DNA of 64,000 nt, taken from contig CM060731.1 in the NCBI GenBank assembly GCA_030704615.1, forward strand, positions 31,992,001 to 32,056,000, in the 5' to 3' direction. Both the position numbers and the translations under genes were made by a program. Each line of letters begins with the position of its first letter. The first letter of the stretch is position 1. The DNA is from Takakia lepidozioides (lineage: Eukaryota > Plantae > Bryophyta). The notes under the pieces were generated by a model, which saw only the letters and a list, made by a program, of their open reading frames with translations, had not been told where the DNA came from and searched no databases. Shown piece after piece: positions 1 through 64,000 of this stretch.

Positions 1-3000
1 ATAACTGGTTTGCCCAGGAATCTCCTTAAACTCTTAACATTCACGGGTGGTGGAGAGGCTTTAATGACTCGTCTTCATGGGATCCACAAGAAGTCCCTTC
101 TTACACACAATGTGTCCCAGAAGCCCCCCGGAGTTCACACAAAAGTAACTTCTCTGGATTCAAGCCCCAGACCTCTCATCCTATGCATCTGGCCAGAAAT
201 AACTCCAATTTATGCAAGTGCTCATTCTAGAGCGTACACAACTGAAATCATCCAAGAACACCTGCATGAAATCATCCAGATACTCATGAAAAGATTCACT
301 TATTACTCTCTAAAGGTTGCTGGTGCATTACAAAGTCCAAAGGGCAATGACTTTGTATGCATAGCACCCCAGTCTGTGATGAAAGCTGTCTTTCCTTGAT
401 CTTCTTCTGCCACTTGCACTTGATTATACCACTGAAGCCATCAATGAATGAGTACATCTCATGGCCTGCCACAGTGTCCAATACTCTGCTTCTGTGATGG
501 CAAAGGAAAGGATCTTCTTCGTACAAGCATTAGCTTCTTGTAGTTCACACCTACTCTTAGTTTACCATTCTTCTTTGGGAACTATAACAATGGGTGACAA
601 CCAAGTTGTATACTCTATTGGGGATATAAACTTAGCCTCAGCCAACTTCTTGATCTCTTCTCCAACCTTCTGTGCGTAGTTGGGATTCATCCTGTATCTC
701 GCCTGTTTAACTGGTAATTGATCCTGGTTCCATTCAATCTTATGTTGACAGATCTCAGGTGGTATCCCCTTCAGATCCTCATAGCTCCAAGCAAATACAT
801 CTCGGTATTTATGAACAGAACTCTTTTGCTTCCTCAAAGATTCTGCTCTAGATCCGCCCCTACCTTCACCATCCTTGGTTACTTCTCTGACCCACATTTA
901 CTTCCCTCACCTGCTCATCAGCTGTTATTGTCAAACCAGTCACCACTCACCCCACTTCATCCGTAAGCTCACAGTGGCTGTTCCTCTAGGATTTCCATTT
1001 CTCCTTCTTTTCTTCATAAAATGTGATGGTAACCTGATGGTTTCCTCTTCAGTTGGTGTTGCTGTCACTACACCCCAGCAGATACCTCTTAAACAACTTA
1101 GGCTTTCCAGCCGCATCTCTGCAAACCTGCTCCCCTCTGGTGTGTAGCAAAACAAGGTAAGCTTCCTGTTCCTCATCCAGTGCTTCTTTCCAATCATACT
1201 CTCTGACCCCCTCTTGGTCTTCTTGTAGCAATAGTCTTTCAGATTTCTTAGTGGTGATTTGTATCTTGTTTAACCCATCCTGCACAGTCAGTAATGTGAA
1301 TTCCATCATGAGACACCTTGCTTGTTTCAGCCATGGTCTTCCCAACCAATAAGGAATAAGCTTCCAGGACTTCATTCATCTTCACCGTTACTGTGATCTT
1401 AAGATCATCTTTGAATTGTGATTTAACTCCTCTGATTAATCCCAATGGCTGTACACTCCTTTGGTCTGCCATGTTTACTGTAAATGGGGCTGGTTTCATG
1501 TTGTTTAGACCTAGCTTCTGTCTCAATTGGTCTGTCATGATATTCACACCAGAGCCTCCATCTATCAGTACATCTGCCAGCTCTGTGCTTCCAATTCTCA
1601 ACTGGATAAAACGGGCATAGAATCATCAAAATCCATGACTGTTTCTTTGCCCTTCTGGCCTCACATTATAACTGGTCCACCTTGCTTTTTCAGGTCTGTG
1701 TTCTCTGTCAATTGGGCAAATCCTGTTGATTGCTTGATACAGCCTGTGTCTACAATAAGGTGCCACAATCTAATAGCTTCCCAATGGTAATTTCCACTTT
1801 GGACTGGCATATCAACTTCACCAATGTCCCTTTCCTTACTACTCTGCACTTCTGCAGCTTCCCTCTTTCCTTCTTCCTCCTGACCTCTTCTTCTCCTTCA
1901 GAGTCTGAGGAGTCTACCATGGGAATATTAGTATCTTCTTTATTCCCGTATGGTATCCGCCACTTCCTTGTGCAGTTCCTTCCTCACTCTCCAAGCCATC
2001 ATCTTCAGGCACATCACTGCCATCTTCATTATCATCAACTTCATCTTCCACTGGAGGTACTATTTGGCTCTGCTTCTTGTTACTATCATTGTACTCACTT
2101 CCGGTACAAACATGGCCTAACCATGTTGGGCTGCCACTACTGGCCCCATTCCCAGGAGCTCTCATCTCATTCTGGTGTCTGATCCAGAATGGACAGCCGC
2201 CTTACGATGTCCTGTCTGATTACAATAGTAACACAGTCTTCTCCATTTGGGTCCTCGCCCTGGTCTGCTCTGGATTATTTCTGTAATCCTGATTCCCTGG
2301 CTGGTAATTCCTCTTGGATTACCTCTCCCTTTCTAGGCCATTGTTATAACCACCTGTCCTCCTACCATAGTGGTCTTGATCATTGTTTCTTCTTGCTGGG
2401 GTTGCACTTGATGCACCCTTACTTGCCTAGGCTCTCTACTGCTGTTCTTCTGTTGTAGTAACAATTCTCTGTAGAATGGTTCCATTTTACAAATAGTGGC
2501 ATGTTTCTCCTTCATGTGGCATTTCAGTAGTGGTGTGGCCTTCTTCTGGCATGTTTGCACACCAACCACCCTTCCTCCAATGTGTTGCAGCCTCTGTGGC
2601 ATCTTTTTCAAGATTTCTTCCACTCTCTTCTCTTCAATTTTCCCTCTTTCATCTTTTTCCTTCTTTTTACTCTTCTTCTTATGCTCCATCTCCCTCTTCT
2701 TCTTCTCTTTTCTACTCATCCTCGAGTCTCTTCTTCTCTTTTCTCCTTCCTGAGCATTCCCAACTGCTCAATTCTGTTTGCTGTTTCAAATGCTCCTCCA
2801 CTGTATTGTGGGGTAACATGTCTACTTTCTTTTGCAACTCTGGCCTTAGTCCATTCACAAACCAAGCCTTCTGCAATCCCTGTGCTGGTATAGCAGCCAC
2901 CTTTTTCATCATCAACTCCATTTTCTCCATATACTCTTCAACAGTAATGCTTCTTCGCTTCAGCTGCTGTAACTCCCATACCTTCATCTCAGTTTTACTG

Positions 3001-4650
3001 GTCCTGAAACCTATTCGAACGCTGTACTCAAGCCATTCCAGGTTAGGAAATGATTATCATGGAATCTTGCATACCATTCACTGCTTTCTTTATAAGTGAA
3101 CACGGAAACAGTCTCATCTTGGCATCATCGCCATTCTCATTGTTCACTATACACATGTGCACAATTGGCTAATGTGTACATCAGGATCCCCTTTCCCCTG
3201 AATATATCGGAAAAAGTGGTTTAGCCCGTGTTGGTTGTAACGCCATCTGTCGACCCTACCTCTGCCCCGACAGTTGTGGCCTTTTGGCTGATGCTTGGTC
3301 CTTGTGGACCTGTAGTATTTGTGTGTTCTTCCACCAATTACTGGCCCCTGAACCCTTCCTGTTCCTGGCCTTTCTATATTCACAGTATTCCCAGCCTCAG
3401 TTGCACTACTTTCCCCACTCCCTGTCCCCCCAGAGCCAGATCCAGGTCTTCCGCCTGATCCCTCTGAGCCGACACCTTCGTTGGCCTGTGATCCAAGTGC
3501 TCCACTTGATCCAGGTTCAACGGGTTGGGATGTCCTGGTTGTAGTCTCAACCTCAGCTGCTGGGGTCTACTTCTTCATATTCTTCCTCTTCCAATTTTCT
3601 TCTCTCTGTTTTCATCCCCAAGTTCTGCCCTTGGTTTTCTTCTTCTTCACTCATGTAAACTATTTTTTAATAATGTTGGAGAGTTTGAATCTCCGCTGGT
3701 TCTCTGCATCCTCCTCTTCTGCTCTCGAAACTGGATTTCCTGCTCTTGGTGTTCCATGCCAACTCTTATCAAAGATTTCTCTGCCAAATCTTTTATCCAG
3801 GGATGTACCTCAGATCTTCCACCTCGTGGTTGATCTTCTTCCTCTGCCAAGTCCCTTAATCTTTCTTGCAAAGAAAAAGAAGGTGTGGTATCCAACTCTA
3901 GTCTCCTCTGGTATAGGTGATGTACTCCCTGATCTCAATGGTGTGAGAGGTCCAGATGATTCCTCAATGTCTATTCCTCTCTCCCACAGGTATGGATAAT
4001 GAGCTTCAGATAACTTTCTATTTTTGCTGAATATCTTGGAGTCTAGCTTCTTTTTCATCACTCATGTCCCATATCTTTCATTTCTTTTAGTGTGGCAACA
4101 ACCAAAATCTCTCCTGTAGTATCTCTCGTATATGCCTGGGTTTCTTTCCAGCTTCAATTACCTTTGGCTATACTGAAGTCTCCGTTACCATATAACCATA
4201 TGGTAAACAAGTCTGAAAAGCTGTTCTTGTGTAAGTTTGATCCACAAGATATCCTTTGGAATCCAATTCTTTACCAGACAAGGCTCTTCATGCATATGAG
4301 TGTAAACATTCACTTTCCTTTCTCCCAGCTTTCAACTCTCTACCCGCTTATAGATAGCAAGGCTATCACATAAACCAATGTTGGTACCACCATGCTCTTC
4401 CTCTACAGGCTACCTGATAAATCTTTATCACTCCTTTCTCCAGACCCCCATTCCGGATCGGCATCATGCACTCGCTTAAGAATATTTTCTTTACAAAACC
4501 GTCTGGCAATTCCAAGAACCTTTGAAAGAAATTGTTTGGACAATCTTTCTTCCTTCGTTCCACAGGGAATTTGATTCACTTCAAATTCTTTAAATCCTCC
4601 AACCACCATGATCCCACCAGATGCCTGTCACATCTGGTTGTTCATGACTC
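1..4650 (-). pseudogene. Frameshifted gag-pol of element A (N-terminal extension, gag, aspartic protease, reverse transcriptase)
   Basis: ORF fragments 3810-4061, 3147-3383, 2712-2987, 2333-2719, 1248-1601, 562-897 and 296-526 are collinear with the equivalent fragments of element C. Confidence 0.9.
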
Positions 4651-4653
4651 AGT

Positions 4654-4671
4654 TCCCCAGTATGGTCGCCA
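4654..4671 (-). promoter_or_regulatory. Primer binding site TGGCGACCATACTGGGGA of element A
   Basis: Lies 2 nt after the LTR-terminal CA. An identical motif occurs at 32753-32770. It resembles the tRNA-Arg-type PBS of Tat/Ogre elements. Confidence 0.85.
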
Positions 4672-4673
4672 AA

Positions 4674-5514
4674 TGTCGCGCGGCTCTACTCACCCATCCC
4701 TTCGCTATCCGAGGCGGACTCAATAGAAGAGTTGGAAATCTCTAAGTACTCAGCCCGCCAGCCAATCAGTCATGACCTACAGCTAGTGTATCATGGAGTG
4801 TTTCTATTTGTTTCCTGCCCTCCCGCATTCATGTTAGCTAGTTCCCTTACGCTGCTGGTAATTAGGTAGCAGTTTGCTCATCAATCATCCATTCATTCCA
4901 ACAGCTTCACTCAGATCCTCTACACAATGTGAGTATAAGTGTGTATCAGATAATATTATCAAGTATCAGGCTAAAGTCCTGTAGCTCTAATCTGCTCTAC
5001 ATTATATTCTACTGCTTGCTATCTTAAGCATCACAGATCCTCCCTCCTACTTCCGTGCTCTCCATCTTTCTACTCAGAATACGCTATCCTCCTTTCCCCA
5101 TGATGTCCGAAGTCTCCGCCTCAGAAGGCCCCCCTCTCGTCTCCGCTGCCCGCTTTATATCCCTTCCCCCCCCTGTTCTACAACTATTTTCCTTCACTAA
5201 TCGTCCTCCGTGAATTACATGTTCCCCGGCAGATGTTGTTCCCCACAGTCGTTCCCTGTCATGATAAACCGTTCCCTATGACTGTGACAGTGTGCCAGAC
5301 TTGACGGCTGTGTCGGGCTTGTGTCGGGCTTGTGACTACTGTGTATGGCTTTGTATGGCTGGTGACTGGCTGTACGGGCTGTGATTGTGTCGGGCTGTGT
5401 ATGGCTGTGACGGGCTGCTTTAAAAATTAAGGTACCCCTCAGAAACCATAGAAGGTCTAAGTCCCAGACTCCACAGAACCCATAAAAATGCCTAGTGCCA
5501 GCTGCCTCCTAACA
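4674..5514 (-). repeat. 5' LTR of element A (~840 bp)
   Basis: TG...CA ends. Shares GGTACC(C)TTAATTTT, the CACAGCC tract and the terminal CCTCGGATAGCGAAGGGATGGGTGAGTA with the LTR at 26482-27664. Confidence 0.88.
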
Positions 5515-7100
5515 GGTGTTAGCCCAAAATGTTACAGGAAATATAGATTCACCTGGTGTACTATGCTAGCAGGTTGATGAACAGTGCTGAAAGGAACTAC
5601 AGCACAACTGAAAAAAAACACTGGCAATGATTTATGCAGTCAAGAATTCAGGCATTACCTATTGGGAAAAAGTTTATGTTTTATGTGGATCACCAGGCTC
5701 TGATATTCTGGTGAACAAACCTTTGATAAGTGGCTGGATAGCAAGGTGGTTAATAATCTTGCACGAGTTTGAGTTCGAAGTGTTTACAAGCCTGGCTGTT
5801 TGCATCTTGGGCAGATCATTTGTCACCCTAACAACAGAGAGACCGCCACAGGAGTAACGACAATTGCCTGATGCGAGTTTATTTGCAATGGAGGTGCAAG
5901 GAAGTGCAAATGAATGGTTAGATTGGCAGTGGCCATCAGATACTACCTTACTCATGGTCAGTGCCCACCTAGTTATGGTAAGGAGCAGAGGAAGAAATCG
6001 CTATCAAAGCTTTACCTTATACTATGGTAGGGGGCAGAATGTATAGCTAGGACCTGATGGAGTCTTAAACGATGCTTGTACCACCATGAAGTAAATAAAG
6101 TTTTGGAGGAAGTTCATAAAGGATGGCTGGAGGACATTTTGGAGAAGAGACTACCAGTATGAAGATACTCTTGCAGGTTATTGGTGCCTACTTTGTTCAG
6201 GATGTACACAAGTATTGTCATAGAGTTGTGATGAATGTCAGAGGCTAGGACCTTTGCAGAGATCTGGGAAGATGGCTTTGCATCCTACGATGCCTACTGA
6301 ACCCTTTCAAATGGGACTAGACTTTGTTGGACCATTAACCCCCAGCCAAGAATACACAGACACGTATATAATTACAACAGCCACACTTATACTACGAAGT
6401 GGGTGGAAGCAAAGCTCTGAGGACAACACAGCCAATCCACACAAGGTTCATATTGAGAACATACTTACACGATGGCTGTCCTTGATTTATCAGTGACCAG
6501 GGAAGTCACTTCATTAATGAGACCATTGAACCTTGCTAAAGAGTTCATGATTGTGCATAAGAAGAGTACAACGATTACCACAGGGTAATGGGCAGGCAGA
6601 GGCTACCAACAAATTACTATGTACTATCTTGGCTAAGATAGTCAATGCAACAGAACGGATTGGGATACAAAGCTGCTGACAGCTTTGTGGTCATACAGAC
6701 TTTTATAAAGTCACCACTAAGTATACACATTCCAATTAGTTTATGGTATGGAAGCTTTACTTCCAGTGGAATTCTTGTTACCTACCATGAGAACGGAATG
6801 GGGAAAGAGAATGGATGGGAAGATTAATTAAGGTCAGGAAACATGAATTATACCAGTGGAAGAAGTACGTGCTGATGCACTGATACATGACCAGAATTCG
6901 ATGAAGAGGAAGAACAGTTGATGAAACAATTAAGACTTTTAAGCGACGGGAGATTTGGTTCTCTCTCTCTGTTGTAAAGAAGGGGAAGATTAAAGCTTCT
7001 AAGCTTAATCACCATGGAAAGGACCTATGTCATACAGAAGATGTATGATAACCACCACCGCCATGTTACAAACCATTAACAAAGAGATGCTGGGAGAGTC
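5515..7100 (+). pseudogene. Degenerate RNase H and integrase of element B
   Basis: Motifs are read across frameshifts; ORF fragments 5627-5857, 5864-6046 and 6254-6496. Confidence 0.88.
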
Positions 7101-9136
7101 ATGCCATAATTTGAGGGGTAATCCATGACAAACCTTGCAGCACACGATTTGCTGTTGAAACGCAAAACAGTCACGGGCTGCGCCAGTGATACCAACGGTA
7201 TGGAGCCTTGTCGCTAAGCCGAGCATATATGACCAGGGCGGGAACTACAGGTGTTCGCATCCTATCACAGCCCATCACAACACAGCGTGACACAGCCATC
7301 CCAGCCCATCCAGTGCCAAACACGCCTATCACAGCTCAACACACAAGCCTACCGGTGTTCACAATAGTCCATAGGATCAGTGACAGGTGGACGTGGGTAC
7401 ATCCGAGAGTGGCCGGCTTAGAACTGGACACGTGGACGCCAGGGCAGACACACATCCCCGGACCTGAATTGCAAGACGGGTGTCTTACAGAAGGAAAGAC
7501 AAATTGGCCGTCAAAGTACCTCCCCGGCACGTTAACCGCATTTTTTATTGTGGGCCCATTAATGCATACAGGAAGGGTAACGGAACCCTTTACAGTACCA
7601 AAGCGAAATCCCTGTCACAAGTTCTATCCTAGTGGACAGTCCATGGGGAAAATCCACGGAAGGGATTAAATTACAAACCATCACAGAGCCAACAGCTAAT
7701 CATGAGCCAGAATTACATGCAGAGGGTATTTTCCAAGAAGCAAGATCAAGAATTTAGAGAAATTAATGAGCGCAAGAGTCGGCTTGGTTCCGGTAACGGA
7801 CGTCTCGACAGGGGAGACCCAATCAAGCTAAGTTTTGAAGCTATGGCAGAAAATAAAAACTACCACGCTCGCCTTACTACTTACCAGTGGCCAGGACATA
7901 CGAACGGGAGTACATTTTCTCTAATCGATACTTGCCAGCCCCACAGGCTACAAGCACTTACCCCATTTCTTCTGTTCCAACCCTACCTTCATGCGTGCCC
8001 TGCAAGCTTTCCTTCAGCTGTTTCAAACAAAGCCTTCTGTTGTCTAGATGAAGAGAGTGATGGGAATGGAGGATCTCGGTTAAGAGCCGACGATACTGCA
8101 GAAGCAAACAATTGCGCACCGCAGGCAGTACGCTGCTACGGAGTTGCGATTGAAAGGGATTGCTACGCAAGGACTTGTCCTTGCATCATCGACTTCATGA
8201 TACAATTTCTTTCTTTCTTCAGAATTTTGAGCCTCGGACGGGAAGTTTACTCAGGTGAGGGAAGTAGATATAGACATTACTGACTCCCCAATACCCTGCA
8301 GCAATTGTTTGATTTGCCATCAGACATGTTGATGTGGATGAGCCACAGGGCAAGATTGCAGATAGGGATTGTTCCAAGAAGGGAGTTTCTTTAAAACTCA
8401 AGGGCTACTCTGTACCAAAGCCGAGTACCCAGGGCTTAGGGAGTTGGCCAAATATTGAACGTTCTGTTTGCCATGAAACAGAACCAACAGTTATTTGAGC
8501 AGTCATTCACAGAGGATATCCTGAAAGCTTTGAGGGGAGAGGATTCGCTTGGCGGATTAATGTACAATGGATTGGTGACAAGATGAAGAGGTTACAGGCA
8601 CTGCTGCTAATCTCTCCGATCATTGTGTCTCCGGATCATTGTGGTCCCGATCCAGTCATTGCCGCCCAAATCCTTCTTGATTCTCTGCATACTTGATACT
8701 CGGAGACGTAAGAGATGATGGGAGTGTTTGAGCAGAACCACTGCACTTCGAAGAGCAAGGCTCTTCACAACCGTGAGGGTGACTAACACCGCAACAGCCA
8801 GTTTAGAACAGAGGCGAGGTATGACGTGTGTGGCGGATCCACTGGCTTCATCAATTCCACGAACCGCACGATAATGTTTGCCAACTCTTGTGTAGGTGGG
8901 GCCAGCAGCACAGAGAGCTGCTATTATTGGAACGGCCTTCAGAGGGAAGAGAAGTCACTTCAAATACCACAGCCACCAACCAGTGACTCAGTTATTTTAG
9001 AGGTTCCACAGTTAGTATATGTTTGACAATCACCCCATTGCTCTGGAAGGAGAAAGGTTGGACATTCCCACTACAGAGCAGGTCTGTGGCCGAAATTGAG
9101 AGGTGACTTCTCTATGAAAACTGTGGCTTGGTAAGG

Positions 9137-9240
9137 GAGGTTTACTATTTCATGAGCAGAAACCATGAGCCATGAGCCATGAGCCGCATGAGCCGCATGA
9201 GCGGTGAGCCGAAGTCTAAGATACGCGGATTTCATGAGCG
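9137..9240 (+). repeat. Left TIR and subterminal CATGAGC tandem repeats of the MULE
   Basis: catgagc/catgagccg is repeated about 7 times and is mirrored as gctcatg at the right end. Confidence 0.85.
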
Positions 9241-9987
9241 GACTCCTCCAAATTTGGAAATGCGGCAGATTAAACAAGTATTAAAATAATAGTTTTTTAT
9301 TTGACCTTGCCGTTTTTGGACGTTCCAGATCATGTAATGCGGCGAAGATATGTCGTCAGTAACAAGTCCGCTCATGGTTTTATAGATCCGCTCATGGAAA
9401 TAAGTGACCGTGCAACGGGAAATCCAGTATACCACTGCAAAAGGACGTCGCATACTGGCCTGTATAGAGTATTCCGCGGTTTTACATGCCTTAACATTGG
9501 AATGAAGCTGACCCTTTTGCCGCGATTGAACCAATGGAGTCTGCACCAATACAGTCTGCAGTACTTCACAATTCTGTCTTCTTCGGGTATTCGGCGGGAA
9601 AGGTTTGCAACTGAACTGGGAAATAGGGTGCCGCATTAGGGTTCGCACGTGCGAAATTTCGGAGCGGTTTGGTGTTGGCGAAGGCCGCCTCTGGGGGTAC
9701 CTACGACGATACTTGGAAATTCGGCGCCGCATTTCCTTGTCGGAGGTCGAATGAGGAGAGCAAGTTTTCGGAAAGCAGAAAAACATGAACCCTCCAACAT
9801 ACAAAAATACATGCACGTGGAAACAAGTGAACGATATAGTAATATCTTAGTTCGATCAAAACAGGTTACTGGTAGGCAAGACATATGTCGGACCTTTGTG
9901 TGGCCAGAGTCTGAGGTACTGGCAGCAGTACAGTTCTACTATCCGAAAAGGATGGGCGTACCATTGTATGTGGACCGCAAGCCAAGC

Positions 9988-12900
9988 TCACTGGTCCCCT
10001 GGATCCATATTCAGAAGAGTGTGAACCTCCTGGGGGCTCAACCCTGGTGCATGTATGAAGTGATGAGTTGTGGAATTACAACGGAGTCTCTTTAGGTACA
10101 CGTAGTACAAATGCTTGCAAGGGCAGTATGATGCCCCCTTGTTCGCCATGATCTGGAAGTCGGTGCAATTGCAGGTGGGTAATTCTGAAATGGTGATGGT
10201 GTACACCTCATTGCGAACAGCTGAGCCCGCCGTGGCCATCTGATACACACGCCCGAATCCTGGTGGGGGCACTTCTGTCGAGCTCTGGATTGTACAGTTC
10301 ATCCGAAGTGCATTCCCCATCCTTGTCTCGTTCACTTTTGAGGGAGGTCGCCGCCTCTTCGGTTTCCCCCAACGGTGTGTAGGATGCTTAGAGCTGTCGT
10401 GTCCCATTGTTCTTGCTCTCACAGGGGTCGGTGGTGGAGGCTGTGGAAGCGGAAATGGTTGTCTGGGGACGTCAGTGCGCTGCACCATCCGAAATCCTGC
10501 GGCGGTAAGGGCGTCGGCCTCAACCTGACTCAGATCGCAGCCTGGTTCCACCGGCCACACCGGGGGAGCCTCTGGCATTGTCTGTATGCCGTACTTGGGC
10601 TTTCCATACACGCAAGTCATAATGTCGTGCCTGCAGAACCAGAACTGGGTGGTTGTCGCCTCCGCAAACTTTGCATGGACAAATCTTCCTGTAAAAGTAG
10701 GAGCAGGGACAGCCCCATCTGGATTCCTCCTTATCATCTCTAAACAACGTTGCCGTGTATCCACACGAATTGCGGAACACCTTCCTCGAAACGACGGCTT
10801 TGTGCGAGCAATTCTCCACTGTGAGGCAGACACAGTCGTCTCCACAATGGCTTGGCCATACTGCATAACAGCGGGCGGAATGTGGGGCAAGGGAGCGGTG
10901 GGAATTTGTTGCACGAAATCCCCGGTTGAAGGCGACGGCGATCTGGAATTTCTTGGGCTTCCACTGCTGGAAGACACATTGTGCGGCAACATGACGGGAC
11001 CTCGAGGTGCTGTCCGAATGTTCCTGTCGGATCTCCAGGAATCCTCTTCGCACCCGGGTTCCTCTTCAATCCTCCGCCTGACAGGGCGAGTCCGGACGTC
11101 CCCCTCTAGGTGTTCACCTCTGCGGTGCAGAGGCGTCCCTTTGATCTTCTCTCGCAATGCTGTCGCCCATTTCACTGGATTCTTGGACCTCGAAGCTGTT
11201 CGTACCAACAATTCCTCCCTGTCCGGCCCAAAGCCCCATTGTTTGCCGCTCAGGAACTTGTAGTACGTGGCTTGCTGCATGATTGCTCTGTCGATGTCCT
11301 CCGTTGTGGCCGTCACTACGTCCACCAGATGTGCGGCAGAAGACGCTCGCCAGGAGGAGTGGACCGATTCTGCCATATTCGTGTTCGGCATGTCCGTGTC
11401 GGAATCCAAGCACCGCTCCTAGAAGGACACAAACAACGGTGAGGGACCAATCGAAATGTCCGTAACAGAAAGACAAATGAACGAAATTGACAGCAGCCTA
11501 CCTCCCGCATGTACTGTCCGAACTGTCGATACCGAAAATGCCACCACCCCAACCAGCTGTGCAATGCTCCCAGATTGGTTGTCTCCACTGCACCTGACGT
11601 GTTCCACCAAGCCTCGATGATAGCAAACTTAACCTCCGCGTCATCAAATGTGGGTGCATCCTTCCACGCCGTACAAAGGACACGGTGTTCAGCCTGGAAT
11701 GAGCTAGCAACAAATTTGGTAGTGTAGTGGGATAGACTCTGCATCCAATGGAATCCACAGGATCTCTCTTTCCCCTCCATTGGAACATTGGGGTCCTCAC
11801 CGTACACACGCCGCACCGCTGCCCAGTTGGCCTGAGCGTTGTCTGCCATGAATCCCCTGAAATTGGGCTCTGGCAATCCCGCCCTTGCCATCTGCTCGTT
11901 TATGCCCTCCCACAGATGCATCTCGGACTGTGTGTCCTCCCCTTTCATCTCGCAGATTGCAATCGTCATGAGCCTCTTGGAGTGATAGTCATAAACATGC
12001 GCACCCATAGTCACCCACTGATGGTTTGTAATTCGCTTGATGTGATCAAACATCACCCAAGCATTCGACAAGTTTCCAGTTGTCATGCGAGTGACCAAGT
12101 CGACTCCACTCCCAGGCCCACACGTCGACATTTTGAAAATGTAACAACGATCGGATTCGCTGCCTTGCCCTGGAAACCTGCTACCTTGGATGTAGTCATA
12201 TCCAGTCATTCGTTTCACCTCCAGGATTGAGTACATGTCCGACCCCCTGCCGAACTCCTGCTTGCAAGATACGATGTGATTCCGCACATTCGGACTACAA
12301 ACGTGCGAGACGGACTCCAAGAGGTCACGCATCTCGTCTTCGGTCAAGGGCTCTCGGTCGGAACCATCTTCAGACATGATTTTGCCAAGAGCAATCTTGT
12401 GGGCTGCCTTCAGCTGAATCTGCTTTGGTCTGGCTCCGGGGCTCAATTTCACCTCCTCTTTTATGATGTCGTGTGCTTCCTGCACAGCCTCACGCATGTT
12501 GCCTCTCGCCAAGGGTGGCAGTGGACCCCAACGTGTATGCAAGCTCTAGTCAAGTCCGGGAGCAAATGGATTACGTAATATTGCTTGGCTCTGCACATGG
12601 ACATGCACGTCGGTGGTTCTTTGCAATGTGCACACTTGAAAGAACCCGCAGGAGCTTGGCTGGAGACAATGAATGGATGATGCGTTGTGCCAGTCCAATC
12701 CGTCTCGTTTCTCCGCCCTCCTTTGGAGAGAAAGTGGAAGCAGGTGGGATTGAGGCACCTCAGCTTCCCCGCACAGAGGACATATCGTACACGAACACCA
12801 TCAGCAATTTTCGTGCTACTGGTCTTCGTCACACACCAGGGGTGTCCGTCATGCTTTCGATCCATGTCTGTTAACATCCCGGAGGCTTTCTTTGACGAAG

Positions 12901-13594
12901 AAACAGGTGGAAACTCGAAGATGACATTGCCATCGACTTCGGGAGGCAGAAAAGTTACCTTTCTGACTGGGAATTTGGCATAGTCGAGAGCAGCCAGCTC
13001 GGAGCGAGAACCATCGAGGTGATGTTGTCGTAGGAGCTGCACAATGGACCGGGTTGGAGTTATGCTCGAGGGCACATGCGTAGCACCTACAGAGACGTCC
13101 ATGCCGGATTTGAACGACCGTGTGGAGGACATGGGTACCTCAATGCAATCATCTTCCTCGTCGGAAATGTCGAATACGTCCACACGAGAAGCTATGGAGG
13201 GTCTTGACGGTCCAGGTCGGGAATGATTATCGTTGCATACCTCTCTGTTGGCAGTGGCCGCCTCTCGGTTTCCGGACTCCTTTGTGGATGGTGTGGGCAG
13301 CGACTGATTCGGAAAGGGAATGGGCATTCCCACAGCTCGGTACAGGATGGTGTCTGACGGGGGAACGTGCCATTCGATTCCGCAACCTCCGTCGTTACCT
13401 AGCACGACAATGGTCTCGTCAACCTGTCCAGGAACATCCTTCCTTTCTTCTTCCAAATAAACTGTGCCCGGTTTGAGCTTGAATTTGGAACAAAGGTAAG
13501 TTTCAGTCACTCTGCAAAGTCCTCCCTCGTTTGGGATCCAGGCTCTCCCAAGTTGCGGAGGACAGCAAACTATAGCGTAGGAATTCGGAGCCAT
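9988..13594 (-). CDS. MULE transposase (N-terminal GCM/WRKY-like zinc domain, DDE catalytic domain, C-terminal SWIM zinc finger); 2 exons, one 1-bp frameshift
   Basis: Motifs KHDGHPW...CAGKLRCLNPTC..CAHC..HCH, VMFDH (D1), FMADNAQANWAAVRRVY (D2), CGFHW (CxxH), NTNMAESVH (E) and SWIM TCNCTDF..CPCKHL. A GT-AG intron at 11501-11419 joins the exons in frame. Frameshift at ~12513. The start (MAPNSY) is a best guess. Confidence 0.9.
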
Positions 13595-14021
13595 CGAACA
13601 CCGCACGGAGTTGGCAAGTGCGAGGTTCAGTATAGCGACAGACCAAGGCTCACAGGCACCATCTAAGTGGATCTGCGGAGTCCATCGACAATTGGAAGTC
13701 GCACATTGAAGTGGAAAGTATTGTTTCAAGCTACATGCATGAAGGTGGGAGGTTTGATTCCATAGCCAGTGAGTAGGACAATGATGGCCGATTCGGCGAC
13801 GAAATAACATCTCCTGACAGTTTCTCCTGAGGGTGGATCCAGCAGTATTCTCGGTGCAGACAGGAACGTTCGCACTGACAAGTGCCAGGACTGCTGGTTA
13901 AAACGGTCAGACAACCAAGTTGTGCTCATCAAGACTGGCCGCAATTGTGTTGTTTCGGAACAATGCAACCCATTGAGGTTCCAGATTTCCCGTCCCGAGT
14001 GATTCTGTCGATTGCTGGTGG

Positions 14022-15770
14022 ACGGAAATACGGCGCCGCATTTCCGTATTGCATCTTGGTCATGCAACAGAGCGACGGAAATGCGGCACCGAGTTTCCGT
14101 CCGGGGGAAACCTTTATACTCTCCAGAACGGAAATGCGGTAACGCATTTCCATCCAGCAAGCACGGTATGTGAAGGTGGAACGGAAATGCGGTACCGCAT
14201 TTCCGTTCTGATTGAGATTTATGAACAACGGGAACAGAAATGCGGCACCGCATTTCCGTCCGAGTCGCACTTTTCGACATTCCAGAACGGAAATGCGGCG
14301 CCGCATTTCCATTTTGTATCTGATGCATGGAGCTGAGGGATAGAAATGCTGCAGCACATTTCCGTCCTTAAAAGACATTCATACTCTCGAGAACGGAAAT
14401 GCGGTACCGCATTTTCATTCAACAAGCACGGTATGTGAAGGTGGAACGGAAATGCGGTACCGCATTTCCGTTCTGATTGAGAATTATGAACAACGGGAAC
14501 AGAAATGCGGCACCGCATTTCCGTCCGAGTCGCACTTTTCGACATTCCATAAAGGAAATGCGGCGCCGCATTTCCATTTTGTATCTGATGCCTGGAGCCG
14601 AGTAAGATTCCGACAGCTTCATACAGCGCAATTCCGACCGGTTGAGACATTCACACTATCCAGAACGGAAATGCGGCACCGCATTTCCGTTCTGACTGAA
14701 AATCGTGAACTATCTGAACTGAAATGCGGCACCGTATTTCCATCCGAGTCGCACCTACCATCATTCCAGAACGGAAATGCGGCACCGCATTTCCGTTCTG
14801 ACTGAAAATCGTGAACCATCGGAACTGAAATGCGGCAACGTATTTCCATCCGAGTCGCACCTACCATCATTCCAGAACGGAAATGCGGTACCGCATTTCC
14901 GTTCTGACTGAAAATCGTGAACCATCGGAACTGAAATGCGGCAGCGCATTTCCATCCGAGTCGCACCTCCCAACATTCCAGAACGGAATGTATTAGATTT
15001 AAAAGGGAAATGCGGCACCGCATTTCCGTTCTGATGAAATATCCTGAAACATCGGAATTGAAATGCGGTACCGCATTTCCGTCGGAGTCCCACCATCCGA
15101 CATTCCAAAACGGAAATGCGGCACCGCATTTCCGTTTTGTATGTGAGGCATGGAGCTGTGGAACGAAAATGCGGGAAGGCATTTCCGCCAGCGTCAGACG
15201 TTAATACTCTACAGAACGGAAATGCGGTACCGCATTTCCATTCTGACTGAAAATCGTGCGCAACGGGTACAGAAATGCGGCACCGCATTTCCGTTCGAGT
15301 CGCACCTTCCGACATTCTCGAACGGAAATGCGGCGCCGCATTTCCGTTTTGTATATTCGGCCTGGAGCTGTGCTACGGAAATGTGTTGCCGCATTTCCAT
15401 CCATGTGAGACCTTCAACCTTTCCAGACCGGAAATGCGACACCGCATTTCTGTCCAGGTGAGACCTCTATACTTTCCCGAACGGAAATGTGGCACGGCAT
15501 TTCCATTCATCAACTAACGTATGTGAAGTGGGAACGGAAATGCGGCGCCGCATTTCCCTTCTGAATCTCATACATGGAGCTGTGGGACGGAAATGCGGCA
15601 CCGTATTTCCGTTCAACAACTAAGGTATGTGAAGGTGGAACGGAAATGCGGTGCCGCATTTTCTTCCAACAAGTACGGATGTGTAGCTTCGTGATGGTAC
15701 TTAACGGAAATGCGGCGCCGCATTCGCATTCTCGCTCCAACTCATCAGACGCTGGGACGGAAATGCCTTG
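14022..15770. repeat. Palindrome array 1: ~33 units of ACGGAAATGCGG-YR-CCGCATTTCCGT with a 53-bp period
   Basis: AAATG starts at 14026, 14079, 14132 ... 14556, then 14669 ... 14934, 15008 ... 15644, 15708 and 15761. The ~27-bp linkers fall into about 5 classes. Confidence 0.95.
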
Positions 15771-16161
15771 AAATGTGAACACGTGGAGCAACGGAATTGC
15801 TGCACATGTCGGCACTCTATCTGACTGAAGGGGCATGAGGCGGCGCGGCCTGACCGTTGGATAATGATGTTTGATTTTCGGACGGCAGGCGTACCCTCAA
15901 CGATTCGAATTTCGTAATGACGCAAACTCCACGAGGAGACACTTTCGTCCAACCTTTCGAACCCAAGTGGTGCATCACCGCCGTTTCATCTACTTTTGTC
16001 GTGTCTCCTCAGTCACCCCTCTCGCGCCCTTTCCATCTGCACTCTTTGCCCCTTTTCCCTCTCTCTGTTCTTCTTATGCTCGAACCTGAGAGGGGGGAGT
16101 TCGTGCACCAGACAGGAGACCTCGTCGCAAGCTCCGGAAATTATACTTCGGACGTAGGCCA

Positions 16162-19100
16162 ATGCCGAAGGGGAGGAAGCAGATGCGTCTACAGGAGGAG
16201 ATTGCCATCTCCGAGCAGCAGGCCACTCAGGCAACCCAGCCACCAGTGAGAGCTCCATGCGATCGGGCTGCGCGCAGCTGATCGAGCACCGAACCCCCCA
16301 TTTTGCTTCTGTAATTCTTAGACTGAATGCTAGGAGACTTGAATGCAGAACATGTTTGCATGCCTAACAGGAAAGGTGGACGTGCTGGAGGGATCGCAGG
16401 AATCCGAAGAGCCGCAGGAAGAGTCCGAGGAGCTAGCTGCAGCACGTACACCCACCCGATCCCCGAGCGCGGGTATTCCTGCCGGGCCTAGCCCTCTGCG
16501 ATTCAAAGACGCGTCTTCGAAGGGCAAGTTCAAAGTCTCAGAGATCGACTCGCGTTCTTCGATCATGGAGAATCGCCAGCAGGGGTCGGGCCCTTCTCCA
16601 GCAAAGTCGAAGAAGAAGCAGCCCGTCCCTCTACTGGCTTCTGAACCGGCTCAGGCCGATTCACCCCCCCCAACGCGAATGAAGCAGCAGGGTAGAAGAC
16701 AGATTCTATTGCAGCAGACACCTTCACCTGCAAGGATGAGGAAGCAGAAGGCAATCAGGGCGACGGGCGAACAATCTCCCGCAAAACCGCTTCCACGAGC
16801 TGAAGCTCAGTTCCTGGAGGATTTCCCGCCTGCAGATGTTGGGGCCGACTCTGCTGCAGCGAAGGCAATGGGATCGACCGTTGATCTCGATTTGGTACCG
16901 GAGGAGGGTGCTGCCGCTGAACGTTCGCAGGCAGACCTCACCACCGATGAGCTAGCAGGCCCGGAGGAGGCCTCTGCAATGGCAGAATTGCCCGCACACA
17001 GGCCCCAGAGTGCAGCTCCAGTTGAGGATGCTCCAGCTGCTCAGCCACTACCGGCACCTACAGACATGTCTCCGGAGGATTTCAAAAGTGCAGCGGATAA
17101 AATGTTGGAGGAGACACACAGTAGCATTGGCAGAGTTCTGGGCAGCAGGGTATTCCAGCGGACTCTTCGAATCCCACTCTGTCGCATGGTCTCCCTTCCC
17201 ATCGTCAGGCAGGCCCTTCCCGGAGATGTGGATAAGCTCAAGTTCGCATTTCGAGAAGGGTACCGTCTGGGATCGGCAGCGTTTTACGTTTCCATAGAGA
17301 ATGAGGACGGCGAAACCCGTGGACCCACTGCCGATGAATTGTCAACGTGGGATACCCACTGGCACACTCGCAACCACGAATTCGAGGCGACGCTGAAGGG
17401 TGATCCCGACTTCGGCCATATGTCGGGTAAAATGTTCTTTGTGTGGGACGGGAATCACCGACTTCTCGCCTGGTGGGAGTACATCAAGCAGAACCATGCC
17501 AAGCACATTGGCTGGCATTACATGGTGGAGTGTGTCATCCTCAAGGTGAAGGCGGCAGACTCCTCCCTGCTCAAGAATGCCATGGCGGACCTCAACTCGT
17601 AAGATACTCATACCCTCCCTAGCACATTCGAAATGCGGTGCCGCATTTCGGTTTCCATTCTGGTTTGATTCCGTGCTTCCGTGTACTGAACTGGAGAGTG
17701 TGCCTTGCAGGGTCACTGAGAATGCGTACGTGCATACCCACATGGCACATATGCTGTACAGGGTGAGGAAAACTGGTCTTACTGATCCGCAGATGTTTGC
17801 GGAAATGCTGGAGCCTGAGCTCATTCAGAAAGCCGTTGCAAAAACAGACCGGACATGGTATCGTCTCACTATGGATGGAATGGTGGAGGTGATATACGAA
17901 GTAAGTCGTGCTCCAATTTCCCTCTGCTCATCCTTCCCCAATTTCCAGTAATGTTTCCACATGAATCGAATGTAACGCTTCTGCATGTTTTTGTTGGCAG
18001 TCAAACATCAAGCTGGATTTGGCCCATGCCAAACGCTTCTTCATGGAAAGTGAGGGGCAGGTCAAAACGTTGCAGTCATTGACTGAGCACTTGAAGGAAG
18101 CCGGTGTCAAGTCCAGAACCAAATACAAGTCAAAGCTTGTGAAGCTGGTGGCAATTGCAGATCCGGCACTTGGAAAGGACTTCATCCCCGAGATTGCAAA
18201 ACACTATTCTCGGGCCATGCAGCCGACCATGCAATTGGAGAAACTGCATCACCTCTCAACGGCATGTGTGGAGGCGAAAGAGAAGGTGAGGTTTCAATGC
18301 ACTGAATTTCCTTCCTAGCAATAGCCACTCTCTTCCAGCCACTGACATTGGATCGGAAATGGCAGACACGGTGGCTGTCGATCTGGAATGCATCCGAGAG
18401 CATAAGGACAATGTGGTCTTTTCCACTGGAAGTTTCCGACCCTGCAGTGGATGTGTGGCTCAACCGTATGACTTGGTGGTTCCAGGTAATTCAAGGTACT
18501 TCCCCAGATTTGCTTTTCTGACATGAATTCCCTGAACTGCTACGTGACAATGCATTTGGGAATGGCAGGTAATGTCGAATGCGAAGGAGCAAGTCGTAAT
18601 GCACACAAATTCGTTCGGCTTGTACGTCAAATGGGATGGAACACAGACATTGGAAGACTACGTGACACGTTTCAGATGTGCGTACAAGGACAACCTTTTC
18701 GCCAGAGAGCTACAGACAGCAAGAAGGAGCGTGGAGTTTACACATCAGGAGGGAGCGGGGAAAGCTGCAATGCGAATTGTTTACAGGTGAAGCACAGCTG
18801 CCCTTGTATGCGAAGCCTGGTTACGAGGTTTGTCTCGGAAATGCGGCACCGCATTCGCATTTTATGTTTTCGGTGGCACTCTGCCAGTAGGTTGGTCTCA
18901 ACTTTTGCTCACGCATGCTGACTGCCTTGCAGGTATATGAAATACGTGCTCCTTCAGACAGGGGCCCTGGCTCAAGAGCCCCCGTTCTTCATGGCTTGGA
19001 CCGTGGCGGGCCCAAGCTGTGTCTACACACCCGAGATGCAGAAACAATGGCATCCCGCGCATCTCGTTGGATGCCCGTGGTACCTGGACATGTCTGGCGG

Positions 19101-21285
19101 TATTGTTGACGAGTCTGAGAAAGATCTGCACGCCTTGGCAGAAGAGAAGAGAAAGGAAAGACGTGTCCCTGCTGGGCCAAAGTCGGCAAAGGAATCTGCT
19201 GCTCTGGAAGAATCCAGAAAGGCAGCTGAGATGGCACAAAAGACGGTGGATGCAGCTGTGCAGGCCCAACAGAAGGGGTCGAAGAAGAGGACTCGCCAGC
19301 AAGGAGCAGCTGTTGTGACACCCGCCAAAACGAAGAAGCAGAAACAGCCTGTTCAGGAAGAGGGTGAGGAAGAGGACTCCGATGGAGACTTTGCAACCAG
19401 CCCACCCCCCAAACGCAGGCTGCCTCCCCTGTGCCCACCGTTGTCACGAGAGGCACGAGAACTGGCTCGGCAAAGAAGGCACTCTTCAACCCCCCAGGGG
19501 GGCACCCTTTCGAGCCGGTGGAAATGAAGAGGCCGAAAGTGGCTCCCGAAACTGTAGTCCAGTGTGTAAATGAGAGTTTCTTGGCGGCTTTGGATGGACG
19601 GGCAGCCAAGTTGGCATACATGAAGACCATGGAGGGTCTGAAGGGCAGAGCACTGAAGAAGGCGACTGCCGAAGAGCCTTCCGACACCCCAGGATTTCAG
19701 AATATGGTCTCGTTCTTTGAGAGGGTGTGTGCAGACAAGGATTGTAGGAGGGGCGGAAATGCCACCGAGTGGTCTTGCGATATGATCATCTTGGATATTC
19801 CGGACGGAGAGCCTGTGGAAGGACTGCAAGCTTTGCCATCTTGGAACAGGTACTCGGAGGACTTTTGGAAGAAAGGATTCGGGCTTGCCCGCATGGTGTT
19901 GGACGACAGAGGCTGTGTGGTTGTCCTGGCGAGCAGAGGAAAAAACACTCAGACAGGAATTGCGAAGTGGACCCGCAAGAGCGCCGTCCCGATTCTGAAA
20001 AAGAAGTGGACGTGCATCAACACACTGGGCCTTCGGTCGGAAGGGAAGAAGGTGATTACGACACTGGCACTCGTCCATTCATTTGCTTGGGTGCTTTCAA
20101 ATGCGGTGCCGCATTCGGTTTCTAATCGTTTTCCCCCTGTGTATGCAGACGAAGCAGTTCGATGCATACTGCTTTGTGAAGGAAAACTCCACCTTTGCTT
20201 TCCGGAAGGAGGGAGGAAAGGTTGACCCGAACTGCGACCCACTCGATTACGACGTTCTGTTCAACAACGTTCCCAAGGAACTTCTCCCTCATAGCCTCAC
20301 TTCAACGGAACCCCTGCGGTACTCACGGACTCGGAGCCCTGCCTTCATTCAGACAATTATGGAGACATGCACAGACGTGGAGGGCACAGTGCTCGACCTC
20401 ATCTGTGGGACAGGTATGCAGAATCTTGATCTCTGCTGTTCTGCAAATTCTCGTTAGGATGTAGTTCGCAACATCTGAAGCGCCATGTGGTAATGTGTGG
20501 ATGGCATTGTAACAGGTGCCTCAATGTGGGCTGGGCGGTTTTCCGACCGGCACCTCTTTGCCTACGAGGAGGATTCATCCGTGTGGGGATCCCATCTGGA
20601 GGGGCTGCAACGGAATGTGAAGGCTCCCGACAGAGCGGAAGTCTCCTCGGATTCGTCGGAGTCCGAGGAAGACACAGTGGACATTGATGCAGAGGAGAAC
20701 CCGGAATACGAGTGAGTGCAAACATTGTAAGTTTGCAAAGCCTTCTGGGTCATTTATGTCAAAGGAATTTCCCGACTGTGGTTCTCATTAGTCTCGTTGA
20801 TGATTGTCATGTGCAGGATTGCAGGGTCCGGGTCGAAACATGTAGGGCCTACACTTCCTGCCAGGAAGAATGTCCCGTTCTTTGCGAGGGCCGACTTCAT
20901 GACGAGCCCGGTGAGGGACTACTCCCTTCCTAGTTATGCAGCTAAACTCGCAAATACAGCGATTAGAAGAAGTGAGAATCCCAGTAAAGTAGAGCAGATT
21001 TTGGAGAGGGCTAGGGAGGACAGAAGGATAAGGAAAGAGTTGGCAGCAGCTCAGACAGGTAGACGGGTACGAAAGTACATATGTGATTCAGCGGATGAGA
21101 GCGACGCAGACAGGGAGGAAGACGACCCAACGGAGGTGAGATGGACAGTTCCGCAAGGGGAAGATGGGATTTTCGAAAGCCTGGCCAACGAGCAGTCCGC
21201 TGGAGATGAGAGAGGCACTGAGGGGGTGGAGGAGGAGCAGGACAGTCTAGAACAGGATGAGGATTCCGATGATTTTCAAGATTAA
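16162..21285 (+). CDS. Multi-exon MULE cargo gene: ParB/Srx-like domain plus beta-class N4/N6 DNA amino-methyltransferase-like domain, acidic tail
   Basis: ParB-like GKMFFVWDGNHRLLAW (core 17441-17461). MTase motif IV-like CDMIILDIPDG (~19794). After splicing, RSPAFIQTIMETCTDVEGTVLDLICGTG|ASMWAGRFSDRHLFAYEED matches the N6_N4_Mtase pattern KPxxLxxxLIxxxTxxGDxVLDPFxGSGTTxxAAxxxGRxxxGxExD. About 10 exons joined by GT-AG introns (e.g. 17599-17710, 17901-18000, 20414-20515). One 1-bp frameshift at ~19428. First exon and start are uncertain. Confidence 0.78.
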
Positions 21286-21419
21286 TAGAATTTTAATGAA
21301 GTCTCTGTAAATGTAAATTCTCTTCCACAGTATATAAAGAAAATTCTGCCCGACATTCGTGACCCCTCTCCAGTGTGCATTCCAGCCACACAATCGCCCA
21401 AACCAGGACGCTCCCAAAA

Positions 21420-22315
21420 TCAGAAATGGGTCAGGGCATTTCCAAAATTTTGGCAACTCTAAGAACCTCTTTTGGAAATGCGGCACCGCATTTCCAAAAC
21501 AGGGGAGGGACTAATTTTTCCATTTCAATGTTGGCATAGTAAAAAGTAATCTGAACTGGGAATGCGGTGCCGCATTTCCAAAATTTCCTTTGTCCACACG
21601 CCAGTTTTGGCCTCTCCCGCTCATTGCATGGATGCCACCACGCTTACAGAGGTCGAACAAGGAGGCCGACATGGCGGGATTGAAAATGCGGTGCCGCATT
21701 TCCATATTGGGGATGGTCGTTGTTCGAACTGCAGGCCCATCAGCAAAAATTGGCACCGCATTCCATTGTAAAAAAAAAGTCGATGACGGACATGGAAATG
21801 CGGCGCCGCATTTCCAGAACGGACATTGCAATTTGTCCATTTGCAGACCCTCTCTCGGAAATGCGGTAACGCATTCCATCGCGCTGGTCGGAAATAGGTG
21901 CACTTTTCGAAGTGTTGGACGGAAATGCGGCACCGCATTCCCTTGTCCAAAAAGAAGTTTCCATTGCCACGCTGGAAATGCGTCGCCGCATTTGCAATGC
22001 CAACCTCGTTTTCTGATCAATTTATAGACCCGTGTTGGTATTTCGTGTACCTGGACGGAAATGATGTACCGCATTTTCTTGTCCCACATGGAAATGCGGT
22101 GCCGCATTTCGATGTCCGACATGGAAATGCTGTGCCGCATTTCGATGCGGACATGGAAATGCGGCACCGCATTTCGATCCCGACATGGAAATGCGGCGCC
22201 GCATTTCGATCCCGACATGGAAATGCGGCGCCGCATTTCGATGCCGACATGGAAATGCGGCGCCGCATTTCGATGCCGACATGGAAATGCGGTGCCGCAT
22301 TTCAATGTCCGACAT
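21420..22315. repeat. Palindrome array 2: ~17 copies, ending in 7 tandem 32-33 bp units (GACATGGAAATGCGG-YR-CCGCATTTCGATGCC)
   Basis: Copies start at ~21424, 21476, 21560, 21684, 21746, 21796, 21859, 21923, 21976, 22059, 22092, 22125, 22157, 22189, 22221, 22253 and 22285. Confidence 0.93.
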
Positions 22316-22820
22316 GGCGTTACTCTGGTATATTCTTGACACATGACTCACATACCGGTTACTCTGCTTTATTCAACCGGACAGACAAATTGTAGAAATG
22401 AGACATCAAATTGTAAACAGTGGGCCAAATCCGAGAGTTATTCAACACAATGAAACACAGTCATACAGAAGTGAGGTACATTCCAGGGCACACTCCAGGG
22501 CACATTTAAATTTCCCCCGTACATGATCCTGGACCGATGAAGATTGGCTGCTGCATGAATGTAGCCGTTTCAGTTTCCTACCCTGCCATGCAAACTATGG
22601 GCACTCACTGCCAGGTGGGCCGATAGCCACTGGACACGACGAAGTCCATCCCCTCTTCGATGTAAATGCGGCGCCGAATTTCCATCCGGGGGGATGGACT
22701 TCGGTGGCAGATCTCAAACTATAACTTGTTGATGAGAAAGATGTATGGCTTCATCCACCGCTGCCGTGATGAACACGTTCCACCTCCGTCGGTGGGTACG
22801 TGTGACCCAGATGCTCCATT

Positions 22821-23495
22821 TTGGAGGCCGGACTGCTCTTCCGCTTCGTATCTTTTCCAAAATCTAAGGGCTTCGTAGCTGTCCGCAAGGTCATCGGCAT
22901 CCAAGTCGTCCTCAGGTCCTCCTTTGCAAGGATGCCGTGCTTCCGGAACCGGGACGACTGCCCCTTTGGAGGCATCGATTATGCAATGTATTCGGCCACA
23001 TCGGGAGACATTGTTATCTGGTACACAGATTACAGAGAAGATACTGGTTCGATTGTGGAAACATTGGTGGCTTTTGAGTATATCGTAGGCCACTACGCCT
23101 TCGAGCGGGGTGACGATCTTGGTCTGAGGAGTCCGTGGCTCCTGCGCATCCTCGATTCCGATTTTCCCAGCTACGACGGTCACCCATGCAGAAGAAGGCG
23201 CACTGCTATGCTGTTGCGGTGGAACTGCTGCCACTGGACGTGGGTGGACTCCATCGGAGAGACCTATTCTCCTCGAGGAGTGCGCTCCTCTTCTCCATTG
23301 TATGGGGACATTCGCATTGGTGTGGACGACGAAAACGTGAAGATTTCCATATTCGATGGTGGTATGATTGAAGGGCAGGACATTGTGGTGATCATCACTA
23401 GGGGCGGTACAACGGCTGCAATCGACTTTACATGGAGGAGCCCCATGACTCATGAGCTAGTTCTGAGAGCAGTCGAAGTCCCATTGACAACGTGA
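22821..23495 (+). CDS. Possible third MULE cargo ORF, unknown function (224 aa)
   Basis: Open frame with globular, beta-rich-looking composition between array 2 and the right TIR. No motif recognised, and an antisense ORF of similar length overlaps it. Confidence 0.35.
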   Translation: MEAGLLFRFVSFPKSKGFVAVRKVIGIQVVLRSSFARMPCFRNRDDCPFGGIDYAMYSATSGDIVIWYTDYREDTGSIVETLVAFEYIVGHYAFERGDDLGLRSPWLLRILDSDFPSYDGHPCRRRRTAMLLRWNCCHWTWVDSIGETYSPRGVRSSSPLYGDIRIGVDDENVKISIFDGGMIEGQDIVVIITRGGTTAAIDFTWRSPMTHELVLRAVEVPLTT

Positions 23496-23877
23496 CTTGT
23501 ATTCAGTAGGCACAGGGCTCAAGATTTGATGGCACAATCAGCACAGTAGACGTGCTTCAAATGCAATTCATGTGGATCAATAAAAACCTCATTGTGCCCT
23601 CTTTTTATTATATTCTGTGTCCATCGTTCCGCGAATGCGTCATTGCTCATTTCGTTTGGGATTGGGAGTGTGGGTGGATTTTGCAAATGGCTGGTAAGCT
23701 GAAATGGGCCCCCATTGTACAGAGCAGTACCACCCTACCATTCGCGAAACATTGCCTTTCAATATATAATTCTAAATAACATTGCCGAACCTCCTTCATC
23801 GGGAGGTCCTTCTCCCCCTATGACCGTGGCACCCTAAACCCTATTCCCGCGGACACTCATTTCCGGAAAATAGTGCT

Positions 23878-23958
23878 GCTCATGTTTTTTTCCACACTTA
23901 CGACTCTGCTCATGGCTCATGCCGCTCATGGCTCATGGCTCATGAAATAGCAGCCCCC
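23878..23958 (-). repeat. Right subterminal GCTCATG repeats and TIR of the MULE
   Basis: gctcatggctcatgccgctcatggctcatggctcatgaaatagcagccccc is the reverse-complement counterpart of the left end. Confidence 0.85.
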
Positions 23959-26442
23959 TTGGTAAGGGAATCAGTGATTCCAGAGGTGCAGCGGTTGTCT
24001 AGGGGAAACCCTGCTATGCATGTAATACCCACACCTGTGACGGAGGTACCAGGGGTAGAATATCAAGACACTGCAGCACCTGTGGCGGATGAGGTGGTTC
24101 AGGAAGAAAATCTGGTGGGGCAATGGCCTGAATGGTTGGTGAGACATCACACTGTTGAGGATCAGGGAGAACAGCAACGAGCTCCCCATGAAGACCCTCA
24201 GCAGGCCATGCTTATGAGTTCCATAAGCAGAACACTTAATTTGTTGGGCACTTATGTGAAATCCCATGTTCCATCTACCCAATTGGCAGCTTTGAGGGAG
24301 GAGCTCAGAAAAGAGTTTGAGGCTCGATTTGCCACTGAGTGTGCAAACAAGGTCGATGAGGAGGTCAATATCAAGTTACAGCAAGAGTTAGAGGATACAA
24401 AAGCTGCTTTGCAGTTGGCCAAGGAACATTTGATTGAAGCAGGCCTCGCGCAGGACCAGTTGCACGAAGTACATAAACAACAGTTATACCAAATGCAGGT
24501 GAAGCATGAGGGCCAGTTGCAAGAAGTGAATGCACTACATACAGAGTTGCAGGCAGTACATGAGAGGATGACCATACAATGTGCTACACTCACAACTACT
24601 CTTGAGCAAACTGCATTAGAAGTTAACAGACAAAGGGAGAGATGTATGAAGGCAAAGGCAGAGATAGTCGAGCAGGCGAAACTCATTGTCGATATGAAGA
24701 ATACAATCTGTCGCAATGAGAATACTTTCAAGCAATACAGACAGGTTGAAGCTGACCAAGAGAGGTACATCCTGGAGTTGCAACAAACGGTCATGGTAAA
24801 TAGAAATGAACTCTTTGTGGCTAACAAGGCTTGGAAGGAAGCCAATAATCTGGCTACTGCCTATGCGAGTTTGGTTGAACCTCATGCGAAGCGCATGGAG
24901 GCTTTACAGCAGCAGTTAGATGTGTACAGGCTCACAGAGGAGCAGACTCTCAGGGGTGCCACACACAACTTGATGGATAACCACCTTATGCAGGTCTGGT
25001 TAGCACAAGGGCCGGTGGAAGGCAAAACACCACGGAAGCTCACCCAGGGCGAGATGAATGAGCTCAGACTGCAGGTGCAGAACATTGCCACAATTACTAT
25101 AGACAATGTCTATAGTAGGATAGCGGAGCTACAGGAGGATGTAGAAGGCCTGCAGACTCAGGTGGATGACCTGAGTTCAAATATTGACAAAAGAGTCTTT
25201 GTACCTGAGGAGCAGCTGATGGCTACTTATTTACAAGCCAGAACTCTAATTTTTCAGTCTTCTTCGCAAGGGGTGCAGGAGATGCTAGTGGTAGAAGGGC
25301 CACTTCTACCAATACCACAACAAGTGACTGTGCAGGTAGCTGACCCTGTTGTTACTACAGCCACACCACAGCCTGAGGTATGGGGGGATGCTGCTTTTAA
25401 CCCACCTAAGACTCCTGCTGCACGGGAGTACAGTCGGGCTATGATTATGCCTTTCAACCAAATTCCCATTGTGTTGGATTTGGCTTGGAAGAAATTTAGT
25501 CCTCCGCAGTCGTTGGCACATTACTACCAGATCATGCGCATTTGGCTACCAGTGGCAACTAGGACTAAGGTTCTTCCGAACAATCGACCCATTGAGGATC
25601 ATCACTTTGCGAGGTACTGGTCTGAAGCAAGTACCATGTTGAAGGAATTAATTGCCTTCCAAGTTGTACATGGGTACATTTATACCAAGACCAAGGAGGT
25701 AGCAAGTATTGTCATGGGCTGTGGATTATACTATGCTGCTTGTTTTCTGGCACGTTATCACATTGAGCAACAGAGGATGCAATCGCGATTTTTGGGTTAT
25801 TCCAGTGGGGATCATTGGGTCTTACCTTCAGTGCCACATCATATGTACCTATATGAAGCAAAAGTTATGATGCAAAAGGATTCCCAACTTCGTTCATGGT
25901 TTCATTCGGCCTGGAACAATTTGACAACACAGAAATTCGGCCCTGACGATATTTTCTTTAAGGGACATGAGGCATGGAAATACTTGCACTATTCCCAAGT
26001 CATTGGCACACCACTCACCTTTACGGACAAGGAATTCAAGGTGTTCACCAATTTTGCCATTAAGCGCTTACAGCAAGTTGTACAGTTTAAACTTCCAGAC
26101 ATGGTGGGACCACATTGTATGCCCCACAGGATTCCAGTTAGAGTTCGACCGTTAAAACACCTCAGGGGGGACGAGGATTCTGATACTACTGTTTCTTCAG
26201 CGGACTCTTTTGACATGGCAGAAGACTATGCACTTCAGATGGCAGAAAAGAAACGACGGGGATCTCCTATGCCTGAGAGGTTACCTCGATATCAGCCAAA
26301 GGAGGGTCAGACATTTCCGGGTAGTGCTCAATCATCTCCGTCAACCAGTGACAAGACTCGGGCTCGCACACGGAGTCCTTCACGAGACTCTCACCGTCAG
26401 AAGGGTGTTCGATCACAAAGGTTTGCTAATCCTAAACAGTAA
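23959..26442 (+). CDS. Extra 3' ORF of LTR element B (long coiled-coil protein, unknown function); 5' part cut off by the MULE insertion
   Basis: 827 uninterrupted codons from the TSD (LVRESVIPEV...) to a stop just before the PPT. E/Q/L-rich heptad region. The listed ATG at 23935 lies inside the MULE end. Confidence 0.75.
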   Translation: MVRESVIPEVQRLSRGNPAMHVIPTPVTEVPGVEYQDTAAPVADEVVQEENLVGQWPEWLVRHHTVEDQGEQQRAPHEDPQQAMLMSSISRTLNLLGTYVKSHVPSTQLAALREELRKEFEARFATECANKVDEEVNIKLQQELEDTKAALQLAKEHLIEAGLAQDQLHEVHKQQLYQMQVKHEGQLQEVNALHTELQAVHERMTIQCATLTTTLEQTALEVNRQRERCMKAKAEIVEQAKLIVDMKNTICRNENTFKQYRQVEADQERYILELQQTVMVNRNELFVANKAWKEANNLATAYASLVEPHAKRMEALQQQLDVYRLTEEQTLRGATHNLMDNHLMQVWLAQGPVEGKTPRKLTQGEMNELRLQVQNIATITIDNVYSRIAELQEDVEGLQTQVDDLSSNIDKRVFVPEEQLMATYLQARTLIFQSSSQGVQEMLVVEGPLLPIPQQVTVQVADPVVTTATPQPEVWGDAAFNPPKTPAAREYSRAMIMPFNQIPIVLDLAWKKFSPPQSLAHYYQIMRIWLPVATRTKVLPNNRPIEDHHFARYWSEASTMLKELIAFQVVHGYIYTKTKEVASIVMGCGLYYAACFLARYHIEQQRMQSRFLGYSSGDHWVLPSVPHHMYLYEAKVMMQKDSQLRSWFHSAWNNLTTQKFGPDDIFFKGHEAWKYLHYSQVIGTPLTFTDKEFKVFTNFAIKRLQQVVQFKLPDMVGPHCMPHRIPVRVRPLKHLRGDEDSDTTVSSADSFDMAEDYALQMAEKKRRGSPMPERLPRYQPKEGQTFPGSAQSSPSTSDKTRARTRSPSRDSHRQKGVRSQRFANPKQ

Positions 26443-26463
26443 ACCGTGAGGACACGGCTTTCT

Positions 26464-26477
26464 GAGAGGGGGAGGGG
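26464..26477 (+). promoter_or_regulatory. Polypurine tract of element B
   Basis: GAGAGGGGGAGGGG, 4 nt before the LTR-initial TGT at 26482. Confidence 0.85.
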
Positions 26478-26481
26478 TAAA

Positions 26482-27664
26482 TGTTTCAGGGCTGCTTGGG
26501 ACTTTAATGCTTTTACGGGTTCTGTGGGGTACCCTTAATTTTTACACAGACTGAGACCAACATGAGCCTTAGGAGTGACAGCAGCAGGCTTTAGGGGGGG
26601 GGGGGGGGTTACACAGCCCGTCACAGCCAGTCACAGCCAACACAGCCCGACACAGCTAGTCACAGTCAGTCACAGCCAACACAACCCGCCATAGCTTCGC
26701 ACAGCCCGTCACAACCGGTCACAGCTGCCACAGCCGACACAGCCCGTCACAGCCAACACAGCCCGACATAGCTAGTCACAGTCAGTCACAGCCAACACAA
26801 CCCGCCATAGCTTCGCACAGCCCGTCACAACCAGTCACAGCCGCCACAGCCGACACAGCCCGTCACAGCCAACACAGCCCGACACAGCCAGTCACAGCCA
26901 CCACAGCCGACACAGCCCGTCACAGCCAACACAGCCCGATACAGCCCGACACAGCCGACACAGCCAGTCACAGCCCGACACAGCCTTACACAGCCAGTCA
27001 CAGCTCGGCACAACTTGACACAGCCTGTCACAGTACATGGGGAACAGTTATCATTGGCAGGGAACAACTGTGAGGGAACGACATCTGCAGAAGGAACGTG
27101 TTACTTCAGGGATGACGGTTAATTAGTTAGGTGGTTAGAACAGCTTGCGGGCAGATAAGGGGAGTGGCAACGGAAAGATGGGACACACTTCACGGGGAGC
27201 TTCTTGGTCATGTAGGAGAGGAGATCAGGCGGAGAGTAAGAATGAGAGCAGAAAGAAGGAGAAAAGATGAACAGTAGATGCTTATTTCATGCAGAGCTGT
27301 AGTGATACTGTAGGGCGAATTAGAGTCACCTTGACATTGGCCTAGTACCTGATAAATCATAAACTGATACTTATTCGATACAAGCACACTGTGTAGAGAG
27401 ACATGAGTGAAGCTGTGAAATGAATGCATGATTAACTGGAACTAAGAAGATACTGAAGCAATCTGATGCTTTAGTATCAGATAAGATAAATTGATAACAT
27501 GAAGGCAAGAAGGAATACAAATGGGAAGCACAACCATGATTCACTAGCTGCAGGTCATGACTGATTGTACTGAGCGGGTTGAGTGCTTAGAGATATCCAA
27601 CTCTTCTATCTTGGAGTTTCCACCTCGGATAGCGAAGGGATGGGTGAGTAAAAGCCGTTCGACA
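26482..27664 (+). repeat. 3' LTR of element B (~1.18 kb) with an expanded CACAGCC tract
   Basis: TGTTTC...GTTCGACA. The terminal ~150 bp is nearly identical to the reverse complement of 32773 onward. Degenerate ~10-bp CACAGCC repeats at ~26610-27035. Confidence 0.9.
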
Positions 27665-30600
27665 CATATGCACCCCAGTCTGTGATAAAAGCTGTCTTTC
27701 CTTGAGCTTCTTCCGCCACTTGCACTTGGTTATACCCACTGAAGCCATCCATGAATGAGTACATCTCATGGCCTGCCACAATGTCCAGTACAACTTCTGT
27801 GAATGGTAAAGGAAAATGATCTTTCTTTGTACAAGCATTCAGCTTCTTATAGTTCACACAAACTCTCAGTTTACCATTCTTCTTAGGAATTATCACAATG
27901 GGTGACAACCAAGTTATATACTCTATCAGGTATATAAACTTAGCCTCAGCCAACTTCTTGATCTCTTCCCCAACCTTCTGTGCATAGTTGGGATTCATCC
28001 TGTACCTTGCATGTTTAATTGGTACTGACCCTGGTTCCAGTTCAATCTTATGCTGGCAAATCTCAGGTGGTATCCCTTTCAAATCCTCATAGCTCCAAGC
28101 AAATACATCTTTGTATTTGATAAACAGGCTCTTAGCTTCCTCAAAGAATTATGGCTTCAAGTCAGCCCCTACTTTCACCATTCTTGGTTCCTCCTCAGTT
28201 CCCACATTCACGTCCCTCACTGCTCTTCAGCTGTGATTGTCCATCCAACCACTACTTCATCTTTTAAACTCAGAGTGGCTGGTTCTTCTAGGATTTCCAT
28301 CTCTCCCTCTCTTTTCTCATAGAAATGTGGTGGGTAACTACTTGTTTCCCCCTCAATTGGTGTTGCTGTTACTGCACCACAGCAGATACCTTTAAAACAA
28401 CTCAGGCCTCCCAGTTGCATTTCTGCAACCTGCTCCCACTTTGGGTGTGCAGCAAACATGGTAGCTTCCTGCTCCTCATCAAGTCTTCCCCTCCAGTCAT
28501 ACTCTCTGACTCCACGAGGTCTTCTGGTAGCAGGTAGCCGACTAGATTTCTTAGTGGTGACCTATATCTTGTACTTCCCTACAGTCGGTAACTGGGAATT
28601 CCAGTCATGGAATACCCTGGCCTGTTTCAACCATGGTCGCCCCAGTAATAAGGAGTAAGCTTCCATAACATCATCCATTTTCAACACAGTCTGTCGCGCA
28701 CCTAACTTCGGTAAGCTCCCCTTCAAGTCATAGTTACTCGCTCTGATGCGCGCGCCTAACTCCCTAACTGGCCGCCGGGCCAACTCGGAGCTACGGCTAC
28801 TCACCGGGACACAACGGTCCCCCTTTACTCCTCCAAAAGACCCTCTCCCAATTTGGGCCTAGTGGAAATTCCCTTTGGTCGATGGCAGTCCGGAATAGCT
28901 CCCCACACCTTGGTCGCTTTCCGGCTCACATGCTTATTCACTAGTTTTTGGTCACCAACGGGCTTGCACCATTCTCGGGGTTACTACTTCCTATATATAC
29001 TTCTGTGACTGTCCGCGGGGGTTTCACAAACAACCATGCCATTTTATGGCGAACCACCACGAAAACCCTCGATTCCCGGTGATGAGTTGCGGTGAGTCTT
29101 GGCCCACCCACCACGGTCCCATTGGACCGTGATGAGTCCCAAGACTCCCCACTACTCCCACCACAAGGTCTCCGCCCCCATGGTGAGTCCTATGTTACCC
29201 CCACTAAGTCCCACTAAGCTACCACCGCCCCTCGTGGAACCACCCCCACCGCAATCCGGTGTGCGGGGCTCCACCTAGTGAGTGCCTCCGCCTCCTTGAG
29301 TGCCTTGCGCACTCAAGGGTGCTTCAGCCCCCACAACTAATGTTGCCACTGCCCCCACCACAGGGGCAGCCCCTCACGTGTCCCGACCCCCTGCCCTCAA
29401 GGCAAAGGGCCGCGACACAGTCGCTGTGATATTAAAAATCATCTTTTGGATCTGTATCTTTACTCCTCTTATCAAGCCTAAAGGTTGTTCACTCCTTTGA
29501 TCTGCCATTGTTATTGTAAATGGAGCTGGTTTCATGTTACTCAAACCAAGTTTCTGCCTTAATTGGTCTGTCATGATATTCACTCCTGAGCCTCCATCTA
29601 TCAGCACATCAGTCAAGTCTGTGCTTCCAATTCTCAATTGGATTACTAGCATAGAATCATCAAAGTCCATGACTGTTTCTTGCCCTTCAGGCTTCACATT
29701 ATAACTTGTCACCTTGCTGTTCAGGTCTGTGTTCTCTGTCACATGAGCAATCTGATTAATTGCTTGATACAACCAGTGCCTACAATGAGGTGCCACAGCC
29801 AATAACTGTCCAATGGTAATCTCAGCTTTGGTCTGGCATATTACTTCAGCCAGAGTCCCTTCATTACTCTGCACTTGTGCAGCTTCTTTCTTCACTTCAT
29901 TTTCACCCTCTCCATCTTCTCTATCAGAGTCAGAAAAATCTGCCATAGGGATATCAGTATTCTTCTGCATTTTCCTTATGGTGTCAGCCACTTCCCTGTG
30001 TAGTTCCTTCTCATCTCTCCAAGCCTCATCATCTTTAGGCACATCACTGCCATCCTTATTATCATCTTCTTCCTCATCCACTGGAGGTATTAGTTTAGCT
30101 TTGCTTCTAGTCACTATCATTGTACTCACTTCTGGTACAAAACATGGCCTAACCATGTGAGCTGCCACCACTGGGCCCTCATTCACAGGAGCTCTCATCT
30201 CATTCTGGTGTCTGATCCAGAATGGACAAGCTACCTTGCGATGTCATGCTTGGTTACAATAATAACACAGTTCTTCACCATTGGGTCCTCGCCCTTGGTC
30301 TGCTCTGGAATTATTTCTATAATCCTGATTCCCTGGCTGGTAATTCCCTCTTGGATTACCCTGATAGTTGCCTTTGGGATTTTCTTGGTAATTCCCTCTG
30401 GGATTACTTCTCTTTGCCATACCATTGTTATAACCACTAGGCCTTCCATAGTGGTCCTGATCATTGTTTCTTCTTGGCTGGGGCTGCACTTGATGCACCC
30501 TCACTTGCCTAGGTTCTCTTGCAGCTGTCCTTCTGTTGTAGTAACAATTCTCAGTAGAATGGTTATCCATTTTACAGATAGTATAGTGTTGCTCCTTCAT

Positions 30601-33165
30601 GTGGCATTCAGCTGTGGTATGGGCTTCATTCTGACATTTTGCACACCAAACACCCTTCCTCCAATGTGTTACAGCCTCTGTGGCATACTTCTTCAAGATT
30701 TCTTCCAATCTTTTCTCATAGTTATCCCACTTCAACTTTTCCTTCTTCTTACTTTTTCTCTTGAGCTCTCGCTCTTCTTCTTCATCTGACTCATCTTCAA
30801 AGTCCTCATCATCCCTTTTCCTCTCCTGAGCATTCTCAATTGCTCAATTCTGTTGGCTATTTTAAATGCCTCCTCCACTGTATTATGGGGTAGCATATCC
30901 ACTTTCTTTTGTAATTCAGGTCTTAATCCACTCACAAACCACGTCTTCTGTAACCCAGTGCTGGCACAACAACCAACTTTTTCATCATCAACTCCATCTT
31001 TTCCATGTACTCTTCAACAGTTTCATGCTTCTTTTGCTTCAACTGTTGTAAACTCCCATACACTTTATCCTCAGTTTTGCTTGTCCTGAACCTATTTCGG
31101 AACGCTGTACTAAGGCCATTCCACGTTAGGAAATGATCATCAAGGAATCTTGCATACTATTCACTTGCTTTCTTGATAAGTGAACAAGGAAACAGTCTCA
31201 TCTTGGCATCATCGCCATTCTCATTGTTCACAATACACATGTGCTCAAATTGGCTGATGTGTACATCGGGATCCCCTTTTCCTGCATATGTTGGAAAATG
31301 TGGTTTTGCTCGTGTTGGAGGTACCGCCATCTGTGGCCCTACACCCTGCCCTCTGATAGGTGCTGGTCCTCCTGTTGGTGCTGGTCCTTGAGGACCTATT
31401 GTTGTAGTGGTGGAACTTCCACCAGGTGCTGGCCCCTGAGCACTCCCTACTACTGGGCCCTCTGCACTTACAGTAACCCCAACTACAGTTGCACTACTTC
31501 CCACACTCCCTGTCCCCCTAGAGTCAGATCCAAGCTGCCCGCCTGATCCCCCTGAGCCGACACCTTCGTTGGCCTGTGATCCAAGTGCTCCACTTAATCT
31601 AGGTCCAACAGGTTGGGATGTCCTGGTTGTAGTCTCAACCTCAACTGTTGGGTCTACTTCTTCATACCCTTCATCTTCCAAATTCTTCTCTCTGTTCTCA
31701 TATTCCAAGTTCTTCTCTTGGATTTCTTCTTCTTCACTCATGTAACTCAATTGCAATGGTGTTGGAGAGTCTGAATTCTCCGTTGGCTCTGCCACATCTT
31801 CCTCTCCTTCTTTATCTTGTGATTCAGAAACTGGAGTTCCTGCCTTTGGTGTCCCATGCCAACTCTTATCAAAGATTTCCGTCAAATCTTTTATCCAGGG
31901 ATGTACCTCAGATCTCTCCCCTCGTGGTTGATCTTCTTCCTGTACCAAATCCCTTAATATTTCTTGTAAAAAATAAGAAGGAGTGGCATCCAACTCTGGT
32001 TCTTCCGGTATGGGTGATGTACTCTTTGATCTTAATGGTGTGAGAGGTCCAGATGATTCCCCTATGTCTATTCCCCTCTCCCAAAGATATGGATAATTAG
32101 CTTTCAAATAACTTTCTCTCTTTGCTGAATATCTGTGGAGTGTAGTTTCTCTTTCATCACTCATGTCCCATGTCTTTCATATCTTTAATGAGGCAATAAC
32201 CAAAACTCTCTTCTGTAGTATCTCTCGTATATGCCCGGGTTTCTTTCCAGCTTCAATGCACCCTTGGCTATACTAGAAGTCTCTGTTACCATATAACCAT
32301 ATGACAAACACGTTTGGAAAGCTGTTCCTGGTGTAAGTTTGATCCACATGATATCCTTAGGAATCCATTTCTTTACCAGTACCAATTCTTCATGCATATG
32401 AGTGTAAACATTCACTTTCCGTTCCTCCCAGCCTTCAAACTCCACTCATTTAATGGATAGCAACGCTATCATATAAACCAGTGTTGGTAACCAACTCGCT
32501 CTCCCTCTACAGGCCACTTGATAAACCTTTATCACTCCTTTCTCCAGACCCCACTCAGGATCAGTATCATGCACTCTCTTAAGAATGTTTTCTTTACAAC
32601 CGTCTGGCAATTCCAAGAATCTCTGAAAGAATTGCTTGGACAATCTTTCTTTCTCAGTTCCACAAGGAATTTGATTCATATCAAATTCTTTAATTCTCCA
32701 TCCACCATGATCCTACCAGATGCCTGTCACATCTGGTTGTTCTTGACCCAGTTCCCCAGTATGGTCGCCAAATGTCGAGCGGCTTTTACTCACCCATCCT
32801 TTCGCTATCCGAGGTGGAAACTCCAAGATAGAAGAGTTGGATATCTCTAAGCACCCAGCCCACTTAGAACAATCAGTCATGACCTATAGCTAGTGTATCA
32901 TGGTTGTGCTTCCTGTTTGTATTTCTTCTTATCTTCAATTTACCTCATTGTGTATAGATTACTTCAGTATCTATCAGGTTCCATTCACGCATCCATTCAT
33001 TCCACAACTTCACTCAAGTCTCTCTACACAGTGTGATTGTATCGAATAAGTATCAGATTAAGACTTATCATATATCAGGCCGAAGCCATGGTGTCCCTAG
33101 CCTGCTCTACGGTATACACTACAGCTTTGCATGTATCAAGTATCTACTGATCAACTCTCCTCCTT
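27665..33165 (-). mobile_element. Ty3/gypsy LTR retrotransposon C (same family): truncated 5' LTR, PBS, gag, protease and N-terminal RT; host of element B
   Basis: LTR end at 32773 and PBS at 32753-32770. Gag (KPHFPTYAGKGDPDVHISQF; CAKC..H..C), protease (VLIDGGSGVNIM) and RT (KLRVCVNYKKLN, YSFMDGFSGYNQV, KTAFITDWGAY). The RT is cut exactly at the end of LTR B. Confidence 0.92.
28692..29417 (-). mobile_element. Solo LTR of an unrelated family (726 bp) inserted in the protease region of element C
   Basis: Terminal inverted repeat TGTCGCG...CGCGACA, with 5-bp TSD CAGTC at 28687-28691 and 29418-29422. Removing it rejoins FNITATV/LKMDDVMEAYSLLLGRPWL. Orientation is inferred from a TATA-like motif near 28995. 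Confidence 0.9.
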
Positions 33166-33929
33166 CACCGTGAAGCTGGCTAATAGGAGTGGAGCATTAT
33201 TTTGTTAAATGTCCCTTTGCTTTTGCTCTCTGGCAGCTTGCAGCCGCCCTTCTACTCTGGCTGGCATACTCAAATTAATTTCTCTTCTTGCTCCTGAACA
33301 ACGATCAAGGTTCCAAATGCTGCAATTTCCCAGTCTACGATTCAATGATCAGGAGTCTTTTTCTAAATTGGCATATTTGGAAAGTCAGATGTGCTCTGAT
33401 TTTCTGTAATGAAGCCCCAAGGATCCCTACTTGGTTCACTCAGAAAGTGCGGGGTCCACCTTAGATTGGGTAGGTTTTGTCATATGTGTGGAGGGGACGA
33501 GCATCAATAGGCCACTCCAGCATCAATAGGCCACTGCAGCAGCCAGCCCCACCACGTTGTAGCCCAGTGGTAATGCCCACATACCACCACAAAAGCGGTT
33601 GTGGGCTCAATCCACGGAGTGGTGTCACAAAGTTGTGCCCTTTGGGACCATAATTTACACCTCCCAAAGGAGACGTCATATATTATTATTAATCCCACAC
33701 ATCCATGCTATAGTGATCTACCTTGAGGCATATTACTATTCTTGGCATGTTTAAAGAATTGACATTGAAAAATAAAAAATGGAACTCAAACTTCTATTTT
33801 AATTTTTATTCATGGTATATTTTGAAGGAATGTCTCTTAAAATAAAATTCATTATTAGGATTTAAAGTTTTTTCCAGAAAAAAATAAATTTATCCCTAAT
33901 TATTCTTATTTTTCTAATTTATTTAATCA

Positions 33930-34135
33930 ATAAATTAGGACCCGGATCCGAACCCGTGAAATCGCTAATATTTCCCAACAACTACCCGGACCCTAACCCG
34001 AGTCCGTGTTGACAAACCCAGACCCGGATTTTCCAAATTTCAAAAACCCGGATCCGGACCCGGACTTGGCTCCGAAAACAAACCTGCACCCAGACCCGGC
34101 GGGTTCCTTAAAAAGGCAGAACCCGCACAACACTG
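33930..34135. mobile_element. Probable end of a hAT-like DNA transposon remnant with ACCCG/GACCCGGA subterminal repeats
   Basis: About 10 ACCCG motifs ending in ...CACAACACTG (reverse complement CAGTGTT). AT-rich interior. The other end was not found. Confidence 0.45.
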
Positions 34136-36463
34136 GTTCACACTGGTTCACTCGCCCAATACCCATTCAAAATCTCATATTATCGCCAGCCATTTCCACT
34201 ACGCATTTTGTACAAGCGCCAGACATGCTCCTCTAAGGTTCTAATGGATGCCACGTGTGCTACAATGTAAATACCTTAAAAGAAACGCTGCCCCACTGAG
34301 AGAAAATGGAACAGATGAGAATTTTTCAGAATATAAAGTTTTTGGATAATGCTGAGACTTGATGTCGCTTTGATTACAAATCTGACTGCAGCTGCATGTC
34401 AAACCTTGCCAGCCTTGTCTGATTGTTGGCTGCAGACCCTGCCATCATCCCCTTCCCTTGTCCTCTCTCTTGATTCCTGAATCCTCATCCACCCTCTCTT
34501 TCACTCTATTGGCTCTTTCCGTCTGGGAAGGAATCCGTTTCTAGTTTTTGCTTCGCCCACAAATTTTACTTCCACACATAAGGGAATGACTTCACAAAAT
34601 TTGGAATCGCTCAGGCACCCTAGTAATAACCTTCACCACTCCCAAGGAAAGCTCCAACTTGTTATGACCTGCTACAAATTCGCCCCTGCAAACTGAAGCA
34701 AAGACAGGAAATCATACAGAAGAAAACAGACGGAATCGAGAAGCGATGAAAATTAGAGTAGAAGCTCAAAAGAGAAGGAAACTGCCGTGAAGCAGCTGAG
34801 AATGAAACCCCCGTACAAGGAGAAAGAGCTCAAGAGGAAGAGGAAAAGAAGGCTCGAATGCCGAGGTCGTTATTGGGTAGGCTGTGCATGATGAGAATGT
34901 TGGAATGTGTGAAAAAGCTCATGCTGCCTTTATTCTTGATTCCTCCAAGCCCACCACATGTTCAATGTTGAGTCAGCGACTGCAACCCCTTTCTCCCTTT
35001 TGATTCATCTAGGTATCCTTCGGGATTCTCATACTTATGAACAGAAGAGACGGGAGGGCAAACAAGTAAGTAGCTTTCTTTTTGTTTCTTTTTTGTTCTT
35101 TTTTTCAGCTTTCTTCTGTCATGCATATTTTTTCCCATCACTTTTTTTTTCTTTTTTTTTGAAAAAAAAGAAAAGGGGAGGACGCTTTTTTTCTTTTTCT
35201 TGAAAAGGGAGAAAAAAAAAGGTGGGAAACATCCATCATGGCTTCCGAAGGTGTTAGCAGTATGAGATGAAGGGCAATAAAAGGTAGCAACAATAAAGCC
35301 CAACTTCCGCGGGGTAGGTGCCCACTACAATAACTACCCCATCCTCTATTATGCACCAGGGGTCCACTCCAATACAACTCTGCCACATCATCCAACACTT
35401 CCTAAGTACACTCCCCGTAAGATCTGCCAGCTGGATGTATATAAATGTATGAGCATAGTGTATATCGCACGGCTACTAACTTGCTAGTCTAGCTGTCATC
35501 CCGAGAGCACGACACGGACCCGCTATCCCGAGTCGTACGACATGGATGGATGAACTAGAGGATGGATGGGAAATGAGACACGCGGCCCGGGGTGGGAAGG
35601 TGCGGGGAGGCAGGCGGCGTGCCGCGTTGGCGGCAGGGCAGGTAGGTGAGATGGCGGGAGCGCGGTTGGACCACCTGGGGGGGGTCACCGACTGAGCCAG
35701 ATTGCTTCATGGCTGTCGTGATGCGCGCACACACAGATCGCGCGCTGAATTTGTGCTGCGTTGTGGTGCGCGGCTGATCTGACACACGGCAAAGGAGGTT
35801 TGACGAGTTGTGTGGCAGGATGCAGTCGCCATCCATCTCGGCCTTTATCTCAGTTTTCTGACGTAGTTTTAGTTTGTTCTAGTGTGATTGGATCCGAGCT
35901 GCGGAAACTCGGATGCCTGCAAGGAAATACGGGCTCGCCGTTGTGTGAGCGCCTATTTGGAAGTGCCGGATCAAGATTGTGGGGGAAGGTTTTGTAGGTT
36001 TGTCATAAGGCGTTTTTGATGGTGGAATGAGCGGAGATGGAATGCGTAGAATTTTGTTCAGGTGGTGTTGGAGCTGAGCTTTAGCCTTGTTCTGGCTGCC
36101 TTAGTGGTTTGTGTTAGAGCCTTCCACCGGTACGGTCAAGGAATCCTGCTGCTATCGTCGTAGTGTCTCGGCATTCCTGCCTATTTCTCCCCCTACCTAT
36201 TATATAAGAACGTCGGATTGCTTGCTGGTTGTCGATAGGAAGTAGTTCTTTGACAATGCGTATCTGAAGTGCGTAATAAGATAATTATTTTTACTCGATA
36301 GACACAGCCGGGGCTGCATTCTATCGATCGGGCCGAGTGTTGCAGCTGTATCCTCCTGTTGAAGGCACTCACTTGCACTTATTGCAAATCGAGATTGAGG
36401 AGGAGCCGGCAGGTTGTCCGTACTTTTCATCTTCAGGATAGCCAACAGCCAAAGAAAACCAGG

Positions 36464-39400
36464 ATGGCAGTTTTGACACTTGCACGGTTTGTTTTCTGGC
36501 AAATTCTGTGCCTTTTGGAGGTTATCGTGAGCGCAGTAGTTCATATGACGTTTGCACTAGCGATCATGGGATCAGCTATCTGGATCGATCTTGTTAGTAT
36601 TGTCACTGCAACTCCTCAACGCAGTGCGAAAGTCGTTCCTATTTTGGACGAAGCCAATGACATTAGTGGACGTCTCAGCATGCGGGTGGCGGAATCAGCT
36701 CCAGCATCTCGTAATCTCAGTGGTGCTGGAGTGTTTTTGGAAGGACAGGAGAATGCTCCTATTGTACTCGTGCACGGCATTTTCGGCTTCGGGAGAGGGG
36801 TATATCTTCGTCCATTCCCTTTGTGTTTCATTTCCCTGCCCTTCTCTGTATCTCCTGTTTTGATTTCGCCTTCTGTATGACCCCAATGCCCTTGTGTGGG
36901 GGTCGTCTGACAATTTGTGATACTCTTTGCCGGTGTAAGTTCGTCTCTCTCTTGCCCCCCCCACCCCCTGGGGTAACTAAGTCTTGAAGAGAAGACATCG
37001 TTTTTCTCTTCAAGTTCCCAACACAATTTGTTCATCCTCAATCGCATTCCTATCTCGTGGGTTTTGCTGTGTACTGATGTTCCAAAGCACTTGCCGCAGA
37101 AACTGGGAACTCTGTCTTACTGGGGTGGCGCAGAGCATAGAGACAACCGAGTTCTTGTCCCTGACCTTGGCGCCCTCTCCAGTATTCATGACAGGTCCTT
37201 TCCGAGTCCCTGACTGCACATTAGGTTAGCGGGGTAGCCAGAGACCGTACAAAGGCAAGGTAGAAATAACCAACCACAGTCGACCTTAGAAAAATGCAGG
37301 AATATTCCTCTCCCATTGTCGGAGGCTCACCCCAGTGTTGTATCTGGTCTTGCATGTTAGAGCCTTTTTCTTCCGCTTTTGCTTTGATAATGGGTGCATT
37401 GCTGACAATGGCGAGGATGAGTGGGAGTGGAGTCCATGCAATTTGTTCTGATAGAGTGCACTTCTTATCTTCGACTGCCTACTGCACTCACAAAAGTGGA
37501 GGGAGAGAATGTACTCATAAGGGGTTGTGTGCCATAGTGGAAGGAGAGAGAGAGTGAGCAGTCTTATTGTTTTCTCTGCCTTGTAGCTAGGGCAGTACTC
37601 TTCATCTGTTTAATCAATCACTTTGTTCTGCATGCAAACAGAGCTTGCGAACTTTTCTACTACTTGAAAGGGGGAACAGTGGACTATGGATTGGAGCATA
37701 GCCAGCAGTTGGGGCATTCTAGGTTTGGCAGAACATATGGTCAAGGTGACGATTTTTTCTGCACTTGAGTGATGAGTGCTTTGTAATGTATTTCATAGTA
37801 TCTGTTGTCCCAGTCATGTACATTATTTGCCATATGAGACATGCGAGCTATCTGGAAACACTAAACTAACTGCTGAAGCATTGGAAGAATTTTGCAAACC
37901 CTGCAGTTTGTGCTAATGATGCTCTTGCCACTCTTGAAACATGAGGATGCTCTCTAACCCTCAGCAATCGCCATCTCAGGTCACTATCCGGTGTGGGATG
38001 AAAACCATCCTGTGCACTTTGTAGGGCACTCTACGGGAGCGCAAGTCGTCCGCGTCCTACAGCATATGCTAGCTGAGAAGGTAGGCTGCTCTATCAGTTA
38101 CATTGTTTGATGAACACATTTCTCCCTCATGCAGACTGCATTGCAACTCTATCAGAAAGATGTTCATGTGGAATATAGGGGAGATAGAGAGAGGAAGAAG
38201 TATATAGTCAATTGTTTGTTCAGCAAAATGAAAAGTAGAAGAGACTGCCTAATTTGAAATCATCACTTTCCTTCTGGTACAGGGTAGGCAACGACATTGC
38301 TGGCTTATGTGTTTGAACTGTATTTGCAAGGAAAGGATAAATAGATGAATCACCACAACATAATTTTCGTTACACTACTTTATTGAGCACAATTGCACAT
38401 TCAGTTTGCTGTCTGCTTCGCTTTGACGTGGATGTTAATCATCTTTGGTCTTCTGGATGTGATTCCATAAGTCTATGTTTAAATTTCTAGCTTGTGAGAA
38501 GCAAATTCATGACATATTCAACGCTCAGGTACTCAGGCCGTGATTCAATATTCAGGTATAGGAGTAGACCTCTCTCTCATGTTCATGACATGTTCTAAAC
38601 AGAAGAGACCTCGAACAAAAGAATCAACAGGTTCTCTGTTCTTGCATCCAAACGCAAACATGCCCAAATCTCAGTGATGAGAGTGGACTTCATCTTGCAG
38701 TTCTTTCATGGTCACCAAAACACAACAGCAGACTGGGTGTGGAGTGTTACGTCGCTCTCGGGTGCTATGAATGGCACAACCCGGGTCTATTTTGATGGTA
38801 TCTGGTGAGTGATAGTAGAGGAAACTTCCGGTAGCCTTCTTGATAACTCGTTTCTCGTAGTTTTTCATAATGTGCTGCCATTTGTATGTCTCTGTCATCC
38901 CTCTCTGCCTCTCTCCAACTTCAATGCCCGAGGCTAGTGCTGGGTGGTGTTGTCATATATGATGCATGAAGCAATGTGAAACATGGTTGAAGTTGCTTTC
39001 AATAGCATACTGAGAACTGTTTCGCATGATTGCAGCCCAGAAGATGGCCGGACCATGAAAAGTTTCAGTCTTATACAGCTCCTGCGAGTGGGAGTCCTCC
39101 TCTATGAGTGGCTTGACATTCCAATTTTGAAAAGATATTATGCCTTTGGGTTCGACCATTACAATCTGCCATGGCATAAGTCTGGGCTTTCAGGCCTAAT
39201 AAACACAATGCTTGGTCGGTCAGGCCCCTTCGCAACTGGGAACTGGGTCCTCCCAGATTTGAGCATTCAATATGCTGTCCACTTGAATCAAAAGTTGAAG
39301 ACCTACCCCAACACTTACTACTTCAGGTATAAGGAAATAAGTTCTTAATTGCTTGCTTTATACAGGAGTGTGGAAAGTTGGAAGTCATTTCATTTGTTGA

Positions 39401-41372
39401 CATAATTTGGATAGTCTAGGGTAGCTGCCACTCTCACCCCTGTTGATCAGTGTTGGGGTATTGGATGAGATGGTCACAGCTATGCAACAAAAGGAACAAA
39501 GAAAGTACTTGCCCAAACAGTGCCTGTCAGTTTTCTTGGCACCCATCCACTGCTATTTCTCCGTGCTCTGCAAATTTCACAATGGCGGCACCCTTCTCAT
39601 CTCCCACCTCCTTGTGAGGGCTATAGGTACGGTTCATCAGTGCACTTACTGTCAATCATTGAGTTTCAGGGGCCATGTTTTGTGGAACTTGACGAGTCCA
39701 CAAAGGTCAAGGTTTATTAAATCGGCTGAAGATAGTCACATTTTATGGAGAAAGTCTTGGGTTATGACAAGCTAATGTGATATTGCAGGTGCTATGTCAT
39801 AAATGTTATGCTTAAGTGACATGCTGACAGTTTTAATTAGCTTTGCCTGGTAAGCACTGGTGCACCTCATGGCTCAGTTTTCTAGTTACTCCCGATAAAG
39901 TGGGAGAAACTCACAGCCCCTTTTTTTGAGCCCACAAATGCCCAAACCCGAGACAAATTGGGCGGATCCCTTGGATATTGAGAGGCTAGACCTTCATTTT
40001 AACCTATGTGAAGCAGGTTTTGCCTCCTTCTACTAAAATGGTATAGACATGATACTTCTCCTCGACATTTTTGTCTCTCCCCATTTCAGTAACAACATAA
40101 ACAAAGGTAGTGAGCTTCTGCATTACCTGTGTCACACTTCTTCCTGCACTCCAGTTGGCTAGTAGCTAATTGAGCCTTTGCCAGGATGTGCTCTCAGAGG
40201 ATATCTGACATATTGGGCAAGTGCCCATGATGTACTTCACCACCTAATCGCCAGATGGATTCTAACTTGCAATGAAACTTTACCTGACTTACACTGGTGT
40301 AAAGTTTGTTCTGCCCGATCTTCTCTTCCACCTCATTTCAGGCAGAACAATTGGACATAGTGTAAGGAAAGATTCCCATGATTCTAAGCATCGCATTATA
40401 CGCGATCTATACTCAGTGTTGGGAGCTGATTAATTTTCGTGGGGGAGGACTTTGTCATTGATAACCGACGTCAAGTCTCCACTCTTTATGTCGAGTTGAA
40501 GTCAGTGGGAGTGGTGGTCTCAGCTTTGTGATTGGTAACCAATGTCAAGATTCTACACTTTATGTCACGTTAGTCCAGGTTATAACTTTTAGCTTTGGGT
40601 TACTCTTGAGTGTCCGTATGAAGTTCTTAATCTGTGGATACATAGATGAATTTTATGGAGAGTCTGGGGTTCTCTTGCAGGGACGAGGATTGGCATGACA
40701 ATGATGGAGCTTTGAACACGGTGTCAATGTTGTACCCGTGTGTGCCCTTTGAGCATCCACATCGCGAATTCACCGAATTCAAGGAGGGAGAGACATTGGG
40801 ACCAGGACTTTGGTATGCCTTTTCGTGCAGCCACTCTCATGATTGTAGGATTTTTCTTGTTGGCATGGAGCTGAGGGCAATGAATGTCAGAGTTTGAGAT
40901 TCATGTGTTCATGGATTGTGTGGGGTTGTAATGAAGTCTTCTTAAGCAAGTCCCTTCACAGCATCGATCTTTTGTTAGTTTCAACCTCTGATGTCCTACT
41001 TATGTTCCTTTTTTGTTATGTCCAATTTGGACACAGGGCCCAAGGCCACTGGAACAGTCAACTGAGTAGATTTCTCCTATGGTTAGGGATGCCGTATCCT
41101 CAGCCAGGTTTTACAAAAATGTCAATTTTGCTTCTTTCAGTGGATTCTTCTGTTTTGGTTTTAACTAGCTCCAAGACAAATGGAAGAGGTGGAAAATAAG
41201 ATGGGTGGGATTATGCAGGTACTATACCACACTGGAAGCAGATCATATTTACTTCGTCATCAACCGAGAGAGAGCTGGTGTCCACTTCGATGGATTATAT
41301 GACAGCATATTCCAGCGTTGCCGGAAACAGATGAGACGGCTGCCTTCATTACAGAAAAATTGTCTACTGTAG
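36464..41372 (+). CDS. Alpha/beta-hydrolase lipase (GHSxG type), multi-exon
   Basis: Exon motifs PIVLVHGIFGFG, SYWGGAE..VLVPDLGALSSIHDR, ELFYYLKGGTVDYG, HFVGHSTGAQVVR, DWHDNDGALNTVSM and EADH, with GT-AG boundaries. Stop TAG at 41370-41372. Confidence 0.9.
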
Positions 41373-42933
41373 TTTGTTTGAACCAGTGTGTTTGCCACCA
41401 GTGCCGTTAACAACAACAGGCAAGCTAATCACACAAATTATTGGAGCTTCTGCCAAAGCCCACACACATTTACATCAGGGGTGTTCTGAAAGAGATGCAG
41501 CACCCTCAGTCATTCTTAAGCCTTCTTCCTTCTGATGCACGTAGAAGTGTGGTATTGCTGGATCCGCACTTCACAAATGTGAATAAGCCTTGGCTCGATT
41601 ATCTTTCTAAATTGTTCAGTTTGTCGGTACAAGTAGACAATGATTGTCACCTGGAATCACTGAAATTGGATAAACATTGTAATTCATTGGGTCAGATTAT
41701 TGAGAGTGCACTGGACAGGCTCTGGTAAAGGGTTTGATCAGTTTGTATAGCGGTGTAGGGTGACCTCATTGACTTAACCATCTTAAATGGGACAGTCATA
41801 TTGACGTCCTGAAGTGATCGATTGAAAGGACACAGCAGAGCAAAGGATCTGCCAATTTGTAACAATCAGTTCCCCTTGTTGTTCTTCCCTGTGTGCTTGC
41901 ATGGTGCGCTTACTTGTGGAAAAGATAAGTATTTGCTGACAGGTTGTATAAACTATAAACGCATACAGACTGTGTGTAATGCAAATGCCACTGTCAATTA
42001 ATCCTTTTGAAGTTTTACTAGTTCACGTTATATTTAATAAGCACAAGCTGTTATTGGTGATCTACATTTTGCTGCCAATTGGCTATATGTATCAAGCCTA
42101 CTTAGTGTTCCAAGTTATGTAACTGCAGCGGAGATTCTTGACTGATGAGACTTCATTATATACTGTGTTTGATGCCCACTCATATACACACACAGTCAGA
42201 GCCCAAGGCAAGGTCTTCATGTAACTCTGGAAAGCTGTATCGGATAAAATCATAGGGACAACTATGCGTGTACATCAAAATTTTGAATAGATTATGTTGC
42301 AACACTTTTTAGGCAACATGACCTCACCATAGTTTTGTCAATGTACTTTGCTGCAACACCCAAGCGCGGAAAGCTTCACCAAGGAGGGGAAGAAAAAGAA
42401 AGTAAAAACTCAAATAAAAAAGCAGTGATTGTGAAACCTGTTCTCTCCTATATCCCAGAAGAAGAAGACTCCGACCAAAGCCGTCGTAACTGAGAGCCAT
42501 TTCGCCTTGCGACTAACCCTATGTTCCATACTTATGAAGTGCATCCCACAAAGAGAGCTGGAAGGGAAGTGGAAGCTATAAACTAGAAACATGGCTTGTG
42601 TTCTTTGTGTTCAAAGCAATAGGAACCGCTTTCGATAGAATCCCAAAGGAACAGAGGCAATGTTCCCAAGGCCCTTGTTTCAACTACGTTATGTGCATAC
42701 AAAGTCATGTAACTGAGGGGGGGGGATCCATGGCAGAGGTGCAGATGCAGGAAAAATCAAGGCAAACACAATGGAAGATAGTAAGAGAACTTGGTGCATG
42801 TGTTGTTGTGGATGAATACTTGGGGGCTGTAAATGAAAACGCTATGGGTGGATGTGCCTTATCCAAAGGGAGGGAGGAGAAGAAACATGGTCGTCTGTCT
42901 GTGAATGCTTTCAGTCTTCCCTCTGTGTGAGCT

Positions 42934-43395
42934 ATGGCGATGATGGCCACTGCCATGATGGGCTCGTCTCTGGCCGCCTCTCCTCTCTCTGCCCTGTCAA
43001 AGCCCACAATGTGTTCCTCCTTCTCGGGAACCAAGCTCTGCCCAAAGCTGCCAGTGCTTCCATTCACTGCTGTACCGGGGTCCTTACAAATAGAGGCGAT
43101 GAAGAAGATCCAGGGGCGGGTGGTGTGTGCGTCCAGCGACAAGACGATTGCTGTGGAGGTGACGAGGATCGCGCCGCATCCCAAGTACAAGAAGCGAGTA
43201 AAGACCACCAAGAAGTATCACGTCCATGACCCTGCCAACTCTTGCAAGGTTGGTGACGTTGTCACTGTAGCCAAGTGTGCACCTGTGAGTAAGAGTAAGA
43301 CTTTTATTGTTGTGGACATCAAAGCAGGTCGCAAGCCTGGTACGAGGCTACCGGCACCTACATTGCCTCCCTTGGAGTCGGCCGTGACTGCTTGA
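42934..43395 (+). CDS. RPS17: Plastid 30S ribosomal protein S17 (uS17c), nuclear-encoded with transit peptide, intronless CDS
   Basis: S/A-rich transit peptide followed by MKKIQGRVVCASSDKTIAVEVTRIAPHPKYKKRVKTTKKYHVHDPANSCKVGDVVTVAKCAPVSKSKTF. Confidence 0.96.
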   Translation: MAMMATAMMGSSLAASPLSALSKPTMCSSFSGTKLCPKLPVLPFTAVPGSLQIEAMKKIQGRVVCASSDKTIAVEVTRIAPHPKYKKRVKTTKKYHVHDPANSCKVGDVVTVAKCAPVSKSKTFIVVDIKAGRKPGTRLPAPTLPPLESAVTA

Positions 43396-45302
43396 GCCAT
43401 GGCTTGAACCATGGAAGTCCTTCCATGGAATTTGGTGCACATAAGCCAGGTTCTCAACTCCAGTGTAAAACAGGTTCATTTCTTGCCTACATGTTTAAGG
43501 GTTTAGCAGGCATTCCAGTCGTAAGGCAGCTGGATGATTCAAATTTTTAAGAGCTTCCAGAACGATGAGCGACGGATATTATTCTGTGCTTCTTGCTGAG
43601 GCAGCTGTCTGTTCTTTAATTCAGTAATAGATTGTACGGCTCTATCTGTCTCTTCGTGTGTTAGCCTGCAAGACAGAAATCTAGGATCATTCCGGAATTT
43701 GTGCATGTGAGTCATACTTGCCATATCATCGCAATTTTAGTACCCCCACAGCCTGACCTGATGGGAGGTCTTCAGTAATGAGCCCTAACAGGAAAGAGGT
43801 TTGAGTCTGAAACTTGTTCATAGATCCCTACCTCTTGCATCGCTCATGTGTCTTACGGTTCTTAGTATTCTGGGCTGTGGGAAAACTGGGTTGTGGGGTT
43901 TTTTCACGTTAGTACTTTCTAATAGCTGTAACCACAAACCTCCCCCAAGGACAAAAGTGTGGAGAAACAGAGCGATGATGAATAACCCTACACTACAACT
44001 TGAGCTCCTTCTTGAGCTCATCGATCACACCCTTTCTGGCTGCTATCTTGGCCACTCATTGCAACTACTGATCGTGGTAGATCCCGTCTAATGCAACGAG
44101 AAGCTGGCTGTGAAATTTGGTCTAGGCGTCTGCCCACAAACAAGAGGGCGCAGTTGAAGCTGAAAGCACTCACTGTTTTGATCCAGTCTGTCCAGTACCA
44201 TTACCCATGTGCTTGCTTTTAGAGCAAAGAGGAGGCCTTCAGGCATGCACAGTAGGCAACAAGAAAGGACTTTGAATAAATAGTGAAAAGTTTGAAATGC
44301 TTGCACTTTGTTGGAATTTGCAGCTGGATTCCCATGGCCTGTGCACTAGCCTGTCATAATTCTCCACATAAGAGTAGCATGTTGGGTCTTTCTCCACGGA
44401 TAGGGAAAGAGCATAGAACATACAAGGAGTTTATTCAGGAGACTTACATTCCTCTACATGATCATTCGGGGTTGGGTCGAAGCACAACTTGGAGCCTGGA
44501 GTGTCCAATTTGACAGACCCAAAAGGAAGCCCAACAATGTGTAGGGGATGAGAAGATGAAAAGCCAGCGACTTGAGAACACGTCACAAGCAATGGGGGCT
44601 GATACGAAAAATCATGGGTGTATGGGTGTGTTGGGACTTACTCTTTTGATGATTTAATGTGTGTGTTTCGTTTGTAATGTTCTCTTGAATAATAGATAAC
44701 CAAAACATGATACACTGTCTTCCATGCATAGACAGTTACTTCATGTGGTATGTTTTCTCACCATACTGTAGTATCGAACAATCGATGACATGCTTTGAAG
44801 CTAATCTATGAACAAGAGTGAATTGGAGGTCTTTCTATGGTAATGGATGTGCCCTGAAGAGGATTGAATAAGAGGTCTCAAAGTGTGTGTGTGCGTATAC
44901 TAGACATGAAACTCAACACATTATTGACTTCGCCCATGGGCATACCAGCCAACTAGTGAGATTCACACTCAAGTGCCAACTAAGACATTGATGCTGTCAA
45001 AAGTTTTCCAAGAGATGGGGGCACCTAGATATTGAAATCTATAACAAGTATGCAGTCATTCTGAAATACTCTTTTTCTATTATGACTCCAGAGATTTGGT
45101 TGCTAAAAGAAAATAGTTTTGAAAACATTGAAGCTTGCATGTCAATCAGGAAGCCAAATTCCAAGTCACTTGTGAGCAAGTCTACACACCAAATGACTCC
45201 AAGAACCCTATGGAGCAAGTTCTTGGGTACCAGCATACTAGTGATACCATGAGGACCATGCGACACTGCCCCTAACCTTGATGTCTCTCTTTTGTCAACT
45301 CA

Positions 45303-45824
45303 GTGACATGGGGGAGGACATCTTGGATGACCTCAAGGGTCTACCCACTCTCGGCACTAGACTGAAATTTAAACTCAGGGCAGGAAGCCTACCTTTGAAC
45401 AGCAAACAGAAGCAGAGAGGAAAGGGAGAGTGCAATTACCCGTTGTGTGGGCAATCTGAAGACAGTATTCATTTTCTGATACACTGTCCGGGGTTCTCTC
45501 ACCAAAGAGACGCTCTCTTCAAATCTATTAAGGGAATTGTGCCTGTACCCCTGTTTACCAACTTTGAAAGTCTCGAGGCTGAGCCAAAAGCCTAGGCCCT
45601 CCTGAGGCCTAGTTTTTGGGCAAATCACACACAACAGATTGATGCTTGTGTGAACGGATTTCTAGAGGATATCGGGAAAACCCGGATTAATTCTTTATAT
45701 GGAGGTAAGTCTTACTACCAACGTCAGCCCCTGACAGAGGTAGGTTGTCCCTTTTGTTCCCGCTCAAACTGGGCGCGGGGTCAATGGCCACAAGGCTACG
45801 GCAAACAACGTCTTATGATTACAA
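45303..45824 (+). mobile_element. 5'-truncated non-LTR retrotransposon (LINE, RTE/RTEX-like 3' end)
   Basis: 15-bp TSD TCTTTTGTCAACTCA at 45288-45302 and 45825-45839. Encodes the ORF2 C-terminal zinc knuckle region LKFKLRAGSLPL...(Y)PLCGQSEDSIHFLIHCP. Confidence 0.85.
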
Positions 45825-46350
45825 TCTTTTGTCAACTCAATCTCTCAAACTCCTATTCAGTCGAAAAAATAGTGTACTAATTTTTATGGAGCACTCAATG
45901 GAGCTGCATCACACACCCCATGCTAAAAATGAGACGATGTGAGAAGCGAACTATACACAAAAAAAACCTTTTATACAGTGACCAGAGCAAGTGCCACAAA
46001 TCTTATTACTCAAATCTACATTTCACTAAGTCTCTTCGCGGCCTCCTCAGTACGAGGTCTAAGCTAGGGCATGTACGTTTGTCGCTGGCTAGTTCCATGA
46101 AAAGTCGATGGCAACTGTACAAAGAATTACTGAGAAGTGGAAATCCTCACAAGCTTGTGTGATGTTCTTCAGGTCTTCTAGATGTTTTGACATGAAAATG
46201 AGTTACGAACTGTGTCTGGCAACGGTACTAAAATGCAGAGAGTGAATGACAGTTTTCCAAAATGTGGGAAAGCTGCCTGGAAGAAGACGACCCCCACCAG
46301 AACTGTGTTTTAGTATGACCATCTGCCAAGAAGTACATTTGACAGATACA

Positions 46351-49300
46351 TCAAGAAAAGGAGGTAGACGGAAGAGAAGGGGGCCGCCCATAGAGAAGCT
46401 TGCGGTGAATTAGCTGCTTGAAAGCTGCAACAGCCGCTCCATGAAGAGCAGGGTCCCGCTCTGGCCCTGAACGGGTGAGTGGACCCCCAGCTTGAGCACA
46501 GCTTTGTAGAATCGCAACCACTTGTGGCGCCAGTACTGGAAATGCTGCAGCACATTGAGCCAAAGGCGCCAACACCAATTGCAAAAATCCAGCAGTGCCT
46601 GCCACTTTGCTTCGCACTTGGGATACATGTGCCACTACCTGTTCCCGGACCCGTCCTAGCTCTGGTTAGCCATAATGGGTTGTTTGGCAATCTAAAGGTT
46701 TATGGAGGGCATGTATCTTTGGACATAGTCCAGATTTTTCCAAGAATTGCCTTATGCTCCCATACTATGACATACCATTATCTTGGGTTGTCAAATCAAT
46801 TTAAAGGAATGAATGGAGGATGAACAAACCTGTTGCACAGCAGAAAGGCTCTGGGGAAGTGAGGTGTGCGCACAGGCAATATGGACTGTCAGCACTACAG
46901 CAAACACCTGGCAGTGCTCTCGTGGCTGCTGAAGGAGCTCCCCTACAAAATCCAGGCACTGGACCATGGTGGGCACACCCTCCACCATCATTGGTATCAA
47001 CGCCAGATCATAGCCCTGCTTCCCAACCGGGCCCCAAACCAGGCACTGCATTAGAAGCAACTTCATTGCCTCCCATCTCTAAAATGGCATGCTGTAGGCT
47101 CCTATATATGCAAGGCAACAGCGTCTGCTCTAATAAGCAAATTGGTACGGCATTAATTGCATCCTTGTAATAATCAGAGCAACACTTCATAGGAGAAACA
47201 GTCAAAGATAAGAAGTCCTCCCATGTTCTTCCTGAATCTTCCTCTCTCTTCCTGGCATTTGTCTGAAACTACGGAGAAAAGAAAGACTGCACAAAGGATC
47301 TTCGTACAAAAGAATCTGAGAAAGAGCACCTGGAAATGCAAGAGCTTCAAAAGTAACGGACTGGAGTGTAAAAGAGAGGAGACTGTGGCACAAATTAGGC
47401 TCCGTGCTTCCAATAGCGGCCCAGGTTCGCTGTCATCACCCATCCCTGCCATGGGAAGACATCCTTCCAGCAAAATCTGGCACACGGCACTGTACAAGAT
47501 ACCCCCCTCAAAAGTCAACAATTCGTGTACTTAGGTGTCTTCTCACACACTATTAATTGGGTCCACCACTCTAACATTGACATAGAACTCTCAGGGAAAG
47601 AGAACCAGAAAGAGCCAAACCAAGCCAATTCCAAGTTATCCTGCTGAGACGAGATGCACCTGGACCATAGTTTCATAGCAGATCCACACCAGACAACGAA
47701 ACACTTAAGATGGTTATGCACCTGTCCTGGGCTGCAAGGGCTGCTGCAACTTCCTCGCGCTTAATCCCACCATCCCTCCCACCCTCCGTCGCCACTGCCT
47801 GACACATTCGCCTGTTTGCAGTTAAAAGCTCCATCAGCAAGTCAAGTACAACCCCAAGTAAGGGCGTCCGATACACGCGGGCACTGCAAGCTAGTAATCC
47901 CAAAGGCTCTTGCAGGAGTCCACTGGCAGACAATGTTATCAACTGAGACCCCTTTTTCTTCTCCGAGTGAAAGCTGGCCTGTCTGCCAACATTGCCCCCT
48001 GTCCCATTAGAAGAAATGGGAGGGTCTTTGAGAGAATTGAGCAGCAATGGCGAAAGATACTCGGTGGATGACGTAGGTAGGCGTCGCCACCAAACACAGA
48101 AGCTTTCTTGGAGACAGCGTGAACATGCAGGGTCCAAAAGGAGGGGCACCAACTCTTTAACTACAGCTGCCTCTACTTCCCAAACCTTTGCTCCCAATCC
48201 CAACTGGATCTCACCCCTTTCTCTCAAACTGACTTTGTCCCATCTCATAGCGCCACCACCCATGGCCTGCAACACTCTTAGTGTCGGCAAAGGCTCCTTC
48301 AGAGCATTCCTCATCGTGTTCACCACAGTCTCCTTTGAGAACACAACACTTTGAGCCTCTTGCAAGGTATCAATTTCCATCTCCAATAATGCAGAGACCT
48401 CTACTGAATCAGACTCTTTAAATGAATAGTTGAGCTCGGACTTCTCTGCAAGTTGCATGTTTCTAGGAGGAGGAGCAGTAATGGGCCCAATCCATGCAAG
48501 ATCAGCTGTGGCTGGCACACCATCCACAAGAGGTTTGAAGACATCACTGGATGTCTTGGAGTCTTGGAGGAGTGCTGGGACTAGAAGGCGCTCTGGAAGA
48601 ACAATGGAAGCAACCGAAAGCCACTGCAAACAGTGCTCATGTCTGTGAGAAAAAGTATTGAAGTTCATCTTCCAAACAGTGACATCAATTTCTAAGGTCT
48701 TAACAAGTTCCAGCAATTCTTATGATGAACTCTTCGGGTGCTGTGATATAGTCCAACTTACCGATCCTACACTTTCAAAGTGAAAGGAACTTCTAATTGT
48801 TAACATAAACAGACAACAGCACAGAAACTGCAAAAAGTTTCAACTTTTATGTACCCTTCAACAATACCTGTGGAAGCAAGTGTTCATATGCAGGCCAGTG
48901 CCCTTCCATGTATGCAAGGAGTCGTCTCAAAGGCAGGCACGCAAGTAGCTCTGACCATCCTCTTTCACCAGCTTCCCCTGATGACAAATCCCCACTATTG
49001 GATCCAGCATCAACACCAATATTCCTTGAAATCTGCTCCCTACATAGAATATAGAATACAACCAGCGCCGCTGTAGCAATAGGATCTTCACTTGCTATGG
49101 CACGCTGAAGGTTGGGAGCATGTTGTTTCGAGTTTCCTCTCTTTTCTGTTGCCACAACCCAAGCAGGCTTTGTGGCATACTTTGATGACTTGGGATTAGC
49201 TGATGAACTGTTGTGACACAAATCCACACAAGCTGGGGCTATGGCTGACACCAACCAATCACGAGAAAAGGGCCGCATTCGAAATGGCTGTGCTGGACCC

Positions 49301-52300
49301 CTTCCCCGGGGCACTGTCACAGACATCTCAGCGTACGCTTGCACAAGTTGGGGTAGTGCCTGCTATCAGATACAGCCAGTAAGGAGAGCAGAATGAGTAT
49401 TCCGGTGTTCCTAAGCCACGAACAAAGAAACAGTGGATGATCTCTTGCACATACAGGACAGTCCATAAGAAGCAATTCACGACAGAACCTCCTTAAAACG
49501 TGTCTTAGAAAAGAAAAGGAAAACAATGTGATTCTATATCATGTGAAGTAAACTGCAAGAAAAAGGAGATGCATAGGGGTGAGGGCATCCTATAAAAGCC
49601 AGAAGATCGTACAGGATGAATAGGCTCCCGAGCCATGTGTAGGCAGTGCATGAGAGCATGGGACGCATCTACACCATAGCGTGAAAAGTTGAAGCTGCTG
49701 GTCTGCATTAGCAGCTCCATACACTTCACTGCCAGATCTTGCTGCTTCCTGCCATCTCCCACACCCTTTCATACTTGAGCCACAACAAACAAACAGCATG
49801 TAGACAACTTCTCTCTCTGCCATTCCGCACCTCAGACTTTCACCTAAATATCTCTTGTGCACATCGGCACAACTCACCAATGAGGGGGAACTGACGTCTC
49901 ATCTATCATTAGTGGAATTCATCAATAAGACTCCCCAAATTTCCTGTCCAGATTGATTGGCCAATGAAAGCTTTTAACCAAGGTGAGCAACCTGTAGAAA
50001 ATTGCCAGTGACAGATGCAAGAAGTAACATCCAGGTTCTGGACACAGCCACTACCAAAGAGTGAAAATATGTTGGTTTTTTTAACAGGGTTTCTTCAGTC
50101 TCCCTCACATATGGCACCACCAGACTGCTCCTAACACACTAGCCAAACTATTGTGCGATGATGATATGTCTTAACAACCATGACGGAAAGCACCCAAATT
50201 TGTAGGATGTAATGGTGGATCATACTTGTTGGTAGTGATGGGTGAACAAGGTCGGAGACTTGCTACAACATTGGCAACAAGAGAAGGGTCAGACATCACA
50301 CCAGCAGCAACAGCTGCCTCGGCAACATCGCGGATCAATGAATTCTGCACTGTCACATGCATCCCCACTGCCTCTCGAACAAGCTGCACAAAACACTCCA
50401 TGTTAAGTCCCATGAAAATATATGTGCTGCGTAGAAGCAGTGAAGGTAACCTTCACTCAGTTGAAGTCTGAAATATACAGTGAGAACGTTCATCACTTCC
50501 ATGTCAAATGACAGACAGAAAGCTTCAAGCAACAGCTGGCATCATGGGTCTCAGATGCACAGGTCAATGTACTAAGCCACCACTTCCCTGAAAGATAAGG
50601 AATACAATTGTATTTAGTCAGCGGAAAACACAGCCAACAGAAGTTCCGAAATGGTGGAAGACCCCACAAAGGAGTAGGATACTCAAGACTGCTTTAACTT
50701 TAATTTCAGAATAACAAATAGTGTGTGTTCTCCAAAAGGGTGAAGAGCAATACCACTGCTATGTCAGAAAATCGACGAAGCAAGAGTTGAACAGTCACCC
50801 ATACAGCAAGCTCGATATTAAATGGTGTGAATGTAGCTGAGCTTTGCACAGTGGCAGCCTTTAATAACCGCCCAATGGATGCATGGAAAAGACCTTTTGT
50901 CGACAGTCCTGAGAGTCCAGGCACTAGACAGACAAATGCCATCCCAAGCTGCAGAGTGCGCTCACTCACGAAGTCTGGCTGCCTCTTGCTATTGGTGCTG
51001 CTGCTCATTGCTTTCAGCCAAAATTCAACCTTCATTTCATATAAAATAGTCAATCGACGAGAAGATATGCCAGAAACCATATTCAGATTGGGTTCATGAC
51101 CACATCAATGACAAAAGTTGAATGTCCCAAAATCACTACCTTCTTTCGTAGCTCCCCCAATGACCACCACTTCCAAGCACCTTGGAGGTGACCCAAAGCT
51201 ATGATTGAATGTTCTCACTGTGAAAGTGTGTTTTCTCACCCCTAGCTGTAGGGAAGCTATAACCACTGATAGTCTATCAAACAAATCAGCCAAATAATTG
51301 AAAGCCTCCATGATCACTCACCTCTTCATGGGTTGGCAGCAAATCACCAACTCGGACAAGAACACAATAGAGTCTAAGATGGGCATGCAGGTGGCCACCC
51401 CACCCCACTTCCTGCCAAGTAGACCGTGCATCTGCCAGCAAAGCATCCCGTATCCTTGCCCCCACCCCTTCCTTCTCTTTCATCCGACTTAAATCTGTCA
51501 GACCCCCATCAGTTTTACCTAACGGTGGGAGAGGGCGAGAATCTCCTGCCTTTTGACTGGCCCCCAAATGAGACAGAATCCATTGGGAGGTCACCTCTCT
51601 CGAAAAAATCAATCTGGACAGAAACTCCAGCTCATCGTGGATAACTTCAACCGTTATGTGCAAAGTCATCTCACCAAGAGTGCACGTGTCCACCAAGGCC
51701 TCACGACAAATGGACGCAAGCGATGGTGCCACTTGGCATAACCTGACAATCGCCCAAACTGCTGCTTCTGCATACTCAGCAAGTGTGATTGGCAAAGCTG
51801 CCTGAGAAGGCTGGGATCCACACTGCTGTTGATGAAGGCCTGTGTACGCCAACTATTAGAAAGTGCAGCATTGAAGTAAATTTGAACTTGAAAATTGAAG
51901 TCCTCAGAAACTATTTTGATGAATGGCAATTGGTTTGTATTTGTCAAAAATGTACCTGGTGCTGTCTTTGCAATATTCCGTGCTGCTGGTGGAGCAGATT
52001 CTTGGGGAGAGGGACTGTTGGGTCGAGCCTCAGGAACATCTTCTTGGGTTATGAAGACTTGGGTCAGAGCACGTACCCCTCGATCCACTAGGGCTGGGTT
52101 ATTGACCAATGTAGTCACTAGCAAAGGGCCGCCATAGCGAGCAGTCAGCAACCCTTTCACCAACTGCTCTGTGCCACGTGCAAACCAACAGGGTGGGGGT
52201 AAACATTATGAAAAATCCATAACCCTGCAAGGGGTAGAGGTAAGGCTTACATGAGATGCACAAAGACATGGGATCTGTTGCCTTGGAAAAAGAAATGTGT

Positions 52301-53524
52301 TAGACAGCAATAGACATACAATCAGTAGTTGGGAAGAATACCAAAAAGATGAATAGACATTGCCAGGCACAGAAACATAATCTGATCAAGCAGGTAGCAT
52401 TATGATTTTTAGCCCTGCCAAAACCAACACCCAAAGTTGACATTGAGGACGTGCATTTCAGACTTTTATCAGACTCTTTCCCTAGTAGGATCATAAGAAG
52501 CAGATGAGCTACACCTGAACTCAAGAGAGAGGGGCATCTAGAAGCTGCTATTGGCACCAGGCACATCAACTCTGGTATGCAAGCCTCATTGCTCCATAAG
52601 CTTCCTTCGTCGTTTACTCGTTGCTCTATCCCACATTCGTCGGAATTCCACCTCTGTGCCCACTTGAACTCAAACTCAGCTGCCCTGTGACGCAAAGAGA
52701 TGATCGCCAATTTCACGCGCTCTGTCTACAAATAGTGTGGCAGGGTGATGGATTAGCACGTTAGGTGGTACACAGATGTATCACAGGTTTTCTGCATGCA
52801 TGCATTTCGTCCTTAAACCCTAAACCCACGGCCCTGCATGCTCTCTGAGCCCTTTATATTTAAAACATTTCGGAATGAGACTCCTAAGATCGACGGCCCT
52901 TTGAAAATGGGAGATGCCACATCCTATTCAAATTGTCTGACAAATAGTGAACATTTACTCCTAAATTCTCTGAATAGCCACCGGCATTTTGGACGAATTC
53001 GGCGGCTTCAAATTCCACCACTTCCTGTAGCACTGAGAGCACAAGCCTTCCAGCGAGCTCTCGAGTTTGGTTTCTTATGGTGCAATGGATGCAGGTGAGA
53101 CATACACACGTGTTCTCTTTACGTGACGTACACAGAATTAGGAAAGAGAAATCATAATTACCTCATCACCCTGTTGAAAGGCATCACACTCATCCAGCTC
53201 CCCACTCTCTTCATCTTCCTTCAAGTCCCCAATCTCCTCGTCGTCATCCTCTTCGACACGAGAGATTCCAGGGACTTCTCCAGATTTTTCTGCCTCTAAA
53301 ACATATCGACATATCTCTCCATAGTCCAACAATGCATACGCAAAGGCTCTAGGGGTCTGAGAGTGCGACACCAGCGACGACAACAGCGGAGTTAACAGAG
53401 CTGAGGATTCAGTTGCTGCGAGCGCAAGAGATGGCAGAAAGGGAGACGTTATTGAGGAATCCAGCGCTTGTATGGGGCTTGCAGGTGCCCCATACCGCAA
53501 GAATTCCAGCACCGTGGACGCCAT
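46351..53524 (-). CDS. INTS2: Integrator complex subunit 2 homolog, multi-exon
   Basis: Spliced C-terminal block LICATVSSLLHSSPLLLKLLHFQ|GYDLALIPMMVEGVPTMVQCLDFVGELLQQP..QVFAVVL..LPQSLS and CAAAFPVL matches my recollection of the conserved INTS2 C-terminus. Long helical exons lie upstream. Start is MASTVLEF. Confidence 0.82.
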
Positions 53525-55047
53525 GCACCTCCCACAACCCACCCTCCCTCTCTTTGTTCGAGAGCGAGAGAGAAGCACATTAGTAAACGGAGCGATGTCA
53601 TATTCTGTTTACTCATGTATCCCGTTCAGGATTAATGCTTTTACAACCGACGTCCAATAGGACTAATAACCAACAAGAAAGACGCCGAGACAAACAAAGG
53701 ACCTAACAGACCAACAACCATACAAGCAAAGGAATTTCGCATTGCGAAATTATCCATGGGAGAATTTATTTTATTTTATTTTATTTTATTTTAAAGCAAG
53801 GGAAAGGACAAAGGACCTTAAAGAGCCTCACCGCCCAACTCTCCAGCCTCTTAGGGAGAAAAAGCCACGCCTATAGGGTAACATGTTCATGAGGTATAGG
53901 GGCTACTTGTTCTTTATGTGTTAGTTTGGCATAATTGTTAATTTCATCAATTTTATTTCGCTGTGGAAATTTCCAGGGAATTCAGGGAATATGCCCTTGT
54001 GCTCCCCTCGGCGTGAGCATGCTCACTCGCTACCCAACCTCGTTAGAGAGGATGGCACCTTACGGGGCGGGATTTTCCGCCAAGTGACGATGGCACCTTA
54101 CGACGCATAAGGTTCCTCTTCTCAGGCACCCTATTGCAGTATTTGTGTTCCCTACTCCATTTTCCTATGCTCATGCGAGCTCTGCGCACAGCGCACAGAT
54201 GTGCTCACGCTCTGCCAACCCCCTTCTTGTGTTATAGGGTGAGGCCGGGATCTTTCTGAACTGAGGTCTTCATCATCTGCCCTTCACCGGCGTAAAAAAC
54301 CAACCTGCCCCCTTCGTTACCTTATGAATTTCATAAGGCCCTAGGTGACTTACGCCTCCCATAAGGTGCATCCTCCTGTCAGGATGAAAACTTCCAGTCT
54401 GAGAAGGTAACAGTTTTAAGGAAAGTTTCCTTTCTCTGTCGCGCTGTAGAGGGCTCTTTAGCAAATGTAAGGATTCCAGTGAAGAAGCCTCCTAACAAAG
54501 GAAATTTTCGACATGTGCTTTGTGCCCATTTCAGGGATTATATCTTTTCCCTTCAATTAGTGAAGTGTGAATCATCATATCAATAATAATAATAATGGCA
54601 AGTCATTTGAATTTTGGAAACAGGTCTTTGGTTCTTTGATACTCAGAACCCGCCAACTACCTGCGAGGATCAGCTGACACTGGTTATTACAATACTTTTT
54701 CTCCTTAGGTGTTCTCCTCTCATGGTTGCATGTATGAGATATCCTTGACAAGAACTGAATTTGTACTCCCATGAATTTTGCTTCTTGATGCAGACTTCTT
54801 CCTTTTAAGGTGGGAGAGGTGCTCTTTGGGCGCTGCTTTGAGGTGGTTGATCTGGCACACAGTTGACAAAAAGAGCCCCAGTATTCTGAGACACCAACTA
54901 ACCAGTATAAACATAACCCATTGTGTCAAATCAATGCTGGTAATGGAAGAAAGCTGGATCTGGCAGTGGGATTTTCAAGCTGGGTGAAACGGCAATGCAG
55001 CTGGATCTGGTACTGGGATTTTCAATGGGTGAAATGGCAATGCCAAT

Positions 55048-58000
55048 CTAGATCTGTTTCTCCCTCACCAATACTTGAGAGCCACTGTAGAAGTCAAGGA
55101 TCTGCATGCCTCTGCCCGCCACCACAATTCGATAATGGTCCCTGAAACCCAGTCCAAAATACAACAAAAACAATTTGCTTAGTTATCTCCCAAACCGCAC
55201 CAGGGTTTGCGGATTTCAACCAGTTACATGCTTCTTAGGAGGGAGAATTTCGCATGAAGACAACATACCCAAGAGGGGAATCTCCTGCTGCTATTGCTAA
55301 AAAAGAACCTCATTGCAATATGGGCAGATAGTATGGTTACCAGCTCGTGAGGGCTGGCAATGGGGACAACCAATTAAGGATGCAAAGCCCTACAATGATC
55401 CTGCCTAGTTTTAAATCTGCATCTGCACTGAAGACAGGAAATTGAATGATACCCATTGGGCCGGGGCTCCACGTGTAATGCTTCAGCTTCGGGCACGTCA
55501 ATAACACTGTGCGTGCACTCCACCAGTGGGATATGAGATGTTAATTGCTCCACTGGGCCTCCCTTTTCTTGTGATTTTCTATTATGAGAATAGCCTTGAG
55601 CAGCAGAAGGAAAGAGGAGCCAGCATCGTATCCGTTGATCAAGCCCAGTGCTGAACACCCACATACCATCGGTCCAAACACCTATGTGCAGCTCTAATAT
55701 TAGAAGACCACACCTGTGGCAGTAAGGGAATGAGACTACTGTTACTTGCCACATCCTATAATCCCATGCTGTAATATTTAGCACTACCAAGTATGGGTAC
55801 ACTGAGGATTTTGGTCCCACTTGTCTTTCCTTGTGTCCTATGGTGAAAGGCCTGTGGAATGTGGGTATTATGAATGATATGAGAAACAAGCTGGATTATG
55901 AGGTCGGGGTGCGCTAAAAGTTGCATGAACACACTGCATGATAAATAAAGAAACAAGGCTACATACCTTTCACAGCTGAGTGGTGGGCACAAGGAATAGA
56001 ATCTTCACCCAAGCACTTTAATTGCACACTGCCTAGTTGAGCAGCTTCATTCACAAACATTGCGCCTACAGCATCACAAAATTTCCAATTCAGTACGTTA
56101 ATTTAAGCAGGTTAGAGTGACTCATTTATGGTTGGCAAGTGAATAGGAGTAGAGAATTACGCCCAAAATGAAGCAAGAAGTACCCTAAACAGCTCTTCAA
56201 AAACTGAATGCAAACTTTATCTTCTATTCGATCTGTCACTGGAAATTCTCTTGTGTCAATTTAATTAATTATTTGACCTGCACCACAACTGTGTAAGCTT
56301 TGACTCCACCCCTGGAGCTCGAGCCAGATTTCCAAAAAGCTGTTTTTCAAGCTGATCGTTTATAGGTGCACCTGTGAGTTCTCCTGCTGTAGTAAACTGG
56401 AGAGTAAACTTGGCCACATTTAATGCTTGATCATCTCCCCCACTAACCACCACGTACACAAGGCCTTTCTCCTTCTCCACCCTTGCAGTGCACAAACAAT
56501 TAACTCCAGATTGATGTGCCTCGGAAAAAATGTGTATAGGATGCAGCACTAAAGAAGAGTCATCAGCCTTGCAGGCATTGTCTATGCCAACATGTATTAC
56601 TCTCTCTGCAGGGGCTGGCGTACTAGTCTCCAGAGAGAAGTCTCTGTTCACAAGTGTGCTGCTATGGGCCGACTGACTGCAATCATGCCCACTCAGGTTT
56701 GATTGAATGGCAGGAACCATCAGCTTCCCCTTGCTGCAGCTGGGCACACCTTCATTGAGATATCCATTTCTGTCCTCTCCGACACTTGATTTGGCAACTT
56801 CTGCCTTCCTGCTCAAAAACGATTCTTGAAAGTAACCTGTCGTTCCACTCTCCTCATCTGATCCGAACCTTTCCTCATCTTCCTTTGTAAGCTCTAATAT
56901 CCCCTCATCATCTTCAAGCATTTTCTTCCCATCCTTGTTCCTTTTCTGTGACAGCCCTGATGGCCGCTGTCTAGAAGACCGCCATTTCTGCCCACCCTGA
57001 CTTCCCCGGCCTGTGAGTGGACGCAATTGTGCCTCCAGAGTAGACTTCGGCTTCAGATCCCCAGCAGAGACTTTACTACTAAACTTCACAACAAAGTCTG
57101 TGATGTTCCAGACGGCAATGGAGCCGTCAGTAGCCCCACTGATTACCAGAAACGCATTGGAGCAACTACCTGCACACGAGAAGTTTGACACCAAGGAATC
57201 TCATAAAAAGGAAGACGTTGGGACAATGATCAGACAGCCCTCACCATCTTTTTGAACTGCTCCAATTTGCACAAATATTGAACATAAGAGCAGAAGTCAA
57301 TGGTGAGGTCGCACCCATTATACCTGGAGTAGAACAATCTAACGGGACAACAAGGTGCTGCAAGGCCAGCACCGGCACGACATGGTACTCCAACACCGCT
57401 ACTTCCACCCTATCAGACAATTTGTTGATTAGTCTTTCTGAAGTCCAAAGAAAAATACTGATGACAAGATGGTAATAGTAGCTTACAAAGTCTTTTCACC
57501 ATCTGCAAAGTTCGTACTCTCAACATGGCCAACTCTCAATAACCTCAGTTAGCTGTTGACAGTGAAGCTTGGAAAACTGGTGAGGAAGTGCACAAAGGCC
57601 CTGGCTAAACGCTGACATCAATAAACTGCCTTCATGCACATTGGGTTTTCCTGGGAGCATTGATACGATCTGCACCCGGTATGTGTGAAGGCAGAAAGGT
57701 ATCTACATGTATCCATAGAATATTTCTGTGCAGTTGTCATTCACAAGTTCAATGCCACTGAGTATGTCAACTGAAATAGAGTCCTTGGCGGGTTTCATGC
57801 AAAACCCAACACGCAGGTGTAGAAAACAAACTGACTCCCAGCCATGTTAGTGATCCAAGGCCGATCGTGGCAGCCAAGTTCAGTTAAGCACTTCACAAAC
57901 CCACATTGAGTACACCATAGATAAGAGTTGACACTTGAAGGACAATTAATCGTAACCACTACTTGTTCAATATTTATTTTTAAATTTTGAGCAGATCTCC

Positions 58001-61000
58001 ATAGACATCACACTTACCAAAACTTGGCCATCACATGGAAAGCGTGAAGCTTTAATTTGGCATTGGAGCTGGCAGTAACCACGAAGCATACAACCACCCT
58101 GCCAACCACCCAGAATATTCAATGGGATTCTATGAGTACTGTCGCTACCTCAAAGACCACACAAAAATACAGATGTTGTACATTGAAATCGCCAAACCGA
58201 TTTAGTCTAGCCTCTGCACTGGTCCAGCAAATAAATCATGGCTCTGCAAACATTGAGAGGATGTTGTCCTATTCGTCACTTGTCAGAGAGAGAAACAAAG
58301 TGCGGGGAAGGGATGGGAAGTCCTGGGTGTACACACTCAGTCCAAGGGTCACGAGTAGAAAATGCAGTGATTGCCAGGTACCGCAGGTCATCCTCATCTC
58401 CCGTTTCCTTCCTGCACACAACCTCTCTCTCTTTGTGTTCCTTCCTTTCCGCGTCTCCATAAGTATCTGAGACACAGCTTGTATCCGCAACAGACATTAG
58501 GCAGTCACCCTCGGGTTTTACTGCACTTTTCATGGATTTCTTGAGTGGGTGATGGACATGCCGTGGGGAGTAAGAGCTAAGCCATGTTGGAGAAAGAGCC
58601 CATCTTCCAGGATTGGCAGGCGTCGCACAGACATCTTGCAGGTGGTTCCCCAACAATGGATGAGATTGGTACATGTCATCCTTCCCTAAGCTGGTAAGAA
58701 CTTTGTTTCTCTTGTCTGATATTCCATCAGAAGAGGCATGTCTAATGAGGACTGGCTCCAAGGAATAAGGCTCATCTTGGAGACCATTTAGAGAAGGAGA
58801 CGGGTCGACATTCTTGCTGCAGGCACCATTCACCCCCTTCCATTTACTGCAGAGAATTTGGTCTGGAGTGCAGTCCTGTCTCCACTTTAAGTGCCAACAA
58901 GTCAGAACCTCCTTGGCACCCACAGACAGGAGGAGTAACGGCTGTCCCTCCAATTCCCCCTTGCCTCCTACAAGGGGTGATGTTTGTCTGGCAAAGTCCT
59001 GCCCCAAAAGAGTGTGCACCCCGCGCACCAGAGTTAGGGCTCTTACAGCTGACCCTCCAGTGTGCTCACCAAGCACCATCGAGGAGTCCAGCTGCTCCAA
59101 ACTCTCTGGGCAATACCTGCGGTACCACAAAATCATGACACATCACACAACCGTGCATGATTTTGGATTGTCAAAGTCATTTAAAGTCATTTATGTTGAA
59201 GTCATTTATGCGGAAGGCATTTCGCTGCAACAGTTAATCTCTCAACCTAGTTCATACACCTGAAGGTCAATGTGTAGCTAGCGACATGACATGAGTGGGT
59301 TCACACTCTCGAAATGGTTGTAGATGCTTTGCATAAGCGTACCTGGTGACTCGCACTGTTCCATCTTCTGCACCGGAGGCTATCCAGCTGACAGGACATG
59401 AAAACCAATCCGAACACAGCTCCCCTTCTGAAGAAAGAGGGCCACTTGGAATAAAATGCACTGAATGGATCTCCTTTCCATGAAACTGCCCATGTAGACA
59501 ATGTGGCATATAGTTGAATCCGTCAACTAGATTCATGACAGGCTTTGTAGTCTCAGTGGCAGGCATGTCTGCCACAGGTAGGGGTTGCAAAACTGATTGC
59601 GAAGTAATCCAGTTCCTGTGTACGTAAATGACATGGTCCTGAGTTACAAAGTGAAAGTCAATGTATTGTCCAATTTGCAGTGTGAAGCTATAACTCATCT
59701 TGTATTCTAGTTTAAGTTGACTAGACGCACGTGATCAACTGAGCTGTAGTTAAATGAGGCACTTAACTATATCAAACTAACCTGAAAGGCAGTGATATGG
59801 ATTGCTTCTTGAATGACCCAAACATTGCAGCAGATTACTGACTTCACTGGTGATCGCTGTGCATGGAGTGTCAGCTAAGGAATGACCACAAATGGCTTTG
59901 CAAAGACTTTCAAAGCTTAGCAGACAGAAGTGTAGGACTAAAACTATGCTTTCAGTTTGACGTGAAACACCCCACTCAAGCCAAAGGTCTGTGTATTGGC
60001 TCCTTCTATCCCCATTCAGTCTGCTGATGAATTGAACTGGAACTATTGTCAGGACTTGTCCATTAACTGATGTTGTTCTGGGCTCCACACCGAGGCGAAA
60101 CTTGAAAACAACCTATGCTCATTGGAATACTTTCTTCCAAGAACTTGTGTGGTAATGAATGAACCCTCGGAAGAGCAGATAGACTCACTAATACAGCTGT
60201 GCACCTCCTAAATGACACATGGCCTAACTTGAAGCAGGTTGAAGTGGAAGAGCATAAAGGTAGACCTGACCTTCAAATATGAAAAACAATGTTGAAGTTC
60301 AGGCATAGCTCCAATCACACATGAATGTGGACGTCGCCATCCTCCACAGGCCACTCGCATCAGCTGCACACATCCTCTTACAGCTTACTCTACGTTGACC
60401 GGACACAATTTTCATGACAAGATGGGTCGAATGTGCTTGTATGGATGTGTGGCAGTATGACAAAAGTGAGGGCATACCGGACAAATGCTAGTGTATGAGA
60501 AAAATAAGAAATACGAAATAAGAAATAAGAAAAATGTCATACTAATGGGTGGTCAACAACACATACCTCAGATTTATTTGTCAAATCGCGCAACAAAAAA
60601 TCACTACCCATAAAACCAGCTACCACCTGCCTCCATTTCTTCGGCCTGTCAAGCCCATGGCAATATTCTAAAGACTCCACGACCGTGATGGCAGTGACAT
60701 TCTCCACACCCGTGCAAACAAGTCCTTGCCCAGTGGACACCGCTTCAACTCCAATCAAGACCCCAGGATCGTAAGTGAATTTGCAAATGCAACCATCCCT
60801 GCCTGTCTGCGCACAAATTCAAAGTGAAGAGTAGGATCATTTTGGCATTTTGTTTCTGAACCCCATTTAACCAGGACTTGTTTGGCCTATTGTGGGTGGT
60901 AAAAACCTCCTTAACTAACACCATCTAGATACCTGTAACAGTAGCAGAGCATGGATATCATGGCATGTACACCATATACAGGACTCTAGAAAAATCAATA

Positions 61001-63750
61001 ACACCAGAATAGTCATCAAACATCAACTCTTCTGACGAATTCTCTATACCTCTTACAAAAGAAGTAGACATACTGGACGCCTTACTACATACCCCCTCAA
61101 GATCTAACTGAAAAAGTAGGTTGACTTGTGAAACAAATGAACATAGGTACTTCAAAAAAGGCAGAAAACATTTTGAAGTTGGTCTATCTTCATGCCACTC
61201 ACCGAAAGGATGTCAGCAGTTTGCCCGTCAGGAGCTGAAGTTACCAAAAGGCTGGCAACTGATGATATTCCATGTGCCCCTTTAAAGACACCCAAGCCTT
61301 GTAGCTGAACTGGTAAACCCAAGTTATCTCTGACAGCAGATTTGTCTTTGCAGTGAAGCAAAGATCTTGGAAAGGAAAAGGACACTAGGTTTCCACGCTG
61401 GTCCCCACACACAAGCAGCTGCAGAGAATGCCCCATACAAGGTGTAAGCAATAACTAACAAGGTAATAGCAACTTTCAATAGTAGCCACAGCAAATTTCA
61501 TGCCGAGGACTCCACTTTTCCCATTGCCATCTCATTTGATTATATGCTAAAATCAAACCAATCAAGTCATTATCATGACAAAGTATAAAAAAGAACCTTT
61601 TCCTGTTTTGTGATACACTTGCTGTGGGAAACATGTCACCAATAATCTCATACCTGCTGCGAGGGACACACATCTAAGCACACAATCCGTGCATGCAAGG
61701 GAGATCTGCAGACCGCCAATAGCAATGCTTGTCGCTGCAAACCCTGCTCCTGTTCCAAGTCGGACAACGTCATGGTATCCTCAGTTGTCTCCAAATTTTC
61801 CAAAAACCACACCCGTACAAGTCCTCTCGGATCTGTGGAGAAGACATACCTGCAAAAATGGGATAACCGAACAGCATCTCTGAGCAATGCACAGACCCGG
61901 GAGAGCTCAGCCTATTATGTGGTCATGCAAGGAAATGAAGCCCTACTGACCTTGGTTACAAGGCTACTTCTGATAAACTCCAGTGAGTGACTCTATGCCA
62001 TCCCAGGCAAATGAGATACTATCCATAGTAGTCAAATTGGAGAAAAATGTGTGCCATAGACTGACTGATTCGTAAGCCTGCAAGCGGTCAGTTACCCCTT
62101 CAGATTACAGGGAACTTGCAAAGCCTGTCTAGCCATTCTAGTGCATGGCTCAGTTTGCTGAGTCTTGTCAGCGACAATGCTATTTACATCATAAAGAGCA
62201 ATACCTTCTCCCCAAAGCTTGGCACCAAAAGACTCCAAGTAGCTGTCTCTCATGATCAGCCAGCCAAGCACACTGCCAGAGCACGGAAGGTTGAACTCCA
62301 GTAGCCTGTATTCCTAATACCGTCACTATGCCTAATCCATTGCCGAATGCCACAATCTCATCCGCTGCCCAAGAATCATCATCATAGTCAGTCGTAACGT
62401 TGGCCACTGTTGTAACTAACACATCCATGCACACAATTGGCCCCTCTACATCTCCCTCGGTGAGACTTGCCCAGGCATGCTCTCCTGACTCCAGCAAGCT
62501 CAATTGATGGATATGGCCTTGATTGGTAGCAACATAGAGAGTCCTGGGCCCTGAGAGGCGGAGACATCGCACATACTCGCTATCGCTGTTCCATCGCACA
62601 TGCACACACCACCACTAACAGTACTGATTCAATTTTTCAATGTGATCTCATCTCAGAATAAAATTTATGTCTTCCTCAAATTTGTAACCTTTTGCAAGTC
62701 AGGTATTTCTGTCTGACCAATCACGGGCAACAAGTTGTGTACAAGCCATTGCCCAAAAATAACAATATCAAACAGCAACTCTGCCATCAATTGCACTAAG
62801 CACACTACTAACTAAAACTCGAGACCACCAAATACCACAATTCCTGAGACTGAAGTTCTGGGTGAGTTGGGATGGTTTTAAGATAAAAGTTACTCTGGAT
62901 GACATGTAGATGACATGTACTAAACCCTTTGTCATTCAACATTGTAAGTTGATTGAGCTGCTTAAAAATCTATGGGATACATACTTTCTTACATTATTAC
63001 TTTCCAACCTAGTTGTAGACAGAATGTACTAATCCTCCCGGCGGGAAACTAATCCTCCCAGAACCCCACACCCACCAGGGTTTAGGTTATTCCAGCTCGG
63101 CTCAGCTACACTTATTTCCAACAACTGTTATTAAGGCACTTAAAGAGGCAGTTGTCCCCGCATACAAACTCAACAACCCGGTTGACAGGGTTATTGCTTT
63201 TAGTTATATAGCCATGCGTTTACCACAAAATGACATGCTTGGGGATGTGCAGGGGACAGGAGGCTTCCGCCCGTCACTCTGGGCTGCGGGGATAGTTGTA
63301 GATAGAAACCTATTGAAAAATTCCCCTCACTAAAATATGGCAATGCCTTGCTGTTGTGGATCTGCAGTTTTCCACTTTGTATCATGAACTTCTTTGGAAA
63401 GATCTTTCCAGTCCAAGAAACCACAAATTACTTGATCCCACTGTGCAAACCCTGCCCGTAATCAGACGAAAGTGATGAAAGTGACATCATTCTCCATCAG
63501 GCGATTACCTATCCATGGACTTGAAGTCACCCTGACCAAGAACATTTGGCCCTTGAAGAGAGACGGAGAAAACCTCAGTGTTCAGCAGTGTATTCTGTCT
63601 TTGTGAAACCTCTGTCTTCTCTCCATGCCCCCTGACATGCACCTTTGCAGCCAACTGGACTAGTGACTGAACTTTGATGGAGGTATCAGCTCCGGCTGTC
63701 ACAAGTGTTGCAGTTTCCTTGTCATACACACACCGCCAAATTCCACGCCC
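55048..63750 (-). CDS. WDR6: WD-repeat protein 6 / Trm734 homolog (tRNA 2'-O-methylation cofactor), multi-exon, 5' end outside the window
   Basis: Motifs LVTAGADTSIK, HGQFHGKEIHSV, IASGAEDGTVR, LLSVGAKEVLTCW, DDLRYLAI, YHVVPVLAL, SGATDGSIAVW, HQSGVNCL, SGGDDQAL, STGLDQRIRCW and a terminal IVVAGRGMQIL. Confidence 0.88.
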
Positions 63751-64000
63751 TCTGCCACATTCACATCATACTTGATAGTAACTATAGATCTTTGTCATCA
63801 AAACAGATCTTTTGCGATTCCCAGTCCACAGCCCTGGTTAAAAGATAATTTTGAGGTTTCTTGGAGCCCTTCATATGTCAGGCGTCCTGGGCTTTCCCTG
63901 CATTTTCTTGTTGTTTAATAGTTCTCTCTCTCGTGGACATTATAAAGTACCATTTCATTTCATTTCATTTCTTATGTCTGTCTTTGTCCTTTGTCTACAG

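Follow-up and report, generated by a model that had tools for sequence, protein, structure and literature searches.

VANDALs, Mutator-like transposons of Arabidopsis, are described as the only elements with a demonstrated ability to bind their own DNA and lift its silencing (PMC10398659). The family-specific motifs of the VANDAL/VANC system lie as tandem repeats in introns, in intergenic stretches and in non-coding DNA at the termini, and the effect of VANC spreads into coding regions (PMC5735166, PMC10398659), a spread that has been called enigmatic (PMC10398659). Transposases can also act in this way, as AtMu1 shows (10.64898/2026.08.24.746577). In red algae, ParB accessory genes stand next to tandem inverted repeats, and a model in which their products bind and modify their own element has already been proposed (10.1101/2025.02.11.637652).

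Here we describe a Mutator-like transposon in 64,000 nt of DNA from the land plant Takakia lepidozioides (this whole stretch is 'the window'). Its cargo gene encodes a putative ParB-fold protein and carries single palindromes in three predicted introns. These are outlying members of a palindrome family confined to the element, and probably, though with modest confidence, the places where a dimer of the cargo protein docks. Algal transposons with ParB-type accessory genes adjoining inverted repeats have already been published; the intronic outposts, their spacing and the retention of CpG are new here.

The element and its genes

The transposon occupies positions 9137-23958 (14,822 bp) and sits inside an LTR retrotransposon. 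Mutator-like elements (MULEs) generate target-site duplications of 9-11 bp; here a 9-bp duplication, TTGGTAAGG, stands on the forward strand at 9128-9136 and 23959-23967, its two occurrences in the whole window. Contigs from other copies of the element stop at 23958-23959 and continue into differing flanks, and two contigs skip the element altogether. The terminal inverted repeats, at 9137-9212 (forward strand, with CATGAGC words) and 23878-23958 (reverse strand, with GCTCATG words), are short and imperfect, with an 80-92% match over 39-51 nt between the ends.

The transposase lies on the reverse strand at 9988-13897, with an uncertain start codon, and forms one open frame once its single intron (11419-11501) is spliced. 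A 1-nt indel interrupts it near 12512, where a contig of run X3 has one extra base. Motifs read by eye against the DDE/CxxH pattern presumably form a D-D-CxxH-E core. Cys/His clusters mark the N-terminus and a putative SWIM finger the C-terminus, the latter below the Pfam cut-off (E 0.015), and the transposase has no MULE match in Pfam.

The cargo gene reads divergently from it, at 16162-21285 on the forward strand, in ten predicted exons. Splicing of nine predicted introns leaves a frame of 1389 aa with no internal stop, with one X where a 1-nt indel lies near 19404 (contigs of runs X3 and X4 have one additional base there); intron 1 has an uncertain acceptor, chosen to keep the frame. A possible third gene (22588-23495, forward strand, 242 aa, three predicted exons) is covered over 22872-23342 by a contig presumed to derive from RNA and has no family match in Pfam; a weakly supported intron of it (22615-22710) may contain a palindrome copy. 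A Pfam scan of 14 frames of the window returned no match.

A palindrome family confined to the element

The core motif is AAATGCGG-NN-CCGCATTT, 18 nt long (mismatches are counted over 16) within a palindrome of 22 nt. At up to three mismatches it has 52 copies within the element and none in the 49 kb outside. Intergenic arrays hold 46 of the 52: Array 1 (14026-15725, 31 copies, mostly 53 bp apart) separates the divergent transposase and cargo genes, and Array 2 (21476-22302, 15 copies) lies 3′ of the cargo gene, with a period of 32-33 bp at the array end and degenerate copies beside or within it at 21424 and 21746. The outlying copies that a preliminary description had noted near 9622 (degenerate), 9717 and 22664 were recovered, two of them 3′ of the transposase at 9621-9638 (three mismatches, score 9.9) and 9717-9734 (one mismatch), the third at 22664-22681 (one mismatch).

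The CG of the motif arm is retained in 95 of 104 half-sites, and the central step is variable yet pyrimidine-purine in 51 of the 52 copies. The eight distinct distances between copies that measure less than 200 bp lie close to multiples of 10.5 bp (mean cosine 0.68, p ∼0.003, for the highest-scoring of 13 scanned periods and with spacings partly derived from one another). The exact motif occurs seven times in prokaryote genomes (596 Gb), always as an isolated single, and never in viral contigs, so there is no sign of a bacterial parS with this sequence.

Single copies in the introns of the cargo gene

The same description had placed near-perfect copies around 17631, 18839 and 20099, in introns of roughly 100-150 bp. 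Those positions are exact. The palindromes occupy 17631-17648 (no mismatch) in predicted intron 2 (17599-17710, 112 nt), 18839-18856 (one mismatch) in intron 6 (18787-18932, 146 nt) and 20099-20116 (one mismatch) in intron 7 (20052-20148, 97 nt), all GT-AG introns on the forward strand. A weight matrix trained on the array copies gives the three intronic copies 34.4, 32.1 and 17.0; the best scores elsewhere are −7.1 in cargo exons, −13.0 in the other six cargo introns and 3.0 in the 49 kb outside the element. The reported absence of full copies from the two main coding regions also holds, with none in the cargo exons and none in the transposase frame. That all three copies within the gene are wholly intronic has a probability of ∼0.004 by length, and coding constraint alone would predict the absence of the motif from exons.

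The introns themselves are predicted from the open reading frame and supported by positions common to relatives. Retention of intron 2 or 6 would bring an immediate stop, and that of intron 7 a frameshift. In spliced alignments, 22 of the 34 relatives' loci reaching intron 2 have an intron at the same residue and phase, as do 12 of 18 for intron 6; intron 7 is found at the exact position in two of five well-scoring loci and at the same residue in a different phase in a third. The profiles behind these counts contain the window's own gene model and are biased towards it; that model was included because a profile of distant relatives only missed the window's introns past the first donor. Pieces of relatives aligned by tblastn begin or break at cargo residues 707 and 1080. 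In two sets of contigs presumed to derive from RNA, no contig bridges introns 2, 6 or 7; one splices both intron 4 (18286-18365) and intron 5 (18486-18568), neither with the motif, and another continues unspliced through the final 49 nt of intron 7.

The preliminary description went further and took copies placed in the available non-coding gaps to suggest that the binding factor must coat the whole element. That is an overstatement, as the motif does not fill those gaps: six of the nine cargo introns and the transposase intron, seven of the ten introns in all, are empty, as is a stretch of 4309 bp across the transposase. A candidate in the transposase at 11155 has four mismatches and a score below zero, which is background level, and was rejected. 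Introns 2, 6 and 7 give the most even spacing of the 84 possible triples, by a measure picked post hoc (on the largest gap, 6 of the 84 do equally well). The sequences flanking the intronic copies resemble those of array units at chance level (at best 8-10 of 18 flank bases).

The cargo protein

The predicted protein has a disordered N-terminus, a ParB/Srx-fold domain (∼aa 290-436), a helical part (437-780) and an N4/N6-methylase-like domain (∼985-1200). The model of the first domain (pLDDT 94) resembles ParB, Noc, KorB, PadC and sulfiredoxin. Among the Foldseek matches listed, 33 of 33 belong to the ParB/Srx superfamily or its relatives (best E 0.005), and the best eight rows of the VIA structure search have Z 5.9-7.4. 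No single match is strong, but the top rows agree on a ParB/Srx fold. A DGNHR motif (DGNHRLxAW) keeps its G, N, H and R in 77-87 of 88 aligned rows; we take its G-x-x-R to stand at the GERRxRA position of ParB. Since the fold is common to sulfiredoxin and kinases, it is no proof of clamp function. We identified neither a helix-turn-helix nor any other recognition domain. The helical part is modelled with mixed confidence and gives generic helical matches only; the model of a Riccia homolog, also of mixed confidence, shows helices after the ParB/Srx domain with no clear match. The frames of the element have no Pfam match to a ParA ATPase partner.

The C-terminal part matches N6_N4_Mtase clusters, and a hit of the Riccia homolog to PF01555 (E 5e-5) stays below the cut-off. 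The catalytic motif (ILDIP) precedes a SAM-binding VLDLICGTG, the order of beta-class N4-C/N6-A methyltransferases. It reads DIPD instead of an intact (D/N/S)PP(Y/F/W) such as DPPY or SPPY, which makes methyl transfer doubtful; relatives have DYPE, DLPT, DFPT, DFPI and DVPF. Sequence searches of solved structures gave nothing relevant, and a word-index search with the methylase exon gave no match. VANC-type domains are DUF1985 and DUF287; a scan that covered the three large cargo frames found no Pfam family at E 0.01.

Relatives of the cargo gene

Among 80 related loci, the motif of the window is absent except for one match with three mismatches. The relatives bear palindromes of their own upstream of the cargo homolog, and these are similar within protein clades, for which descent alone suffices. 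Long relatives have the same transposase divergently upstream, and an upstream array is found in four of the eight clusters with an upstream transposase. The phasing of the relatives' palindromes is weak (p 0.03-0.07 at 10.4-10.5).

Four relatives carry their own palindrome within introns of the cargo gene: L019 and L043 in an intron at the position of intron 6, L021 at that of intron 2, and L005 in two copies past the intron 5 donor. Among the 17 relatives scanned, the L050/L075 cluster has an exon match (17.1, 11.2) and L009 an exon match at the threshold. L007, L029, L053 and L064 have no palindrome within the aligned gene, and the arrays of L015 and L025 sit downstream of the aligned part. 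Arrays with a period of 51 nt within the gene span of L018, L038 and L069 are probably intronic and were left out of the count, a coding repeat being possible; the motifs of L073 and L079, which likely belong to other inserted repeats, were excluded.

CpG retention

The element is free of the CpG loss seen in its neighbours. Across codon boundaries (positions 3-1), CpG stands at 0.64-0.80 of expectation in seven stretches of the element and at 0.00-0.36 in seven flanking frames, among which is an intact one of 872 aa; the gag frame has 0.22. These flanking frames are the controls, and no cargo-less DNA transposon of the genome is among them. The cargo introns are CpG-poor (0.52).

Docking sites and their alternatives

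The cargo protein is likely to bind the palindromes and is the candidate binder. The two arrays would load it close to the promoters and to the 3′ end, with the sites facing the same side of the helix, and over the 5-kb cargo gene the intronic copies would supply one further site per 1.2-1.9 kb. These extra sites would lie in introns because exons are not free to change. Bound cargo protein probably keeps host CG methylation off the element by occupying the DNA and spreading along it; an alternative route would be that it lays a rival amino-methyl mark against host CG methylation.

The least unlikely of the competing accounts, though an improbable one, grants function to the arrays and sees the intronic singles as by-products of slippage or conversion, surviving only where coding constraint is absent. 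It would explain why just 3 of 10 introns are occupied and why several relatives have no copy within the gene, and VANDAL tandem arrays are described as dynamic (PMC5735166). Copies spread from the arrays sit poorly with the near-perfect match of the intronic palindromes, whose array-unit flanks have not been carried along beyond chance, with the even spacing, and with the recurrence of the pattern in four relatives with other words. It is less probable again that the palindromes are bound by the transposase, for which they would be internal enhancers or activator sites, and that the cargo protein has a different role. Here the precedent is AtMu1, whose transposase alone binds and hypomethylates its family (10.64898/2026.08.24.746577), and both the N-terminal Cys/His clusters and the divergent upstream transposase of the long relatives fit. 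The termini, however, have a repeated word of their own, CATGAGC, a likelier transposase site, and the palindromes flank and run through the cargo gene while skipping that of the transposase. The algal ParB gene, moreover, is described as switching between transposase superfamilies, with adjoining inverted-repeat arrays in Plavaka families (10.1101/2025.02.11.637652).

We give the least credence to an action of the copies as pre-mRNA hairpins, in the control of splicing or small RNAs, or as sites of a host transcription factor. Every copy is able to fold back on itself, the folding of intron 2 exceeds that of its shuffles (z −2.1), and part of intron 7 is kept in a presumed RNA contig. For introns 6 and 7 folding is not better than in shuffled sequence (z 0.7 and −0.8), and 46 of the 52 copies lie in intergenic arrays, spaced in register with the DNA helix. 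A word that differs between related elements would also be a poor fit for a single conserved host factor.

Docking of the cargo protein is our preferred reading. A bolder extension of it, which we regard as unlikely, is that land-plant transposons run a nucleotide-gated sliding clamp on their own DNA, in the style of bacterial parS-ParB: a cargo dimer would load at private palindromes, including intronic ones about one spreading distance apart, and carry a methylase-fold domain along the element, so that host CG methylation is blocked or replaced; every lineage would have evolved an address of its own. If true, nature would have supplied a collection of anti-silencing modules that are orthogonal and programmable. 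The three single outposts can be mutated individually with the coding sequence untouched. Should the outposts prove neutral or the cargo protein inactive, what is left is repeats that survive where coding constraint is absent.

Comparison with known systems

A literature search, with thin coverage of subscription journals, found no description of such a system in land plants. In bacteria, ParB-parS, Noc and KorB (PMC7333895) share the ParB/Srx fold, repeated palindromic sites near the gene and, by our placement, the G-x-x-R motif. The cargo protein differs from them in its DGNHRLxAW motif, in the lack of an identified helix-turn-helix and of a ParA, and in the fused methylase-like domain. The 4mC methyltransferases of Marchantia, MpDN4MT1, are likewise prokaryote-type amino-methyltransferases in a land plant; they are host genes with an intact TSPPY where the cargo protein has DIPD, and the available text does not mention ParB (10.1101/2021.02.12.428880).

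Closer parallels come from algae. Plavaka PAG3 (and PAG2), from Bostrychia moritziana and other red algae, is described as a DNA transposon accessory gene whose N-terminal domain is ParB-like and which has tandem inverted-repeat arrays next to it; unlike the cargo protein, PAG3 has ParB fused to a 2OG oxygenase, with the methylase in a separate gene, and its host element is EnSpm/Plavaka. Neither intronic copies nor phasing nor CpG retention come up in the available text on PAG3 (10.1101/2025.02.11.637652). The 1104-aa accessory protein of Sola1-1_Ec32, from Ectocarpus, combines a ParB-like and an N4-C/N6-A methyltransferase domain in one protein, as the cargo protein appears to; its gene lies on the strand opposite the transposase, and its suggested role is to bind the element that carries it and to mark it (PMC12477816). 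That element belongs to a brown alga and has a Sola1 transposase, whereas ours is Mutator-like, with a 9-bp duplication and an altered catalytic motif; 'palindrom' is absent from the main text of this source (PMC12477816). Judged by description, the putative fusion of ParB-like and DNA-modifying domains with adjacent inverted-repeat arrays matches both algal accounts.

With VANDALs the element shares its Mutator-like type and family-specific repeats in non-coding regions, and the earlier likening of the copies to VANC targets in non-coding gaps is well supported by their phasing and even spacing, by the relatives' intronic palindromes and by CpG retention. The likely factor is no VANC: the cargo protein has predicted folds of bacterial type, ParB/Srx and methylase-like, with no VANC family match. 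VANC motifs are ∼9 nt long and arrayed in one orientation (PMC5735166), compared with a 22-nt palindrome here, and the hypomethylation demonstrated for VANC is in our case suggested indirectly by CpG retention. The element offers a VANC-unrelated protein, whose predicted fold is one known to load and spread, together with phased arrays and a defined site of some length, and the algal proposal becomes testable in a land-plant family with many protein-site pairs.

The element and its genes

The element (9137-23958; 14,822 bp) is nested in an LTR retrotransposon and is bounded by short imperfect terminal repeats and a 9-bp target-site duplication (9128-9136 and 23959-23967). Contigs from public sequencing runs stop at 23958-23959 with different flanks, and two contigs skip the element. 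The minus-strand transposase gene (9988-13897) is a single open frame once one intron and one 1-nt indel are allowed for; it carries a D-D-CxxH-E pattern of the MULE type and matches SWIM weakly. The plus-strand cargo gene (16162-21285) has ten predicted exons encoding 1389 aa, with an X placed at an indel near 19404 that is probably an assembly slip, two public runs (X3 and X4) carrying one extra base there. At 12512, 15952, 16091, 19404 and 21454 deep X3 contigs (X4 at two sites) show a single-base difference from the window within short runs. Assembly slips are thus the probable source of the frameshifts seen in both genes, and this copy may be intact. A possible third gene (22588-23495, plus strand; 242 aa, three predicted exons) has no match in Pfam or among related loci.

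Right of the insertion the interrupted retrotransposon retains an 872-aa open frame without a Pfam match (23968-26442, plus strand), and its integrase region to the left (~5500-7100) has many frameshifts. This host region is bracketed by CACAGCC-type tandem repeats (5306-5417 and 26611-27033), which lie on opposite strands and are 75% alike. Long inverted repeats of 160-170 nt (27305-27664 and 32773-33115; 79-90%) enclose 5 kb of pol-like sequence whose similarity to 575-4685 is 78-93%.

Palindromes in the cargo introns

The palindrome GGAAATGCGG-NN-CCGCATTTCC occurs 52 times in the window (up to 3 mismatches in 16 core positions), always within 9621-22681. One array holds 31 copies (14026-15725) and another 15 (21476-22302); six copies stand singly at 9621, 9717, 17631, 18839, 20099 and 22664, the positions reported in the preliminary description. 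Three of these singles lie, as it had claimed, in introns rather than exons of the cargo gene, one each in introns 2, 6 and 7 (17599-17710, 18787-18932 and 20052-20148). Under a weight matrix trained on the array copies they score 34.4, 32.1 and 17.0, against at most -7.1 in the cargo exons and -13.0 in the remaining cargo introns; none of the 49 kb of the window outside the element scores above 3.0. The further idea that a factor coats the whole element is overstated: six of the nine cargo introns, the intron of the transposase and a stretch of 4309 bp across the transposase lack the palindrome. The 22664 copy may fall in the first intron of the possible third gene, the acceptor of which is weak, and it sits inside a second inverted repeat of ~14 bp (22640-22705) that could form a 66-nt hairpin. 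A contig of run X2 over 13781-14471 is ~81% alike at 13781-13959 and is then joined to palindrome copies, which suggests a diverged sister family sharing the same word.

The three gaps are predicted to be true introns. If intron 2 or 6 stayed in the transcript, the reading frame would run straight into a stop; if intron 7 did, the SAM motif would no longer be in frame. Across junctions 2 and 6 the alignment with annotated proteins of Riccia and Adiantum is continuous. In an alignment of 36 of 80 related metagenome loci (42 clusters), picked as long or cluster-representative, with profiles that contained the window's own gene model, intron 2 keeps its residue and phase in 22 of the 34 loci reaching that point and intron 6 in 12 of 18; intron 7 agrees exactly in two of five well-scoring loci, with one more in another phase. 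A tblastn search, which has no intron model, likewise starts or breaks at cargo residues 707 and 1080. Among contigs of presumed-RNA runs, introns 4 and 5 are spliced in one, the end of intron 7 is crossed unspliced in one, and none bridges introns 2, 6 or 7. The chance of all three copies being wholly intronic is 0.004 by length, a placement that coding constraint alone also predicts.

Several features look like marks of selection for protein sites, and neutral scatter of the intronic singles is unlikely. The flanks of these three copies share no more than 8-10 of 18 bases with array units. They split the inter-array stretch into 1923, 1208, 1260 and 1377 bp; in post hoc tests introns 2, 6 and 7 are the most even of 84 intron triples by coefficient of variation, and six of the 84 equal them by largest gap. 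The distinct neighbour spacings of the palindromes (32-33, 53, 63-64, 74, 83-84, 96, 112-113 and 124 bp) follow a 10.5-bp period (mean cosine 0.68, p ~0.003, some spacings deriving from others), and this phasing is weak in ten relatives (p 0.03-0.07). The arm CG is intact in 95 of 104 half-sites; of the 52 copies, 51 have CA, CG, TG or TA at the centre.

The in-intron palindromes are real and are repeated in relatives. The metagenome loci L005, L007, L009, L018/L069, L019, L029/L041, L043, L050, L053 and L064 have repeated palindromes of other sequence ahead of the cargo gene, where shuffles give at most 1-5. L019 and L043 each hold one palindrome at the intron 6 position; L021, a short contig without an upstream array, has two mutually similar ones at the intron 2 position, and L005 two past the intron 5 donor, its acceptor being off the contig. 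Exon matches occur in L050/L075 and, at threshold, in L009, and the aligned cargo genes of L007, L029, L053 and L064 have no palindrome. The 51-nt arrays within the gene span of L018, L038 and L069, probably intronic, were left out of the in-gene count, and L073 and L079 were excluded. Second, different arrays lie downstream of the cargo gene in L018 (13717-14328), L075 (8420-8955) and L025 (18336-20185). In L001 and L006, two stop-free relatives whose contigs hold most of the gene and lack its upstream region, the introns have no repeated long palindrome.

The cargo protein and its possible action

The exon 2 domain, modelled at pLDDT 94, matches sulfiredoxin, Noc, ParB, PadC and KorB in structure (best E 0.005; Z up to 7.4, rmsd 2.8 over 92 residues), and 486 relatives are found at E 0.001 among cluster representatives, the named ones from Riccia and Adiantum. 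It is also like fungal DUF3723 clusters (rank 9, score 0.92, 31% of members), a family carried as cargo by Starship elements; a literature search found no report of such a link. The C-terminal domain resembles N6_N4_Mtase (the Riccia homolog matches at E 5e-5), with DIPD where DPPY is expected and the motif altered in every relative read. Structure comparison gave no clear match for the helical middle, and no recognition domain was found. No VANC family in Pfam matched the cargo.

As a possible footprint of methylation, CpG observed/expected was compared between the element, its flanks and relatives. With palindromes masked it is 0.71-1.04 over the terminal parts, the genes and both arrays of the element; cargo introns stand at 0.52 and the flanks at 0.28-0.48. 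Codon 3-1 CpG is 0.64-0.80 in seven element stretches versus 0.00-0.36 in seven flanking frames. The seven aligned stop-free relatives retain 0.48-0.86; most stop-ridden relatives are depleted, so having arrays is not enough to shield dead copies.

We lean, somewhat beyond even chances, towards a reading in which every binding and enzymatic step is inferred: a cargo dimer would dock on the palindrome and load cooperatively at the phased arrays and intronic outposts, and the element would be kept under-methylated through occupancy and spreading or through a rival mark. Binding by the transposase instead is a shade less probable than neutral scatter. The same transposase lies divergently upstream of a cargo homolog in eight clusters (window query), with one more in a second search round, and the AtMu1 transposase is able to act alone (10.64898/2026.08.24.746577). 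Similar palindrome words accompany related cargo proteins, a pairing for which descent alone accounts. An RNA hairpin or a host factor is the least probable explanation.

Comparison with known systems

Literature searches found no land-plant description of such a system. VANC binds motifs located in introns and further non-coding parts (PMC5735166, PMC10398659). Bostrychia PAG3, for which the same proposal has been made, shares with the Takakia element a ParB-like domain and tandem inverted repeats adjoining the gene (10.1101/2025.02.11.637652), and a gene of Ectocarpus Sola1-1_Ec32 (PMC12477816) pairs a ParB with an N4/N6-methyltransferase-type domain as the Takakia cargo does. The Takakia element is a variant of a self-marking transposon type so far only proposed.
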